Of a stretch of 56,309 nt of DNA, positions 1 through 56,309 are shown piece after piece (within the stretch, counting starts at the first letter, position 1; each line of letters opens with the position of its first letter). The DNA lies in assembly GCA_045641645.1 (NCBI GenBank), contig JAZUHK010000071.1, positions 1 to 56,309 on the forward strand, given 5' to 3'. The DNA comes from Kiritimatiellia bacterium. GTDB lineage: Bacteria > Verrucomicrobiota > Kiritimatiellia > RFP12 > UBA1067. The notes beneath the pieces were generated by a model. That model had not been told where the DNA came from, made no database searches, and saw nothing but the letters and a program-made list of their open reading frames with translations. The translations under genes were made by a program, and so were the position numbers.

Positions 1-277
1 TAAGCGTTTCATAGGGCTCGTCGCACGTGCCCGATGCGACTCGTCCCCTCCGCTCACAATCGATTAATTGACGAATCCTTCCACTGTCCACCTCCACCTA
101 CTTTCTCCACCTCCATTCGCAATTACATTACGTGTTTGAAGCGGGCGGGAGTGGTGGGGGGATCGGCGGGGGAAGGGAATTACATTACGTGTTTGAAAAC
201 TTGATATGCGGAAGATTGGTAAAGGGTCTAGTATGTATTGCGTCATTTGCCCATAAGGAGGTGCGCTGGGTGGAGAT

Positions 278-315
278 AAAACGAAAGCGCCGCAGAGAAC
301 TGCGGCGCCTCGTTT
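278..315 (-). terminator. Intrinsic terminator after the PEP-CTERM gene
   Basis: Stem GCGCCGCAG (287-295), loop AGAA, CTGCGGCGC (300-308). It is followed on the minus strand by TTTCGTTTT, about 35 nt downstream of the stop at 346. Confidence 0.75.
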
Positions 316-345
316 GGCAAACCAACACCTTTCGTCTATGCCTAA

Positions 346-933
346 TCACGCGGACTTCTTGCCGCGCTTGCGGAGTCGCTTGAGGCCCATGCCAGCCAAG
401 CCCACCAAGAGCAACGAGCAAGTCGTTGGCTCGGGGACATCGCCACCGGTAATGACATTCCATCGAGCTGATGCGACCTCCCCAACATTGACTTCCATTT
501 GAGAACCGGACTTCTGATTTGCAAATCCTACTGTAGCAGGTGTGCTGCCTTGCATCGCTTCTTTTTCTACCTGATTAGATAAATATACTGACTTTCCGTC
601 TTCTGCGAGTAAAGCAAAAAATAGTGAATATTTATTACCAACGATGGCATCAGCATAGTCAGCTATGGTCGCCGGAATTCCACCTGCTTCATTAAGGGTT
701 GCCTCACCAAGTACGCCGGATATACTATCCAATGTACTTCCACCCATTAATTTGTTAACTAACTCACTCTGGCTAATCACTCCTGAATCAAAAAGGTATG
801 CTGTACCAGATGCTTTATTGACCGCGTCGCCAGCTTTGTATATGTTTACGGCCGACCAAGAGAATGAAGATGCTTCTGTTAGTGTCGTAGCACAAGCAGC
901 CAGAATAAGGATTGCTAAATTTTTCATTTTCAT
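346..933 (-). CDS. PEP-CTERM sorting-domain surface protein
   Basis: N-terminal signal peptide (MKNLAILILAACATT...). C-terminal VPEPTT, hydrophobic stretch and basic tail (KRLRKRGKK) form a canonical exosortase signal. Confidence 0.9.
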   Translation of the reverse strand: MKMKNLAILILAACATTLTEASSFSWSAVNIYKAGDAVNKASGTAYLFDSGVISQSELVNKLMGGSTLDSISGVLGEATLNEAGGIPATIADYADAIVGNKYSLFFALLAEDGKSVYLSNQVEKEAMQGSTPATVGFANQKSGSQMEVNVGEVASARWNVITGGDVPEPTTCSLLLVGLAGMGLKRLRKRGKKSA

Positions 934-1680
934 TTAATTCATCTCAGGCGCAGGAAACGCAATGATCTGCTTCGAATTACTGCCTTCTATCCAAAGACCC
1001 TCACCGGCTTCAACCTTGGCACCCTTTATCCACCCATGCGTCGTTTCATACCATCCTAATTTTTCACCAGACTCGCCAGCATAGTCAACCCACTGATATT
1101 CCTTTACCTTGCGACCAACATTGTCTAGAGTCTTGATTGACACATTGTAAAGCGAATCTTCGCCTTCCGCGTAAATGTCATCAAGAGAGATTGTGATTGG
1201 AAATGGATTGCCACACAGCGTTGCGCCAGATTGCAGTTGAACAAACATATCTTTTAAGCAAACCGCACCAGACGATTGAAATCCCTGTGCGTCATTGCTG
1301 CCCTCAACCCAAAGGGCGTCACCAGGACTAAGCGTTACATCGGTAACCCATCCGTCCGTTGTTTCGTACCACCCTAATTCTTCGCCAGATTCGCCAGCAT
1401 AGTCAACCCATTGATATTCCTTGACTTTGCGGCCGACATTGTCAAGGGTTTTGATTGACACATTATAAAGCGAATCAAACCCTGTGGCTACAATTGAGTT
1501 CAAGCTTATAATTTTCTCATTGCCGACATCTACAAATTGGGGGGTAAGAATCCTTGCTCCAGACCGCAGTTTCGACCCCGCATAGCCGACAATGTTGGCC
1601 GAAGCAACTCCAGCAGCGTAAGTCACCGCCGCAAAAAGCGACGCGATGACCGCGAACATCATTTTCTTCATTTTGTTCAT
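934..1680 (-). CDS. Secreted hypothetical protein with SANIVGY motif and an internal 106-aa duplication
   Basis: Likely start is MNKMKKMM at 1680 with a GGAAAG RBS, followed by a signal peptide. Two near-identical blocks DSLYNVSIKTLDNVGRKVKEYQWVDYAGESGExLGWYETTxGW lie 318 nt apart. Confidence 0.8.
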   Translation of the reverse strand: MNKMKKMMFAVIASLFAAVTYAAGVASANIVGYAGSKLRSGARILTPQFVDVGNEKIISLNSIVATGFDSLYNVSIKTLDNVGRKVKEYQWVDYAGESGEELGWYETTDGWVTDVTLSPGDALWVEGSNDAQGFQSSGAVCLKDMFVQLQSGATLCGNPFPITISLDDIYAEGEDSLYNVSIKTLDNVGRKVKEYQWVDYAGESGEKLGWYETTHGWIKGAKVEAGEGLWIEGSNSKQIIAFPAPEMN

Positions 1681-1890
1681 CTTTCCGCCGCATCCTAGTA
1701 CGGCATTAAGGCGAAGATCAAAGTTAAGATCAAAACACAAAAGCAAATGAGAACACGCACGATACCCAGATCGCTCGCATTTACTACACACACTTCTGTA
1801 GTTTAAAATCCTTACTTTTCACTTCGGTTGTTGCCCCTAAATGGAGTTCCACCACTTGGTGAAACGAGAATCCATCCAAAGAACACGATA

Positions 1891-1919
1891 ATGATAGCAC
1901 ATTCCGATTACGATTGCAA
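1891..1919 (-). promoter_or_regulatory. Sigma70-type promoter for the 1680/933 genes
   Basis: Minus strand reads TTGCAA-17 nt-TATCAT, with TG at the extended -10 position. Confidence 0.6.
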
Positions 1920-1936
1920 CAGGGAAAATAACCAGA

Positions 1937-2560
1937 TCAAAACGCGGCGGCTTCCCGGGCGAGCAATTCGATGCGGGCGAAATCACCGGCGGCGAGCGCG
2001 TCCTTCGGCACCAGCCACGTACCGCCACAGCAAAGCACTTCATCGATCGCCAGATACTCTCCGACATTCTCGGGCTTGATACCACCAGTCGGCATGAACT
2101 TCACCCCCGTGAAAAGGAACGCCCCCAGAAGATTCTTGATCATCTTCGCCCCGCCCGCCGCCTCCGCCGGGAAGAACTTCACCACCTCGCACCCCGCCGA
2201 AAGCGCCTGCGAGAGTTCGCTCGCCGTCGCGATTCCGGGACAGAACGGCAATTGCACCGACTTCGCCTCCTCGACCACCAGCGGATCAAACCCCGGCGCC
2301 ACGCCAAACGCCGCGCCCGCCTTCTTCGCCGCATGCACCATCTCCGGCGTCAGGAGCGTCCCCGCCCCAACCACCGCCTCCGGCACCTCCCGGCGAATCG
2401 CCCGTACCGCCGTCGCCGCCGCCGTCGTGCGGAAGGTGACCCCCAGCACCCGGAGCCCGCCGGTAACGAGCGAGCGAGCGAGCGGCACCGCCTTCGCCGC
2501 CTCGTCGATGACGATAACCGGCACCACCTTCGAAAGCGCGAAAATCTCCTGAATCTTCAT
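1937..2560 (-). CDS. eda: KDPG/KHG aldolase
   Basis: Motifs VVPVIVI, VTFRT, VGAGT, KFFPA and FMPTGGI are typical of KDPG aldolase; next to kdgK. Confidence 0.93.
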   Translation of the reverse strand: MKIQEIFALSKVVPVIVIDEAAKAVPLARSLVTGGLRVLGVTFRTTAAATAVRAIRREVPEAVVGAGTLLTPEMVHAAKKAGAAFGVAPGFDPLVVEEAKSVQLPFCPGIATASELSQALSAGCEVVKFFPAEAAGGAKMIKNLLGAFLFTGVKFMPTGGIKPENVGEYLAIDEVLCCGGTWLVPKDALAAGDFARIELLAREAAAF

Positions 2561-2580
2561 TTTCCCTTCCTCCCCGCCGT

Positions 2581-3681
2581 TCAGCGATCGACGCGCGCCG
2601 AAACGCCGCCCATCAGTTTTTCCACTTCCGCCTTCGTCGCCATCGAGGTGTCGCCCGGCGTGGTCATCGCGAGCGCCCCGTGCGCCGCCCCGTAATTAAC
2701 CGCCTTTTCCGCATCGCCGGTGGCGAGAAAGCCGTAGATAAGCCCCGAGGCGAAACTGTCACCGCCGCCCACGCGATCGTAGATCTCGAGCCCCGGCCGC
2801 CGCACCGACTCATGGAGCGTTCCCCGATACCAGCACAGCGCGCTCCAGTCGTTGACCGTCGCCGACTTCACCGAGCGGAGTGTGGTGGCTACCGCGCGGA
2901 AATTGGGAAACTCCGCGCGCGCGCGTTCGATCATCTTCGCGAATCCCTCGACGGGAAGCGCCGTCAGGTTCGCGTCCACGCCCTCTACCTGAAGCCCCAG
3001 GGCCGCAGTAAAATCCTCCTCGTTGCCGATCATCACATCCACATGCTTCGCGATCTCGCGGTTGACCGCCTGCGCCCGCTCCCGCCCGCCGATCGCCTTC
3101 CAGAGCGAGGCGCGGTAGTTGAGATCGTAGCTCGTCACCGTACCATACTTCTTCGCGGCCTTGAGCGCCTCGATCGCCACCTCGGCCGTCGATTCGGAGA
3201 GCGCGGCGAAAATGCCGCCCGTATGAAACCAGCGGACGCCCTCCTTGCCGAAGAGCGAATCCCAGTCGATCATCCCGGGCCGCAGCTGGCTGATGGCCGT
3301 TAGCCCCCGGTCGGCGCAGCTTCTGGCGCCGCGGCAGCCGAAGCCGCGCTCGACGAAATTAAGCCCGTTCCTGACCGTGCGCCCGATGCCGTCATACGGC
3401 ACCCAGCGGACATGGCTCGTATCGACGCCGCCCTGGAGCATGAAGTCCTCCACGAGCCGCCCGACGGGATTGTCGGCGAAGGCGGTGACCGCCGTCGTCC
3501 TGAGGCCGAAGCAGCGCCTGAGCCCGCGCACCACGTTGTATTCGCCGCCGCCCTCCCAGACCTTGAATCCGCGCGCAGTGTGAATGCGCTCGTCGCCGGG
3601 ATCGAACCGCAGCATGATCTCCCCGAGCGAGGCGGCATCCCACCGCACCGCGTCCGCCGACCTAAGCTTCAACTCTTCCAT
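2581..3681 (-). CDS. kdgK: 2-keto-3-deoxygluconate kinase (PfkB family)
   Basis: GEIMLR, GGGEYNV, DLNYR, NEED and DRVGGGDSFASG PfkB signatures; adjacent to eda. Confidence 0.88.
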   Translation of the reverse strand: MEELKLRSADAVRWDAASLGEIMLRFDPGDERIHTARGFKVWEGGGEYNVVRGLRRCFGLRTTAVTAFADNPVGRLVEDFMLQGGVDTSHVRWVPYDGIGRTVRNGLNFVERGFGCRGARSCADRGLTAISQLRPGMIDWDSLFGKEGVRWFHTGGIFAALSESTAEVAIEALKAAKKYGTVTSYDLNYRASLWKAIGGRERAQAVNREIAKHVDVMIGNEEDFTAALGLQVEGVDANLTALPVEGFAKMIERARAEFPNFRAVATTLRSVKSATVNDWSALCWYRGTLHESVRRPGLEIYDRVGGGDSFASGLIYGFLATGDAEKAVNYGAAHGALAMTTPGDTSMATKAEVEKLMGGVSARVDR

Positions 3682-3696
3682 CTGCTTCCGCCTTTC

Positions 3697-4665
3697 TCAT
3701 GACTTCACGGGCCGCCGCCGCCAGAAGCTGGCAATGATCGAACCCGAGAAGTTCATCCAAATCGAAAACACATTCGCCGGCAGAGCCGCCGTCGCACTTT
3801 CAAGGACCTCCGTCGCAAGCGCCCCCGCCATTCCGCCGTTCTGCATCGCCACCTCTATCGCCACCGTGCGCGCATCGCTCTCGGTGAAGCGGAAGAACCG
3901 CCCGCATAGGCGCGTAAGCCAATAGCCGGCGAGATAGCCGAAGGAGTTGTGGATGACCGCCGCGACGATGATGAGCGCGCCCGCCGTCTTGAAGGTCTCG
4001 CGGCTCGGCGCGGTGAGCGCGAGGATGGTGTAGCAGATGCCGGCCATCGAGACGAGCGAGAGCACGCGGTCGCACCCGACCTTGTGCGCTTCGAGAAAGC
4101 GGCGGAAGACGACGCGCACGACGCCGCCCGCGAAAACGGGAACGATGACGATCTTCAGGATCGAAACGGCCATCGCCATCGCGTCGATGGCGACGAAACG
4201 CCCGGCGAGCAGCTTCATCATCAGCGGCGTCACGAACGGTGAAAGGAGCGTGGAGCAGCAGGTCATCGTGACCGAGAGCGCCACATTCGCCTTCGCGAGA
4301 TAGGCGATCACGTTCGAGGCGGTACCGCCCGCGACCGAACCGATGAGCACGCACCCGGCGGCGAGTTCGCCCGAAAAGCCAAAGGCGCGGGCGAGCGCGA
4401 AGCCGACGAAAGGCATCACCAGGAACTGCAGCACCACGCCCGTCGCCACCGCCCACGGGCATTTGGCGACCCGCAGGAAGTCGGCGAGCGTAAGCGTCGT
4501 CCCCATTCCGAACATGATCACCTGAATGGCAGGCGAGACGAGCGAAGTGAGCTTCACGCCGCCCCAGGCGGTAAAGCACTCCGGAAACGCGAACGAAACC
4601 GCCGCCGAGGCGAGAATGGCAAGTCCGAAGGACTGACGCTTCAAGATTCGGACAAAAGCATTCAC
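3697..4665 (-). CDS. Bile acid:sodium symporter (BASS) family transporter
   Basis: IMFGMG, QFLVMP, GGTASNV, HNSFG and AIEVAMQNGG motifs; multiple transmembrane segments. Confidence 0.9.
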   Translation of the reverse strand: MNAFVRILKRQSFGLAILASAAVSFAFPECFTAWGGVKLTSLVSPAIQVIMFGMGTTLTLADFLRVAKCPWAVATGVVLQFLVMPFVGFALARAFGFSGELAAGCVLIGSVAGGTASNVIAYLAKANVALSVTMTCCSTLLSPFVTPLMMKLLAGRFVAIDAMAMAVSILKIVIVPVFAGGVVRVVFRRFLEAHKVGCDRVLSLVSMAGICYTILALTAPSRETFKTAGALIIVAAVIHNSFGYLAGYWLTRLCGRFFRFTESDARTVAIEVAMQNGGMAGALATEVLESATAALPANVFSIWMNFSGSIIASFWRRRPVKS

Positions 4666-4677
4666 CGCTACCTCCCT

Positions 4678-5427
4678 TCAGTAAAAGACCTTCCAGAGAA
4701 AAAGCCCCTGGGGCGGCGCCGTCTCGACCCGTGCGGTGCGCGGCGACTTCGCGCGCAGGAGTTCGCGGACGGCCGCCGGCTTCTCGTTCCCCTTCCCTAC
4801 AGCGAGCAGGAAACCCACCATCGAACGCACCTGCTTGTAGAGAAAACCGTCGCCGCGGACAATGAAGGTGTAGCGCGGGCCCGCCTTGCGCACCTCGAAG
4901 GAAAAGACCTTGCGGACGGTGGAATCGAGCTCGCGGTTGGGGTTGGCGGCGAAAGACACGAAGTCGTGACGGCCGACGAAATGCGCCGCCGCCCGTTGCA
5001 TGGCCGCGAGATCGAGCGGCCGATGGCAGAACGTCCAGTAAGGGGCGAGATGCGGCGGCAGGATATCGGCCTGATAGAGCTGATAGCGGTATTCCTTACC
5101 CTTCGCGGAAAGCCGCGCGTCGAAATCGGCGCGCGCATAGGCGGCGCGCAGGATGCGGATTGCCGCGGGGAGACGCGAGTTGAGCGCCCGCACGAGATTC
5201 TTCGGAGGAATGGGCTTCGAAAGCTCAAAGTGGGCGACGAACCCCTTCGCATGAACGCCGGCGTCGGTGCGGGAGGAGCCGAAGACCCGCACGGGGCCGC
5301 CCTCAAGATAGGCCAACGCCTCCTCGACCACCTGCTGGATGCCGAGGGCGTTCTCCTGATACTGCCAGCCGGAATACGCAGTTCCGTCGTAGGCGACAAC
5401 CACCTTATACCTTCTCAAGCCCCTCAA
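4678..5427 (-). CDS. truA: tRNA pseudouridine(38-40) synthase
   Basis: YDGTAYSGWQ, SRTDAGVHA, HDF, GFLYKQVR and TAPPQGL motifs. Confidence 0.95.
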   Translation of the reverse strand: MRGLRRYKVVVAYDGTAYSGWQYQENALGIQQVVEEALAYLEGGPVRVFGSSRTDAGVHAKGFVAHFELSKPIPPKNLVRALNSRLPAAIRILRAAYARADFDARLSAKGKEYRYQLYQADILPPHLAPYWTFCHRPLDLAAMQRAAAHFVGRHDFVSFAANPNRELDSTVRKVFSFEVRKAGPRYTFIVRGDGFLYKQVRSMVGFLLAVGKGNEKPAAVRELLRAKSPRTARVETAPPQGLFLWKVFY

Positions 5428-6412
5428 CCTTCTTAACCACCTTCTTCATGTCATTGAGACACGACTTGTCGGCGACGAGCACGTAATCGCCCGTCGTGAC
5501 CACCACGAGGTTCTTCACCCCGAGGAGCGAGATGCGCGCGGCGCGGGCGACGCAGACATTGCCCTCCGACTGAACGACCGTACACGGCCCCTCCCGCACA
5601 TTGCCCGCCGCATCGTGGGGAAAGTACCGGTCGAACGCACCGTAGCTGCCGACATCGTCCCAGCCGAAATCGCCGGGCACCACCGCCACCGCAGGATACT
5701 TCTCCATCACCGCGTAGTCGAAGCTGATCTTGGGCAGCGCGGGATAAATTCGCGCGAGACGCCGCACCGCCCCCGGGCTGAACAGCGGCTCCAGTTCCGG
5801 CGCATGGGCGGCGAAGGCGCCGCGAAAGGTGGCGGCGGAGGCGATGAACATCCCCGCATTCCAGAGATAGCCCTTCTTCACATAGGCACGCGCCTTGCGG
5901 AGATCGGGCTTCTCGACGAAAACGCCGCGCTTCGGGTCGATGTAGCCGAAGGCGGTGGAGGGGCAGGTGGGGCGGATGCCGAGCGTGACGATGGACTTGC
6001 CGCGAGCGGCCACGCGAATCGCCCGCCGGATGGCGGCGCGGAACTTCGCGCCCTTGGCGACGAGCTGATCCGAGGAAAAGAAACCTACCACCGTCCGCTC
6101 GTCCGCGCCGGCGAGCCCCGCGCCGAGCGCGACGGCGGCGGCAGTATCGCGCCGACAAGGTTCGCCGACGATGTTCGCCGCGGGAAGTTCGGGCAGCTCC
6201 CGGGCGGTAGCCGCGACGAGCGCGCGCGAGGTGATGACGAAGACATCCTTGCTCGCCACGAGCCCGGCGAGGCGCGAAACGCTCTGCCGCAGAAGACTCT
6301 CCCCGCCGAAGACCCTAAGAAACTGCTTGGGCTTTTCGCCGGTGGAAAGCGGCCAGAACCGCTCACCGCTGCCGCCGGCGAGAATCACCGCCTTGAAGTG
6401 TACGGATTGCAT
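5405..6412 (-). CDS. manC: Mannose-1-phosphate guanylyltransferase
   Basis: ILAGGSGERFWPLS...PKQF, FVEKPD, WNAGMF, SFDYAVME and GWDDVGS motifs. Confidence 0.92.
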   Translation of the reverse strand: MQSVHFKAVILAGGSGERFWPLSTGEKPKQFLRVFGGESLLRQSVSRLAGLVASKDVFVITSRALVAATARELPELPAANIVGEPCRRDTAAAVALGAGLAGADERTVVGFFSSDQLVAKGAKFRAAIRRAIRVAARGKSIVTLGIRPTCPSTAFGYIDPKRGVFVEKPDLRKARAYVKKGYLWNAGMFIASAATFRGAFAAHAPELEPLFSPGAVRRLARIYPALPKISFDYAVMEKYPAVAVVPGDFGWDDVGSYGAFDRYFPHDAAGNVREGPCTVVQSEGNVCVARAARISLLGVKNLVVVTTGDYVLVADKSCLNDMKKVVKKVEGLEKV

Positions 6413-6418
6413 GCGGCT

Positions 6419-6427
6419 ATTATACCA
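6419..6427 (-). promoter_or_regulatory. Extended -10 promoter, leaderless manC transcript
   Basis: TGGTATAAT lies 6 nt upstream of the ATG and there is no SD sequence. Confidence 0.65.
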
Positions 6428-6434
6428 AAAATCG

Positions 6435-7016
6435 CTATGCCGGCGGGAGAGACGGACGCCAGCCGTTGACGGCGTTCATCGCCCTTTCCAACCCCTCGGC
6501 AAGAATCACCTTCACCGCCTTCGCCGCTTCCGCGACCTCCTGATCCATCAGCTTGCGCGTTGCGGGATCGAACTTGCCGAGCACATGGGCGATCACATTT
6601 TCGCGATCCTTCCCGACGCCGAGCTTAAGCCGCATGAAGTCCGGCGTCCCCAGCCGCTCGATGATGTTGCGGATGCCGTTGTGCCCACCCGAGCTGCCGC
6701 CCTTGCGAACCCTGAGCCGCCCCACGGCGAGATCGATATCGTCCTGAACGACCAGCAGCTCCGCCGCCGTGAGGTTATGATACTTGACGACCGGCGCCAC
6801 CGACTCCCCCGAGAGGTTCATGTAGGTCTGGGGCTTTACGAGCAGGACGCCCTCGCCCGCAATGACCACTTTCGCCATCAGGCACCTGAACCTGCGGTTC
6901 TCCTCCCAGACGACCCCCGCCTCGGACGCGAGCGCATCCACGGTCTCAAAACCAACCGAGTGCGGAGTACTTACATACTGCGCACCCGGATTTCCAAGAC
7001 CAACGACGACTTTCAC
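6435..7016 (-). CDS. pth: Peptidyl-tRNA hydrolase
   Basis: VGLGNPG, KPQTYMNLSG, DDIDL and GGHNG motifs. Confidence 0.95.
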   Translation of the reverse strand: MKVVVGLGNPGAQYVSTPHSVGFETVDALASEAGVVWEENRRFRCLMAKVVIAGEGVLLVKPQTYMNLSGESVAPVVKYHNLTAAELLVVQDDIDLAVGRLRVRKGGSSGGHNGIRNIIERLGTPDFMRLKLGVGKDRENVIAHVLGKFDPATRKLMDQEVAEAAKAVKVILAEGLERAMNAVNGWRPSLPPA

Positions 7017-7985
7017 TTATTCGTGATTGAAGAGATCGTTGATCGACACGTCGTTATGCGTGCGACGAATGGCCTCGCCGATCAAAGGCGCCACCGAAAG
7101 CTGGGTGAGCTTGAAGGGAAGCTTCGACGGATCGAACCCCTCGCGCAGCTTGATCGAATCGGTCACGACGAGCTCATCAAGGAAGCCCTCGGTCATCAGC
7201 CGCTCCGCACCTTTCGGCGTGAGCGGGAAGTGCGAGACGAACGCATGCACCGACTTAGCCCCGTTGTCGCGGCACATCTTCGCCGCCGCCGACAGGGTGC
7301 CGCCCGTCGCCGTCATGTCGTCGATCATGATGACATCGTGACCGTTCACGTCGCCGACGATCGAGAACGACTCCACCGTATCGCCGCCCGTGCGCTGCTT
7401 GGCGACGATGGCGAGCCCGCAGCCGAGCTTGCGGCTGTAGCCGTAGGCCGTCTTCGCCCCGCCCGTATCCGGCGCGACGATGATCGGGTTCGACCAGTGC
7501 TGGTCGCGGATGTACTTGAGGATGATCGGCTCCGCCTTGAGGTGATCGAGCGGAATGTCGAAGAAGCCCTGGATCTGGTTGGCGTGCAGATCGAGCGTCA
7601 TCACCCGGTCGGCACCCGCGGCCTCCAGGAGGTTCGCGATGAGCCGCGCCGTGATCGGCACTCGCGGCTGGTCCTTGCGGTCCTGACGGGCGTAGCCGTA
7701 ATAGGGCAATACCGCCGTGATGCGCCTAGCGCTGCCGCGCTTCAGCGCGTCCATGATGATGAAGAGCTCCATGTACGCCTCGTTCGGCGACGGCGAACCC
7801 GACTGGATCACGAACACATCCTTGCCGCGCACCCCGTCAATCACCTGGCAGAAGGTCTCGCCATCGGGGAAATGGGGGATATTAATCGCATTAAGGGGCT
7901 TGCCGAGATATTCAGCCACCTTCTCGGCAAGCGGCAGATTGGCCGTGCCGGAGAACACCATGAAGTCATCTTTGAGTTCGCTCAT
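7017..7985 (-). CDS. prs: Ribose-phosphate pyrophosphokinase
   Basis: FPDGE, PYYGYARQDRK, DLHANQIQGFFD and IDDMTATGGTL motifs. Start taken at MSELK; an alternative start is at 7997. Confidence 0.95.
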   Translation of the reverse strand: MSELKDDFMVFSGTANLPLAEKVAEYLGKPLNAINIPHFPDGETFCQVIDGVRGKDVFVIQSGSPSPNEAYMELFIIMDALKRGSARRITAVLPYYGYARQDRKDQPRVPITARLIANLLEAAGADRVMTLDLHANQIQGFFDIPLDHLKAEPIILKYIRDQHWSNPIIVAPDTGGAKTAYGYSRKLGCGLAIVAKQRTGGDTVESFSIVGDVNGHDVIMIDDMTATGGTLSAAAKMCRDNGAKSVHAFVSHFPLTPKGAERLMTEGFLDELVVTDSIKLREGFDPSKLPFKLTQLSVAPLIGEAIRRTHNDVSINDLFNHE

Positions 7986-8022
7986 TGGGGGCAACATCCT
8001 TTCCTGTGAAAAATGTCAGCAT

Positions 8023-8031
8023 ATTATACCA
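8023..8031 (-). promoter_or_regulatory. Extended -10 promoter for prs-pth
   Basis: TGGTATAAT in the short intergenic region. Confidence 0.55.
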
Positions 8032-8038
8032 TATTCGC

Positions 8039-9148
8039 TTACGCCACGCCAAAGCGGAACTCGGTGACGGTATGATAGACCTCCCCCGCCTTCACGATGG
8101 TCGTAGGCCACTGTGGCTTATTGGGAGAGTCGGGCGCATGCTGGGTTTCGAGCGCCACTCCGCAGCGGAAGGAAAGATGCTCGCCGCCCTTCGCCGTCTG
8201 GTTGTAGTCGCTCCAGTTTGAGGTATAGACCTGGAGGCACGGCTCCATCGTCCAGACCTCGACCTTGCGCCCGTTGAGCGGATAGGAGACCTCACCCGCA
8301 TAGACCAGCTTCTTCGGCTTGCGGCCGGTGGCCATCTCGCCCTTGTCCAGAACCCAGTTGTGGTCGTAGCCGCGGCCGATCTCAAGATCCCGGTCGGCGG
8401 CGTTGATCTGCTCGCCGATGCGCATGCCCTTGCGGAAATCGAAAAGCGTCCCCGCGACCGGAACCACCTTCCCCGTCGGGATCTGCCCCTTGTCGGTAGG
8501 GGTAAACTTCGACGCGGCGATCTTGAGGACGTGATCCTCGATGGTGCCGCCCGCCTCGCCCTTGAAGTTGAAATAGACGTGCTGGGTCATGTTGATGGGC
8601 GTATCCTTGCTCGGCACCGCCTCGTAATCGACGCGCCAGACGTTGTCCTTGGTGAGCGTATAGGTGACCTTCACCTCGACCTCGCCCGGGAAGCCCTCGT
8701 CGCCGTCGGGGGAGACGTGAGTGAAGACCACCCCGACATCCGTTCCCTTCACGAAAGGCGCCGCCTTCCAGACGTAGGCGTCCCAGCCGCGCGCGCCGCC
8801 ATGGAGGTTGCAGCCGATCCCGGCCGGCGCGTTGTTGAGCGCGGGCAACTTGATCTGCTTGCCGTTCAACTTGAAGACGCCCTTGGCGATGCGGTTGCCG
8901 TAGCGGCCGATGATCGAGCCCCAGTAGGGATCGCCGTTGTCCCAGCCCGCCGGCGAATCGAAGCCGACGACCACGTCCTTGAACTTCCCCTGACGGTCGG
9001 GCGTGTAGAGCTTCACCACCTTCCCGCCGTAGTCGCTCACCTCCAGGACGACGCCGCCGGCGCCCTGCAGAACGAACTTCCTCGCCTTTTCGCCGTACTT
9101 CGTCTTGCCGAAGGGGCGGACCGTGACCGTGGGTTTCTTCATCTTCAC
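8039..9148 (-). CDS. galM: Aldose 1-epimerase (mutarotase)
   Basis: GRYGNRI, LHGG, GFPG, HVYFN, GYDHNW and ALETQ motifs. Confidence 0.92.
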   Translation of the reverse strand: MKMKKPTVTVRPFGKTKYGEKARKFVLQGAGGVVLEVSDYGGKVVKLYTPDRQGKFKDVVVGFDSPAGWDNGDPYWGSIIGRYGNRIAKGVFKLNGKQIKLPALNNAPAGIGCNLHGGARGWDAYVWKAAPFVKGTDVGVVFTHVSPDGDEGFPGEVEVKVTYTLTKDNVWRVDYEAVPSKDTPINMTQHVYFNFKGEAGGTIEDHVLKIAASKFTPTDKGQIPTGKVVPVAGTLFDFRKGMRIGEQINAADRDLEIGRGYDHNWVLDKGEMATGRKPKKLVYAGEVSYPLNGRKVEVWTMEPCLQVYTSNWSDYNQTAKGGEHLSFRCGVALETQHAPDSPNKPQWPTTIVKAGEVYHTVTEFRFGVA

Positions 9149-9393
9149 ATCCTTCTTGAGGTTACTTCAATGACGTTGACCTGATTACGAAGCTGCAAGA
9201 TGATCTGCTCGACGACGCGCGCGGAGCCGAGGACGTCGATCTTCATCCGCGAGACGGTGCCGTCTTCGGTGGGGCCGACATTCAGCGTCTGAATGTTGTA
9301 GCCGCGCCCCGAAATGAGCCCGACGATGCGCGCCAGAACGCCCGGGCGGTTCTCGACATAGCAGTTCAGGCGGTGGATTTCCGGTTTGCTCAC
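9145..9393 (-). CDS. ilvN: Acetolactate synthase small regulatory subunit (short, ACT-only)
   Basis: ENRPGVLARIVGLISGRGYNIQTLNVGPT motif. The GTG start overlaps the ilvB stop (GTGA); 82 aa. Confidence 0.88.
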   Translation of the reverse strand: MSKPEIHRLNCYVENRPGVLARIVGLISGRGYNIQTLNVGPTEDGTVSRMKIDVLGSARVVEQIILQLRNQVNVIEVTSRRM

Positions 9394-11012
9394 GCCCTCA
9401 CCTCCTTGTCGATTTCGACCGCCAGAAGTACCGGCCCCTTCGCGCGCAGCGCCCGCCGAACCGCCGTCTCCACGGCGGCAGGCGAAGAGACGCGCACGCC
9501 GCGCACCCCGTAGGCGGCGGCGAGCCGGACGAAATCGGGCACGCGCAGGTCGGTCGCGAAGAACCGCGAGCTGCACTCGTCCCGCTGCATCTCGCGCACG
9601 AGTCCAAGCGTATGGTTCACGAAAACGATGAAGACGATTGGCAGCCGCTCCTCGGCGGCGACGATCAGCTCCTCGGCCGTCATCTGCGCCCCCCCGTCGC
9701 CCAGAAAGGCGACGACCCGCCTGCCCGGCCTCGCGAGCGCCGCACCGATTGCCGCAGGAATGCCGAAGCCCATTGCGCCCATGCCGCCCGAAGCGAGAAA
9801 ATGCCGCGGATGGAAATGCCGGAAGTGCCGTGCCGCCCAAAGCTGATGCGAGCCGACATCGGTGACGACAATCGCCTCGCCCGCCGTCTCGCGCTCCACC
9901 GCCGCCAGCACCGCAAGCGGCGAAACCTTCCCGCCGGCGACCGTACGCGGCGCGGGCGAACTGACGGCCAGCGCCTTGAACCAGTCGCCGCGCGACTGCC
10001 GCCGCACCCGCGAATCGATGGTGGTGAGCAGATCCTTGATGTCGGCGACGATGCCGAGATGGACGGGCACGTTCTTGCCGATCGAACTTGGATCGCAATC
10101 GACATGCACGAGCTTCGCCCGGGCGAGGAAACGCTTACGAGCCGCCGTCACGCGATCGTTAAAGCGCACGCCGAGCGCCACCACGAGATCGGCCTCGGCG
10201 AGCGCCGCATTCGCCAGCGGCGAGCCGTAGATGCCGGCGAGCCCCAGCGCCAGCTCGTCGCGAGCGTCAATCGCCCCGAGCCCCATCATCGTCGTCACCA
10301 CCGGGATGCGCGCCTTGCGCGCATGCGCCGTGAGATCGCCCGCGGCGCCGGCGGCGATCACGCCGCCGCCCGCATAGAGGATGGGGCGCTTCGCCTCGTT
10401 GAGCAGCTTCGCGAGGCGATTCACCTCGCGCGTCGTGGCCGCGACCTCGGGATGATAGGACCTAAGTACCACGCGCTCGGGATATTCCGCCGCCGTCAGC
10501 GCCTCCTGGCAGTCGCGCGGCAAGTCGATGACCACGGGGCCGGGCTTGCCGTGAGTGGCGATATAGAAGGCCTGCGCCACCGTCTCGGGGATCTCGTCGG
10601 CCGAATGGACGAGGAAGTTGTGTTTGGTGACGGCGCGCGTGAGCCCCGTCGTATCGGCTTCCTGAAAGGCGTCGGTGCCGATCTGCGGAAGCGGCACCTG
10701 CCCGCAGATGAGGACAAGCGGCACGCCGTCCATATTGGCGGCGCCGAGCCCGGTGATCGTATTGGTGAGCCCGGGGCCGCTCGTCACCAGCACCACGCCG
10801 GGGCGACCGAGCGCACGCGCGTAGCCATCGGCCATGTGGACGAGCCCCTGCTCGTGACGGCCGAGGACGAACTTGAAGGACGCGCGGGAAAGCGCATCGA
10901 AGATCGGCAGCACGTTCCCGCCCGGATAGCCGAAAACCAGCTCCACGCCCGCCTTGCCGAGGGCTTCGACAAGCGCTTGGGCTCCGGTACGACGGCCGCG
11001 GGACCTGCTCAC
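9390..11012 (-). CDS. ilvB: Acetolactate synthase large subunit
   Basis: FGYPGG, RHEQG, TSGPG, GTDAFQE, GAMGFG and the GDGG ThDP-binding motif. Confidence 0.95.
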   Translation of the reverse strand: MSRSRGRRTGAQALVEALGKAGVELVFGYPGGNVLPIFDALSRASFKFVLGRHEQGLVHMADGYARALGRPGVVLVTSGPGLTNTITGLGAANMDGVPLVLICGQVPLPQIGTDAFQEADTTGLTRAVTKHNFLVHSADEIPETVAQAFYIATHGKPGPVVIDLPRDCQEALTAAEYPERVVLRSYHPEVAATTREVNRLAKLLNEAKRPILYAGGGVIAAGAAGDLTAHARKARIPVVTTMMGLGAIDARDELALGLAGIYGSPLANAALAEADLVVALGVRFNDRVTAARKRFLARAKLVHVDCDPSSIGKNVPVHLGIVADIKDLLTTIDSRVRRQSRGDWFKALAVSSPAPRTVAGGKVSPLAVLAAVERETAGEAIVVTDVGSHQLWAARHFRHFHPRHFLASGGMGAMGFGIPAAIGAALARPGRRVVAFLGDGGAQMTAEELIVAAEERLPIVFIVFVNHTLGLVREMQRDECSSRFFATDLRVPDFVRLAAAYGVRGVRVSSPAAVETAVRRALRAKGPVLLAVEIDKEVRA

Positions 11013-12643
11013 GCCTTCAACGCCTCCGTATCGAGCGCCATGATGGTGATGTCGTCGGACTGCTCCGCGCCCGCGACGAAACGGTCCACCGCCACCAACA
11101 GCTCGCGAGCGAGGCCGGAAGCGGCGAAGTTCGCGTGCGAGGTGGCGAACACCTTGAGCCGCACCTCGCCGTACTGCTGCCCGGCGGCGGTCATCGCCTC
11201 GGTGACGCCGTCGGTATAGACCAACAGCCGCGATCCGGGCGGAAGCGCCGTCTCCTGTCCTTCGAAGACGCGATTCTCCAGAACTCCGCAGGGGATGTTG
11301 CGGCGGACGGGCAGCATCTCCACCACTCCGTCAGGGCGGATGACGGCCGGCGGATTGTGCCCGCCGTTACAATAGGAGAACGCCAGCGTGCGGCGGTCGA
11401 TGACCCCCACGAAGACCGTCACGAACATGCTCATCTCGTTGCCGCGGGTGAGGATGTTGTTGATCTGACGGACGATCTCGGAGGGCGGCAGATCGAACGA
11501 GCAGGCCTGACGGAACGCCGTTCCCGCCATAAAGGAGAAGAGTGCCGCGGGCACCCCCTTCCCGGAGGCGTCGCCGACGAGGAAATAGAGCTTGTCGCCG
11601 CGGACGACGAAATCATAGACGTCGCCGCCCACCTCACGCGCCGGACGGAGCAGCGCGGACAAGCCCGCGGGGAAATCCTTCGGCAGCATCCCGTTCTGGA
11701 TCTTGTTCGCGATCGCGAGATCGCTCTCCATCCGCTGCCGCTCGGCCGCCGCCCGCTGCAGCCGCGACGAGTAGAACCACGACAGGAGCAGGATGAAGGC
11801 AAGGCCCGTCACCGAGAAGACGATGATCCGGACGACGAGCCGCTGGGCGCCTTCGAGGATCTCGTCCACCGGGCAGACGATCTCCACCGTCCAGCCGTTC
11901 TCCGCCCGATCGCGGATGGCGATGGTACTGCCGCGCTCGCGCTCGACGCCCTGGGGCGGGGGGACGAGGTACTCGCCCTTCGCCGAGGTGAGGACCGCAT
12001 AGGAATCGGGATAGGGGCGGATGGCGGCGACGAAGCGCTGGAGGCGGTCCAGCGAGAGGTCGGCCGTGAGGATCGCATAGACGTTGCCGTCATCGTCCTT
12101 GATCGGCACGGAATAGGTACTCATCAGGATCTTGCCGCCGCCCTCGTCGAAATAGGGCTCGCACCAGTAGAATTTGCCGGTCTTGACGGGTACGGAGTAC
12201 CAGTCCTGGGCGAAGTAGTCGTTCCCCTCCCGGCCGAGCTGAAAGCTATGGTACTCGCCTTTCGCGTCAATATGCGTGTAAGGCGAGAAGAAATGCCCCT
12301 TCGCCGGAAAGAAGCCGGACTTGTAGGCGACGGCGCTGCCCACGATGTAGGGATTGTTCTCGACGAGTTCGCGCGTGATGCGGTAACCGTAGTCGGGATC
12401 ATCAAGGTGCTCGCCGACGATCCACGCCGAGTTCTTGACCGCCGTCTCCACCCCCGTCATCATCCGGTCGATGCGCCCGACCGTGTTCTTGACCACGCTT
12501 TCAACCGTCTTGCGCGCCTCATCGACCATCATCTGCTTGGTCGAATGCGCCACAAACGCGGCGATGGCCGAAAACAGCAACGCCGAAAGGAAGACGATAT
12601 TGAGGGAAATCTTACCGAGCGCCTTCATAGGTTCCTTCTTCAA
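11009..12643 (-). CDS. Cache sensor domain plus SpoIIE/PP2C protein phosphatase
   Basis: Two TM segments flank a Cache domain (WCEPYFDEGGG). C-terminal VGGD, GDASGKG, CNGGH, YTDGVTEA and QSDDIT motifs. The start may be at 12628. Confidence 0.9.
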   Translation of the reverse strand: MKKEPMKALGKISLNIVFLSALLFSAIAAFVAHSTKQMMVDEARKTVESVVKNTVGRIDRMMTGVETAVKNSAWIVGEHLDDPDYGYRITRELVENNPYIVGSAVAYKSGFFPAKGHFFSPYTHIDAKGEYHSFQLGREGNDYFAQDWYSVPVKTGKFYWCEPYFDEGGGKILMSTYSVPIKDDDGNVYAILTADLSLDRLQRFVAAIRPYPDSYAVLTSAKGEYLVPPPQGVERERGSTIAIRDRAENGWTVEIVCPVDEILEGAQRLVVRIIVFSVTGLAFILLLSWFYSSRLQRAAAERQRMESDLAIANKIQNGMLPKDFPAGLSALLRPAREVGGDVYDFVVRGDKLYFLVGDASGKGVPAALFSFMAGTAFRQACSFDLPPSEIVRQINNILTRGNEMSMFVTVFVGVIDRRTLAFSYCNGGHNPPAVIRPDGVVEMLPVRRNIPCGVLENRVFEGQETALPPGSRLLVYTDGVTEAMTAAGQQYGEVRLKVFATSHANFAASGLARELLVAVDRFVAGAEQSDDITIMALDTEALKA

Positions 12644-13836
12644 AACACTTCACAAGCGGGAAGCGCGCCGACAATCGGCGCGGCATAGTCGATGAACGCG
12701 CGGGTGACGTCATGCCCGTTTTTCGCGATATACGCCTTCGGCACCGAGCGCGTGAACTTCGCGGCATCGGCGATCGGACGCGGCAGAAAGGCGACGGCGT
12801 ACTTCTCCGACTTTCCCTTGCCGTGCTTGCGGATAATGCCGACAGTACCCTTCGTGAGCACTCCCGCAAGCGCCGCCTTCACCGCCGCCGCGCCCGCGAG
12901 AAAGGCCTCGCGCTGATCCACCTTGGAGGCGATGCCGGGGAAGGAACGCTGGAGGTAGCCGAAGGTATCGGCGCGGACGCGCTTCACGCCGGCTTTCGCC
13001 TTGAGGAGCTTCGCGAGCGCATCGCCCAAGGCGCCAGTCCCGGACATCTGCACATTGCCGTGCGAATCCTGCTCGCCGCCGGCGAACTTGGCGCCCATCG
13101 GCACGCCGTCCTTGCCGCGGATGCCCTCGGAGACCGCCACCACGCAGCGGCCAAACTTCTTCATCGCGCACTTCACGTCCCGGACGAACTTCTCCTCGGA
13201 GAACGGCACCTCGGGGAGATAGATGAGATGGGGACCGTCGTCGGGGCGGACGCGAGCGAGCGCGCTCGCGGCCGTGAGGAAGCCGGCGTCGCGGCCCATG
13301 ATGACATCGATCTTCACGCCGCCGAGCGCGCGGTTGTCGAGATCGTCGCCGCGAATTGCCGAAGCGACGAAGCGCGCCGCCGAACCGAAGCCGGGCGTGT
13401 GGTCGCAAGAGCGGAGGTCGTTGTCGATGGTCTTGGGGATGTGATAGACGACGAGCGGATAGCCCGCCTTCTCCGCCTCCTCGGCGACAATGCGCGCGGC
13501 ATCCGCCGAATCGTTGCCGCCGATGTAGAAGAAATAGCCGACGTTCAGCTTGCGGAACCGCTCGAAGATGGTCTTGCAGTCGGCGGCGTCGGGTTTCCGG
13601 CGGCAGCTGCCGAGCGCGGAAGACGGGGTCGCGGCGATGGCCTCCAGTTTCCTGACGGAGGGCTTGCGGAGATCGAGGTAGTCCTCGCCGAGAATGCCGA
13701 GGATGCCATGCCGGGCGCCGAGGATCCTGCCGATCTTAGCCGATTTGCGCGCCGCGAGCACCGCGCCGACGAGCGACTGGTTGATGACCATCGAAGGACC
13801 GCCCGACTGGGCGATGACCATATTCATCTTCTTCAT
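12640..13836 (-). CDS. pfp: Phosphofructokinase, probably PPi-dependent
   Basis: QSGGP, GGNDS (Asp typical of PPi-dependent enzymes), PKTIDND, MGRDAG and GYLQR motifs. Confidence 0.85.
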
Positions 13837-15905
13837 CTGCTGAGAATCTCCTCTCTCACGTTTTTAGGGGCGAGTTCGAACTGGTCGGTCTCCATCGAAT
13901 AGGAGGCGCGGCCCTTGGTGAGCGAACGAATCGCCGTCGCATAGCCAAACATCTGCGCGAGCGGCACGCGCGCGTGGACCACTTGGAAATCGCCGCGCAT
14001 ATCCATATCGAGCACCGTGCCGCGGCGCGCGTTGAGGTCGCCGAGGATCTCCCCCACCGACTCGGGCGGGGTGAGAATCTCCAGCTTCATGATCGGCTCC
14101 AGGAACTCCGGCGCCGCCGCTTCCGCCGCCTCGCGAAAGCCCATCATCGCCGCGGAGCGGAACGCCACCTCGTCCGAGACCTCCGGATCGACGAGCGTCG
14201 CCGAGACGCAGTTCACTTCAAGATCGGTCATCGGATAACGCGCGAGGACCCCCGTCGCAATGCCGTCGGCGAGCCCCTGCGAGACACATTCCTGCAGGTG
14301 CTTGTCGGGAACGAGATTGACGAAATCGCGCGCGAGGTTGACCTTCGTGCCCTGGCCGCGCGCGAGCGGCTTCACCTCGATCTTCAGCTCCACCGCATGG
14401 CGCTTGCCGCCGAGTTCGCGGTCGAAGGCGAAGTTCCTGAGGGCGGGGGCCGTAACGGTCTCGCAGTAGGAGACCATGGGCTTGCCGACGTTCGCGGCGC
14501 ACTTGAACTCGCGCTTGAGGCGATCGACGAGAATCTCCAGATGGAGCTCGCCCATCCCCGAAAGAATCGTCTGCCCGGTCTCCTCGTCCTCGCGGAACTG
14601 GCAGGTGGGGTCCTCGGCAGCGAGCGCCCTCATCGACTCGACGAGCTTTTCCTTGTCGGCGCTCGACTTCGGCTCGATGGCCATGAACATCACCGGCTGG
14701 GGAGCGGTGATGCGCTCCAAGTAGCAGGGCTTCATTTCCGCGCAGAGCGTATCGCCGGTCGTCACTTCCTTGAGCCCCACGATGGCGCCGATGTCGCCGG
14801 CCCTAAGCTCGTCCACCTCAATCTGGTCGTCGGCGAAGAGCCGCACGATCTTCATGATGCGCTCGCGCTTCTTGGTGCGCGGATTGTAAACGTTGGCACC
14901 CTTCTTGAGGATGCCGCCGTACACGCGCACGAAAAAGAGCCTGCCCACATAGGGATCGGTCGCGATCTTGAAAACGAGCGAGGTGAGCAGTTCGCCGTCC
15001 TCCTGCTTGCGCGCGACCTGCTCGCCGCTCTTTAGGTCCGTCGCGGTGACGGGCGGACGGTCGCTCGGCGAAGGCAGATAACGGCAGACGGCGTCGAGGA
15101 GCGGCTGCACGCCCTTGTCCCGGAGCGAAGTGCCGCAAAGGACGGGCACGAGTTTCCCCGCAATGACACTGCGGCGGATGGCGGGGATGAGCTCCTCCGT
15201 GGTAAGGTCGCCCTTTTCGAGACACGCCTCCATCACGCCTTCATCGACATCCGCCACCTTCTCCACCAGCTCGGCGCGCGCAAGTTCCGCTTCGTCCTTC
15301 AGCTCGGCGGGAATCTCCCCGATGGTGAACTTCTTTCCCTCCGAGGCCTCGTCATAGACGATGGACTTCATTGCCAGCAGATCGACGACGCCCTGAAAAC
15401 CGTCCTCCTTGCCGATGGGCAGCTCGATAGGACACGCCGGGGCCTTGAGCTTCTGCCGAAGCTCTTCCACCACGCGCTGAAAATCCGCCCCCATCCGATC
15501 CATCTTGTTGACGAACGCGAGGCGCGGCACCTGATAGCGATCGGCCTGCCGCCAGACGGTCTCGGACTGGGGCTGAACCCCGCCCACGGCGCAGAAGACG
15601 CACACCGCCCCGTCGAGAACCCGGAGCGAACGCTCCACTTCCATCGTGAAATCGACATGGCCGGGGGTATCGATGATATTGATGGCATGGCCATCCCACT
15701 CGCAGGAAATCGCCGCGGACTGAATGGTGATGCCGCGCTCCCGCTCCTGAATCATGAAATCGGTGGTGGTGTTACCGTCGTGAACATCGCCGTGCTGATG
15801 AATCTTCCCCGTATAGAAGAGAATGCGCTCGGTAGTCGTCGTCTTGCCCGCATCAATATGGGCAACAATACCGATATTGCGCACCTTACATAGATCGTCA
15901 TTCAT
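13833..15905 (-). CDS. fusA: Elongation factor G (paralog outside the str operon)
   Basis: [24 protein letters not shown] and GMGELHL motifs; 690 aa. Confidence 0.9.
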
Positions 15906-15929
15906 AACTCTTTTGCTTTCGTTGGGGAT

Positions 15930-15938
15930 ATTATACCA
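15930..15938 (-). promoter_or_regulatory. Extended -10 promoter for the fusA-pfp-ilv operon
   Basis: TGGTATAAT about 25 nt upstream of the ATG. Confidence 0.55.
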
Positions 15939-15941
15939 AAC

Positions 15942-18900
15942 TTACTCCCCCGTCTGCGGAACTTCCACAATCTCAGCGACACCGTCAAAGCCCGCCTTCG
16001 ACGGCAGGTAGATGACCGCGCGGTAGCCCGCCTCGTAGGCATCGTAGTAGATCTGCGACGAACCCGAGGCCGAGATGGGCTTGCCAGAATTGTCCGGGAC
16101 CTTACCCGCCACCTTGAGGACGCCGTCCTTCTGGACGGTCAGCACGAGGTTCGTGTACGCATCGAGCTTTGGCGCATCAAACGCCGTCGCCGCCGTGCCC
16201 TTGAGGACGTTCTGGTAGGCGAAAAGCGATGCGTCATCGGCGGCGACGACGCCGTTCGTCACGGAATCATCAATCACCACGCCTGCGAGCGACAACGGCA
16301 GTTCGACCGTCACCTTGCCGTCCTTGTAGGTCGGAGCGAGTGTGAAATCGCCCGTCGCGAGGTCGTAGTCCGCGAACGACGCGGCCGAGAGCGTGAGCTT
16401 CTTCGCCGCCGCGCCTACGCAGTTCGTCTGGATCGTTCCCGAAATCTTGCCGTTCTTGGCGACCGTCAGCTTCACGACCCCGTTGGTTTGCATGCCATCC
16501 GCAGCGAACACGGGGCCGTCGAACGTACCGACCGCGTAGTCCGGAAGCGGATCGACCACGAGATTGATCTGGTACTCGACCTTCGACTTGCCGGACGTCG
16601 TCACCGTCACCTTCACCGCCGAGGGCTTGCCGGGCTTCGACGCCGCCGTGGGCGCGCCGTAGATGGTGTTCGCGGGAATATCCACCTCCGTCTTGGAGCC
16701 CTTCACCATAATGTCCTTCGCGGTAAACTTGAGCCCACTCGGGAGTCCCGCCACCTTCACCGTCGGGAGCGAGAGCGCGCTCGCCGCGACCGGCCAGCGG
16801 AGATCGACACCGCACATCACGTTCGTCGTGAGGCACGCGACGCCCTTCTCCGTCACGAAAAGCTCCGCCCCGTTCGCCGCCGTCGTGATCGAGCCCTGAT
16901 CCTCACCCGCCGTCACGAAGACCGCATAGGCGCGGACCTTCTCCGTTCCCATCGTGAACGTCAGACTCGCCGCCTGGTTCGTCACCACAAAATCCTTCGT
17001 CGCCCAGCCCGCGAAGACATAACCCTTATTGGCCGTCGCCTTCAAGGTCACCTTCTTATCTTGCTGATAGTAGCCAGCACCGGTAATGTTGCCCGCAAAG
17101 TCGTTGTTGCGGACAACCGCGACGCCCACGCCCTTGCCCTTCGGATCGGCGATCTCGTCCGGCAGCGCGAACTTCGCGACGAGCGCGACGTTGTTGGACG
17201 GCATCGTGAAGGGATAGCTCGCCGCCGTGGAATTAGTCACCCCATTCTCGTCCAGCCACGCCGCGAAGACATAACCCTTATTGGCAGTCGCCTTCATCGT
17301 CACCTTCTTGCCCGCCTGGTAAAGGCCCGCACCCGTCACCTTGCCGGCCGCATCGTCGGAGAGCGCGACCGAGACCGTGGCGTACGGCTCGTCGTCGCCA
17401 ATGACCGGCGCAAGTCCGCCCGATTCCGTCCCCGCCGCCGAAACAACGAGCCCGTAGGTGCGGACGATCTTGTAGCCGCCCAAGTTCTTCACCGTCACCT
17501 TGACCTTCGATGGCGTCGGGGCACCGTTCTTAACGGCAGACGCCTTGGTAGGCGTACCGAAGATCGTGTTCGCCGGAACAAGCACCGATGTGTTCTTGTC
17601 AAGCTTGACCTTCGTCTCCTTCGCGTAGAACTTAAGCCCGCCCGGGAGACCCGAGACGGAGATCGTCGGCAGCGAGCCGGACCGCACCTCTTCGTACGGC
17701 GGAATCGCCGAATAAAGCGTGTTCGAGTACGCTACCCCCACGACCACATTGGACGGCAGAAAATCCTCCAGCTCCAAGAAGTCCGCGGCGAGCGGCTCGA
17801 AGTACGCGACAAGGTCGCGATTGGAGTCCGCCACTATGGGATAGCTCGCGGCCTTCTCCTTCAGTTCATCGCCCTCGAACCAGCCCGTGAAGGCATATCC
17901 TTTGTTCGCAGTCGCCTTCAGCGTAACCTTCGTTCCCGACTTCACCAATTTCGAGCCCGTCACCTTGCCGTACGTCGCGTCGTTCGGCACCGCGCGGATA
18001 TAGTACTTATCATCGACGAACTCGCCAGCAATCGTCACGCGGCAACGCGACTCCCCGATGATACCATTCATCGGCGTCTGCAGCGCCAGCGTCAATGTCT
18101 CGGCGGCCGCATCACTATCCTTCTTGACGGGAATCCTAATCACCTGGTTGGTGACGACGCCAGCGCCCCAGGTGAGCGTATAGGGAAACTTGAACGTCTT
18201 ATCCTCCTCACCATTCACTTTCACGCTCTTAAGGTCCAGATCGGCGGCGGCGGCGGTTTCATAAAGGACCGCGAGCTGCACCGACGAGGAGAATTCTGCT
18301 GCACCACCATTGACGCTAATTTCAATCCATTCCCCTTCTTGCACCTCCACCCGGTTCGTTTCAAAACTGAAGAGGGCAACCGAGAGCTCCACAATCGACC
18401 ACGTAATCTGCAAGTCGTTAGTTGTGCCATTCTCCCAGCAAGTATAGATCGGATCTTTCAGCGACACTGTCGCCGTATAGTCCCCCACTTCCACCGCCTT
18501 TCCGCCCTCAACCGAATAATCTGCACCGTCCGCAACTCCGATCTTTTCCGTGCCATCATAGAAGAGACCGGTATGTGCCGTGGGAATGTCGATTCGCCTG
18601 ACTGCCGCCTTGACGACAAAACTCACGGCTTCAGAAACCGCCCCTACATAGTTAGCGGTTTCCGCGACTTCCGCCCGCACATAATAGGTGCCGGCCGCCG
18701 TTGCGGGCGAAGGCGTGAAATTGGTTGTGCATCCTTCATTCGTATAATACTTCGCAACCGGCGTACCGAATGTGGCGTGCACCTCAGTCAAGTCGGCGAC
18801 AACCTCTTTTTCCCCCGCAGTCCAGCCATTCTGCGTGGGCTTGCCTGAAAGCATATTTGTCGTTGCTTTGGCAATCGACCACTCAATGTTCGTAGCAGCA

Positions 18901-19670
18901 GTCGAGCCGCCCTCCCAGACATAACCTTCTGCGAGCGTCGCCGTCGCCGTGTAACTACCCGCGTCGGTCTTCGCGTTGTTCGTAAGCGTATAGCCCGTCT
19001 GCGCCACCACGCCCGTCTGCACATTGCCGTTGTAGATAAGCCCCGCCACCGCCGTCGGCACCGCAACCTCCTCCACTTTCACCACCTTGAAGTACCCGCC
19101 GTGCCAATAACCTTTGTCGCCCGGCAAATCCGTCCAATCCTCTGGCACCACCAACGAACAAGGACTATCCACAGACCCCACGTTCTCAAAGGAATTCGTG
19201 CCCACGCTCACGATATTCGAGGGAATGGTCACACTGTCAAGCAGTTTCAGATCTGCGAACGCATAGTCGCCGACATTGGTGAGCGCTTCACCGATTTCGA
19301 TGGCGGTGATGCCATTATCCTTAGCCACCCATGGCTGTTCATTGGCCGAAGCAAAATCCGGCATGGCGCTTGCATCTCTTTCTGCATCAACCTGCAAAAC
19401 GTTATCCGCCGTAACCCGCCACCACGTGTTCGACTCATCCCCAGCACCATCCTTGAAGTAACTCCCGCCTGCGGGCTTGGTAGCGCCATAGGCGAAGAGT
19501 ACCCCCGCCAGGACGAGCGGCACCAGTCCCGAAAACGGCTGCGCGCGGAAGCGCCGCGGCAGTTCCGCGAATAGCGCCCGCACGCGCGGCCCCGCCAGGA
19601 CCGCGAGCGACAGCGCCGCCATTCCAAACGCCGCGCCCACCGCGACCAGGTTCCAAATCTGCTGATTCAT
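15942..19670 (-). CDS. Large surface protein: N-terminal TM segments, BspA-like LRR fragment, Calx-beta-like domain, InlB-B/Flg_new-type repeats, SGLP/He_PIG-like Ig repeats, shared C-terminal module
   Basis: VGDYAF...VTIPSNIVSVG (LRR_5-like); repeated KVTLKATANKGYVFxxW and SGLPxGLKF...IYGxPT. The C-terminal ~780 aa are paralogous to 52483-54900. Confidence 0.8.
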   Translation of the reverse strand: MNQQIWNLVAVGAAFGMAALSLAVLAGPRVRALFAELPRRFRAQPFSGLVPLVLAGVLFAYGATKPAGGSYFKDGAGDESNTWWRVTADNVLQVDAERDASAMPDFASANEQPWVAKDNGITAIEIGEALTNVGDYAFADLKLLDSVTIPSNIVSVGTNSFENVGSVDSPCSLVVPEDWTDLPGDKGYWHGGYFKVVKVEEVAVPTAVAGLIYNGNVQTGVVAQTGYTLTNNAKTDAGSYTATATLAEGYVWEGGSTAATNIEWSIAKATTNMLSGKPTQNGWTAGEKEVVADLTEVHATFGTPVAKYYTNEGCTTNFTPSPATAAGTYYVRAEVAETANYVGAVSEAVSFVVKAAVRRIDIPTAHTGLFYDGTEKIGVADGADYSVEGGKAVEVGDYTATVSLKDPIYTCWENGTTNDLQITWSIVELSVALFSFETNRVEVQEGEWIEISVNGGAAEFSSSVQLAVLYETAAAADLDLKSVKVNGEEDKTFKFPYTLTWGAGVVTNQVIRIPVKKDSDAAAETLTLALQTPMNGIIGESRCRVTIAGEFVDDKYYIRAVPNDATYGKVTGSKLVKSGTKVTLKATANKGYAFTGWFEGDELKEKAASYPIVADSNRDLVAYFEPLAADFLELEDFLPSNVVVGVAYSNTLYSAIPPYEEVRSGSLPTISVSGLPGGLKFYAKETKVKLDKNTSVLVPANTIFGTPTKASAVKNGAPTPSKVKVTVKNLGGYKIVRTYGLVVSAAGTESGGLAPVIGDDEPYATVSVALSDDAAGKVTGAGLYQAGKKVTMKATANKGYVFAAWLDENGVTNSTAASYPFTMPSNNVALVAKFALPDEIADPKGKGVGVAVVRNNDFAGNITGAGYYQQDKKVTLKATANKGYVFAGWATKDFVVTNQAASLTFTMGTEKVRAYAVFVTAGEDQGSITTAANGAELFVTEKGVACLTTNVMCGVDLRWPVAASALSLPTVKVAGLPSGLKFTAKDIMVKGSKTEVDIPANTIYGAPTAASKPGKPSAVKVTVTTSGKSKVEYQINLVVDPLPDYAVGTFDGPVFAADGMQTNGVVKLTVAKNGKISGTIQTNCVGAAAKKLTLSAASFADYDLATGDFTLAPTYKDGKVTVELPLSLAGVVIDDSVTNGVVAADDASLFAYQNVLKGTAATAFDAPKLDAYTNLVLTVQKDGVLKVAGKVPDNSGKPISASGSSQIYYDAYEAGYRAVIYLPSKAGFDGVAEIVEVPQTGE

Positions 19671-20308
19671 ATTCCTTCCTCCTTGGCGATCATCTCCCGC
19701 CCGGCAGCGACAATTCGCTTTTCGATGCGGGTTTTGATTTGGCTGACAAAATTGCGAGAAATACCGAACTTCCCGGCGACCGCGCCGATGTCCTCGCCTT
19801 CCAGCGCGTAGGCGCGATAGACCTGACGATCACGCTCGGAAAGCGCCGTATGCATGAGAACATGCTCCTGCGCCGCCTTGAGCACCGCCTTACGCCAGTC
19901 GTCATCCAATTGCTCGGGCGAGACATCGGCACCTGCGAGCGTATCGGCAATCGTCCCGCCATCGTCGCCAGCAATAGGCGCATCCATGGAAACGCGCTTA
20001 TCCACTTGGCGCACCATCTCCTTGCGGCGTGCCATATGCACCTCGTTGACGATCATCGTGGCAAGATAGGAATGGAAGCTGCCCTTCTCCGGCGAATACT
20101 GCCCCGAACGCAACACCTCCACCAGCTTACCCAGAACCGTCATGACGATATCATCGGCATTCTCCTCCCCGCCTTTGAACGCGGCGAAGGCGCGAATGGC
20201 CCCCTGGTAGGTATCCCAGAAACGAACCCAGGCGGCAGAATCCTCGCCCGGGGCGAGATCCTTGATCTTCGCAATCAGCGTAACGGACGTGACGGGGAAA
20301 GTGCTCAT
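19667..20308 (-). CDS. ECF RNA polymerase sigma factor (kinase-associated PVC type)
   Basis: TSVTLI...D..AW..F..TY region, GSFHSYL and C-terminal HTH (VAGKFGISRNFVSQIKTR). Overlaps the kinase stop. Confidence 0.88.
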   Translation of the reverse strand: MSTFPVTSVTLIAKIKDLAPGEDSAAWVRFWDTYQGAIRAFAAFKGGEENADDIVMTVLGKLVEVLRSGQYSPEKGSFHSYLATMIVNEVHMARRKEMVRQVDKRVSMDAPIAGDDGGTIADTLAGADVSPEQLDDDWRKAVLKAAQEHVLMHTALSERDRQVYRAYALEGEDIGAVAGKFGISRNFVSQIKTRIEKRIVAAGREMIAKEEGI

Positions 20309-21669
20309 TCGTCGAACGCCGTCCTTAGCTTATCCATGGCATTGTCGAGCAATTTGACGAGCGGCTCGACCTCGCCGACCTGGGAATATTCGCCCCCGCC
20401 GATGGACAGGCGGTCGAATGGCGACAGTTCGGAATCGGCGGCGATCATCTCGCGCAATCCCTCCAACTCGCGCAGGGCGCTATCGGCCGTAATCCTCCCT
20501 GCACGAAGGCCGTCCAATGTCTTATAGGTGAGAACCAAGGCATCCAGCCGCGCGGCCTCGAACTGCGCCCGCGATGGCATAATGACATTACCCTCGGCAT
20601 CTTCCGTTTCCTCGGCCTTCGCTTCGGCGGGAATTCGAAAGAGTTCGTCGAATTCCGGCACCAGCCCCGCATAGCCACCCGAGGCCATCTTCAACTTCCA
20701 GATTTCGTGGTCGCCGACATACTTGCGCGCACCGAACAGAAGCGCCACCAGCAATATTCCCGTGGCCACGCCGAGATACCTCGCCAAGTGCCGCGCCAGA
20801 TGTCCGCGCGACTTCTCCTTGAGCCACTTCTCCTCCCACTCGAACTCCGCTTTCTCCCGCGCGGCGGCCTTGGCTTCGGAATAAGAGAGGCACTCGCGCC
20901 CGTTGGGATTGGAGTGGAGAAGCTTTGGAAGAATCGTCTTCCAGGCGGGATCATAGGTATCGAGCGTCCCCACGACATCCGTCCTGGCATCACACCAAGT
21001 ACCCGTCAAAAGCCGATAGACGATGACGCCAAGCGCATACCAATCGCTCTGAGGGCTCGCCGCCACCCCCATCTCCAGCTCCGGCGCCATATACCCGAGC
21101 GAACCCATCACCAGCGAGCGACCCTTTCGCATCCTCACGATGGTATTGACAGTATCGACGATCTTCGCGCCATCTCCCTTCGCGTCGAAGATCTTGGAGA
21201 TGCCGAAGTCGGTGAGAACCGCGTGACCATCGGGACCGATGAGGACATTCTGAAGCTTGAGATCGCGATGAATGACGCCATTCGCGTGGATGTATGCAAG
21301 CCCCTCCCGGAGATCGTCATACCAGCGGCCGATGGTCTCCTCGTCTGCCGTTCCCGGCGCGATATCGGAGAGAAGCTGCATTTCGCCGCGCTCGTTGAGG
21401 ACGAGATCCATCACGAAGTAGGGCTTACCATCCTCGGTCACGCCGAAATCCGTCACCTTGACGATTCGCGGGTGACTCAGGCGCGCGAGCAACTTTCCCT
21501 CGATTTGAAACCGTTCCCTGACATCGGGGTCGTCCTTTTCATAGGTGAAGAGCTTCAGGGCATGCCGTGACCCGAGGCGTGAATTCTCAACCTCGTAAAC
21601 CTCACTCATCCCGCCCTTCCCCAAAAGACGGACGATTTCATATTCACCGATTCGCTGCCGTTCGCTCAT
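20305..21669 (-). CDS. Membrane-bound Hanks-type Ser/Thr protein kinase
   Basis: LGKGGMSEVY, ALK, HRDLKLQN, DFG, YMAPE and SDWYALG motifs, then a TM helix (LGVATGILLVALLFGA) and a C-terminal extracytoplasmic region. Confidence 0.93.
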   Translation of the reverse strand: MSERQRIGEYEIVRLLGKGGMSEVYEVENSRLGSRHALKLFTYEKDDPDVRERFQIEGKLLARLSHPRIVKVTDFGVTEDGKPYFVMDLVLNERGEMQLLSDIAPGTADEETIGRWYDDLREGLAYIHANGVIHRDLKLQNVLIGPDGHAVLTDFGISKIFDAKGDGAKIVDTVNTIVRMRKGRSLVMGSLGYMAPELEMGVAASPQSDWYALGVIVYRLLTGTWCDARTDVVGTLDTYDPAWKTILPKLLHSNPNGRECLSYSEAKAAAREKAEFEWEEKWLKEKSRGHLARHLARYLGVATGILLVALLFGARKYVGDHEIWKLKMASGGYAGLVPEFDELFRIPAEAKAEETEDAEGNVIMPSRAQFEAARLDALVLTYKTLDGLRAGRITADSALRELEGLREMIAADSELSPFDRLSIGGGEYSQVGEVEPLVKLLDNAMDKLRTAFDE

Positions 21670-21676
21670 AGTGGAA

Positions 21677-21685
21677 ATTATATCA
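21677..21685 (-). promoter_or_regulatory. Extended -10 promoter, leaderless kinase-ECF operon
   Basis: TGATATAAT lies 7 nt upstream of the ATG. Confidence 0.65.
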
Positions 21686-21710
21686 AAAACTGCCGCAATG
21701 TGCTGACAGA

Positions 21711-21840
21711 ATAAACGAAACCCGGGGCTTTTCGCTCCGGGTCGTTCAAGGTTAGTTCAGAAAGAACTCAAATGATTCGTGGATCTCCGATCGGATCGTC
21801 AAGGCCGTTTGTTTCCTCTCCCCATATCCTCAATCCACAA
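21711..21840 (-). ncRNA. Candidate small RNA, copy 1 (intact, ends in an intrinsic terminator)
   Basis: Highly similar to 37711-37843 plus 39347-39354 on the other strand, including an identical 30 bp block. It ends in CCCGGAGC-GAAAA-GCCCCGGG-TTTCGTTT. No reading frame is conserved between the two copies. Confidence 0.55.
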
Positions 21841-21845
21841 GAGTA

Positions 21846-21873
21846 TATGCGGGGATTTGAGGGCGATGACAAA
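21846..21873 (-). promoter_or_regulatory. Bipartite motif TTTGTCATCG-N11-CCGCATA (possible ECF-type promoter)
   Basis: The same two boxes, with the same spacing but a different spacer sequence, occur at 37690-37717. Confidence 0.5.
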
Positions 21874-21897
21874 ATAATTTAAATATTTTTTAATTGG

Positions 21898-24300
21898 CTA
21901 TTTCAGCGAATTTAGGTTGATTTCGTCAAAATATCCGCCGAACGTTTTGGACCATGGCACGATCAAGTAGGTCTGATAGAAGCCGTTTTCATCAATAAAT
22001 ACTAACGACGAGGTTGATGATGCCTTAGTTCCGTCATTCAACTTTCCGGCAAACGTTGCCGCGCCAGAGGAAGAAACGGAAACGGCAAGATTATTATAGC
22101 CAAGTTCAGCAAGATAGATTTTTGCAAGTTTTGGTGACGGCAGAGCCGGCTTGTCACTCCAGACCTTACGATGGAGCGTCATAAACCAATCGCCCTCATC
22201 AGCACTGACAATCGAGCATTTGCTGATTCCTGGCGTCACTTCGGCAACGAACGGCAACTGCAGCTTGGACTTCTTGGCTACGGCCTCGATGCGGAACTTG
22301 CCCTTTGTTGAATCGTCGGGATTACTGCAAGACGCATATCCAACGACGGAATAGGTCCAATTCGTCCCGAAGAGCGTGAACTTGCCGCTAATCTTTCCGG
22401 CGGACGAAACCGTTAGGGAGGCGGCGCCAATACCCATTCCGTCTTCTTCCACCGCGGCAAATCCGCTGAAGTTACCGTAAGCCCAGGTCGGCAACGCCTC
22501 AATGACAAAAGCATACTGATAAGTGACCGTATTTTTACCCAGCGTCGTCACCTTGATTTTTGCAACCGTCGGCTTGACAAGACCGGTCTTCGTATTGATC
22601 TTTGACGCCGAAGACGGGGTTCCGGAAATTTCATAGGCATATTCCTTCAGCTCCTTGTTCACCAACGTCTTGACGAGCTTCAATCCGGACGGAAGTCCGC
22701 TCGCCGTCACGGACGTTCCCGACTTGGCGCTTGCGACAACCGGCAGCTTAAGCTGTACGCCGCAACGGACGACGTTTGTCTGAACGACTGCGGCAATTTG
22801 CGCTTTCCCGGCGACGGCGAGCGAGACCGACTTAAGGTCGGCTTCCTTCGTCACGAAGTTAGCCGTCAGCGTAACATCCTTGCCGTTGACCAGATAAGCG
22901 TAGCTCGTCGAACGAGAGACGAGTTCTCCTCCGATGGTCCAGCCGGCAAAGCAATGCTTGGACGCGGCCGACGCCTTGACCGTCGCCTTCTTGCCATCCG
23001 CAAAGACGCCGCCGCCGGAGACCTTGCCCATTGCCGTGTCGCAGCTTACCCTGACGATGCGCTCACCCGCCTTGCGGACGACGAGCGGCAGAATCGCCGA
23101 GGCCTTGGCGCCGCCCGCGGTCTTGGCTGTAACCTGCGCCGAATAGATCCCGCTCTTCGTCGGCGTCCCGTAGATCGTGTTCGCCGCATGCCCGGTAATC
23201 GCCTTGGCGGTGAACTTGAGCCCCGACGGCAGCTTTGAAACCGAAAGCGTCGGCAGGGAACCGCCCGTCACCGACAGGGAAATGGGATCGATCTCCTTCT
23301 TGGTCTCGTATTCGGCCGCCGACTTGACCGCATCGATCGTCACCGTGTCATCCGCCTTCTTGATGAATTTCGCCGTCAGCGAAAGGTTCGCCGCGCCCAT
23401 CTCGTCCTTATAGGTCGTCTCCTGGGAAAGGCACTTCGTCCCCGAATACCATCCCGCAAGCACATACCCGCTCGTCGCCGTCGCCTTGAGCGTAAAGGCC
23501 GTGCCGGACGCAAAGGATCCGGTTCCCGACACCTTGCCGCCGCCGCTCGGACTGCAGGCAACCGACAGGGAGTAGATTTTCGACCACTGGGCGTAATACG
23601 TCGCCTTCTGCGTGACGACGGTCGAAGACGAAATCTTCTCGCCGCCCGTTAACGCCGTGAACCATCCGACCAACTCGTAACCGCTACGCGTAACAATCGG
23701 CAGCGTCCCGATGGCTTTTCCTGTGGTGACCTCCCGCGTTTTCGCCGACGAGGACATCGTCCCCTTGTTGGGATCGAACTGAACTGTAACCGTTTTGGGA
23801 AGAACCCCCGCATAGTCACCAACGTACTTATCGACTGAGTCCATGAACTGCTGCGCGAGCGAACCGGACGTAACCGGCATCAGTCCGGACCGTCCGTTGA
23901 ACTTGACCTTCACCTCCCTGCCGGACTTGTCCTTCGGCCACCACACGCCGACAAACGGCAGCTTTGAGCCGGTCTGCGCAAACGAGAGGACGGACGATGC
24001 TTCGCCGGACCCCTCAACACCAATGACGAAATAATATCCCCTTTTGACGGCCCAACTGGAAACCGACGAACCTGCAAGCGCACTTCCCAGGCTCTTGCAA
24101 TAGCCGCATGTCGGTCTCACGTAAACGGCCACGAGCGGCACATTCTTGCTCTTCGCCGCCGCCTTCGCCTTCGCGTACTGTGCCGTCCACTGTCCGGGAA
24201 CGACTTCGCCGCTCGTCGAATACGAGAGCCCTTGAAACGATGCGGCCTGCCCCATTGCCGAGACGGTCGCAAGAAACATCGCAGCAATCAGGTTTCGCAT
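21898..24300 (-). CDS. Secreted protein: N-terminal thioredoxin-like CxxC domain, InlB-B-type repeats, Ig-like repeats, shared C-terminal module
   Basis: Signal peptide; PGQWT...VPLVAVYVRPTCGYC; GYELVGWFT...YYAQW repeat. An alternative GTG start is at 24306. Confidence 0.8.
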   Translation of the reverse strand: MRNLIAAMFLATVSAMGQAASFQGLSYSTSGEVVPGQWTAQYAKAKAAAKSKNVPLVAVYVRPTCGYCKSLGSALAGSSVSSWAVKRGYYFVIGVEGSGEASSVLSFAQTGSKLPFVGVWWPKDKSGREVKVKFNGRSGLMPVTSGSLAQQFMDSVDKYVGDYAGVLPKTVTVQFDPNKGTMSSSAKTREVTTGKAIGTLPIVTRSGYELVGWFTALTGGEKISSSTVVTQKATYYAQWSKIYSLSVACSPSGGGKVSGTGSFASGTAFTLKATATSGYVLAGWYSGTKCLSQETTYKDEMGAANLSLTAKFIKKADDTVTIDAVKSAAEYETKKEIDPISLSVTGGSLPTLSVSKLPSGLKFTAKAITGHAANTIYGTPTKSGIYSAQVTAKTAGGAKASAILPLVVRKAGERIVRVSCDTAMGKVSGGGVFADGKKATVKASAASKHCFAGWTIGGELVSRSTSYAYLVNGKDVTLTANFVTKEADLKSVSLAVAGKAQIAAVVQTNVVRCGVQLKLPVVASAKSGTSVTASGLPSGLKLVKTLVNKELKEYAYEISGTPSSASKINTKTGLVKPTVAKIKVTTLGKNTVTYQYAFVIEALPTWAYGNFSGFAAVEEDGMGIGAASLTVSSAGKISGKFTLFGTNWTYSVVGYASCSNPDDSTKGKFRIEAVAKKSKLQLPFVAEVTPGISKCSIVSADEGDWFMTLHRKVWSDKPALPSPKLAKIYLAELGYNNLAVSVSSSGAATFAGKLNDGTKASSTSSLVFIDENGFYQTYLIVPWSKTFGGYFDEINLNSLK

Positions 24301-24317
24301 TTTCACGTGCCCTTTGT

Positions 24318-25157
24318 TCAGTCCTCGGCGCTGTCGTCGATGGCGCCGTACATCTCCTCGTCGCCGGGATCATCCGGATGCTCCTTGAGCCACGCATCCA
24401 GCTGTTCGCCCGTCGTGATGGTCGTGTCATCCGTGTAGTCGGAGATTTGCTCCAACACCTTGGCCTTCGCCGGTTCGTTCCCGTTCGCAAGAACATCCTT
24501 GAACGTCTCGACTGCCACGCTATGCCGCATGTTCATCGTCTCGACCAGGATTGACTCCACCGAATCCCTGTCCGCGACAACACGCGAGGCAAGCTTGACC
24601 TGCGCGGCAACCTCGCGGTCGCTGTCGCATTCGGCGATTGCGTCCTCCCACTGGCTCACGGCGTCCGCCACAATCTCCGGATTCGAATCGGCGAGGAACG
24701 GGACAATCTCCGGCAGGCACTTCGAACCGTACCATCCGAGCGCCTCCAAGGCCGCCTTCTTAATGGAATTCGGGATGCCGTCCGGCCACTCGTCCGAGGA
24801 CTGCATCTTGCGGACAAGCCGCATCAGCGTCTGGTAATCATCCTCCCGCAACGCCGCGCGGATCTCCTCCAAGAGTTGCCTCTGAAGCGCCGTAAGTGCA
24901 GCATCATCCTTCTGATCGATCTCAAAGGTCGGACGCGGACGCTCAACCTTGGTTTCAACGGCAACCGCCTTGACCTTCCGGCCCCTCCGCTTGTCCGTCA
25001 TCCGCTGTTCCTTCGCCACATCACGAATCGTGCGTGAATTACGAAGCGATTCGCTCTTGTCGCGCGGCGTCTTCGCGCTGGAAAAGAACACAACCACCGA
25101 AGCCGCCGAAAGGACGGCTGCGCCGACAAGAATCAAGATAACCTTTTGGTTTTTCAT
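24318..25157 (-). CDS. Membrane-anchored helical (HEAT-like) protein
   Basis: N-terminal TM anchor, basic linker, then ALEALGW...IVPFLADSNPEIVADA (HEAT-like). Confidence 0.65.
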   Translation of the reverse strand: MKNQKVILILVGAAVLSAASVVVFFSSAKTPRDKSESLRNSRTIRDVAKEQRMTDKRRGRKVKAVAVETKVERPRPTFEIDQKDDAALTALQRQLLEEIRAALREDDYQTLMRLVRKMQSSDEWPDGIPNSIKKAALEALGWYGSKCLPEIVPFLADSNPEIVADAVSQWEDAIAECDSDREVAAQVKLASRVVADRDSVESILVETMNMRHSVAVETFKDVLANGNEPAKAKVLEQISDYTDDTTITTGEQLDAWLKEHPDDPGDEEMYGAIDDSAED

Positions 25158-25160
25158 TAC

Positions 25161-28100
25161 TTATTCCCCGTATTGCTCCCGCAGGATGTTAAACGGCACG
25201 TTTGTCACCTTCGGAATCACCAGGGAGCCCGCCGCCCATACTTCCTCGCCCAGCACGGACGCATGCGTCTCGCTCCGGTTCAGCAACAGGATGCCGGCGT
25301 ACTTGAGATTCTTATAGGGCTTCTCTTCGTACGTCAGGTCGCTCGTCCCCGTCAGGATGCCGGTCGCCCGCTTGAAGGTCAGCTTCACGTTCGCGGCGTT
25401 GCCCTTCGGCACGCTCACCGTGTTGCCGATCACGTCGACCGCCACGTCCACGGCCGACAGCGAAAAGGCGTCCGTCAGGTACGCACGCTGGAGATTGACG
25501 ACCGTGTCGTAGTAGCCGCCGACGGTATCCAGCGCCTGCGAAACGTCCTCGCCCGTCCAGCGGAAGAACCCTCCCGCGGGAACCTCCGTCACGGGTTCGC
25601 CGTCCGCCGGGAAGCGAATCGCCATCCACCCGCCGACCACCGCCGGCTTCTTGAACGCGAAGACCGGCACGAACACCGCCGGATCACCGCCCGTAAGATC
25701 GAGTCCGCCGACAATTGACGAGGCGGAGAACGACACGCCGTCGGCGCGGACGCCCGCGAGCTTGATCTTGCCCTTGGCGTCCAGCGTGAGCGTCAGGTAG
25801 CCGTTTCCAAGCGCATGGTCGCCGGGAACGAGCGCCACCGTGTAGTATCCGGCGAATCCCGCCATCTCCGTCACCCACTCCGTCACCTTCGAGTTGTCGC
25901 GGCACAGGAAACCGTTGTAAACGGTGTCGGGGGTGCCGCCCATCGTCAGCTGGCAGCTCGGCAGGTCGCCCCAGCCGACGGAATCCGTCGCCACGTAATC
26001 CGTCAGCGTGCAGGTCAGCTTGTTCGTCACGCCCTTCTGGATCTGCAGGAGCTCGGCAGCGAGGCGGACGGGGACTGCATTCGTGTCGGCACGGACAAAG
26101 CCCGTCGCCGTGAGCGACATGGTCTTTCCGTCCACGCTGACCTTGGCGGACAGCTTGCCGTTCGCCGCGGTTGTCAGCTTCACCTGCGCAAGCGCTGCCG
26201 CGCCGGAGACGCCGTCCGCCTTCGCGACACCCGAGAACGTCCCGACCGCCGACTGAAGCGCAATCACATTGAAGGCGTTCGTGCCGATCACCTTCTTCTG
26301 CGCGTCCTGGATCTCGGCAAAGAAGTACCCCACCTTCGTCGGCACGCCACGGACGTACCAGGCCTTCGACGCCTTGTCCTGCTCGAGCTTGATGCCGTCC
26401 GGAAGCTTGCCGAGCGCAACCTTCAGCTTCGCGGTGGTCTCCGTTGAGATCGGCTCGTCGTATCCGTAGCGCACCGCCTGGTAGACCGTCTCGTAGTCGC
26501 CGCCGGCGAAGACGTACCTGATGTCCGAAACCTTCTTCGCCCCGGCGGGAATGGTCAGGGTCGCCGTCTTGCCGGGAACCGCGGACGAAAACTCCAGCAG
26601 TTCACCGCTATCCACCCGGTACTGCAGGACCGCGAGGCCGGTCACGGTCAGCGTCAGCGCGCTTGAACCCTCGAAATTGACGAAGTCGCCGTTCTCACCC
26701 ACGAACCATGTGCCGGACTTCCCTTCCTTGACCGTGTAGCCGGCCGTCTTCGAGAGCGTCTTCTTTGTGTAGTCCGCCAGCGTCTGGGCGAACTGCTGGT
26801 TGAGCGCATAGACCGTGATGGACGAGGCGGCGAGCGTCGCCTTCTCAAGCCCGCTGCCCGTGTTTGCCTTCAGTTTGATCGTGTACTTGGCGGACGCCTT
26901 CCGATCCGTCGCCGCAGGGATATGGACCTGAAGCTCCTTCTGGCCGGCAGAGCCGGCGTTCCAAAGGAGGTTCGTCGCCTTGTCGTCCAGCGCGGACGTG
27001 TCGCAGACAATCGAGATGTCGCCATACGAGCCGACCGTGCGCTCAAGTTTGATCGCGAGCTCCGAACCGGCCGTGACCGTGAACTCCGGCTTCTTGACAT
27101 TCTTGTTATCACTGTTCGCAACCTGAATGGTTCCCGGCTGTTTCTTGGCGACTTCCGTCAGCGTCACGGTCGTGACGGCCTTCTCGCCGCCGCCGACAAA
27201 CGAGGCGGGGTAGAAGCCGTCGTCGCCGTCCTTTGCGTCTGTAAGCTCAACCGTAAACGCACGCACGACATCGTGGAAGGTCGGCGTCAGGTCGGGGATG
27301 AGGTCGATCGTCACGTTCTTCGCCTTGTTGTCGCCGTTCGCCCACTCGAGCACCAGATCCTCCAGCTTGTAGAACTTCGTATTCTCATCGCCCTCCTTGC
27401 CGCGGACGATGCCTTTCGCATACGCTCCGTCCACCGTCGAGAGCTTAACGCGCACCTTGCCGTCCTTAGCCGTACGGTTCACGGCGATCGAAACGGACGC
27501 TGCGCCCTCCTTGACCTTGTACTCGGCCTTGGCGAACTTGATGGCACCGACGTTCGCGTACAGGCCGGACAGCGAATAGGAGGTGTCCTTCGGGCTCGCC
27601 GGAACCTTGTGCTGAACCTTGAGGTAATACTTGGTCTTGGACGTCGGCAGGACGAACTGGTGGACATTGGTCACGCCGGCGCACAGCGTTTCGCCGTCGT
27701 GCAGGATCGAGAAGACGGCGTCCCCGCCCTCGCTCTGGTTCATCACGATGTCATAATAGTAGCCGTCCTTGCCCGTCAGCGCAAAGTAGTCGGCGTCGTC
27801 GTCCGTCCACAACGTGCGGCTTTCGGTCTTCTCCTTGTTGGATAGGCTCCAGCTGTAAGCGCCTTTTTCCTCGTCGTCCTTCGGATCGTACTTGTCGCTG
27901 TAGACGGCGAATGCCTCGACGGGCTCATCCTGCGCCAGCAGCGAGACCGTCACGGACGACGGTGCGACGACGAAGTTCTTGACCGCTCCGAACTTGACCG
28001 TCGCCGTCGTCACGGCCCTGTTTGCCGCGATCGGGAGGGCGATCGTCGTGCCGAGCGGATACTTCATCGACTCGGATCCGAGCGTCCAGGTGGCCTCGGG

Positions 28101-29909
28101 ACAGCCCTTCGCATCCACGTGAAGAAGCCCGACATGCTCCGAATCAAGCTCCGCGTCGTTATAGGCGATCGTGTGGACCTTGTAGCGCGGACAATCAAGA
28201 CCGTACGTCCCGGCCGTCCTGATGCGGATGAAGTAAATGCCGTTTTTCTCAGCCGCGAAGAAGAGCCCCGAGTCCGAACCGGGATTGATGTCGCCGTTTG
28301 CCTTGACCCTGGACTCGCTCTTCCCGTTCATCAGGAAGATGTCCGCCGTCAGCGACGTCTCGGTCTCGGACTCGAAGGTCACGGAAACGCCGTAGCCGAG
28401 CCCCGCCCGCACCGGAAGCTTATAGACATCATACCAGTCGCACTTGCCGAGCCGATGCCAGTCGCTCCCCGTCTCGTCAATCTGCGCCGGCTGGGCCCAC
28501 TTGATGCCGCGGGCAGGCGCGAGCATCGTCGCGCCGACGTAAGTATCGTCGGCATCGTCATAGGCGTCTGGGTCGCCGGCTTTCGGCGCAACCTCCTCGA
28601 TGGTCAGCCGGATCTCGTTGTCCGCCAGCGGCTCGTCCAGGTCGTCATCCGCAAGGTTCTGACATACACCGATATAGTAAACTCCGGCATAGTCCGCCGT
28701 AAAGCCGCAGCGGACATCGCACGAACCGTCACCCTTCTTGGTGCACTCGTACTTCGGGTTCCCCGTCTTGGATGTCTGCTGGCTTTCGGTCAGCGAGGCG
28801 TATTTCGGATCGAAGTTAGTGCCGTAAATGCGCATCAGGAGATTCGTCTTCGAGCCGTTCGTCTCGACGACGTAGCGCTTGCCTTTCGTGAGCTTTACCG
28901 TCTTGAAGAGCTTCTGGTCGATGATGGTGTCGTAATACCGGTTATCCGTCGCGTTGATCCGGCCCGGTACGAAGCAGACGCCTTCCGCGCCCAGCGGAAG
29001 GACTCCCGGCCGATGCTCCTCGAGCGTGCGCGTCGGCAGTATCTGATAGCGCAGCGTGACCTTCGCCGCAGGATCCACCGCCGTCTCGGCGACGAGGATC
29101 GTTCCGTTGCCGTCGTTGTCGGGATCGAACGACCAGGAATTGTTGCCCTCGGACGCCCATGGCGCGTAGGGCGTAAGCTTTCCCGTCACGCCAAAGCCGA
29201 GCGTGTACGGATTCGCCGTCGCACCGCCGTCCGTCGCAAAGAGATAGCGGCGGCCCGGCCAGAAGGGATTGACGGAAAAGACATAGGTGAACTCGCCATC
29301 GACAAAAGTCGCCGTCTTCGCCTGAGAGGCCGATTCCTTCGGCTCGACCTTGTCGGGATTGTCCTCAATGCCGAGGGGAAGCGCGTTCGCCTGCTGGTAA
29401 TGCAAGGTCGCGCTCGCCGCATTCGTGCCGGCGATGTGGACATAGTAGTCCCAGCTCGGCGGATCGCTCATCTCGGGATCGTCCTCGTCGATGTACCACT
29501 CGTCCTCCACCATCACCTGCATGCTCCCGGGCTTCCACTTGCCGGAAAACTCCTGGAACATCGCCCCGGGCTCGAACTCGTCCTTGTCCGGATCGGCCTC
29601 ACGCGGATAGATATCGTAGAAGTCGATCTCGGCCGGATCAGGACGAGAACCATCTGGTCCGGTCAGCCAGAGGGAATATGCCTTGCCGCGCTTCAGGTTG
29701 ATCTTGTAGTAATAGACGTAGTTCGTCGCGTCATATGTGCCCGCCTCGGAACTGTAGGCCTTCGTCAGCGTGACCTCGGTGGTTAGTTCGAAGGTCGTTG
29801 GCGTCCGTTTGGCAGCCTCCGCCTCGCAGCTGCCGGGATTGGCACCAAGAGCCGTCGCAGAAACGACGACTCCGACCATCGATACGACGAATGTTCGCAA
29901 TGATTTCAC
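25161..29909 (-). CDS. Large secreted protein with PPC-like and Calx-beta-like domains and the shared C-terminal module
   Basis: Likely GTG start at 29909 (VKSLRTF...) with a signal peptide. DxYDxxDD...A and DxDYF motifs (PPC-like); IKFAKAEYKVKEG...V.RT (Calx-beta-like). Confidence 0.75.
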   Translation of the reverse strand: MKSLRTFVVSMVGVVVSATALGANPGSCEAEAAKRTPTTFELTTEVTLTKAYSSEAGTYDATNYVYYYKINLKRGKAYSLWLTGPDGSRPDPAEIDFYDIYPREADPDKDEFEPGAMFQEFSGKWKPGSMQVMVEDEWYIDEDDPEMSDPPSWDYYVHIAGTNAASATLHYQQANALPLGIEDNPDKVEPKESASQAKTATFVDGEFTYVFSVNPFWPGRRYLFATDGGATANPYTLGFGVTGKLTPYAPWASEGNNSWSFDPDNDGNGTILVAETAVDPAAKVTLRYQILPTRTLEEHRPGVLPLGAEGVCFVPGRINATDNRYYDTIIDQKLFKTVKLTKGKRYVVETNGSKTNLLMRIYGTNFDPKYASLTESQQTSKTGNPKYECTKKGDGSCDVRCGFTADYAGVYYIGVCQNLADDDLDEPLADNEIRLTIEEVAPKAGDPDAYDDADDTYVGATMLAPARGIKWAQPAQIDETGSDWHRLGKCDWYDVYKLPVRAGLGYGVSVTFESETETSLTADIFLMNGKSESRVKANGDINPGSDSGLFFAAEKNGIYFIRIRTAGTYGLDCPRYKVHTIAYNDAELDSEHVGLLHVDAKGCPEATWTLGSESMKYPLGTTIALPIAANRAVTTATVKFGAVKNFVVAPSSVTVSLLAQDEPVEAFAVYSDKYDPKDDEEKGAYSWSLSNKEKTESRTLWTDDDADYFALTGKDGYYYDIVMNQSEGGDAVFSILHDGETLCAGVTNVHQFVLPTSKTKYYLKVQHKVPASPKDTSYSLSGLYANVGAIKFAKAEYKVKEGAASVSIAVNRTAKDGKVRVKLSTVDGAYAKGIVRGKEGDENTKFYKLEDLVLEWANGDNKAKNVTIDLIPDLTPTFHDVVRAFTVELTDAKDGDDGFYPASFVGGGEKAVTTVTLTEVAKKQPGTIQVANSDNKNVKKPEFTVTAGSELAIKLERTVGSYGDISIVCDTSALDDKATNLLWNAGSAGQKELQVHIPAATDRKASAKYTIKLKANTGSGLEKATLAASSITVYALNQQFAQTLADYTKKTLSKTAGYTVKEGKSGTWFVGENGDFVNFEGSSALTLTVTGLAVLQYRVDSGELLEFSSAVPGKTATLTIPAGAKKVSDIRYVFAGGDYETVYQAVRYGYDEPISTETTAKLKVALGKLPDGIKLEQDKASKAWYVRGVPTKVGYFFAEIQDAQKKVIGTNAFNVIALQSAVGTFSGVAKADGVSGAAALAQVKLTTAANGKLSAKVSVDGKTMSLTATGFVRADTNAVPVRLAAELLQIQKGVTNKLTCTLTDYVATDSVGWGDLPSCQLTMGGTPDTVYNGFLCRDNSKVTEWVTEMAGFAGYYTVALVPGDHALGNGYLTLTLDAKGKIKLAGVRADGVSFSASSIVGGLDLTGGDPAVFVPVFAFKKPAVVGGWMAIRFPADGEPVTEVPAGGFFRWTGEDVSQALDTVGGYYDTVVNLQRAYLTDAFSLSAVDVAVDVIGNTVSVPKGNAANVKLTFKRATGILTGTSDLTYEEKPYKNLKYAGILLLNRSETHASVLGEEVWAAGSLVIPKVTNVPFNILREQYGE

Positions 29910-29922
29910 AGCTTCACCTGCC

Positions 29923-32900
29923 TTATTCCGCCTCTGCGGGCTCAATCGTTACCACACCACCGCGCTTGACGCTGCTGAGCCATTTCTTGAACGCGCCCGT
30001 CGTTTCATCCAGATCATAACCGATCTTGTCGGTGATGTACCAGCAACCGTTCACGAACGAAGAAGGCACCGTCCCGCAGCATCCTCCATAGCCGAGCTGG
30101 ATCACGCCCGCGTAGGTCGCCGAAAGCTTCTTGTCCGCCTTGGTCTTCGCGTCGGTGTAGTGGAGATCGAACTTGCCGGAGACGATGCCGGTTGACTTGT
30201 TGTACGAAAGCGTGATCTTGTTCGCACCGCCAGTCGAATCCTTCCGCGTGATCGAATGTTCGCCGACTGTCACCCCAATCGCCTCGACCGACTTGAACGA
30301 ACCATAGTAATCAGACGCAAACGAATCGGGCACGACCGACAGCGTCATATCGGTCGAACGTTGCTGTTTTTCGCAACAGCAGCTCAAGTCATACGTTGAA
30401 TCATAGATGCCGCCATAGGGCTTATAGCGCACGGTGAACTCGTTCTTGTCCGTCTTCGTCGAATTTTCCGTATGCCGCCACCAGGTGTACACAGCCCCCT
30501 CGTCAAGGTTAGGAACCGAGACCGACTCCCAGCAGTCCTCGCCTTCCACAGCCGAAGCCGCGCCGCGCTTGATCGCAACGACGCCCGCGAACTTGTCCTT
30601 AGAGGTGAACTTGACCATCGGCAGCCACGCCGACTCTTCCGTCGCCTCGGCAAGAACGCCACTACCGGAGATCTTTGTTCCGTTCGGCAGCATGCCAGCC
30701 CAGGTCACCGTGCCGGAATTCGCCTGCGAGGAGGACATCTTCTTGATGGTCAGGTAGCCGCTGCCAACTGGGGCATAATCACTGCCGGGACCCGTGATGA
30801 TCGGCTCTTCGAAGGTGTCCAGCTTCGCCGCGAGCGTCACCGTGTAGTAGCCGCTGTAGTCCGTCGCAGGATGCGTCTTCGACCACGGGGTCTTGCCGAA
30901 ATCCAGCTGATTGAGCGCCGCGGACGACGTGAACATCCGCAGATGCACCTCTCCGTCCGGATCGGCCTTGACCTCCATCGTCCAGTCCTTGAAGTTCTTG
31001 GTGGTGCCGACAAGCGTACAGGAGCCGCAGCCATAGTCCACACTCGCCTGATCGATCTCATAACAATCCCAGCTCTTGGCCGCGAACGAGACCGTGCCGC
31101 TCTCGCAGAGGAACTTCGCGCTTGCCTTGCCCGTCGCCGGCAGCGTCAGCTGCACCGTTCCGATGAGCCGCAGGGCATCGTCCCCTTCAAGCTCCTCGTC
31201 TTTCGCGAAGATCATCAGGTCCTTGAACGTGCGGGACTTCGCGCACGAGGCGTTGAGCGCCTTCCCGCCCTTGCCCGTTCCGGCGTATGCCGGATCGACG
31301 ACCTTGTATGTGAGTTCGATCGTGAGTCCCGGCACCGACACCGTGGACTTGCTGCCCAGCTCCTTCGGACGCTTCTCGGTCACCTGGTAGACGGACGTGT
31401 AGGTCTTGCCCGCCTTGTCGTTTCCGGTCGGGACGCCGTAGACCGCCATCGCGTTCGCCGCCTTGTCCCAGACGACCTTGAGTCCGGACGGCAGGGAGCC
31501 GGATATCTTCTTGAAGGAGAGCTCGCCGCCGGCCACCGTACCCGTCACCGCATACGTGTTGGAGACGGCCGTGTAGCGGTAGAACGTGTCGGAAGCCGTC
31601 GTCTGCGCAAACGCCGGCGCATCCGTCGCGACCGAGACGATCGTAATGGAGCCGGCCTTGGAATCGACCTTAAGTGGCGATTCCGCCTGGAGCGTCAGCT
31701 TGACCGACTTACCAGCCGGCGGCAAGTTGCTGACCGTCACCGTCTTGTCGTCCTGATCCCGGTTCCCCCATCCAAGGCCCAGGAGGTTGTCGTAGTCGCC
31801 GCCCAGCACCACCGAGGCAACGCTCTTCTTGAGGTCAGCAAAGACTGGACCTTCCGCCGCGTCAATGCGGGAGAGGATAACCTTGACTTCCTCGTTCTCA
31901 CGAGCGTAAACCGTGAGTTTCTTCGCCCATTCGCGGTCGCAGCCACTGACCTGTACCCGCCCGGCGGACGGCTTCTGGTTCTCCTCGAAGTTAATCGTGA
32001 AACGCCCATAATCCACCATGTTCGTAATGACTCCCGCCTCAGTCTGCTCAATAATCTCCAAGTCGAAGACAACCTTGCCAGGACCGAAGTAATGGCTAAC
32101 CTCCTTGGTTTCGAACTCGCCGGCCGTCACCAGAATGTTGCTGACGCACGCCTCGAGCGGCAGAACGTCCTTCCATTCGACAGTCTCGGACCATTCGTTC
32201 GTCGCAACACCGTTAATCTTGAAGCGCGGATAGTCCTTCGTCATCCAGCCAGCGTCCGGCGCATAATCATAGAAGAACGTGGTTTCCTTGGCATTGAGCG
32301 AGACCTTGATCTTCACATCGCCCGACACTCCCTCAATCCGGCGATACGTAATGGCGACGTCATCGGTCTCCTTGCGGGTGATGTCCGTCGATTTCACCGT
32401 GGTCTTCTTTTCGGGCAGCGTCTTGGCCTGCGGCTCGAAGCCAACCTTGCCGGGGACCCACTTCTGATAATCAACCGAGCCGCCTTCCTGCGGGCAGACA
32501 AGCGTAACCATACCCGGGATCTTTGCCGTAAAGACAAAGCCGTCCGACCCCGTCACCGCCGCCAGCGCGTTCGTGTTCGCCTCGGCCTCCGGATCCAGTC
32601 CCGTTAGGCGATACTGCACACCGCTTTCAAGCTGGATTACCACCTCCTTCGATCCCGCCGGAGCCGTGGCCGTGGCCCGACCGTCCTGCGGAACGAGAAT
32701 CGTTGACCCCGTCACCGCATAGCCGATGAAGTTCTTGTCGGCGGTGCTGTCCACGGCGAACTCATCACTTGTAATATCAAAGCCCTTGACCAACAGGTAG
32801 TAGTCACCCGCCTCGGCGAAGGTCTGCGTCAGTTCGACGCCGTCCGACAATGTGCCCGTCACACCTGATCCGGCGCTCTCAAACGAGCCGTCCTCCGTCC

Positions 32901-34707
32901 GCTTCCAGAACTGCACAGCCACCTTGGCGGACGACGCCCCCTTCACCTGAACCCTCTGCTTCGCATTGCCACCGAAGCCGCTGAGTTTGAACGCATCCTG
33001 GAAGTCGGCGTTGCAAAGCTCGTTCGAGGCCGTTCCGCCGTTGGCGGCAAACGGGATCGCGCCGTCGCCCGGATAGTTGTTTTCGATTTCCGTATCATCC
33101 GCGTGATCGCCCGACTCCGCAGCGATCGCCAGCATCTCGTCGAAACGCTTGATGTAGTTGTCGAAGTTGTCCCGATCCGCTTTCATCGGACTCACCGAGG
33201 CGAAACGCGTAAAGCGCGCCGCAACCGTGCCGTCCTTACGGAGCAGGACGAAGATCGGCACACCCGTGCGGTACTTATTACCGTCCTCCGGACGATGAAA
33301 GCCGCCCTTGTCCGTATTCGTCACGGCGAGCTTGTGGAACTTCGCCATCACCGCTGCCGCCTCATCATCCGTCGCGCCCTTGCGCGTCAGATAGCCGAGA
33401 CCGCTACGCGACATCGCGTTCGTGAGCGCCTCGTCAGCGCCAGACTGCGGGAACTCCTTGGGCCGCGCGAGCGTCGTCTCAAACGCCTTCTTCGAGAACA
33501 GCGTCGGCGAGGCAACCGTCTCCGGCGTCGGGCCGGCCGAGCTGTAGTTGGGGATGTCCATCGACACCAAAGCGACATTCCGCGTCTTCGCCCACTGACA
33601 GAACTTGTTGATGCCGGACTGGTCCTTCACCTCCAGGAAGTTGCGGTCGGTGTTCGCGCAATCGGGGCACCACTTCGACCCTTGGATCGAAACAAGCGTA
33701 TAGGCGGCGCCTTCGGCCTTCGCCACCACTTGCGTCGCAAGATCGAGATCCATCGTCCACTCGCCAAACTCGAAATCCGGCGCAATGCCGTTGGCATACG
33801 GATCCTTGCGCTCACCGAGCCACAACGGGTTCGCCGCCGAGGGTTCGCTTTTCACATAAGTGATGTGGTTTGTCGCGTGCGCAAGGCCGTCCGCCGCATC
33901 AATCAGGAGAAGTGTCAGCCTGTCGCCATCCTCATAACCAGCCGTGTCGACCTTCGTCAGGTCAAGGGCGACGGTCTTGTTCGTATCGTTCACAGCCCAG
34001 TCAATCGTCCGCCCCAGCGCGGCAATCGCCTGACCGTCCTTGCCGAGGACGCGGAACGTCACGTTCGTCTCAAACTCGGGTGCCTTCTTCTCGCGCGTCA
34101 GCTCGACGGCGACGGTCTTCGTACCCGCCTCGAACTCGAGGCGATTGCCCTCCTCGTCCGGCGCGGTGAACGTGCCGCCGACATAGCGGACTGGCTCATA
34201 CTCGCCCAAAATCGCATCGCATGTGCCCATGAATTGCTCGGCCAAGGTGCCCGACTTGACAAGCATAGAACCCGAACGTCCGCAGAACTTGAACTTGCCC
34301 GTCAAGTCGTTTTTCCCATCACCGTCCTTATCCCAATACAAACCCAAAAAGGGCAGAGAATTACCCGTTTGGGACATTCCTACAACCTTGGAATAATTCG
34401 CACCCTTCGTCTTGTCGCCCTCAATGCCCAAGAGAAAGATGTAGCCACGTTCCCGTCGCCATTGAACAACCGAATCTTCCGTGTTCGCGGCCTCCAGCTT
34501 ACCACACTGACTACACCCATCGCGCACGAACATCGCGACCACAGGGACGCACTCCTCCTTCGCGATGCGCATCGCCTCATCATACTGGACATTCCACTCG
34601 CCGGGCTCAACCGGAAGGGATTTCGAGTACGGCATCAGAATCTCCGCCGCCGCGACCTGCGCGGCCAAGAGTGCAACACTTGCAACCAGAACCTTGTTCT
34701 TCATCAT
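29923..34707 (-). CDS. Large secreted protein with two thioredoxin-like CxxC domains and a Cys-rich version of the shared C-terminal module
   Basis: Signal peptide; PGEWN...VRDGCSQC and FGEWT...GSKWCPDC; C-terminal CCC, GGCCG and GCWY. Confidence 0.78.
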   Translation of the reverse strand: MMKNKVLVASVALLAAQVAAAEILMPYSKSLPVEPGEWNVQYDEAMRIAKEECVPVVAMFVRDGCSQCGKLEAANTEDSVVQWRRERGYIFLLGIEGDKTKGANYSKVVGMSQTGNSLPFLGLYWDKDGDGKNDLTGKFKFCGRSGSMLVKSGTLAEQFMGTCDAILGEYEPVRYVGGTFTAPDEEGNRLEFEAGTKTVAVELTREKKAPEFETNVTFRVLGKDGQAIAALGRTIDWAVNDTNKTVALDLTKVDTAGYEDGDRLTLLLIDAADGLAHATNHITYVKSEPSAANPLWLGERKDPYANGIAPDFEFGEWTMDLDLATQVVAKAEGAAYTLVSIQGSKWCPDCANTDRNFLEVKDQSGINKFCQWAKTRNVALVSMDIPNYSSAGPTPETVASPTLFSKKAFETTLARPKEFPQSGADEALTNAMSRSGLGYLTRKGATDDEAAAVMAKFHKLAVTNTDKGGFHRPEDGNKYRTGVPIFVLLRKDGTVAARFTRFASVSPMKADRDNFDNYIKRFDEMLAIAAESGDHADDTEIENNYPGDGAIPFAANGGTASNELCNADFQDAFKLSGFGGNAKQRVQVKGASSAKVAVQFWKRTEDGSFESAGSGVTGTLSDGVELTQTFAEAGDYYLLVKGFDITSDEFAVDSTADKNFIGYAVTGSTILVPQDGRATATAPAGSKEVVIQLESGVQYRLTGLDPEAEANTNALAAVTGSDGFVFTAKIPGMVTLVCPQEGGSVDYQKWVPGKVGFEPQAKTLPEKKTTVKSTDITRKETDDVAITYRRIEGVSGDVKIKVSLNAKETTFFYDYAPDAGWMTKDYPRFKINGVATNEWSETVEWKDVLPLEACVSNILVTAGEFETKEVSHYFGPGKVVFDLEIIEQTEAGVITNMVDYGRFTINFEENQKPSAGRVQVSGCDREWAKKLTVYARENEEVKVILSRIDAAEGPVFADLKKSVASVVLGGDYDNLLGLGWGNRDQDDKTVTVSNLPPAGKSVKLTLQAESPLKVDSKAGSITIVSVATDAPAFAQTTASDTFYRYTAVSNTYAVTGTVAGGELSFKKISGSLPSGLKVVWDKAANAMAVYGVPTGNDKAGKTYTSVYQVTEKRPKELGSKSTVSVPGLTIELTYKVVDPAYAGTGKGGKALNASCAKSRTFKDLMIFAKDEELEGDDALRLIGTVQLTLPATGKASAKFLCESGTVSFAAKSWDCYEIDQASVDYGCGSCTLVGTTKNFKDWTMEVKADPDGEVHLRMFTSSAALNQLDFGKTPWSKTHPATDYSGYYTVTLAAKLDTFEEPIITGPGSDYAPVGSGYLTIKKMSSSQANSGTVTWAGMLPNGTKISGSGVLAEATEESAWLPMVKFTSKDKFAGVVAIKRGAASAVEGEDCWESVSVPNLDEGAVYTWWRHTENSTKTDKNEFTVRYKPYGGIYDSTYDLSCCCEKQQRSTDMTLSVVPDSFASDYYGSFKSVEAIGVTVGEHSITRKDSTGGANKITLSYNKSTGIVSGKFDLHYTDAKTKADKKLSATYAGVIQLGYGGCCGTVPSSFVNGCWYITDKIGYDLDETTGAFKKWLSSVKRGGVVTIEPAEAE

Positions 34708-35708
34708 TTAACCTGCTCCTTGTCTTTGTCGTTTGCTTTTAAATCAACGTTCGCTGCGGCCACCAATTCGGCCAGCTTGCGCTTAAAGAGGTTTTTTGCA
34801 TACTCCTTCTTTGCCGCATCAACAATTTCATCTTTCGGCGCAGGATAGAGAAACCTCCCCAAGCGAAAGTAAATGCGCGAGACCGAGAAGCCCTCGTCTT
34901 GCTCCAAACTGTCAAGCCGCGCGATGACAACCCCATTGTCAGACGCAATTGGCGGTGAGATGTCACCCGGCTTCGCGGCCTTGAGCCAGGCAAGAAGCGT
35001 GGGCTCGTCGGATAGGAATTTCGCATCTACGACCGCCCATTCGCCAGCATCCGCGCGCTCTTCCTCAATCTCAGAGAATTCCTTCGCGGCGGACGAGAAA
35101 TCCATCCCCCGGCAGATCCGCTGCCAGATGTTCGTTGCCTTCGCGAACTGCAGGCGATTCGTCTCAACCATCGCCAGATTCCATTGTTCCATCAGACGGA
35201 TCTGCTGATCGGCATAGTCCGGCGGCAGGTTCGTTGGCGTCTGCTCTGCCCAGTATCTTTCCATCGTCGCGCGCAACGCTTCAGCGCGAACTTGATCGTC
35301 CCAATACCGACGATTGAGCCCCTCAAGCTTCATGAGATCGTCGTACGAACGGTCATTCTTCGTCCGGAAATTCGCAAACGCCTGCCGCTGGCAACTCGCA
35401 AGCTCGTTCGTGCCTGGTTCGACCCCAGACTCCCTGGCTGCAGCCGCAAGAACCATATCCTCAACCCAGTAGGAGGCATAGCCATTTCTGAAGGTTTCCC
35501 GCAGTCGATCAAGACCATTGGTCGAGCCACGCTTATGACCGAAAAGAATGACAATATTCTGCGCCCGCGACTCAATCTCGGAAGCCGTGAGCACCTGTCC
35601 GCAGACGGAGGAAACAATATCACTCGGGGCTTGCTCCCGCGAACAGCCCCAAGCGGCAAAGCCCATCAATACCAAACATAAAAACCTATAGAAACACCTC
35701 TTGTTCAT
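34704..35708 (-). CDS. SurA/PrsA-like peptidyl-prolyl isomerase (foldase) lipoprotein
   Basis: Lipobox FAAWG-C; SurA-N-like helices; parvulin-like GMDFSSAAKEFSE...AGEW...PGDISPPI...G. Confidence 0.72.
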   Translation of the reverse strand: MNKRCFYRFLCLVLMGFAAWGCSREQAPSDIVSSVCGQVLTASEIESRAQNIVILFGHKRGSTNGLDRLRETFRNGYASYWVEDMVLAAAARESGVEPGTNELASCQRQAFANFRTKNDRSYDDLMKLEGLNRRYWDDQVRAEALRATMERYWAEQTPTNLPPDYADQQIRLMEQWNLAMVETNRLQFAKATNIWQRICRGMDFSSAAKEFSEIEEERADAGEWAVVDAKFLSDEPTLLAWLKAAKPGDISPPIASDNGVVIARLDSLEQDEGFSVSRIYFRLGRFLYPAPKDEIVDAAKKEYAKNLFKRKLAELVAAANVDLKANDKDKEQVK

Positions 35709-35717
35709 TAGGACGGT

Positions 35718-35726
35718 ATTATATCA
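35718..35726 (-). promoter_or_regulatory. Extended -10 promoter of the 35708-to-21898 operon
   Basis: TGATATAAT lies 9 nt upstream of the ATG. Confidence 0.6.
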
Positions 35727-35762
35727 TAAATTCGCCCGTCCTTGTTGCATAGAAATAAAAAT

Positions 35763-35795
35763 AAAAAGGCGCGGATTCAAATCCGCGCCTTTTTT
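35763..35795. terminator. Intrinsic terminator after Cys-rich paralog A
   Basis: AAAAAGGCGCGGATT-CA-AATCCGCGCCTTTTT, with A/T tracts on both sides. Confidence 0.85.
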
Positions 35796-35817
35796 CGTTC
35801 GTTAGAACGGATTCCTG

Positions 35818-36582
35818 TTAGAGAACCGGGGTCTCGGTCTCGGCGTCAGCCTTGACGAACTTCGCCGGAGTCAGGGTCTTCTCGATGTTAGCACCGCCAC
35901 GGATGGCGTCAACCTTGTCCTGACGATAGGTGAGCGACCAACGGCCATAGGCAATCACCTTGGCGGCATCGCCAGACACCCAATCAACATCACCCTTGCA
36001 CGGCGCGAAAACCTGAGCAGTGCCAGTCTCCTGGTACTCGCAACCGATGATGTCACCGCACTTCGGGGTCTCGAGCGTACCAGCGAAGAAGCCGTTCGCG
36101 CTCTTGAGCTTGCGGGACTCCGGATTGAACGCGCCAAAGCCAGCGAGATAGAGGTCGTCCATCTTGATGCCAATCTGCGCCTTGTTCTTCAGACCACCAT
36201 TGCGGAGGACGTCGAAGACCTCGAAGCTGACCTCATCGAACTTGACCTGCTCCTTGTTGGCGTTCCAGAACCAGAGTTCGTCGCCGAGCGTCGCAAACGT
36301 GTTGCACTCGCACTCCGCGCAACCCGGATTCTCGAGCGTGAAGCCACCGTAGATGTAGCCCGCGACACGATAGGAAGCCGGCTTAGCCCAGCAACCCGAC
36401 TCGTAATCGCAGGTCGTCACGCTGCCCTTCGTGAGGGACTTAGCGACAACCGTCTTGCCCGCGAGCTTCAGACGATAGGCAAAGCCGCAATAGTTCTTGG
36501 TCGAGCAAGGATCGTCATCCGTGGCCGCCACAACAACACCGCCCATCGCAACCGCGAGAGCAGCAATCATGAGTTTTTTCAT
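35818..36582 (-). CDS. Secreted Cys-rich protein, paralog A (silent orientation)
   Basis: MKKLMIAA signal peptide; 10 Cys including CxxCxC; motifs AYRxKLAGKT, CWAKPASYR, LRNGGLKNKAQ, KLKSANGFFAG and YGRWS. Confidence 0.9.
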   Translation of the reverse strand: MKKLMIAALAVAMGGVVVAATDDDPCSTKNYCGFAYRLKLAGKTVVAKSLTKGSVTTCDYESGCWAKPASYRVAGYIYGGFTLENPGCAECECNTFATLGDELWFWNANKEQVKFDEVSFEVFDVLRNGGLKNKAQIGIKMDDLYLAGFGAFNPESRKLKSANGFFAGTLETPKCGDIIGCEYQETGTAQVFAPCKGDVDWVSGDAAKVIAYGRWSLTYRQDKVDAIRGGANIEKTLTPAKFVKADAETETPVL

Positions 36583-36699
36583 TTTGTTTTGTTCTTTCTT
36601 TTTTTCGCCTTACGCTTTCAGCAAACGGTCTGTCCGCGTTCAGCGAGGTTAACCTTGTCTCTCCTTGGAATCAAGGTATCGGACACCGTGTCCGAGACC
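36533..36699 (-). repeat. Left inverted repeat of the invertible segment (leader plus signal-peptide start of gene A)
   Basis: Reverse complement of 39434-39592. The 60 bp at 36600-36659 are identical to 39471-39530. The inner edge is the palindrome GGTATCGGACAC-C-GTGTCCGAGACC (36675-36699). Confidence 0.92.
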
Positions 36700-37655
36700 G
36701 AAATCCTTGGAAGTGCCTTCGCTATTGCACGACGCAATACGGGAAGAGCTGGTTGCGTATAGCGGGCGTGCATGGTGCCGCTAGCGTGCCCGGTGATGGC
36801 ATCGGTGATGTAGGGCTGTACGCCAGCCTCGTCCATCAGTGAAATGAAAGTGGCACGGAGGGAATGAAAACTTGCGCGGCCATTTCCAATTTTGCGGATT
36901 CTTGCGGCTTTGAAAATGGCTGCAATGCGACGGGATGAATGTTTGCGAACGGATTCAGGGAAAAGGTATTGGGAGGTGCCCTTTGCGCGTGCGCGTACGA
37001 TTTCATAGGCATCGCCGACAAGCGGGATGGTCAGAGGGTGCGGTTTTCGCGTGCGGACTTTGTTGGGGACGATTTGAAGAGCATCGTGAGTGCGCATGAT
37101 CTCGCACAATTCCAATTCTGCAATGTCTGACAGGCGTAGGCCAGTCCAATATCCAATGAGAATCATATCGGCCAAATCCGAATTGCGACTTTGAGCACAA
37201 CGGACCAGCCGACGAATTTCTGACGTGCTTAACCGACGGTAATGTTCGCCAAGAGGATGCTGAATGGCCTCGCGAACATCCCAGATCGCAGAATCAAGTC
37301 CAAAAAATCGCCAAACACGCTTGTAAAAACGAAAGCGTCTAGCAGGATTGATTGTATTTGCGGTCAATTCCAATGCCAGGTTTGCTGCGGAATCACGGCA
37401 AAAATTTGATGGAAAGTCTATTTTGTGTTGTTTTGCGTAGCATGATAGAGCAGTGAGCCAGCGTTCGTAATCGAGTCGGCTACCATCTGGAATTGGCGGA
37501 TATGCGTTACTTATAAATGTTTTTGTAATAAAATGCCATGTTATATGACTGTTCTTGCCCTTTGCGGACAATAATTTCTTGGCGCATTCTCCGATTTTTG
37601 CGAAGAATCGTAGCCAATCCTCGTTGCTCTTCATTTGCGTGAGATTAATTTCCAT
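36618..37655 (-). CDS. Tyrosine recombinase (probable invertase)
   Basis: TGLRLSD, K, FHSLR, TGH and ARY give the R-K-H-R-H-Y catalytic set. Start chosen at 37655 because TGTTATAAT lies 10 nt upstream; alternative starts are 37634 and 37790. Confidence 0.9.
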   Translation of the reverse strand: MEINLTQMKSNEDWLRFFAKIGECAKKLLSAKGKNSHITWHFITKTFISNAYPPIPDGSRLDYERWLTALSCYAKQHKIDFPSNFCRDSAANLALELTANTINPARRFRFYKRVWRFFGLDSAIWDVREAIQHPLGEHYRRLSTSEIRRLVRCAQSRNSDLADMILIGYWTGLRLSDIAELELCEIMRTHDALQIVPNKVRTRKPHPLTIPLVGDAYEIVRARAKGTSQYLFPESVRKHSSRRIAAIFKAARIRKIGNGRASFHSLRATFISLMDEAGVQPYITDAITGHASGTMHARYTQPALPVLRRAIAKALPRISVSDTVSDTLIPRRDKVNLAERGQTVC

Positions 37656-37689
37656 AAGGCGTTGGATTATAACATCAAATTTTAAAAAG

Positions 37690-37717
37690 TTTGTCATCGA
37701 GCTTGTGCAGCCGCATA
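37690..37717 (+). promoter_or_regulatory. Second copy of the TTTGTCATCG-N11-CCGCATA motif
   Basis: Matches 21846-21873 (minus strand); sits back-to-back with the recombinase promoter. Confidence 0.5.
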
Positions 37718-37721
37718 CATC

Positions 37722-37843
37722 CTTATGGATTGAGGAACGGCGAGCGGAAACAAACGGCCACGATGACCCGATCGGAAATCCACGAATCATTTGAGTTCTT
37801 TCTGAACGAACCTTGAGCGGACCCGGAGCTGAAAAGCCCCGGG
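37722..37843 (+). ncRNA. Candidate small RNA, copy 2 (terminator tail displaced by the IS)
   Basis: Paralogous to 21711-21840. The hairpin ends at 37843 and the TTTCGTTT tail resumes at 39347. Confidence 0.5.
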
Positions 37844-39342
37844 CCCAGTTTGTCAAATAGAACGTGTACCCTGTAAGTAGGCGGGGACTTTTCGGTTCGT
37901 CAAATACTGTGTACTTTGGAGGTGTTGTTTTCTTTTGCTTTGAGGCTTGGGTAGGAGCGAGATGCCGCCGACCTGGAGAGCGCCCGTATCGGACGTCCCC
38001 GGAGGGGCGTCGCGAAGCGACGAGTCCGGCAGGGCGCTCTCCAGGAATACCTTGTCATGCGAGCGCTTGGACTGGGTGTATTCCTCCTGCCGCCGGATGA
38101 TCCTGCGCAGCCGCTTCGCCAGCCGGTGTCTCAGCTCGATGGGGTGCAGGCTGTTGCGATAGGCCGTCAGCGCGGCTTCCGCTTCGGGTGTCAGCACGTG
38201 CTCGTCAGGCACGCGCTGGTAAGGTGTTCTCGGCTTGTCGTACTTGCAGGAGTATCCCTTGCCGTCGTCGCGTTTGACCTTGTCGACGAGCATTTTGCAC
38301 GGTCTGAAGAAGTTGCAGAAGTCGGACCATTCCTCGCAGAGCCTGATCAGGTCGTCGAGCAGGTCGTGGCAGTCTATCCGCCGTTCTCCGAACAGCTGCC
38401 TTCCGACGGAGCGGTTTTTCTCCTCGACGTGGGCGTTGTCGTTGCAGTGCCTGGGCCTGGACCTGGACAGGTACACGCCCGGCCTGTTCTTCCCGAGGAA
38501 TGCCGCGATGTGGTAGTTGATGATCTCCGAACCGTTGTCTCCGTGCAATGACGAGATCGGGAACGGGATCTTGGGCTCGATGCGCTTGAGCGCCTCGAGC
38601 GTCGCGTGTTGGCCCCGGTTCCACGTCGGGCTGAGTACGGTCCACTGGGTCTTGCGGTCGGTGCCGTCGAGGATCCAGAAGAAGTTCTCCGAGGGGTCTC
38701 CGCCTCCGAGTGCGAACGTGTCGATCTGGACGTCGCCCGGCGGGACGTCGCAAGCCCTGACGGTCTCCCCCGAATGGCAGGGGATCGCGTTCTTGAGCTC
38801 GTCGTTCCGTCCGGAACGCTTGTTCGTCTTCGTGTAGCCCGGCTTGATACGCGGCAATCCCTTGAGCAAACGGTCCATCGATGACGCGCTCATCTTCAGG
38901 ATCAGGTCCTTCGTGGCCTTGTTGACGTTGGCCACGTATTGCTCGTACTCGTCCATCCACATTCCGATGCCCGTCTGCAGGTAGGGTGTGCAAGGGCAAC
39001 CGGCTTCGCGCCAGATGTCTGCCAGGGTTGCGGCGACTTTCGGCCCGTAGGTCTTCCCCCGTCCTTTCCTGGCGCGGTAGCGGATATTCCCGTTGAGCAG
39101 GTTGGTGACGTATTTCCGGGTGAATCCCGTCGTCTCCTGGACTTCGTCGAGAATCTGAGACCTCTTGGCCTTGCTGGCGCAGAGGTATCTCTTTCGTTTT
39201 GCGGCGATGTATTCAGCGGTCGATTTGCGTGACATTTCGTTCATGCCCCATATTTTACTCGGGTACACAGTATTTGACGAACGGGGTGCCCGTCATTTCG
39301 AGCATTCCTTGGTTTGGGTACACACTATTATGACAAACTGCG
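37844..39342 (-). mobile_element. Insertion sequence, 1,499 bp, DDE/rve transposase (ISNCY-like), 4 bp target duplication CGGG
   Basis: Ends are CCCAGTTTGTCA...GTGTACCC and GGGTACAC...TGACAAACTGCG. An inner perfect 20 bp IR lies at 37895-37914/39263-39282. CGGG occurs at 37840-37843 and 39343-39346. Removing the IS restores the sequence seen at 21713-21742. Confidence 0.88.
37853..39244 (-). CDS. DDE-type (integrase core) transposase
   Basis: N-terminal RKRY...KRSQILDE...TGFTRKY; PGDVQID, D-RKTQW, HGDNGSE and NDNAHVEEKN motifs. The exact start (39244 or 39235) is uncertain. Confidence 0.88.
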   Translation of the reverse strand: MNEMSRKSTAEYIAAKRKRYLCASKAKRSQILDEVQETTGFTRKYVTNLLNGNIRYRARKGRGKTYGPKVAATLADIWREAGCPCTPYLQTGIGMWMDEYEQYVANVNKATKDLILKMSASSMDRLLKGLPRIKPGYTKTNKRSGRNDELKNAIPCHSGETVRACDVPPGDVQIDTFALGGGDPSENFFWILDGTDRKTQWTVLSPTWNRGQHATLEALKRIEPKIPFPISSLHGDNGSEIINYHIAAFLGKNRPGVYLSRSRPRHCNDNAHVEEKNRSVGRQLFGERRIDCHDLLDDLIRLCEEWSDFCNFFRPCKMLVDKVKRDDGKGYSCKYDKPRTPYQRVPDEHVLTPEAEAALTAYRNSLHPIELRHRLAKRLRRIIRRQEEYTQSKRSHDKVFLESALPDSSLRDAPPGTSDTGALQVGGISLLPKPQSKRKQHLQSTQYLTNRKVPAYLQGTRSI

Positions 39343-39378
39343 CGGGTTTCGTTTCCTAAAAAAATTAAAAATACCCCA

Positions 39379-39408
39379 TTGACAGGTCAACACAAATTAT
39401 GCGATAAT
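39379..39408 (+). promoter_or_regulatory. Strong sigma70 promoter inside the invertible segment, pointing at the right repeat
   Basis: TTGACA-18 nt-GATAAT with an extended TG and an A-tract UP-like element at 39357-39373. Confidence 0.8.
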
Positions 39409-39433
39409 ATGCGCGTCTTCACCGAGGAAGGGT

Positions 39434-39592
39434 TCGGACACGGTGTCCGTGATCTTGATTCCAAGGAGAGGACAAGGTTAACCTCGCTGAACGCGGACAG
39501 ACCGTTTGCTGAAAGCGTAAGGCGAAAAAAGAAGGAACAAAAAAATGAAGAAACTCATGATTGCTGCCGTCGTTGTTGCGATGGGCGGTGTT
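39434..39592 (+). repeat. Right inverted repeat (leader plus signal-peptide start of gene B)
   Basis: Begins with TCGGACAC-G-GTGTCCG (39434-39449); matches the left repeat. Confidence 0.92.
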
Positions 39593-40339
39593 ATGTCTGC
39601 TACGGCCGCCGTTGATGAGGGTTGCGACTATGTCGGCTGCCCGTTCGCATATCGGATCAAGCTCGCTGGCAAGACCGTTGTCGGCAAGACCGCGAAGTCG
39701 GACAAGCTGACCCCGAAGGAGGAAGGAGAAGGATGCGGCTACGCCACCGATTGCTGGGCGAAGCCGGCTTCCTATCGTCTCGCAGGGTACATCTGGGGCG
39801 ACGGGGTCAAGGGCGAGGACGAGTGCTCCAAGTGCGGATGCATCGACTACACGACATTCGACAACGAAGCGATCTTCTGGGATGCCAACAAGGTTCAGCA
39901 GTTCGCTGACGTCACCTCGGTGGAGTTCGAAGTCTTCGACATCCTCCGCAACGGCGGCCTCAAGAACAAGGCGCAGATCGCGTTCAAGCTCGGCGACGTC
40001 CAGCTCGCTGGCTTCGGCGTTTACAACCCGAAGACCCAGAAGCTCAAGAGCGCGAACGGCTTCTTCGCCGGTAAGCTCGATGCTCCGAAGTGCGCTGGTG
40101 AGTGGAACAAGTCGAGCTGCGACTACGGCGAGGGCAAGACGGCTCAGGTCTTCGCTCCTTGCGCGCTTGACACGGCGGAGGTTGCCAAGGCGGCGATTGT
40201 CTACGGCCGTTGGTCGCTCACTTATCGTGCCGACAAGGTTGCTGCCTACAGCGCGAAGAAGGGTGGCGACAAGAGCGTCTTCTATCCGTCGGCGTTCAAG
40301 TACGCTGACGCCGTTGCTGAAGACGAAGACAACGACTAA
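39545..40339 (+). CDS. Secreted Cys-rich protein, paralog B (promoter-facing orientation)
   Basis: Same signal peptide, 10 Cys and conserved motifs as paralog A; the only well-supported plus-strand gene in the window. Confidence 0.92.
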   Translation: MKKLMIAAVVVAMGGVMSATAAVDEGCDYVGCPFAYRIKLAGKTVVGKTAKSDKLTPKEEGEGCGYATDCWAKPASYRLAGYIWGDGVKGEDECSKCGCIDYTTFDNEAIFWDANKVQQFADVTSVEFEVFDILRNGGLKNKAQIAFKLGDVQLAGFGVYNPKTQKLKSANGFFAGKLDAPKCAGEWNKSSCDYGEGKTAQVFAPCALDTAEVAKAAIVYGRWSLTYRADKVAAYSAKKGGDKSVFYPSAFKYADAVAEDEDND

Positions 40340-40363
40340 TGGCTATTCGTTCTGATGAACGAC

Positions 40364-40402
40364 ACAAGCCGACCGAGGAGCAATCCTCGGTCGGCTTGTT
40401 TA
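40364..40402 (+). terminator. Intrinsic terminator after paralog B
   Basis: ACAAGCCGACCGAGGA-GCAA-TCCTCGGTCGGCTTGT followed by TT. Confidence 0.85.
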
Positions 40403-40427
40403 ATGTCATCGGAGCAACTTTCGCGCA

Positions 40428-40488
40428 TAGGGCGGCTTGACAGCTTGTCGTCTTAAGATCTTAAGCTGACAAGCCGACAAGCCGCCCT
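40428..40488. repeat. Palindromic 8-nt-periodic repeat at the 3' side of the four-helix-bundle gene
   Basis: Imperfect 60 bp palindrome centred on CTTAAGATCTTAAG. 40428-40465 matches 41302-41339 at 35/38 positions. Confidence 0.8.
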
Positions 40489-40492
40489 GAAC

Positions 40493-41284
40493 CTACTCGT
40501 ACCGCCTCGTGCCGTCGCACTCGGGGTACCTCGAACAGCTCCAAAAGGCATGGCCTGCGTTGACCCCTCGCTTGCAAAGACGCTTTCTCATCGGTGCGCC
40601 GCATTTCGGACAAGCGACTTTCTCGCCTCGCGCATCGATGCTGCGCTGGGCGTCCCTGACCTCGAGCCGCGCCTTCGTGAGCGCCTCCGAGACGCCGCCG
40701 TTCTCGGCGATTTCGTCAACGAGTGCATCCATCTGAGCGCGAAGCATGCCCATCGCCATGCGAATGACAACCAGCTGGGCATTGGCGGCGACAAGCGGAT
40801 TTTCATTCTCAAGCCACTTCGCATAACGCTTGCGCATCTCAAGGATATAGGCGCTATGGCGGTGAACGACGTCTTCCGTCTCGTGAAACGGGTCAAGCCG
40901 CATTGCCCTGACCGCCGCGTATTCGGCGCTTTTCTCCGACCAGGCGATCTCGTCCAAGTCTGTGATAAACGCCTCGTAGTCGCCTGCGAGTTCGGCGAGC
41001 GAACCTTTGGCAACATCGTATTGCTTCAGTTCCTGTTCTTTCGACGTCGCCCCGCGTTCGCTGCCCTCGACGATATTCTGCCGCGCCGAACGCGCCGCAC
41101 CGACCATCTGGCCGACCGTTTTCCCGAGCGCATCGTTCTTGTAGTTGTAGTTCCGCCGACAAAACGTCGTCGTCGCGTGATAGATGAGACACGTCATCGC
41201 AAAGGCGTAAGAGCGCCGATACCCGCCGCTACGGCCGAGTACGCGCGCCGCGCGATTTGGGGCCAAAGGCGATGTTTCGTTCAT
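40493..41284 (-). CDS. Four-helix-bundle suffix-domain protein with C-terminal topoisomerase-type C4 zinc finger
   Basis: SGGYR..., QMVGAARSARQNIVEGS, VAKGSLAEL..DYE, AANAQL, GGVSE.L...R; C-terminal CPKCGAPM...FWSCSRYPEC. Confidence 0.88.
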   Translation of the reverse strand: MNETSPLAPNRAARVLGRSGGYRRSYAFAMTCLIYHATTTFCRRNYNYKNDALGKTVGQMVGAARSARQNIVEGSERGATSKEQELKQYDVAKGSLAELAGDYEAFITDLDEIAWSEKSAEYAAVRAMRLDPFHETEDVVHRHSAYILEMRKRYAKWLENENPLVAANAQLVVIRMAMGMLRAQMDALVDEIAENGGVSEALTKARLEVRDAQRSIDARGEKVACPKCGAPMRKRLCKRGVNAGHAFWSCSRYPECDGTRRYE

Positions 41285-41301
41285 TTGAGGATCCTTTCTG
41301 T

Positions 41302-41339
41302 TAGGGCGGCATGTCAGCTTGTCGGCTTAAGATCTTAAG
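41302..41339. repeat. Direct-repeat copy at the 5' side of the four-helix-bundle gene
   Basis: TAGGGCGGCATGTCAGCTTGTCGGCTTAAGATCTTAAG. Confidence 0.8.
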
Positions 41340-41398
41340 ACGTCCTCTTCTCAAGCGGACAGCTATCTTACCAAAAAATAGCCGTTCGGTTCAATGCC

Positions 41399-41435
41399 AA
41401 AACGAAAGCCCGAGGTCGCAAGACCTCGGGCTCGT
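41399..41435 (-). terminator. Intrinsic terminator after the adhesin-like fusion gene
   Basis: AGCCCGAGGTC-GCAA-GACCTCGGGCT, with a TTTCGTTTT tail on the minus strand. Confidence 0.8.
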
Positions 41436-41456
41436 TGTCTCTTCTAGTCAGACGCC

Positions 41457-44400
41457 TCAGGGGACGGCACTATAGGTGAAGCCGGTCGGATAGAGGCAGT
41501 TGAAGTTGTCGTCCTCCTCAATCTGACGAACCTTGTCGGCCTTGTAGGTCATCGTCCAGCGGCCATAGACAATCGCGGCCTCGGAGTTCACAGGCTCCGT
41601 AAGTGCGCACGGCTCAAAGACCTGAGCAGGCGTCGTGCCCCACTCGCAGTCTTCGCCAAGCTTGCCGCAGGTCGGCGCGGCGAGCACGCCAGCGAAGAAG
41701 CCGTTCGCACTCTTGAGCTTGCGGGTCTGCGGATTAAATGCGCCGAAGCCCGCGAGCTTGATATTCTCGCCGATCTTGATGCAAAGCTGCGCCTTGTTCT
41801 TGAGACCGCCGTTGCGGAGAATGTCGAAGACGTCGAACGTCAGGGGCTCGCCCGCAAACGCCTGCTTGCGGTCGGCCGTCCAGAAGTGACTCTGCACGTC
41901 CGCAAAGGCGTTGCATTCGCACTCCTCGCACTCGGCCGGCTCGGTGGGCGAGGCGTTGTAGATGTAGCCCGCCACACGGAAGGACGCCGGCTTCGCCCAG
42001 CAATTGGACTCGTAGTCGCAACCGCCGACCTTACCGCTCGTCAATTCCTTGCCCGTCACCGTCTTGCCCGCGAGCTTGACACGGTAGGCATACGCACAAT
42101 AGAGGTGGTCGCAGCCGCCTGCCTCCGCCGTGATGAACACGAGCGTCGAGAACTGGCCCATCTGAAGCGTCACCTCGCCGTCACCAACCTTATACTGGCC
42201 GGGGAAATCCTTCGAGCTGGTGAAGGAGGAAACCTTCGACATTTCGCGCATGTCCTCACCATGGCAGTGATAGACCGCCTTGAGATTGTCGGTGTCGGCA
42301 AACGCCACCTTGAACTGGATCGGCTTGGTGATCTTGCTGGCGTCGGCCACGAGCTCGGGAGTCTGCGGGCCAGCCGAAGTCGTCTCGATATACATAAGCT
42401 TCACATCAACCGGCTTCGCATCAAGAAGCGTCATGGGCGGACAATACCTCTTCTCAAACGCCTCCTTGGCGGCCGTAACATTGCCATCGGCGCTGCCTCC
42501 CTTCGGATCAGTAATGGCAAGCGTCGCATCCGCCGTAATCCAACCCGTCCGATCCTTGGAAATATTCTTTGCCACCGCCATCAGCGCCTCATCAGTCTTC
42601 TCCGTCTTCGGAGAGCCCTCCGTGGCCCAGTCGCCGGCAGCTTCCTTGTCAATCTCGGTAATGCGCTCCTGAATCGTCACATACGCCCAGACATTCGTCG
42701 AGTAGTAGTTGTCACACTCGACCTTGCACCAAACCTTCTTCTCGTAGCAAATATCCTTGAGCTCGGCGCGCGCGGCGGCCTCTTCAAGCCAGGTCGAGCC
42801 GCCGTCAACCGAGTAGGTAAACTTCGGGTTGTCCGACTTCTTCAGCAGTGAAGTCTCCACGACGATAAGCTGGCCGTCGCCGACCGACGTGTCGTTCGTG
42901 ACGATCGAAACCGGCTTCGCCCATGCCCACACGGGAATCTTCGTCTCCTCCGTGCCGTTGTCATAGCCGTTGATCACCGCCTTGTTAATCGTGAAGGTGC
43001 CGGGCGTGAACTCGACAATGTAGTTCTGGTTCGCCGTCAGGATCTTGTTCGTCGTGATGTCGCCCGTGTAAGTGCCGGCATCGGCACTGCCCGACTTGCG
43101 AACGAACGCCGTCACCTTGCCCTGATTGTTAGTAATGCCCGCGGAGATGAGGGCGTTGATCGTATTCGTTTCGCCAACTGCATAATCACCGGTAATCGTC
43201 CACTCCGTCTCCGAGAGATTGGCCGTCGCCGTGCCGTCATAGGTCTTCGAGGCGTCGCCGGCCGTCACCGTCACGGTGAGCGGGGTGATCTTAAGCGTGG
43301 CCGACTGCGATTCGTCGGAGGGCTTATAGGTGTCATCCCCGATGATGACGACCTTGACATCAACCGGCGTGTCAACGACGTCCTTGAAAGCCGCATAGAA
43401 ATTGGCAACCGTGTTCGTCGTCCAGGTCGTACCGCCGTCCGTCGAATAGGCGAGCTTGTAGTAAGACGCAACGAGCGGCTTGCCCGAATCCTTGTCCGTC
43501 ACGCTCACGGTGACGTTCGTCGACGCTCCGTTATACGGACGATTGACCGCGGAAACGGTGAACTCAAATTCCGGCAGCTCGACGATCCAGGCGTTGGCCG
43601 CAGCCGCAGCACCGGTCGCCAGCGTCCCCTGCTTCTTGCCATCAAGCGAACGGGAAAGCTCCATCGTTGCGTCGCCATTGTTCGGATTGACGTTAAACGT
43701 ACCGTCGCCGTTCGAGGTGCAGAACTTCTGATCGCCCTTCGCATCGGCAATCGCCTTCGCCATGAACTCGGGCGTCGTACGGACCTTGATCTCGAGCTTC
43801 TGCCAAACGCTGCCGTTCAGGTTCGAAACGACGCACGTAACCTGATCGCCATTGACCTTCGGTTGCTTCTTGGTATCGGTCTCCTTCACCCAGCCAGTGT
43901 CATCGGCCATATAGTCATCGGCCACCGGATCGTCCTTGCCCGTCCAGTTCCACAGCGTCACGCTGCCAGTTTCAGTGGGGATACTCATCGTGCCGCCCGC
44001 CGTGACGACCTTGTCGGCCGCCGCCGCCGCGAAGGACGGGAACTTCACATACTTGTTAATGGCATCTTCAACCTTATCGGCATCGCCATAGTTTTCCTGC
44101 TCATCAATACGCGTCGCATACTTGTATCCAGCCTTGTACCCAACATTGACACCATCCGTAGTGCCGACGTAATTCACGTTATTCGTCATATACGTCATCG
44201 GATCCATCAGTGCCACAAAGCCATTCCACTGTGCATCCGTCATCTTCTTATCCGTTCCGTCCTTTTCATATGTGTTGGGCGTAAACCACGGCGGCATCTT
44301 CGCCTTGGGGTTCGACGTGGTGCCAATGTTATCAAAGAATGGATCGTCGCTACTACCCTTGGAGTCCACGAGCCAAAGCACTTGATTCTTCTCATAGAAC

Positions 44401-45275
44401 TTTTTCAGGCAACGCGCCGCGCAATCTTCCAAGTTCTTGTCGGGATTGTAACCGGCGACCAAACGTGTGCTGTCGAACGACAAGACAACGTAATCGTACT
44501 GCTTCCACGCGCCACTGGCAATGTCAAGCTTGTTAGTGATGAGCGTCAAATACGCCTTCAGATTCTTGTGCACACTGGCTTGCGCTGCAGTGCTCCCGCT
44601 TGTAGAAGTCAAAGTTGGAAAATCAGACGCCTCGGCAGTAGCATCCTTCGTAAAGACTTTAGGGCCATACCCTGACACAGGAGTGGTGTTGTCCGCCGAC
44701 CCGAAATAGGAACCGCCATCATTGTCAAATAGGTAGAAATCAACTTCACCCTTCGACGTCATCGCATTAACCGCACGCGCAAGAATTTCCGTGGTCAAGC
44801 CATGCTTGCCGCAACGCGAACCAATGTAGAGAATCTGAGGCGTACGGTCGGTCTTGCCGCAGTCAACGTGCGTGACGACGCGAATCGTCGCGTTCGACTT
44901 GCCGTCTTCGCCATCATCCGCCTTGATCGACTTTTCCATCTCGACCGTCGAGACATAGACATTGAAGGTGTACTCGACATCCTCCGGGCTGCGCGCCACG
45001 ACTTCGGCCTGACCGTTCGCCACGGAAGTGATGGCCACGACGTTCTTGTTGTCGTCGTCCTTCTCCCACTCGACCGTCGCAACCGTCTTGTCGGACGAGT
45101 GCAGAACCCAGTTCGCCGTGGCCGCATCCGCGACATTGAGCTTAGCGAGCATGTTCGACGTCACGCCAACCGTCATCGTCACGTCACACGACTCATCGAG
45201 ATCAGCCGCCCAAGCGGAAGACCCGAGAACCACCGCCGCCACAAGGGCAAGCGCCGACTTGATCATTTTTTTCAT
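41457..45275 (-). CDS. Large secreted adhesin-like protein (Ig/Big-2-like and MBG-like repeats) with a C-terminal copy of the Cys-rich domain
   Basis: Start MKKMIK with a signal peptide; SSDKTVATV (Big-2-like); VTVTAGDASKTYDG...NY...PGTFTI (MBG-like). The last ~220 aa are homologous to paralogs A and B. Confidence 0.85.
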   Translation of the reverse strand: MKKMIKSALALVAAVVLGSSAWAADLDESCDVTMTVGVTSNMLAKLNVADAATANWVLHSSDKTVATVEWEKDDDNKNVVAITSVANGQAEVVARSPEDVEYTFNVYVSTVEMEKSIKADDGEDGKSNATIRVVTHVDCGKTDRTPQILYIGSRCGKHGLTTEILARAVNAMTSKGEVDFYLFDNDGGSYFGSADNTTPVSGYGPKVFTKDATAEASDFPTLTSTSGSTAAQASVHKNLKAYLTLITNKLDIASGAWKQYDYVVLSFDSTRLVAGYNPDKNLEDCAARCLKKFYEKNQVLWLVDSKGSSDDPFFDNIGTTSNPKAKMPPWFTPNTYEKDGTDKKMTDAQWNGFVALMDPMTYMTNNVNYVGTTDGVNVGYKAGYKYATRIDEQENYGDADKVEDAINKYVKFPSFAAAAADKVVTAGGTMSIPTETGSVTLWNWTGKDDPVADDYMADDTGWVKETDTKKQPKVNGDQVTCVVSNLNGSVWQKLEIKVRTTPEFMAKAIADAKGDQKFCTSNGDGTFNVNPNNGDATMELSRSLDGKKQGTLATGAAAAANAWIVELPEFEFTVSAVNRPYNGASTNVTVSVTDKDSGKPLVASYYKLAYSTDGGTTWTTNTVANFYAAFKDVVDTPVDVKVVIIGDDTYKPSDESQSATLKITPLTVTVTAGDASKTYDGTATANLSETEWTITGDYAVGETNTINALISAGITNNQGKVTAFVRKSGSADAGTYTGDITTNKILTANQNYIVEFTPGTFTINKAVINGYDNGTEETKIPVWAWAKPVSIVTNDTSVGDGQLIVVETSLLKKSDNPKFTYSVDGGSTWLEEAAARAELKDICYEKKVWCKVECDNYYSTNVWAYVTIQERITEIDKEAAGDWATEGSPKTEKTDEALMAVAKNISKDRTGWITADATLAITDPKGGSADGNVTAAKEAFEKRYCPPMTLLDAKPVDVKLMYIETTSAGPQTPELVADASKITKPIQFKVAFADTDNLKAVYHCHGEDMREMSKVSSFTSSKDFPGQYKVGDGEVTLQMGQFSTLVFITAEAGGCDHLYCAYAYRVKLAGKTVTGKELTSGKVGGCDYESNCWAKPASFRVAGYIYNASPTEPAECEECECNAFADVQSHFWTADRKQAFAGEPLTFDVFDILRNGGLKNKAQLCIKIGENIKLAGFGAFNPQTRKLKSANGFFAGVLAAPTCGKLGEDCEWGTTPAQVFEPCALTEPVNSEAAIVYGRWTMTYKADKVRQIEEDDNFNCLYPTGFTYSAVP

Positions 45276-45354
45276 GTTTTTTCTTTCTTGTTTTTTGAAC
45301 AAAATTGAACACACTTTACCGATGGCAGACTACACCACGGGCAAAGTTGGAGGT

Positions 45355-45387
45355 AGTATATCATAATCGCGGCGACTTGCGCAAGTC
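45355..45387 (-). promoter_or_regulatory. Sigma70 promoter with a 14 bp palindrome over the -35 box
   Basis: TTGCGC-18 nt-TATACT with an extended TG; perfect palindrome GACTTGCGCAAGTC at 45374-45387. Confidence 0.55.
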
Positions 45388-45431
45388 ACAATCGCGAAAA
45401 AATACATACTATTTTGCGCAACAAAGGAACG

Positions 45432-48400
45432 CTACTCCACGATAACCGCGTAGCGGACCGCGCAACGCGGTTCCTTGGACTTGTACTGGCGGCCGAGGGA
45501 GACGGATTCTTCGCCCTTGGCCTTGCCCGTAATCGTCACAACGACCTCGTTCGTCTTAAACGCGGACCGCGCCACATAGCCGCGGTACTGTTCGCAAGCA
45601 TTGGTCGGCAGGTTGATTGACGTCTCAACGCACTCGCCGGCGCCGTCCGACCCCAGAAGCCAGAAGCGAAGATTCTTGCGGTAGCGGTTCGTGAAGACCA
45701 CCGTCTCCCCGGCGGAAAGCGTTATATTTGACGTTATTTCAGGAAAATCTTCTGGAATCGGCATCTTTGGCTCCCACATCGCATAGAGAGTCACCTCCGC
45801 GCCATCCTCAATCGCCAGATTCGTCACCTTCTTGCCCGGCTCGCAGACAAAGACGAGTCCGTCAACGCCGTTCGTACCCCAGCCCGTGCAGACCTTGCCC
45901 GCCTTGATGAAGGTGCATTCGGCCGTTTCGTACTTGCTCCCGTAGTCGCCTTTGCCCGGCTCGATCTCGCCTTCGCCGCCGTTCGGATCGTACTTGACCG
46001 AATAGCTGTTGACCTTGAACTTGGCATCGACCGTCACCGCGCCCTGAAGGTTCTCGAGGACGAGCGGATTCTCATCGGACTCCGTCTCGTCGGCGAACGT
46101 CCACTTCGTGAAATGCGAGCCCGTCGCCGGCGTCGCCGTCAGCGTCACCGTCGAGCCGAAGTCGTACTCGCCAGCACCCGTCACCGAACCCGTGCCCTTG
46201 CCGCTCGTCGTCACCTCCACATTCACCGTGAGCGGATAGACCGGCTCGCCCGCGTCGTTCACGAGACGCGGCTTGGCGGACGCCTCGCCGGCTTCGCCAT
46301 TGCCGACAATGACCTGGTCTGTCAGTGTCATCTTCGCGATCGTCGCGCGGCGGTCCGCCGTCACGAAGACCTGTCCCGGCGTCGAACCGTTCGCCTGATC
46401 GACGACCGTCCCGGGCGGGAGCGTCATCTCGACGGGGCCCGACACCTTCCAGCCGGAGATGTCAACCGTCTCGGCGTTCAGGTTCTCAATCACCACCGAT
46501 CCCGTCGCCTCGTCCGCCCGAATCTTGATCTGGTCGCGCAAGCTAAGTAACGCGCTCTGCGCGTGCGGGATGCCGGCGCTCTTGGCGAGCGCGTAGCCGA
46601 CGCCCTTCGACGTGTTGTCAATGGAGTGCGTCGTATAGAGATGGACGCGCCGCGGCACGATGTAGTTCTGCCAGATGTCCGTGTAGCCGTAGGACGGATC
46701 ATCCGGCTGAATGCCCCCGTTCGACATCATCGTCGTACCCCAGCAGTTGACCCAGGCGCAGTCCTTGTTGCCGCTATCCGTACCGAGATGACCCCACACG
46801 CCACGGTCCTTGACAGCCTCGGACTGAACCTCCGCCGCATATGCCTTCGCCTGGACGGCGATCGGCGTGTCGTCTTCAGACGTATCAGTCGGCTTCAGGT
46901 AGGCGTCCATCAGCGTCCGCAGACGACGCAGGAACAGGCGGCGGAACTTCGTCGACTGGAAGACCGCCTCGAACGCGTAGTTCGCACCGTCCTTCCCGTA
47001 ATAAGAATTGGACGTCGTGGTGCTAGACGACGACTTGTAGCCCAGGATCCGGACGCCGCCGTAGAGCGGATGGCACTTGTTCCAGTCCGCGTCGGCCATG
47101 ATGCCGTTGCGCCCGACACTGACATGCGCCTGGTAGTACTGGCCCCAGGAGCAGTTCATGTCCCACGCAAGCGGACGCCACGCGCCCGTTCCGCGGACGC
47201 CGCCGTCCACGAGCTTCGCATTGTCCCAGTAGGCACCGACGTTACCCCAGGCGTCGTCGCCTTCCTGCGTAATCTTCGTTGCCGCGAGGTAGTTGATCCA
47301 CGCGGGGAGGTCGAACTTACCGGCCACGGTCTTCGTGAGCGCGGCGCTGTCATCCGTCGTCAGGCTGCCAGCCGCCTTGAGCTCTTCGAAAAGCGCCAGC
47401 AGTTCCTCGAAGCCCTTCTCCTTGCCGTCGTCCGGCGTGTAACGCTTTGTACCGGCCGAACCCGACGTGCCCATCGTGAAGCCCCAGTCGTCCTTGAACT
47501 GGGTCACCTGATGGAACGTGCCGACGTTCTTGTAGCCGTAGCCGAGTTCGTCAAAGCCGTAGATGTCGCAGAGGAGCTCGTCGCCAAACCGCGGCGACTC
47601 ATAGGCGAGCTGGTAAAACTGGCCGTTCAGGTTGACGCGCTTCGGATTCTCCCACGGCGCCGGCACCCCGGCTTCGTTCATGAACCAGAACGCAAGACGC
47701 TGGCGGAACATCGCCGGATCGTTGTACTCCGCGCAGAGCGAGGTCTTCGCGACTTCCTCGATCTCCTCGCCGCTCACGGGATGAACGTAGGGCTCCGCAA
47801 GTCGATAGGACTTGATCTTTGAGAACTTGAGGCCGTGGCTACGCTTGTAGTAGTCGTCGGACGAATTGCCGCGGCAGTCAATCCGGACGTTGTCGTAGTA
47901 GTTCGACGTCTGCGAGTCGTAGATCGCGACGCGCGCACCATAGGGCCACAGCTGACGGTACTTCTGCTTCGTCGTCGAATCCTTGCCCGTCGTGCATTCG
48001 TAGGTCTCGTCATAATCGAGGTTCATGAGACAGCCGTCACCGAGGGAGTGGGTCTTGTCCGAGGTGGACGTCGGTTTACCCGGCTGGTCGGCAAGCGGAT
48101 ACGAGGCATTGCCCTTCTCGGCGAAGAGATGCAGCGTCGGCAACGTCGCGCTCAGCTGCCCGTCATCATCGCCGACACCTGGATCAACGATCGTGCCGTA
48201 CCACCCGTAGCCGTTCGCCTTATCAAGGAACGCGGGACTCGTCCACGTGTTGCCCGCCGCGTCCGTGATCTTCGCCCGCCACTGGAGGAGCTTGCCCTTC
48301 GCCGGCAGGTTCGCCGCAGGAACCGACGCGGTCCACATCTGTCCGTGGCCCTTCGCGTCGTTCCCACCCTTCGTCATCGTCAGTGTCTTGAACGACGCCT

Positions 48401-51400
48401 CCGATGTCGTGTTGACGTCTGTGCGATAAACAAGTGTGACGGACGCAATCGCATCCTTCTCGTTCGCCGCGTCAACTGGGTTCACATCAAGCGTAATCGC
48501 GTAGTCCTGTCCCGCCGTCGCCATCGGCACCGGATCGAGATCGGAGTACGAGTGCTTCAGGCCGTAGAGCGGACCGACGTTCGGTCCAAGCTTGACGGCG
48601 TCCGTCAGGTTGTTCGCGGCGCCCGGCGTCAGGTTCTTCGTCAGGTAGCGGAGGGTCGCGCCGCCCTCGGCGTCCATCGCCACGACAGCCGCGCCGTCCG
48701 GCAGGTCGCACGGCACGACCACCGTCTGCACCACCTCGTCGCCCCGGCAAAGCCGCACCATCGGGAACTTCTTCGGCTTCTCCTTCGTCGAGAGGACCTT
48801 CTCGTCCCCCACGATGCCCGCCGCCTCGCCGGCCCTGAAGGCCCGCGTCGAATCCTCCTCCATGAACGCGGTCGAGAACCGTCCGCCCTCGCAGTAGTCC
48901 TTCGTCGTGTAGATAAGGACGCGCTCGCCCGGCGCGAGCATCTTGCTCGGCAAGTTCGCGAACTTGCCCGTCGACGCCTTCTTGCCGCGGTTGAAGACCT
49001 GCAGCTCGTACTGCGCGAGGTTCACGGGATCCGTTCCCTCGTTCACGAGCTCAATCCAGCCCGCGACGGCGCCGTTCGGATCGGTCGCATCCGTCATCTT
49101 CGGCGCATCGACCGTCGTATAGCTCAACGTCACCTCCATCTGCGGCTTCGGACAAATCTCGCTAATCCTAAGCTTGCCGTTGTTCACCGGCTCAAGCGAG
49201 TTGACCGACACCTCAAAGGTCAGCTTGCCGTCCACCGTCACCAGCGCGACCGGCGCATCCGCCGCGGGCGACCAGTTCTGTCCGTCAAAGCCCGTCAGAC
49301 CGTTCGCGTCGGGAATGAAGACTTGCACGGCGCCCTTGTACGACGACGCGAAGACGCCGCCGACCCAGACCTGGCCGACTTCCGTCGCCGGCACGAAGAG
49401 CCGGATGTTCGGGTTACACTTGCCGGCGCTCGTCAGGAGCGCATTCGTCTCAGCCGTCGTCTCGCCGATCTTCACCCAGAGCTCGCCGCTCTTCGTGACC
49501 TCGCTGACCGCGATCGGCGCCGTCACCGCAACCGCGCCCTCCTCGCACTGAAGCTTGAAAGTCGTTCCCGCGGCATTCGTGCAGGCGAGCGTCAGCATGC
49601 CGGGACCGTTCTTCAGCAGGTTGAATCCGCCACCCGCAAGCGCGTCCTTGAAGATCAGTTCGCCGCCCTCGGCGACGTCCGCCGTCACGTTCGCGCACAG
49701 GCGAATCACATTCGGCTCGTCGAGATCGATCATCGCCGCGCCCGCGTCCTTCACCTCGACCGTGCTGTAGAGATTGAAGTCGCCGCCGCCGTTGTCGCCC
49801 GTATCGACGCGATTCGTCTTGCCGCCGTCCGTAAACGACAGCACGGCGACCGAGATGTCGTTCGAATTGATGTGGATGTTGCGGTAGGTCGCGTTCTTCT
49901 TGAGCTTCGTCGGCACACCGACCGATGCCTCTGCGTTCGTCGCGTTCGGGAAGTACCCGAACGTCCAGTTCGCGTCATTGTCCCAGTCCTCTCCGTTATC
50001 GCCCGTCGCATACGCGTTGCGCGGCGGCACAAGGTCGATCTCGGTGAGCGCCGACCAGGTCGAGCCCGAGAGGACGCGCGCCTTCACCGGCTTGAGGCCA
50101 GCCGCCTCGACCGTCGCGCCCGCAGCGCAGACCTGCGCCTGAGCGGACACCACGCCCGTGTACGCCTCGCGCGGATCGCTGCCGTCCGTCGTGTAGTAGA
50201 CCGTCGCGCCGCTCGGCGCGGACTTAAGCGTCGCCGACTTCGCGTCCGCCGCAACTTCGAACTCCGCCGCCTCGACCGAGGGATAAAGCCCCTGGTTCTT
50301 GAGCTGCGTCTTGAAGTTCGTCCAGCGACCGGGGAAGAACGTGCCGATCAGGCGGTTGCGCTCCGTGTCCCACGTCGACATGTCATATTTTTGCTTGGTG
50401 CCAGTTTGCGTGTCATAACGGTACGCACCCCAGCGCGCGACTTCGGCAAAGACCATCGGACGCACCCGCTCGGCCATCGTCTGATAGCGCGCAATCAGAT
50501 TCTCCGCAACGAGCGCACCGTCGCCGAAGAAGTGCTTGTGGACTCGGTCGGCGAACCGAAGCTTGTACTCGGCCGACACCTCCAGTGCGCGCTGAATGTA
50601 CTGAACGCAGTTCGTGACCGACTTATAGCCGTTGTCCTTCACCGGGTCGGCCGTGACGCGATTGGCGGTCGTGCTCTCAAGCGAAGTGTCGAGATCCCAG
50701 GCGAAATACGTGAGCGGCACGCCATTGGCCTTTGAGATCGTCGCCTTCCAGTTCTTCTGCGGCCAGTCGTCATTGCCGATGTACCACTCGAGAACAAGAT
50801 AGTCGATCATTCGGTCGAGATCGATCTCCGCGCACGCCTTCTCGTAGAACGTCTTCTCGTCAACTTGCTTCGCCGTCACCTGTGCGGACATCGCTCGGAT
50901 GCCGTTCGCGACCATGTTGAAGTCGTCCGCCTTGCCATCGTTCACCTCGATGCCCGTCGGCTCGTGACGGTCGCCGGAGATGACATCATACTGCTCGTTC
51001 TCGCCACCCCATTGCGCCGCGGCGAAATGATCATCCATCGCCTCGCAGACGTTGTAAAGTCCCCAATAGAGTCCGTTCAGGAAGAGATGGACCTGGTTGC
51101 CGTGCGAATGGAAGCCCGTCATCGCGCCCGAAACGTCGCGGAGGAACTGATCGTGCATCGACGTGCCGTACTGCGGACCGTCGATATGCGTCCAGGAGTG
51201 GTTGCTTTCGCCGCGGAGGACGAGCGACTTGAACTCGTCGCACGTGTAGCCGATGTCATCCATCACCGGCTCTTCGAGCTTATTCGCGCCGTAGCGTCCG
51301 CGGAACTTGAGACCGAACGACTTCTTCGGCATGTAGTCGAAGTGACGCGAGGCGTCGCCATGCGCGCAGAAGCCCGCGTCCGTGCAGAAGACATGCTTGC

Positions 51401-52478
51401 CCGTCACCCACTCGACGGACGCCGAACGCTTGCCCTCGTCCTTGCCGTCCAGCGAGACCGGCTTGCAGTAGATGCCGTTGTCCGGGTCGAAGAGATCGTA
51501 ATCGGAAAGCGTGACGGACATGACCGGTGCCGTGCCGAGGGCCTCAAGGAACTGCGCCTTCGCCTCGGGGGTCGTGAGCACCGACTTCGTGCTCACTGTA
51601 TAGCTCGCCGGACAGCTCCCCTGCTTCGTCGTTCCCTCGTCCTCGGCGTCCTTCGAGAGGTCGGACCATGTTGTCGGCGCATTCGCCGGCTTCTGCTGAT
51701 TGACGATTTGGTCGAGATAGAGGTAGGAGTGCGTCGTGATGTTGCGGTACGGGAGATGTTCCGCCTTCACAGCCGTCGCGCGGATAATTGTCGTCTTCGA
51801 GACGGAAATAGGCCCCGTGTACTTCGTGCTCGATGCCGTCGGATCGCTGTGGTCCGTCGTGTAGTAGATGTCCACGCCGTCTTCCCCGTTGGTGTACGAG
51901 AGCGCAACCTCAAACGAGGTTGAACCCGTGAAGACGCCACGCTCCTTCGAGAACGCAACGGGGCCGAGCGGCTTCTCGTAAGGCGTCTGGTTGTTCGCCG
52001 TGCCCGGTGTGGGCGTTGCGAAATACTTGAGTTCCGTGCCGTCTTGGGCGCGACCGAAGGAGCAGTCGCAGGGAATCATGCCAAACGTAATCTCATCGAC
52101 CTTGTTCGTATCCGCGTCCGTCAGGGTCAGTGTCTCACCATTCGCACCAAGCGAAAAGCCGGAAACATAATGGTCTTTCGACTTCGCGACCTTGTCGCAA
52201 ATGACAACGAGGTGCTCGCCTGCGGCAATTGACGCGCCAACCGGGAACTTGAATTTAAACGGATCTTTCGCGACCTTGTCCGAAAGCCCCCAGCCCGTGA
52301 GCGAGACGGCCTCGCCGCCGTTGTTGTAGAGCTCGACCCAGTCCATCGCCTCGCCGACGTCGTCGGTGATGGGCGTCAGGTCGTTCGAGCTCTGCACCTC
52401 GTTGATGACGACATCGGCGGAAGCCGAGAGTGTCGTGAGGACGGAGAAGAGAAGAAAGGTAAGAAAAGGTCGTCTCAT
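45432..52478 (-). CDS. Giant secreted protein with lamin-tail domains, chitobiase/Fn3-associated domains, two CotH kinase-like domains and InlB-B-type repeats (~2,348 aa)
   Basis: Start MRRPFL with an AAGGAG RBS; VVINEV...DWVELYN (LTD); YYTTDxSDP; NGLYWGLYN...DWPQKNW...WDLD; and a second set NGQFYQL...DDAWGN...WDMN. Confidence 0.85.
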   Translation of the reverse strand: MRRPFLTFLLFSVLTTLSASADVVINEVQSSNDLTPITDDVGEAMDWVELYNNGGEAVSLTGWGLSDKVAKDPFKFKFPVGASIAAGEHLVVICDKVAKSKDHYVSGFSLGANGETLTLTDADTNKVDEITFGMIPCDCSFGRAQDGTELKYFATPTPGTANNQTPYEKPLGPVAFSKERGVFTGSTSFEVALSYTNGEDGVDIYYTTDHSDPTASSTKYTGPISVSKTTIIRATAVKAEHLPYRNITTHSYLYLDQIVNQQKPANAPTTWSDLSKDAEDEGTTKQGSCPASYTVSTKSVLTTPEAKAQFLEALGTAPVMSVTLSDYDLFDPDNGIYCKPVSLDGKDEGKRSASVEWVTGKHVFCTDAGFCAHGDASRHFDYMPKKSFGLKFRGRYGANKLEEPVMDDIGYTCDEFKSLVLRGESNHSWTHIDGPQYGTSMHDQFLRDVSGAMTGFHSHGNQVHLFLNGLYWGLYNVCEAMDDHFAAAQWGGENEQYDVISGDRHEPTGIEVNDGKADDFNMVANGIRAMSAQVTAKQVDEKTFYEKACAEIDLDRMIDYLVLEWYIGNDDWPQKNWKATISKANGVPLTYFAWDLDTSLESTTANRVTADPVKDNGYKSVTNCVQYIQRALEVSAEYKLRFADRVHKHFFGDGALVAENLIARYQTMAERVRPMVFAEVARWGAYRYDTQTGTKQKYDMSTWDTERNRLIGTFFPGRWTNFKTQLKNQGLYPSVEAAEFEVAADAKSATLKSAPSGATVYYTTDGSDPREAYTGVVSAQAQVCAAGATVEAAGLKPVKARVLSGSTWSALTEIDLVPPRNAYATGDNGEDWDNDANWTFGYFPNATNAEASVGVPTKLKKNATYRNIHINSNDISVAVLSFTDGGKTNRVDTGDNGGGDFNLYSTVEVKDAGAAMIDLDEPNVIRLCANVTADVAEGGELIFKDALAGGGFNLLKNGPGMLTLACTNAAGTTFKLQCEEGAVAVTAPIAVSEVTKSGELWVKIGETTAETNALLTSAGKCNPNIRLFVPATEVGQVWVGGVFASSYKGAVQVFIPDANGLTGFDGQNWSPAADAPVALVTVDGKLTFEVSVNSLEPVNNGKLRISEICPKPQMEVTLSYTTVDAPKMTDATDPNGAVAGWIELVNEGTDPVNLAQYELQVFNRGKKASTGKFANLPSKMLAPGERVLIYTTKDYCEGGRFSTAFMEEDSTRAFRAGEAAGIVGDEKVLSTKEKPKKFPMVRLCRGDEVVQTVVVPCDLPDGAAVVAMDAEGGATLRYLTKNLTPGAANNLTDAVKLGPNVGPLYGLKHSYSDLDPVPMATAGQDYAITLDVNPVDAANEKDAIASVTLVYRTDVNTTSEASFKTLTMTKGGNDAKGHGQMWTASVPAANLPAKGKLLQWRAKITDAAGNTWTSPAFLDKANGYGWYGTIVDPGVGDDDGQLSATLPTLHLFAEKGNASYPLADQPGKPTSTSDKTHSLGDGCLMNLDYDETYECTTGKDSTTKQKYRQLWPYGARVAIYDSQTSNYYDNVRIDCRGNSSDDYYKRSHGLKFSKIKSYRLAEPYVHPVSGEEIEEVAKTSLCAEYNDPAMFRQRLAFWFMNEAGVPAPWENPKRVNLNGQFYQLAYESPRFGDELLCDIYGFDELGYGYKNVGTFHQVTQFKDDWGFTMGTSGSAGTKRYTPDDGKEKGFEELLALFEELKAAGSLTTDDSAALTKTVAGKFDLPAWINYLAATKITQEGDDAWGNVGAYWDNAKLVDGGVRGTGAWRPLAWDMNCSWGQYYQAHVSVGRNGIMADADWNKCHPLYGGVRILGYKSSSSTTTSNSYYGKDGANYAFEAVFQSTKFRRLFLRRLRTLMDAYLKPTDTSEDDTPIAVQAKAYAAEVQSEAVKDRGVWGHLGTDSGNKDCAWVNCWGTTMMSNGGIQPDDPSYGYTDIWQNYIVPRRVHLYTTHSIDNTSKGVGYALAKSAGIPHAQSALLSLRDQIKIRADEATGSVVIENLNAETVDISGWKVSGPVEMTLPPGTVVDQANGSTPGQVFVTADRRATIAKMTLTDQVIVGNGEAGEASAKPRLVNDAGEPVYPLTVNVEVTTSGKGTGSVTGAGEYDFGSTVTLTATPATGSHFTKWTFADETESDENPLVLENLQGAVTVDAKFKVNSYSVKYDPNGGEGEIEPGKGDYGSKYETAECTFIKAGKVCTGWGTNGVDGLVFVCEPGKKVTNLAIEDGAEVTLYAMWEPKMPIPEDFPEITSNITLSAGETVVFTNRYRKNLRFWLLGSDGAGECVETSINLPTNACEQYRGYVARSAFKTNEVVVTITGKAKGEESVSLGRQYKSKEPRCAVRYAVIVE

Positions 52479-52482
52479 CGGA

Positions 52483-55400
52483 TTACTCCTTCGCTTCGTT
52501 GACTTCGATGATTCCGGCGACGCCGTTGAACCCCTTCTTCGACGGCAGGTAGATGACCGCGCGATAGCCCTTCTCGTCCGCGTCGTAGTAGATCTGCGCC
52601 GAACCCGAGACCGAAATGAGCTTGCCCGAATTGTCCTCGACCTTGCCAGCGACCTTAAGGACACCGTCCTTCTGGACTGTCAGCGTGAGGTTCGTGTACG
52701 CCCCGAGCGTCGGCGCGTTGAAGTCCGTCGCCGCGGCGCCCTTGAGGACGTTCTGGTAGGCGTAGAGATCCTCGCCGTCGATGACGCCGACGATGTTCGT
52801 CACGCCCTCTTCGACCTCCACCTTCGCGCCGGACAGCGTCAGCGGCAACTCAATCGTCTCCTTGCCGTCCTTGTAAGTCGGAACGAGCGAGAAGACGCCC
52901 GTCGCGAGGTTGTAGTCCGCGAACGACGTGGCCGAGAGCGTGAACTTCTTCGCCGCGGCGTCCGTGCAGTTCGTCTGGATTGTCCCCGAGATCTTGCCGT
53001 TCTTGGCGACCGTCAGCTTCACAATGCCGTTGGTCGTGTCGTCCGCAGCAAAGACGGGGCCGTCAAACGTGCCGACCACATAGTCCGGGAGCGGATCGAC
53101 CGTGACGTCGATCTGGTACTCGGCCTTCGACTTGCCCGCCGTCGTCACCGTCACCTTCACCTTCGAGGGCTTCGGCAGCCCAGTATTCTTGTCAATCGAC
53201 GAGGCCGCCGTCGGGGCGCCGTAGATCGTGTTCGCCGGGACGTTCGTGACCGTGACGCCGTTCACCTTCGCCGTCACCGGCTTGGCGGCGAACTTAAGCC
53301 CGCTCGGAAGACCCGACACCGCAACCTTCGGGAGCGACAACGCCTCCGTGAAGACCGGCCACTGCAGATTGACGCCACACATCACGTTTGTCTCAAGACA
53401 CGCAACGCCCTTCTCCGTTACGAAGAGCTCTGTTCCGTTCGCTTCCGTCCTGATCGAGCCGAGGTCGTCCGCAGCCGTCACGAAGTTCGCGAGATAGCGG
53501 AGGTTCTTCGCCGGCATCGAGGCGATGACGTACGAGGCCTCCTGCGTCAGGAGATTGCCTTCCATATCATACCAACCGTTGAAGACATAGCCCTTCAGGG
53601 CCGTTGCCTTCAAGGTCGCCTTCTTGCCCTGCTGGTAGTAGCCCGCGCCCGTCACGGTGCCCGCGAAGTCGTTGTTGCGGACGACCGCGACGCCCCACGG
53701 GTTCTTGCCCGTCGGATCGTCGATCTCGTCCGGCAGGACGAACTTCGCGACGAGCGAGACGCTGTTGGACGGCATCGGGTTGATGACGTACGACGCGTTC
53801 GAGGAGACGTTCACACCGTCCTCAAGCCATTCCGCGAAGACATAGCCCTTCTGGGCGGTCGCCTTCACCGTCACCTTCTTGCCCGCCTGGTAGAGTCCTG
53901 CGCCCGTCACCTTGCCAGCCGCGTCGTCCGAGAGCGCGACCGAAACCGTGGCGTACGGCTTGTCGTCCGCAATAAACGCCGCAAGACCCGTCGTCCGCGC
54001 CGTCACGCGCAACTCGTAGGTACGGACGATCTTGTAGCCGCCGAGGTTCTTCACGGTCACCTTCACCTTCGAGGGCGTCACGGCCTTCGTCGTCTTGTTC
54101 GTGGCGGATGCCTTGGTCGGGATGCCGTAGATCGTGTTCGCCGGAACGGTGGTCTTCTCCTTCGTCTTCGAATCCGTGACGACCGTTTCCTTCGCGTAGT
54201 ACTTGAGTCCCGCCGGGAGGCCCGAGACGGTGATCGTCGGCAGCGAGCCGGACGCGACCGTGACCGCGTTCGAGAAGACCTCGCCGAGCTTCAGCTCCGC
54301 CGGCAGGAAGTCGTCCGTAAGCTCGAGGCAGTCCGCGGCAAGCGGCTCGAAGCGCGCGACGAGGTCGACGCTGTTCGTCGGCTCGAGCGCGTAGCTCGCG
54401 GCCTTCTCCTTCAGCTCCTCGCCCTCGAACCAGCCCGTGAAGACGAAGCCCTTGTTCGCCGTCGCCTTCACCGTCACCTTCTTGCCCGGGACGACGAGCG
54501 CCGAGCCGGACGTCTTGCCGCGCGTCGCGTCGTTCGGCACGGCACGGACATAGAACTTGCCCGACACCGGCTCGGAGGCGCCCAGAATCGTCACCTTGCG
54601 GTAGCTCTTGTTCGCGACGAGGCGATCCACGCCCTTCAGCGTCAGGTTCATCGGATTCTGCAGCTCGAAGGTGAGGTCGCGCTCCGCCTTGGGCTTCGAC
54701 GGCACCTTGACCGGAATCTCAATCGTCTGTTCGCCGAGCGCACCCTTCTCCCAGGTGAGCGTGTACGGGAACTTGAACGCCGTATCAATCGCCCCGTTGA
54801 TCTTCGTGTTCTTGAGATCGAAGTCCGACGACACGGCCGTGCCGTAAACGACCTGGAGCTGGACGGACGAGGAGAAGTCGCGATTTCCACCCGTCACGCG
54901 AATGATGAGATTAGTCCCCTCCCGGACGCCCTTGTCGGCGTCATCCACCTCGATGAGCGCAACACCGCTCAGTTCCGCCACGATCTCGGCGAACGCATAG
55001 GTCGAGAACCTGCGCGCATGGAGGATAACACCATCCTCGGCAAGCTCGAAGTATTCGCCGAAGTCGTTCGGCTCATCCTGCGGAATCGGCTCGGGCTCGC
55101 CATTGTGGATGCGCGCGATGCGGTAGATGAACCGCGCGTCAATCGTCCACGGGATGAAGAGAGTGACGACATTGTCCTCGCCGAAATCCGTCACCTGATC
55201 GCCCCCGAAATAGGCGGCGAGCTCAACGTAACTGGCCTGGTAGTCGCTGACGTTCTCCAGTCCGTTCGTGTTCGCGAACTTAAGTTCCCACACCGTCCCC
55301 TCGCCCACCGCGTCCTTGTTCTTCGCCGTAACAGTCAGCGTGACGTTCGTCTTCCGATCTTCGGCGATCTTGGCGAGACCCGCGACTTCGGCCACCTGGA

Positions 55401-56309
55401 TCGCGTTCGTCTCAACGCCAGACGGATCGTTCTCCACGACCGCCGTGACGACAACGTTGCTGCCCTCAACCTCGACTTCGCGCGTCTCGATGATCTCAGC
55501 CGGCGGCTCGGTCTCGCAGACGATGACCGAATTAATGCCGCCCTCGAGCGCCCCGCCCAAGGTCGTATTGAACTTGGCCAGATCCTCCGGATCGTCCGCA
55601 TCCAGCCAGCCCGCCGGCGTCACGAACTCGTTCTCATCGGTCTTCACGACCGCGTTGAAGTTCTCCGGATCGACGGCGACACCCGCCTCGGCAAGTCCGT
55701 TCGTGAGCGCGACGAGATCGACGACATTGGTCTCGACGAAGTCGATGACCACCGTCCCGAGCTCCGGATCGAAATAGGCCTTCACCGCATCCTCACGGCC
55801 CTTAGGCCCAATCCTCCACGGATTCTCCGGATTGCCCGGCAGCGGATTCCACTTCACCGTCAGCGCGGCACCGCCCGCCGGCATCGTCGTCGGGAAGGTG
55901 AATTCGTCGTCACCGTCAAACCAGCCCGCGAACTCGTACCACTTCCGCGTCGGAGCCGTCGGCGCGCTGATCGGATCGTCGCAAGCCGCCGTGATCGGCT
56001 CGACCATGCTGCCGCCCTTCGTGTCGAAGGTGATCTGATAGACGTTCGCCGTCCACGCCGCCGTGAAGTCAACGTTGCCATCCTTGACGGCCGTCAGGTT
56101 CGTGATCGCCTGGCCCGGCCGATATGCGGTACCGACCTCGTTCGTCCATTCCCTGAACGAGTAGCCGTCCTTCGCGAACGTGCAGTCCGCAACCTCGTAC
56201 TCGACGTCGTACACCAGATTCGAGACGATGTCCGCACCCGTGCCCTCGCCCGCATTATAGGTGAGCGTGTAGGCGTTCGGATCCCACGCCGCGTAGAGCG
56301 TCACCGCGC
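52483..56309 (-). CDS. Large surface protein (5'-truncated by the window), paralog of 15942-19670
   Basis: InlB-B-type repeats, Calx-beta-like domain, SGLP repeats and the shared C-terminal module. The frame is open to the window edge. Confidence 0.85.
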   Translation of the reverse strand, partial: AVTLYAAWDPNAYTLTYNAGEGTGADIVSNLVYDVEYEVADCTFAKDGYSFREWTNEVGTAYRPGQAITNLTAVKDGNVDFTAAWTANVYQITFDTKGGSMVEPITAACDDPISAPTAPTRKWYEFAGWFDGDDEFTFPTTMPAGGAALTVKWNPLPGNPENPWRIGPKGREDAVKAYFDPELGTVVIDFVETNVVDLVALTNGLAEAGVAVDPENFNAVVKTDENEFVTPAGWLDADDPEDLAKFNTTLGGALEGGINSVIVCETEPPAEIIETREVEVEGSNVVVTAVVENDPSGVETNAIQVAEVAGLAKIAEDRKTNVTLTVTAKNKDAVGEGTVWELKFANTNGLENVSDYQASYVELAAYFGGDQVTDFGEDNVVTLFIPWTIDARFIYRIARIHNGEPEPIPQDEPNDFGEYFELAEDGVILHARRFSTYAFAEIVAELSGVALIEVDDADKGVREGTNLIIRVTGGNRDFSSSVQLQVVYGTAVSSDFDLKNTKINGAIDTAFKFPYTLTWEKGALGEQTIEIPVKVPSKPKAERDLTFELQNPMNLTLKGVDRLVANKSYRKVTILGASEPVSGKFYVRAVPNDATRGKTSGSALVVPGKKVTVKATANKGFVFTGWFEGEELKEKAASYALEPTNSVDLVARFEPLAADCLELTDDFLPAELKLGEVFSNAVTVASGSLPTITVSGLPAGLKYYAKETVVTDSKTKEKTTVPANTIYGIPTKASATNKTTKAVTPSKVKVTVKNLGGYKIVRTYELRVTARTTGLAAFIADDKPYATVSVALSDDAAGKVTGAGLYQAGKKVTVKATAQKGYVFAEWLEDGVNVSSNASYVINPMPSNSVSLVAKFVLPDEIDDPTGKNPWGVAVVRNNDFAGTVTGAGYYQQGKKATLKATALKGYVFNGWYDMEGNLLTQEASYVIASMPAKNLRYLANFVTAADDLGSIRTEANGTELFVTEKGVACLETNVMCGVNLQWPVFTEALSLPKVAVSGLPSGLKFAAKPVTAKVNGVTVTNVPANTIYGAPTAASSIDKNTGLPKPSKVKVTVTTAGKSKAEYQIDVTVDPLPDYVVGTFDGPVFAADDTTNGIVKLTVAKNGKISGTIQTNCTDAAAKKFTLSATSFADYNLATGVFSLVPTYKDGKETIELPLTLSGAKVEVEEGVTNIVGVIDGEDLYAYQNVLKGAAATDFNAPTLGAYTNLTLTVQKDGVLKVAGKVEDNSGKLISVSGSAQIYYDADEKGYRAVIYLPSKKGFNGVAGIIEVNEAKE

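What the first reader, a model, noticed from the sequence alone, without database searches (positions are those of the whole stretch)
35818..40339. Invertible-promoter switch choosing between two paralogous Cys-rich secreted proteins
Seen in sequence: genes A (35818-36582, minus) and B (39545-40339, plus) diverge, and their 5' leaders form inverted repeats with a 60 bp identical block. Similarity begins on the inner side at the palindrome TCGGACAC-N-GTGTCCG. Between the repeats are a tyrosine recombinase with intact catalytic residues and one near-consensus promoter (TTGACA-18-GATAAT) about 25 nt inside the right repeat. Gene A has only recombinase coding sequence upstream. Each gene has its own strong terminator. 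Established knowledge: tyrosine invertases such as FimB/FimE flip promoter segments between inverted sites. Inference: the ~2.75 kb segment (~1.25 kb without the IS) flips so that either A or B is expressed. That would be an either/or antigenic switch, rather than ON/OFF, of a surface-protein family I do not recognise. As assembled, B is ON.
Basis: partly seen in the sequence, partly recalled or inferred. Interest (0 to 1): 0.93.

Follow-up and report, generated by a model that had tools for sequence, protein, structure and literature searches.

The report
Recombinase-carried flip promoter between two genes
A gut bacterium of the little-known class Kiritimatiellae carries a small DNA cassette, made of a promoter and its own recombinase between two 16-base palindromes, that most likely flips to switch on one or the other of two related secreted proteins; this is a known kind of switch in a new form and lineage.

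Summary
Genes A and B diverge. Their 5' leaders are inverted repeats whose similarity starts exactly at the palindrome TCGGACAC-S-GTGTCCG. Between the repeats lie an intact tyrosine recombinase, one strong sigma70-like promoter facing B, and an inserted IS.

The recombinase belongs to a clade found in 65 further loci, whose record titles are mostly Kiritimatiellae gut MAGs.
- In 14 of 14 loci that have a palindrome on the recombinase's 5' side, a conserved promoter lies about 25 nt inside it and reads outward.
- In 10 of 10 loci with two palindromes, the partner cores are identical, although seven different central spacers occur between loci.
- Related taxa hold the cassette in opposite orientations, with the junction exactly at the palindrome. 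In several loci the 16-bp core is the only repeat, which points to site-specific rather than RecA-driven inversion.

Caveats:
- No inverted reads could be tested for this genome.
- The recombinase points the same way as gene A, so A may get read-through transcription.
- The palindrome also covaries as an RNA stem in relatives that lack the recombinase nearby.
- The IS may affect activity.

A and B belong to an unnamed all-beta, Cys-rich family. Verdict: a real switch, and a new variant of a known kind.

The parts
35763..35794 (-). Terminator of gene A: 14-bp stem followed by a T-run
   Evidence: (I18)
35818..36582 (-). Gene A: 254-aa secreted Cys-rich protein starting MKKLMIAA; paralog of B. 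As assembled it lies on the recombinase 3' side, not behind the promoter
36583..36678 (-). Leader (5' UTR) of gene A; outer part of the left inverted repeat
36679..36695 (.). Left core site, palindrome TCGGACACCGTGTCCGA; proposed crossover site
36696..39433 (.). Proposed invertible segment, 2738 bp (1239 bp without the IS)
   Evidence: by analogy
36618..37655 (-). Tyrosine recombinase, 345 aa from the ATG at 37655. The start is chosen by homology to the closest relative, L093. The last 27 codons read through the palindrome into A's leader
37666..37674 (-). Extended -10-like element TGtTATAAT, ending 10 nt before the recombinase ATG; candidate recombinase promoter for a near-leaderless mRNA
   Evidence: read; inference
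37711..37843 (.). Conserved upstream element, split by the IS and continuing at 39343-39378. It is 87% identical to 21721-21852 and is also found beside the promoter in the G046 locus L058
37844..39342 (-). Insertion sequence of 1499 bp with a DDE/rve-like transposase ORF (37853-39268) and a CGGG target duplication. It sits between the recombinase and the switch promoter
39379..39408 (+). Switch promoter TTGACA-18-(TG)GATAAT, reading outward through the right core site into gene B
39434..39449 (.). Right core site, palindrome TCGGACACGGTGTCCG, inverted relative to the left site
39450..39544 (+). Leader (5' UTR) of gene B; conserved and structured across species
39545..40339 (+). Gene B: 264-aa secreted Cys-rich protein; behind the promoter as assembled
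40364..40399 (+). Perfect 16-bp hairpin after gene B; likely terminator, with a short T-run
   Evidence: I17

Best explanation
The 2738-bp segment 36696-39433 is a self-contained invertible expression cassette. A simple tyrosine recombinase encoded inside the segment recombines the two inverted 16-bp palindromic core sites at its ends. One sigma70-type promoter lies about 25 nt inside the core site on the recombinase's 5' side and reads outward through that site.

As assembled, the promoter transcribes site, leader and gene B. After inversion the same promoter would transcribe site, leader and gene A. The recombinase gene would then point at B instead of A. The result is alternate expression of two secreted, Cys-rich, all-beta paralogs that are 52% identical.

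Shown: the anatomy, the intact catalytic motifs, and the conservation of the cassette, of the promoter position and of partner-site identity in relatives. Also shown: opposite orientations of the cassette in related taxa, with junctions at the palindrome.

Inferred: that this particular copy still flips, that the promoter is active, and that the gene on the recombinase side is (nearly) off.
For: 1. Anatomy in the window.

2. Same architecture in other species. L074 has a 328-nt inverted repeat at 94%, L071 a 94-nt repeat at 100%, and L101 a 193-nt repeat at 79%. L074 and L071 show two divergent MKKLMI-type Cys-rich genes. In L074 and L071 the repeat starts exactly at a CGGAC...GTCYG palindrome, and in all three the only conserved-type promoter lies in unique DNA just inside the arm on the recombinase's 5' side.

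3. In 14 of 14 loci with a palindrome on the recombinase's 5' side, there is a CCCC-TTGxxx-N17-TAnAAT promoter at a fixed distance, reading outward.

4. In 10 of 10 loci with two palindromes, the partner cores are identical when read outward. Seven different central spacers occur among the loci. This is what tyrosine-recombinase strand exchange requires.

5. Orientation differs between related taxa, with exact junctions.
- L065 against L096: the inside flanks are 72/77 identical while the outside is unrelated.
- L065's other junction against L096: the outside is 177/197 identical while the inside is unrelated.
- The orthologous flanking gene sits on the recombinase 3' side in L065 and L083 (64% and 56% aa identity) but on the promoter side in L113.
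- L074's promoter-side gene is 62% identical to L101's recombinase-side gene.

6. In L065, L073, L077, L078 and L083 the outer flanks of the two sites show no mutual similarity, and one search found only weak 48-58-nt repeats in L065 and none in the other four. The 16-bp core is too short for RecA-type recombination.

7. The recombinase keeps 62 of 64 family-invariant columns and the catalytic motifs. They align to XerA, PDB 4a8e, at E=4.7e-9.

8. The IS entered by simple insertion with a CGGG duplication, 36 nt upstream of the promoter's -35. It leaves the promoter, the recombinase ORF and the recombinase's proximal -10 untouched.
Against: - No read or contig shows the inverted form of this locus. 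The four runs laid hold mostly the IS, and hold the organism at about 2-3x as contigs.
- No two assemblies of one species were found in opposite states. The small same-species groups (L066/L094/L096/L113; L073/L078) are all in the same state.
- The palindrome is kept by compensatory and G-U changes in 6 other species. There the leader is single-copy and no recombinase lies in the fetched flanks (0 of 7 loci; 4 of 6 stem pairs with double changes and none broken). It therefore has an RNA-level or other role independent of recombination.
- The window's recombinase, like its closest relative L093, lacks the N-terminal 'GSIQRKGR...SLKTG' region present in most of the clade. The locus also lacks the TTAGAA-type repeats seen between recombinase and site elsewhere.
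- The recombinase is co-directional with A and no terminator separates them, so A need not be silent.
- Promoter activity is inferred from consensus and conservation only.
Confidence: 0.74

Rival explanations
1. Fossil or locked switch. The locus descends from a real inversion cassette but no longer flips in this strain. Possible reasons are the IS insertion, the recombinase's short N-terminus, or the loss of the accessory region between recombinase and site. B is then constitutively on, and A is expressed only by read-through from the recombinase.
For: - The IS lies inside the divergent promoter region.
- The recombinase lacks the N-terminal region of most relatives and has no stop codon before the site.
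- The two leaders have diverged to 93% identity, against 98-100% in L080 and L071.
- No inverted form was seen.
Against: - Both core sites are perfect and identical.
- The recombinase keeps 62 of 64 invariant columns.
- The closest relative, L093, shares the short N-terminus, and L093, L080 and L095 share a frame that runs through the site. These are therefore subfamily traits, not decay.
- The IS spares the promoter and the ORF.
- Leaders lie outside the crossover, so their divergence says nothing about activity.
Confidence: 0.14
2. Static locus. The palindrome is only a 5'-UTR RNA stem of a conserved leader, A and B are an inverted gene duplication, and the recombinase is an unrelated integrase that happens to lie between them. 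A is transcribed together with the recombinase and B from its own promoter.
For: - The stem covaries, with G-U pairs, in species where the leader is single-copy and no recombinase is nearby.
- The leader is under strong purifying selection across species (87% identity to G046).
- The recombinase and A are co-directional.
Against: - This does not explain a second copy of the palindrome, without any leader, on the recombinase 3' side in L065, L073, L077, L078 and L083.
- It does not explain the 10 of 10 identity of partner cores with 7 different spacers.
- It does not explain the exact reciprocal junction exchange between L065 and L096/L066.
- No tRNA or att-like direct repeat is present.
Confidence: 0.06
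3. Inversion occurs, but by general homologous (RecA-type) recombination between the 130-nt leader repeats, as reported for the Campylobacter fetus sap locus. The recombinase would play no part.
For: The 130-nt repeat at 93% identity includes a 60-nt exact block, which could support rare homologous exchange.
Against: - The homology boundary coincides with the palindrome in the three species aligned (window, L074, L071).
- Relatives use sites that share only the 16-bp core.
- The recombinase is always inside the cassette.
Confidence: 0.04

Closest known systems
Salmonella H-segment (hin, fljBA) flagellar phase switch
   Same: The recombinase gene and an outward-reading promoter are both carried inside the invertible segment, between short inverted sites. 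The flip changes which surface protein is made. (Recalled knowledge; Hin as a serine invertase acting at hix sites is described in passages of PMC11868660.)
   Different: Hin is a serine recombinase that needs Fis and an enhancer. Here the enzyme is a tyrosine recombinase. In Salmonella the alternative gene is switched indirectly through a repressor, whereas here two structural genes flank the cassette directly.
E. coli fimS with FimB/FimE, and other tyrosine-recombinase promoter invertons (Bacteroides, C. difficile RecV)
   Same: A simple tyrosine recombinase inverts a promoter between short inverted repeats. (Recalled; RecV is described in the abstracts listed.)
   Different: - Those recombinases are encoded outside the segment, and most of those switches are ON/OFF for one operon.
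- Here the recombinase rides inside the segment and its frame runs through one site.
- Here the switch sits between two genes.
- NCBIfam gives only weak Xer-type hits (29.7 bits against a cut-off of 220), so membership of the FimB/FimE family is not shown.
Campylobacter fetus sap locus: a single promoter on an invertible segment between opposed sapA homologues
   Same: An either/or choice between paralogous surface-protein genes, made by flipping the only promoter. The genes share conserved 5' ends. (Only the title of Dworkin and Blaser 1996 was seen, in the reference list of PMC4902306; details are recalled.)
   Different: By recall, the sap inversion is mainly RecA-dependent over long 5' homology and involves no dedicated recombinase in the segment. 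Here a 16-bp core suffices in relatives and a recombinase is always present.
Mycoplasma pulmonis vsa/hsd inversions by the tyrosine recombinase HvsR, and shufflon-type systems
   Same: A tyrosine recombinase acts at short sites near the 5' ends of variable surface-protein genes. One expression site serves several alternative genes. (Recalled.)
   Different: In those systems the sites lie inside coding sequence and many silent genes take part. In the window there are only two sites, both in the 5' UTR. A multi-partner version may exist in a related species but is unproven.

Membership tests
Tyrosine recombinase (Pfam PF00589, Phage_integrase) | Significant match to the catalytic-domain profile | tested here: met
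   E=1.7e-16, 60.9 bits against a cut-off of 27.1, profile positions 2-168 of 172
Tyrosine recombinase (Pfam PF00589, Phage_integrase) | Catalytic Arg, His-x-x-Arg, His/Trp and Tyr present | tested here: met
   GLRLSD, HSLRATF, TGH and RYTQ align with the corresponding motifs of XerA 4a8e and are invariant in 16 relatives
Invertible promoter switch (inverton) | Segment bounded by inverted repeats | tested here: met
   Identical 16-bp palindromic cores in inverted orientation at 36679-36695 and 39434-39449, the only such pair in the genome
Invertible promoter switch (inverton) | Promoter inside the segment that reads outward into a flanking gene | tested here: inconclusive
   A consensus match of 11/12 with TG and the same promoter at the same place in 14 of 14 related loci. 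No transcript start data were available.
Invertible promoter switch (inverton) | Both orientations exist | tested here: inconclusive
   Met across related taxa: L065 and L083 against L096, L066 and L113. Not observed within one species or for this genome, where only low-depth contigs were available.
Invertible promoter switch (inverton) | Inversion depends on the recombinase | not testable with these tools
   Needs an inversion assay with and without the recombinase
Serine invertases (Hin/Gin/Cin) | Resolvase-type catalytic domain | tested here: not met
   The only Pfam hit is Phage_integrase
XerC/XerD chromosome-dimer resolvases | Score above the curated family cut-off | tested here: not met
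   20-30 bits against cut-offs of 220-335
IS481 family (for the inserted IS) | Transposase above the curated cut-off | tested here: not met
   33.2 bits against 224 for NF033577; Pfam rve 21.9 bits against 32.6. It is only a distant DDE/rve-like transposase.

The most novel reading that the evidence does not exclude
The promoter-plus-recombinase cassette is a portable 'expression site' of one family of gut Kiritimatiellae. It has been recruited at many loci and takes several forms: ON/OFF, either/or between surface-protein genes, and surface protein versus a glycosyltransferase operon. In some species it may exchange partners among many MKKLMIA-led surface genes, which would give multi-gene antigenic variation. 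Its core site doubles as the first stem of a conserved structured 5' UTR, so one sequence serves as recombination site in DNA and as a regulatory or stabilising hairpin in RNA.
Probability: 0.25. Interest if true: 0.8.

Novelty: new variant of a known kind. Interest (0 to 1): 0.62.

Why it matters
Kiritimatiellae are common but almost uncultured members of animal and human gut communities, and nothing was found in print on their phase variation. Searches for 'Kiritimatiell' with 'inverton' and with 'DNA inversion' returned 0 papers. In the 15 papers listed for 'invertible' or 'phase variation', the term 'Kiritimatiell' did not occur.

The locus shows that these bacteria vary secreted or surface proteins of an unnamed family using a compact cassette whose parts can all be read from sequence. 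The cassette comprises a 16-bp core, a promoter at fixed distance and the recombinase inside. That makes it easy to search for in metagenomes, easy to test in a heterologous host, and possibly useful as a small orthogonal tyrosine-recombinase switch. It also flags these proteins as probable targets of phage or host immune pressure.

Tried and rejected
- Reads. The look-up of sequencing runs found no run with more than 0.29 of the sampled words. Read laying on X1, X2, X3 and X17 showed that this share is mostly the IS plus two short, widely repeated pieces. The organism's own genes appear only as contigs at about 2-3x, and no contig bridges either palindrome. Nothing can be said about inversion from these data.
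- att-site or integrase reading. No tRNA or tmRNA gene lies in the window. No direct repeats flank the recombinase. The 134-nt repeat is inverted and lies 16 kb away.
- Known RNA families. There were no Rfam hits at gathering score in the window. The permissive search of 36540-37900 gave only one chance-level snoRNA match at E=0.91. L074 7300-7900 gave no hit.
- The search for related loci with the single recombinase protein in genome contigs found no relative. The permitted second scan, with alignment A4, found 28 loci.
- Test of rearrangement in the L070 species group. The alternative downstream flank of L102 was sought in the two MAGs that hold L070 and L072 and was not found. Those MAGs are incomplete, so this is inconclusive.
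- Function of A and B. There were no Pfam hits and no NCBIfam hit for B, the only one of the two searched there. None of the 79 homologues carries a Pfam domain or a name. The AlphaFold model is confident (mean pLDDT 83.2, pTM 0.77) but has no Foldseek match in the PDB at E<=0.001; the best was E=0.027 with TM 0.20.
As a result, other assemblies that hold gene A (cluster P0014) could not be inspected.
- Supplementary inverton catalogues of PhaseFinder and PhaVa could not be opened. They might list Kiritimatiellae loci, so the novelty claim rests only on the full-text searches named above.
Full report
**What is in the window**

The window is a whole contig (C71) of a 1.77-Mb MAG of 94 contigs that is 71% complete, with 62% G+C. 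Gene A (35818-36582, minus) and gene B (39545-40339, plus) diverge. Both encode proteins that start MKKLMIAA with a signal-peptide-like N-terminus. They are 52% identical (136/262). A third copy of the same domain forms the C-terminus of the neighbouring 1285-aa protein (41457-45314, minus).

In contrast to the proteins, the 5' leaders plus the first codons are 93% identical over 130 nt. The leader part alone is 96% identical over 97 nt, and there is a 60-nt exact block. The similarity stops sharply on the inner side at a palindrome: TCGGACACCGTGTCCGA at 36679-36695 and TCGGACACGGTGTCCG at 39434-39449. The leader occurs only twice in the assembly. These two are the only long palindromes of this type in it, while the loose pattern CGGAC-N3-6-GTCCG occurs at chance level, 20 times against 13-28 in shuffles.

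Four features lie between the palindromes:
- **A tyrosine recombinase.** It matches Pfam Phage_integrase at E=1.7e-16.
- **A conserved 134-nt element**.
- **An insertion sequence.** Its ends, 37844 and 39342, are fixed by contig breaks in four public runs and by a CGGG target duplication relative to the uninterrupted paralogous copy at 21.7 kb.
- **One strong promoter-like site.** TTGACA-18-GATAAT with an upstream TG lies at 39379-39408, and its -10 ends 25 nt from the right palindrome, facing B.

Two additions are needed. The recombinase points the same way as gene A, and its reading frame runs through the left palindrome and ends 36 nt before A's start codon.

**The recombinase**

By homology with its closest relative, L093 (52% identity), the recombinase most likely starts at the ATG at 37655 and is 345 aa long. 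An extended -10-like element, TGtTATAAT, ends 10 nt upstream of that ATG. The protein keeps 62 of the 64 columns that are invariant in 16 relatives, including the catalytic motifs. These motifs align to the archaeal XerA structure 4a8e at E=4.7e-9.

NCBIfam gives only sub-threshold Xer-type hits. It is a divergent simple tyrosine recombinase, not a member of a named family.

**Relatives**

An alignment-based scan found 28 loci in species-representative genomes. Most record titles name Kiritimatiellae, Kiritimatiellaeota, Verrucomicrobia or Lentisphaeraceae MAGs from human, goat, cattle and chicken guts. A few contigs sit in bins with other names. A further 37 loci came from metagenome contigs.

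The site-plus-leader motif CGGAC-N5-GTCYG-GGCCTAGG was found in 3 of 401 genomes sampled across the class. All three are in the window's own family: 3 of 25 genomes there, and 0 of 375 in other families.

**The same cassette elsewhere**

L074 and L071 repeat the window's layout with different genes and different leader sequences. In each, two divergent MKKLMI-type Cys-rich genes flank a recombinase, and PPIase genes lie outside them as in the window. The inverted repeats are 328 nt at 94% identity in L074 and 94 nt at 100% in L071. They begin exactly at a palindrome, CGGACATTGTGTCCG in L074 and CGGACGTCATGTCTG in L071. A single promoter of a conserved type lies in unique DNA just inside the arm on the recombinase's 5' side.

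Three regularities hold across all loci examined:
- **Promoter position.** All 14 loci that show a palindrome on the recombinase's 5' side carry this promoter at a fixed distance, reading outward. The distance from the first C of the CCCC-TTG motif to the site is 59-64 nt in the 8 loci where the script located both.
- **What follows the site.** In 12 of those 14 the site is followed by a leader, and in 9 of the 12 the motif scan also found an MKK-type gene start. In 2 of 14 (L065, L083) it is followed by unrelated DNA.
- **Partner identity.** Ten loci contain both sites. In all ten the two cores are identical when read outward, while seven different central spacers occur among the loci.

Identity of the overlap region between partner sites, independent of its actual sequence, is the known requirement of tyrosine-recombinase strand exchange (established knowledge).

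**Evidence that the cassette flips**

L065 and the L096/L094/L066 group have recombinase regions that are 86-87% identical. Their junctions compare as follows:
- The promoter-side insides are 72/77 identical, but the outsides are unrelated.
- L065's recombinase-side outside is 177/197 identical to L096's promoter-side outside, which is the leader.
- L065's promoter-side outside resembles L066's recombinase-side outside (118/174).

The exchange point is the end of the 16-bp palindrome.

At the protein level, the orthologous flanking gene lies on the recombinase side in L065 and L083 but on the promoter side in L113 (64% and 56% identity, E about 1e-114 or lower). L074's promoter-side gene is 62% identical to L101's recombinase-side gene.

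In L065, L073, L077, L078 and L083 the outer flanks of the two sites show no mutual similarity. One search found only weak 48-58-nt repeats in L065 and none in the other four, so the 16-bp core is essentially the only shared sequence. That argues for site-specific rather than homologous recombination.

In L073 and L078 the non-leader flank starts a glycosyltransferase-like gene that reads outward. There, too, the flip would choose between two transcription units.

First, the leaders' high identity is not a sign of recombinational homogenisation. The leaders lie outside the crossover. A single-copy leader in another species of the genus (G046) is 87% identical to B's, although its protein is only about 30% identical. 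The leader is a conserved, structured 5' UTR: 8 of 28 predicted pairs show double compensatory changes. It is not in Rfam.

Second, the palindrome is also kept as a stem in six species where the promoter-stem-leader-gene unit is single-copy and no recombinase lies in the fetched flanks (0 of 7 loci, some on short contigs). In that stem, 4 of 6 pairs have double changes, none are broken, and G-U pairs occur in up to 4 of the 8 sequences at two positions. The core site therefore lies in a sequence that also has an RNA-level or other role. It may have been recruited from such a stem.

Third, because the recombinase reads toward the gene that is not behind the promoter, that gene may be transcribed at a low level.

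**State of this copy**

The IS sits 36 nt upstream of the switch promoter's -35 and about 170 nt upstream of the recombinase's proximal -10. It interrupts neither.

The window's recombinase lacks the N-terminal 'GSIQRKGR...SLKTG' region of most relatives. The locus also lacks the TTAGAA-type repeats seen between recombinase and site in L065, L066, L071 and L101. However, L093 shares the short N-terminus, and L080, L093 and L095 share a frame that runs through the site. These look like subfamily traits rather than decay.

Whether the copy still flips cannot be decided. The only runs holding this DNA are contig sets with the organism at 2-3x and no junction information.

**The switched proteins**

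A and B belong to a family of 79 metagenomic proteins of 153-269 aa, none with a Pfam domain or a name. There are 9 invariant cysteines in a 46-sequence alignment. The AlphaFold model is confident (mean pLDDT 83.2, pTM 0.77) and all-beta with long hairpins. It has no PDB match at E<=0.001. Their function is unknown. A secreted or surface role is inferred from the signal peptide and from the same domain ending a giant neighbouring protein.

**Comparison with known systems and novelty**

The switch works like the Salmonella H-segment in that recombinase and outward promoter sit inside the segment, but it uses a tyrosine recombinase. It works like the Campylobacter fetus sap locus in that one promoter chooses between two opposed paralogues, but it has a dedicated recombinase and a 16-bp core. 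It differs from fimS-type and Bacteroides-type invertons in carrying its own recombinase and in sitting between two genes.

Full-text searches found no paper combining 'Kiritimatiell' with 'inverton' or with 'DNA inversion'. In the 15 papers listed for 'invertible' or 'phase variation', 'Kiritimatiell' did not occur. Inverton catalogues in supplements could not be read.

I rate it a new variant of a known kind: a solid, testable switch family in an under-studied gut lineage, not a new principle.

Noticed in passing
window 37711-37843 (continuing at 39343-39378) and window 21721-21852; L058 8724-8932: A conserved element of about 135-170 nt lies just upstream of the switch promoter. An 87% identical inverted copy lies upstream of the promoter of a Ser/Thr kinase gene (20305-21669). 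It is also present beside the homologous promoter in another species that has no recombinase there. Its bins have the second-highest depth on the stretch in DNA and RNA contig sets of four runs, after the leader/start-codon bins. There is no Rfam hit and its function is unknown.
   Followed up: partly
window 39410-39544 and 36583-36720; loci L058-L064: The 5' UTR of this gene family is conserved across species far more than the proteins. It folds into a consensus structure with compensatory changes (8 of 28 pairs). It is a candidate new cis-regulatory leader RNA and is not in Rfam.
   Followed up: partly
L070, L072, L102, L104, L105, L106, L109, L110, L112, L118, L121, L122: In one species (recombinase region 96-99% identical in most assemblies of the group; L118 about 86%), the same recombinase-leader-ATGAAGAAACTCATGATTGC stretch is joined to at least five unrelated downstream genes and flanks in different assemblies. 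Homology breaks right after the MKKLMIA codons. This could be a multi-partner rearrangement system or a hypervariable island.
   Followed up: partly
L014 = L082 (3997-4137 / 5987-6127 and 979-1097 / 9003-9121): A recombinase of the same clade sits between two convergent giant paralogous genes. Their 3' ends form a 141-nt inverted repeat, and they share a further 119-nt repeat at 100% identity. This is a shufflon-like layout that could swap C-terminal parts.
   Followed up: partly
L065 about 9085-9110, L066 about 4695-4720, L071 7420-7445 and 7555-7580, L101 6310-6335 and 6440-6465: Paired TTAGAA-N5-TT(A/G)GAA motifs lie between the recombinase stop codon and the downstream core site in several relatives. 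They may be accessory (arm-type) binding sites. They are absent in the window, whose recombinase also lacks the N-terminal region.
   Followed up: no
window 37844-39342: An IS of 1499 bp has a distant rve/DDE transposase (IS481-like at 33 bits, far below the cut-off). Each end carries two copies of a GGGTACAC...TATT motif. It is the part of the locus most widely found in public gut metagenome runs.
   Followed up: partly
window 39525-39565 and 36562-36604; genus-wide: The ribosome-binding region plus the first codons, AAGAAAGAACAAA..ATGAAGAAACTCATGATTGC, is conserved at the nucleotide level in front of many genes. At least part of the 136-nt query matched in 64 of 117 genomes of the genus, and most matches cover only this stretch, with up to 5 matches per genome.
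   Followed up: no
window 37655-37674 and 21669-21700: Both the recombinase and the kinase gene have an extended -10 element 7-10 nt before the start codon, which suggests leaderless or near-leaderless mRNAs in this organism.
   Followed up: no
L065, L079, L085 (record titles): Three contigs that carry this Kiritimatiellae-type recombinase are filed in bins named Limosilactobacillus, Faecalibacterium and Lachnospiraceae. They are probably mis-binned.
   Followed up: no
window 40493-41284: A protein combining a four-helix-bundle (23S rRNA IVS-type) domain with a topoisomerase-type zinc ribbon lies between gene B and the giant paralogue-bearing gene.
   Followed up: no

What the first reader, a model, noticed from the sequence alone, without database searches (positions are those of the whole stretch)
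41457..42130. Third copy of the 10-Cys domain fused as the C-terminus of a 1,272 aa adhesin-like protein
Seen in sequence: the last ~220 aa keep all 10 Cys positions (plus two extra) and the motifs AYRVKLAGKT, CWAKPASFRVAGYI, CEECEC, DILRNGGLKNKAQ, KLKSANGFFAG and YGRW of paralogs A and B. Inference: the domain acts as a display or polymerisation module that incorporates passenger domains into the same structure as the stand-alone subunits. This gene is outside the switch and has its own promoter.
Basis: partly seen in the sequence, partly recalled or inferred. Interest (0 to 1): 0.75.

Follow-up and report, generated by a model that had tools for sequence, protein, structure and literature searches.

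The report
Shared cysteine-rich barrel module on adhesin
A large adhesin-like protein ends in a cysteine-rich barrel domain that the same bacterium also makes as two small separate proteins, and the domain probably lets the big protein pair with them or with itself.

Summary
The last ~220 aa of the 1,272-aa ORF (41457-45275, minus strand) are a true third paralog of proteins A and B: 53% and 50% identity, all 10 Cys kept plus two extra. The fusion is not an assembly artefact. Fused relatives come from other assemblies, and a contig of another run bridges the junction.

The domain matches no Pfam or NCBIfam family. It has 242 cluster representatives and was found in one order of the phylum only. 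AlphaFold2 models it as an up-and-down beta-barrel with weak fold matches, best Z 7.4.

Stand-alone members are normally single-copy. They head a conserved operon: barrel, PPIase, then two ~1,600-aa proteins.

The passenger head folds like the VWA heads of pilus tip adhesins such as PitA, SpaC and RrgA. Fused barrels sit at about ten separate places in the domain tree, each beside stand-alone barrels. Orthologous passengers carry unrelated barrel subtypes.

A complex model pairs A with the fused domain: score 0.88, best control 0.01, through a two-fold symmetric interface.

Best reading: a self-pairing docking module. Polymerisation, cellular location and the true partner are not shown.

The parts
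41457..45275 (-). Fused gene: 1272 aa from ATG plus stop (the open frame extends to a GTG at 45314). It reads signal peptide, Ig-like segment, VWA-like head, MBG-like and Ig-like stalk, then the C-terminal 10-Cys barrel.
41460..42128 (-). C-terminal 10-Cys (here 12-Cys) barrel domain, the third paralog of A and B
43635..44951 (-). Passenger head (residues 122-560 of the 1285-aa frame). The AF2 model resembles the VWA heads of pilus tip adhesins and the integrin beta headpiece.
42990..43274 (-). MBG_2-like segment. It scores 17.1 bits here, below the 25-bit cut-off; 7 of the 19 fused or extended forms scanned pass it.
45360..45389 (-). Promoter-like hexamer pair upstream of the fused gene (9 of 12 matches)
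   Evidence: a consensus match only
41406..41433 (-). Terminator-like hairpin just after the stop codon
   Evidence: a consensus match only
35818..36582 (-). Paralog A, stand-alone barrel protein (254 aa), first gene of the conserved operon
39545..40339 (+). Paralog B, stand-alone barrel protein (264 aa)
34704..35708 (-). PPIC-type PPIase. Its homologue follows the stand-alone barrel gene in 7 of 10 related loci.
29923..34707 (-). 1594-aa protein with a thioredoxin-like N-terminus that carries a CxxC motif; conserved operon partner
25161..29945 (-). Second 1594-aa protein (PPC domain), conserved operon partner in 5 of 10 loci

Best explanation
The C-terminal ~220 aa form a secreted, disulfide-stabilised beta-barrel that acts as a self-pairing docking module. 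The stand-alone proteins (A, B and their relatives) use the same surface to pair with each other. In the fused protein, the module ties a long adhesin-like passenger (VWA-like head, MBG-like and Ig-like stalk) either to a second copy of itself or to the resident stand-alone subunit. It would thereby join whatever envelope structure the conserved operon builds (barrel, PPIase, thioredoxin-like giant, second giant). Shown: the paralogy, the recurrence of the fusion, the synteny, and the mismatch between the barrel tree and the passengers. Modelled only: the barrel fold, the VWA-like head, and the symmetric pairing. Inferred: surface location, a docking function, and pairing inside the cell.
For: (1) Paralogy: E 2.9e-68 and 1.5e-64 to A and B. 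(2) The module is reused. Ten longer proteins of 526-1249 aa end in it. Ten of the 150 listed representatives carry it after more than 80 N-terminal residues and two carry it at the N-terminus before a coiled coil. Other passengers include BACON (P0193), an N-terminal segment that looks ice-binding-like plus repeats that resemble InlB B-repeats (read by eye and recalled, not scanned; L035), and MBG-like arrays (P0053, P0056). All 5 of 5 relatives of the passenger head end in a barrel-family domain. (3) Coupling to stand-alone subunits. In a 186-row tree, fused barrels lie at about 10 separate places, each next to stand-alone barrels: P0193 with P0129 (96), P0183 with P0127/P0135 (100), P0198/P0200 with P0113/P0145 (99), and the window's clade of 7 inside the B-like clade (95). 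Heads that are 59-62% identical (window, P0048, P0183, P0198) carry barrels from opposite halves of that tree. (4) Complex model of A (residues 21-254) with the fused domain. Score 0.88, best of 3 controls 0.01. That mark was reached by 116 of 157 solved complexes and 2 of 215 mismatched pairs, counts that hold only roughly because my own alignments were used. The runs agree in at least 96% of contacts and the partner's pLDDT is at least 83. The fused protein has no solved sequence relative. (5) The interface is symmetric (chain 1 residue = chain 2 residue + 11) and enriched in invariant columns: 17 of 38 invariant columns fall in 57 of 218 residues, odds ratio 2.8, one-sided Fisher p 0.005. 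(6) Stand-alone members head a conserved operon with a PPIase in 7 of 10 loci. Its giant proteins have thioredoxin-like CxxC N-termini, which fits the folding of a 10-Cys secreted protein. (7) The head model matches PitA (E 4e-8), SpaC, GBS104, Mfa5 and RrgA.
Against: Binding is a model's confidence, not a measurement. Two paralogs modelled with overlapping alignments may simply reproduce a homodimer. The barrel's fold matches are only middling (best Z 7.4, below the level the tool calls clear) and include both membrane and soluble barrels, so location is unresolved. A symmetric dimer does not by itself explain attachment to the cell. No outer-membrane partner or export route was identified. 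In 221 genomes of the family only this one has a fused copy beside stand-alone ones, so most carriers of the stand-alone protein use it without any fused adhesin. The tree is FastTree only, and the fuller search did not finish. The tree pattern could reflect gene conversion between co-resident copies without any need to interact.
Confidence: 0.45

Rival explanations
1. Fibre subunit with tip adhesin. The stand-alone barrel protein polymerises into a surface fibre or lattice. The fused protein is its tip or ancillary adhesin, incorporated through the homologous module, as FimH is in type 1 pili.
For: The passenger head resembles pilus TIP adhesins specifically: PitA, SpaC, GBS104, RrgA, Mfa5. 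The module is homologous to a separately encoded small subunit. That subunit is encoded with a folding factor, a PPIase. Its signal peptide and 5' region are unusually conserved. The two are predicted to bind.
Against: The only interface modelled is two-fold symmetric, which closes at a dimer. The fold is a barrel, not an incomplete Ig-like pilin. No usher, sortase or other assembly-platform family appeared in the Pfam scans of 20 window proteins. There is usually one subunit gene per genome and no fused adhesin.
Confidence: 0.2
2. Export or sorting signal. The C-terminal soluble barrel is recognised by an outer-membrane translocon and carries variable N-terminal cargo to the surface, as in type 11 secretion (Slam) cargo.
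For: The architecture is the same: a variable N-terminal effector plus a C-terminal ~8-stranded barrel (passages of 10.1101/2023.03.15.532718 read). TbpB, PmSLP-1, hemophilin, NHBA and fHbp barrels are among the fold matches at Z 4.7-5.9. Many passengers share one module.
Against: There is no Pfam match to any family, including the cargo barrel families, at E <= 0.01. No SlipAM/DUF560 match was found in the 71%-complete genome, though the control genomes were silent too, so this is inconclusive. According to the paper's abstract, T11SS is known from Proteobacteria. Stand-alone barrels with no cargo are the commonest form (165 of 186 rows), which is odd for a pure signal. Some members carry the barrel at the N-terminus.
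Confidence: 0.15
3. Integral outer-membrane anchor. The domain is a small OmpA/OmpX-like transmembrane barrel, cysteine-rich as chlamydial outer-membrane proteins are, and the stand-alone form is a major outer-membrane protein.
For: The top fold matches are PagL (Z 7.4), NspA (7.3), OprF, OmpA, OpcA and OmpW. The signal peptide is very conserved. Cysteine-rich outer-membrane proteins are known in Chlamydia, a related lineage (search listing only; the relatedness is recalled).
Against: De novo soluble barrels, Cap15 and avidins score equally, at Z 5.5-7.4. No OMP Pfam family matches. The proteins do not end in an aromatic residue, and two short helices follow the last strand. About eleven conserved basic residues face only one conserved acidic residue. 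An even-stranded transmembrane barrel would leave an N-terminal 1,050-aa adhesin-like passenger in the periplasm (established topology of such barrels, recalled).
Confidence: 0.15
4. Ligand-binding barrel. The domain is an avidin-, lipocalin- or YceI-like binder of a small molecule or anionic polymer, and the fusions simply add a binding specificity.
For: Avidins, YceI, the polyisoprenoid-binding protein and hemophores appear among the fold matches at Z 4.6-5.5. Basic residues are conserved.
Against: These matches are weaker than the generic barrel matches. The most conserved residues lie on the predicted protein-protein interface rather than in a pocket. The C-terminal placement after a long stalk points away from the adhesive tip.
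Confidence: 0.05

Closest known systems
Two-domain adhesins of chaperone-usher pili (FimH, PapG)
   Same: An adhesive N-terminal part is joined to a C-terminal module that is homologous to separately encoded structural subunits and couples the adhesin to them. The comparison is recalled from established knowledge.
   Different: The fold differs: a predicted closed barrel with five likely disulfides rather than an incomplete Ig-like pilin. No chaperone or usher family was seen. The predicted contact is a symmetric dimer, not donor-strand exchange.
Type 11 secretion (Slam) cargo: TbpB, fHbp, hemophilin
   Same: [quoted passage not shown] Fold-level matches reach Z 4.7-5.9.
   Different: There is no sequence membership and no DUF560 protein was found (inconclusive). 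The phylum differs, cargo-less stand-alone barrels dominate, and the barrel has 10 conserved Cys.
VWA-headed pilus tip adhesins: PitA (7w6b), SpaC (6m3y), GBS104 (3txa), RrgA (2ww8), Mfa5 (6to1)
   Same: The passenger head model matches them with Foldseek E 4e-8 to 4e-5 and probability 0.85-1.00. A long Ig-like and MBG-like stalk follows.
   Different: The head has no Pfam VWA match. No canonical DxSxS metal site is visible after the first core strand; instead Cys, His, His, Asp and Asp columns are invariant. There is no LPXTG sorting motif at the C-terminus. Attachment would be through the barrel module.
Small outer-membrane barrels (PagL, NspA, OmpA, OmpW) and cysteine-rich chlamydial outer-membrane proteins
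   Same: These are the best fold scores, Z 6.7-7.4. The domain is cysteine-rich and the signal peptide is conserved.
   Different: No family match. Soluble barrels score equally well. The sequence features and the fusion topology argue against a transmembrane barrel (see the rival explanations).

Membership tests
T11SS (Slam) cargo | C-terminal 8-stranded meander barrel with a hydrophobic core | tested here: inconclusive
   AF2 model with pLDDT 83.5. TbpB, hemophilin and fHbp barrels score Z 4.7-5.9, below the generic barrels at 7.4. The core composition could not be read because no coordinates were available.
T11SS (Slam) cargo | Barrel belongs to the TbpBBD or lipoprotein C sequence families | tested here: not met
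   No Pfam family at E <= 0.01 for A or B, and only a weak MBG_2 match for the fused protein. No NCBIfam family either.
T11SS (Slam) cargo | Cognate DUF560/SlipAM outer-membrane protein in the genome | tested here: inconclusive
   PF04575 gave no match in the 71%-complete genome, and none of the 14 control genomes matched either.
Chaperone-usher two-domain adhesin | Ig-like pilin domain, plus a periplasmic chaperone and an usher | tested here: not met
   The predicted fold is a barrel. None of the 20 window proteins scanned matched a chaperone or usher family.
Sortase-assembled pilus tip adhesin | VWA head | tested here: met
   Met at fold level only: Foldseek E 4e-8 to PitA and 6.8e-7 to SpaC. 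The model's pLDDT is 73.4. There is no Pfam VWA match.
Sortase-assembled pilus tip adhesin | C-terminal LPXTG sorting signal | tested here: not met
   The C-terminus read has no LPXTG motif and no hydrophobic tail.
Autotransporter (type V secretion) | C-terminal 12-stranded translocator domain | tested here: not met
   No autotransporter family matched. The model has about 8-9 strands in ~200 aa.
OmpA/OmpX-like 8-stranded outer-membrane barrel | Transmembrane barrel with a lipid-facing hydrophobic belt and a terminal aromatic signal | tested here: inconclusive
   Fold Z 6.7-7.4. No family match. The C-termini are not aromatic. The membrane-facing surface could not be assessed.
MBG domain (PF18676) | Score above the 25-bit cut-off | tested here: inconclusive
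   The window protein scores 17.1 bits. Among the 19 fused or extended forms scanned, P0048, P0049, P0050, P0052, P0054, P0100 and P0131 score 27-70 bits.

The most novel reading that the evidence does not exclude
One order of this phylum has an undescribed envelope system. A 10-Cys barrel subunit, folded with the help of its operon's PPIase and thioredoxin-like giant proteins, forms a surface scaffold. VWA-headed adhesins plug into it through a cognate copy of the same barrel. That copy is repeatedly swapped or converted to match the resident subunit. In this genome the two alternative subunits A and B, flanking a recombinase gene, would additionally change which scaffold the adhesin meets.
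Probability: 0.2. Interest if true: 0.8.

Novelty: new variant of a known kind. Interest (0 to 1): 0.6.

Why it matters
How large adhesin-like proteins are held on the cell surface is unknown for this little-studied group. This module gives a concrete, testable handle. It is an uncatalogued domain of about 220 aa that recurs at the end of varied giant proteins and also exists as a free subunit in a conserved operon. The domain tree tracks the free subunits rather than the passengers. That pattern is expected for a cognate docking pair and could be exploited to predict which surface proteins belong to which scaffold. If the pairing is real, the module would also be a compact, disulfide-stabilised dimerisation tag.

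Tried and rejected
- Pattern scans of GTDB contigs and JGI metagenome contigs with the domain alignment returned only short spurious matches of 26-29 residues. Genomic context for the fused relatives could therefore not be fetched. That P0048 and P0011, P0051 and P0020, and P0052 and P0014 lie together is inferred only from equal contig lengths.
- The ESM Atlas gave no hit above 0.81.
- Foldseek against the PDB gave nothing usable for the barrel: TM 0.1-0.25.
- PDB sequence searches were empty for the fused protein and the first giant. The second giant gave only one chance-level hit.
- I suspected that the C-termini of the operon's giants and of other large window proteins hide a distant copy of the barrel. 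hhalign probabilities were 0.1-2.3%, and no HMM hit appeared beyond the three copies. The idea is rejected at this sensitivity.
- Two look-ups of earlier scan findings by sequence were empty.
- The likelihood tree search did not finish in 288 s, so FastTree was used instead.
- Reads: all four runs are contigs. No strand-changing joints appeared among the joints shown, which neither supports nor refutes inversion at the A/B repeats. Stretches without cover (36702-37435, 39638-40371, 44409-44775) say nothing.
- The very high summed depth over the A/B 5' regions, including in an RNA library, cannot rank expression.
- No SlipAM match was found, and the controls were silent too.

Full report
**The observation**

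The minus-strand ORF 41457..45314 is open for 1285 codons from a GTG. Its last 233 residues align with paralog A (35818-36582, minus) at 53% identity and with paralog B (39545-40339, plus) at 50%. The ten Cys columns and all six quoted motifs are kept, and there are two additional Cys. A six-frame search of the whole assembly (1.77 Mb, 94 contigs, 71% complete) found exactly these three copies, with E 2.9e-68 and 1.5e-64 for A and B. An HMM search with all filters off found no others. The similarity is far beyond chance and the coordinates are right to within a few codons.

**Whether the fusion is real**

- Ten longer proteins of 526-1249 aa from other assemblies end in the same domain. P0048 is 77% identical to the window protein over its whole length.
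- In one coded public run, a 4,721-nt contig lies on 41189-42998 without a break, with 88 differing letters. It therefore crosses the passenger/barrel junction in a related strain.
- The same contig replaces two passenger blocks (42998-43238 and 44063-44856) with other sequence, so the passenger is variable while the barrel end is kept.

**The domain family**

A, B and the fused domain match no Pfam or NCBIfam family, and the fused protein has no solved relative by sequence. A profile search of 1.84 billion cluster representatives found 242 at E <= 0.001 and 114 at E <= 1e-10. Most are stand-alone proteins of 220-290 aa with the same strikingly conserved signal peptide.

In species-representative genomes the family was found as follows:
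- 37 of 201 genomes of the window's order.
- 38 of 221 genomes of its family.
- 11 of 401 genomes sampled across the phylum, all 11 in that one order.

It was not found in the other orders searched. Earlier notes of this scan call the organism a gut Kiritimatiellae bacterium; I did not test that label.

**Fold**

With a 47-row alignment, AlphaFold2 gives a confident all-beta model: pLDDT 83.5, pTM 0.80, eight or nine long strands and two short C-terminal helices. Foldseek found nothing usable. An all-against-all structural search gave a best Z of 7.4, which the tool rates as middling. Small up-and-down barrels of both kinds are mixed at the top:
- Outer-membrane barrels: PagL, NspA, OprF, OmpA, OmpW, OpcA.
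- Soluble barrels: de novo barrels, Cap15, avidins, and the C-terminal barrels of TbpB, hemophilin, NHBA and fHbp.

The fold class is therefore a small meander barrel, but these data do not settle whether it sits in a membrane. Several sequence features lean towards a soluble, disulfide-stabilised barrel. There are ten conserved Cys. About eleven conserved basic residues face a single conserved acidic one. There is no terminal aromatic residue. Helices follow the last strand. Passengers are attached at either end. This leaning is an inference.

**Context of the stand-alone members**

Stand-alone members are nearly always single-copy. In 7 of 10 related loci the gene is followed directly by a PPIC-type PPIase and a homologue of the window's 1594-aa protein. 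In 5 of 10 the second 1594-aa protein follows as well. This is exactly the order downstream of paralog A in the window.

The first giant and the 802-aa protein further downstream begin with thioredoxin-like segments that carry CxxC motifs. A folding factor and thiol-redox domains fit an operon whose first product needs five disulfides, but this link is also an inference. None of the other loci contains the integrase or the transposase that separate A and B here. The transposase segment 37844-39342 behaves as a multi-copy insertion sequence, and one contig lacks it.

**The passenger**

Pfam sees only a sub-threshold MBG_2 match in the window protein. Seven of the 19 fused or extended forms scanned pass the cut-off.

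I modelled residues 122-560 with 12 homologues (pLDDT 73.4). The best structural matches are:
- VWA heads of pilus tip adhesins: PitA at E 4e-8, then SpaC, GBS104, RrgA and Mfa5.
- Integrin beta headpieces.

'Adhesin-like' is therefore justified at fold level, and the resemblance is specifically to tip adhesins. The canonical metal-site motif is not evident. A different set of Cys, His and Asp columns is invariant instead.

**How the module is used**

Besides the window's architecture, the barrel ends proteins built from:
- MBG-like repeat arrays (P0053, P0056, P0057, P0131, P0137).
- A BACON domain (P0193).
- In a genome of another family, an N-terminal segment that I read by eye as ice-binding-like, followed by repeats that look like InlB B-repeats (L035). 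This reading is recalled, not scanned.

Two representatives carry the barrel at the N-terminus followed by a long coiled coil. A search with the head alone found five proteins, and all five end in a barrel-family domain, of three different subtypes.

In a FastTree of 186 near-complete domains (165 stand-alone, 19 C-terminal fusions, 2 N-terminal; 17 partial domains were dropped), the fused domains lie at about ten separate places. Each is beside stand-alone domains, several with local support of 95-100. Heads that are 59-62% identical (window, P0048, P0183, P0198) carry barrels from opposite halves of the tree. The barrel therefore follows the stand-alone subunits, not the passenger. That pattern is expected if the fused copy must match a resident partner, or if co-resident copies exchange sequence.

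One stand-alone protein (P0001, from a 756-nt contig) is B-like for 160 residues and then matches the window's fused tail in all of the next 60 residues and 85% of the last 20. This is either a real recombinant or an assembly chimera at the conserved motif.

**Pairing**

A complex model of mature A with the fused domain scored 0.88, against 0.01 for the best of three controls. That mark was reached by 116 of 157 solved complexes and by 2 of 215 mismatched pairs; the counts hold only roughly because my own alignments were used. The three runs agree in at least 96% of contacts and the partner's pLDDT is at least 83.

The interface has about 180 contacts and is two-fold symmetric: each residue of A corresponds to the fused-domain residue 11 positions lower. 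It is built from the Gly- and aromatic-rich strands that are the family's most conserved motifs. Seventeen of the 38 invariant columns fall in the 57 interface residues (odds ratio 2.8, p 0.005). This supports self-pairing and cross-pairing of paralogs but does not show it. A symmetric interface alone gives dimers, not polymers.

**Verdict**

- The reading as a shared display or docking module is supported by recurrence, by the tree and by the model.
- Polymerisation, surface location and the link to the operon's giant proteins remain inferences.
- The closest known logic is that of FimH-type two-domain adhesins and of type 11 secretion cargo (passages read), but defining features of both families are not met.
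- Searches of the paper library for Kiritimatiellae together with cysteine-rich outer-membrane proteins, and for Kiritimatiellota together with adhesin or von Willebrand terms, listed nothing on this family.

Noticed in passing
window 25161-36582 (minus strand); loci L025-L034: A conserved operon: 10-Cys barrel, PPIase, 1594-aa protein with a thioredoxin-like CxxC N-terminus, second 1594-aa protein (PPC domain), then a 279-aa and an 802-aa protein. Neither giant has a solved relative, and Pfam finds only one short domain match in each. The system appears undescribed.
   Followed up: partly
window 36535-36695 and 39434-39592: The inverted repeats upstream of A and B cover about 125 nt of near-identical 5' region plus the first 16 codons, and contain a palindrome (TCGGACACGGTGTCCG). 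In four public runs, one of them an RNA library, these segments have far higher summed contig depth than their surroundings. This suggests that the 5' region is conserved at the DNA level across many strains.
   Followed up: partly
window 37844-39342: The rve-type transposase segment is a multi-copy insertion sequence: one contig has depth 155 against about 8 for neighbouring contigs. It is missing from one contig that joins 37834 to 39368.
   Followed up: partly
protein P0001 (240 aa, 756-nt contig): A mosaic stand-alone barrel. Residues 1-160 resemble paralog B and P0003. Residues 161-220 are identical to the window's fused tail, and the last 20 residues are 85% identical. B and the fused gene are convergent here and share 72-96-nt inverted repeats over the conserved motifs, so an inversion or gene conversion could produce it. 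An assembly chimera could too.
   Followed up: partly
window 42114 and 45247: One contig of run X3 joins the start of the barrel domain to the 5' end of the fused gene and skips the 3.1-kb passenger. Whether other letters lie between the two sides is not known. It may represent a passenger-less variant or a homologue.
   Followed up: no
window 40429-41356: The gene 40493-41284 (minus strand) encodes a four-helix-bundle / 23S rRNA intervening-sequence protein fused to a topoisomerase-type zinc ribbon. It is bracketed by 54-nt inverted repeats (40435-40488 and 41303-41356) that are themselves palindromic.
   Followed up: no
window 43635-44951: The VWA-like head lacks an obvious DxSxS metal site. 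Across 13 homologues it keeps invariant Cys47, His50, His128, Asp153 and Asp160 (numbering of the 439-aa segment), which may be a different metal or catalytic site.
   Followed up: no
G057:C19:20602-21228 and L035 2-3319: Two further species-representative genomes of the order carry fused forms: a 730-aa open frame, and a 1106-aa frame whose N-terminus I read by eye as ice-binding-like, followed by repeats that look like InlB B-repeats (not scanned).
   Followed up: partly
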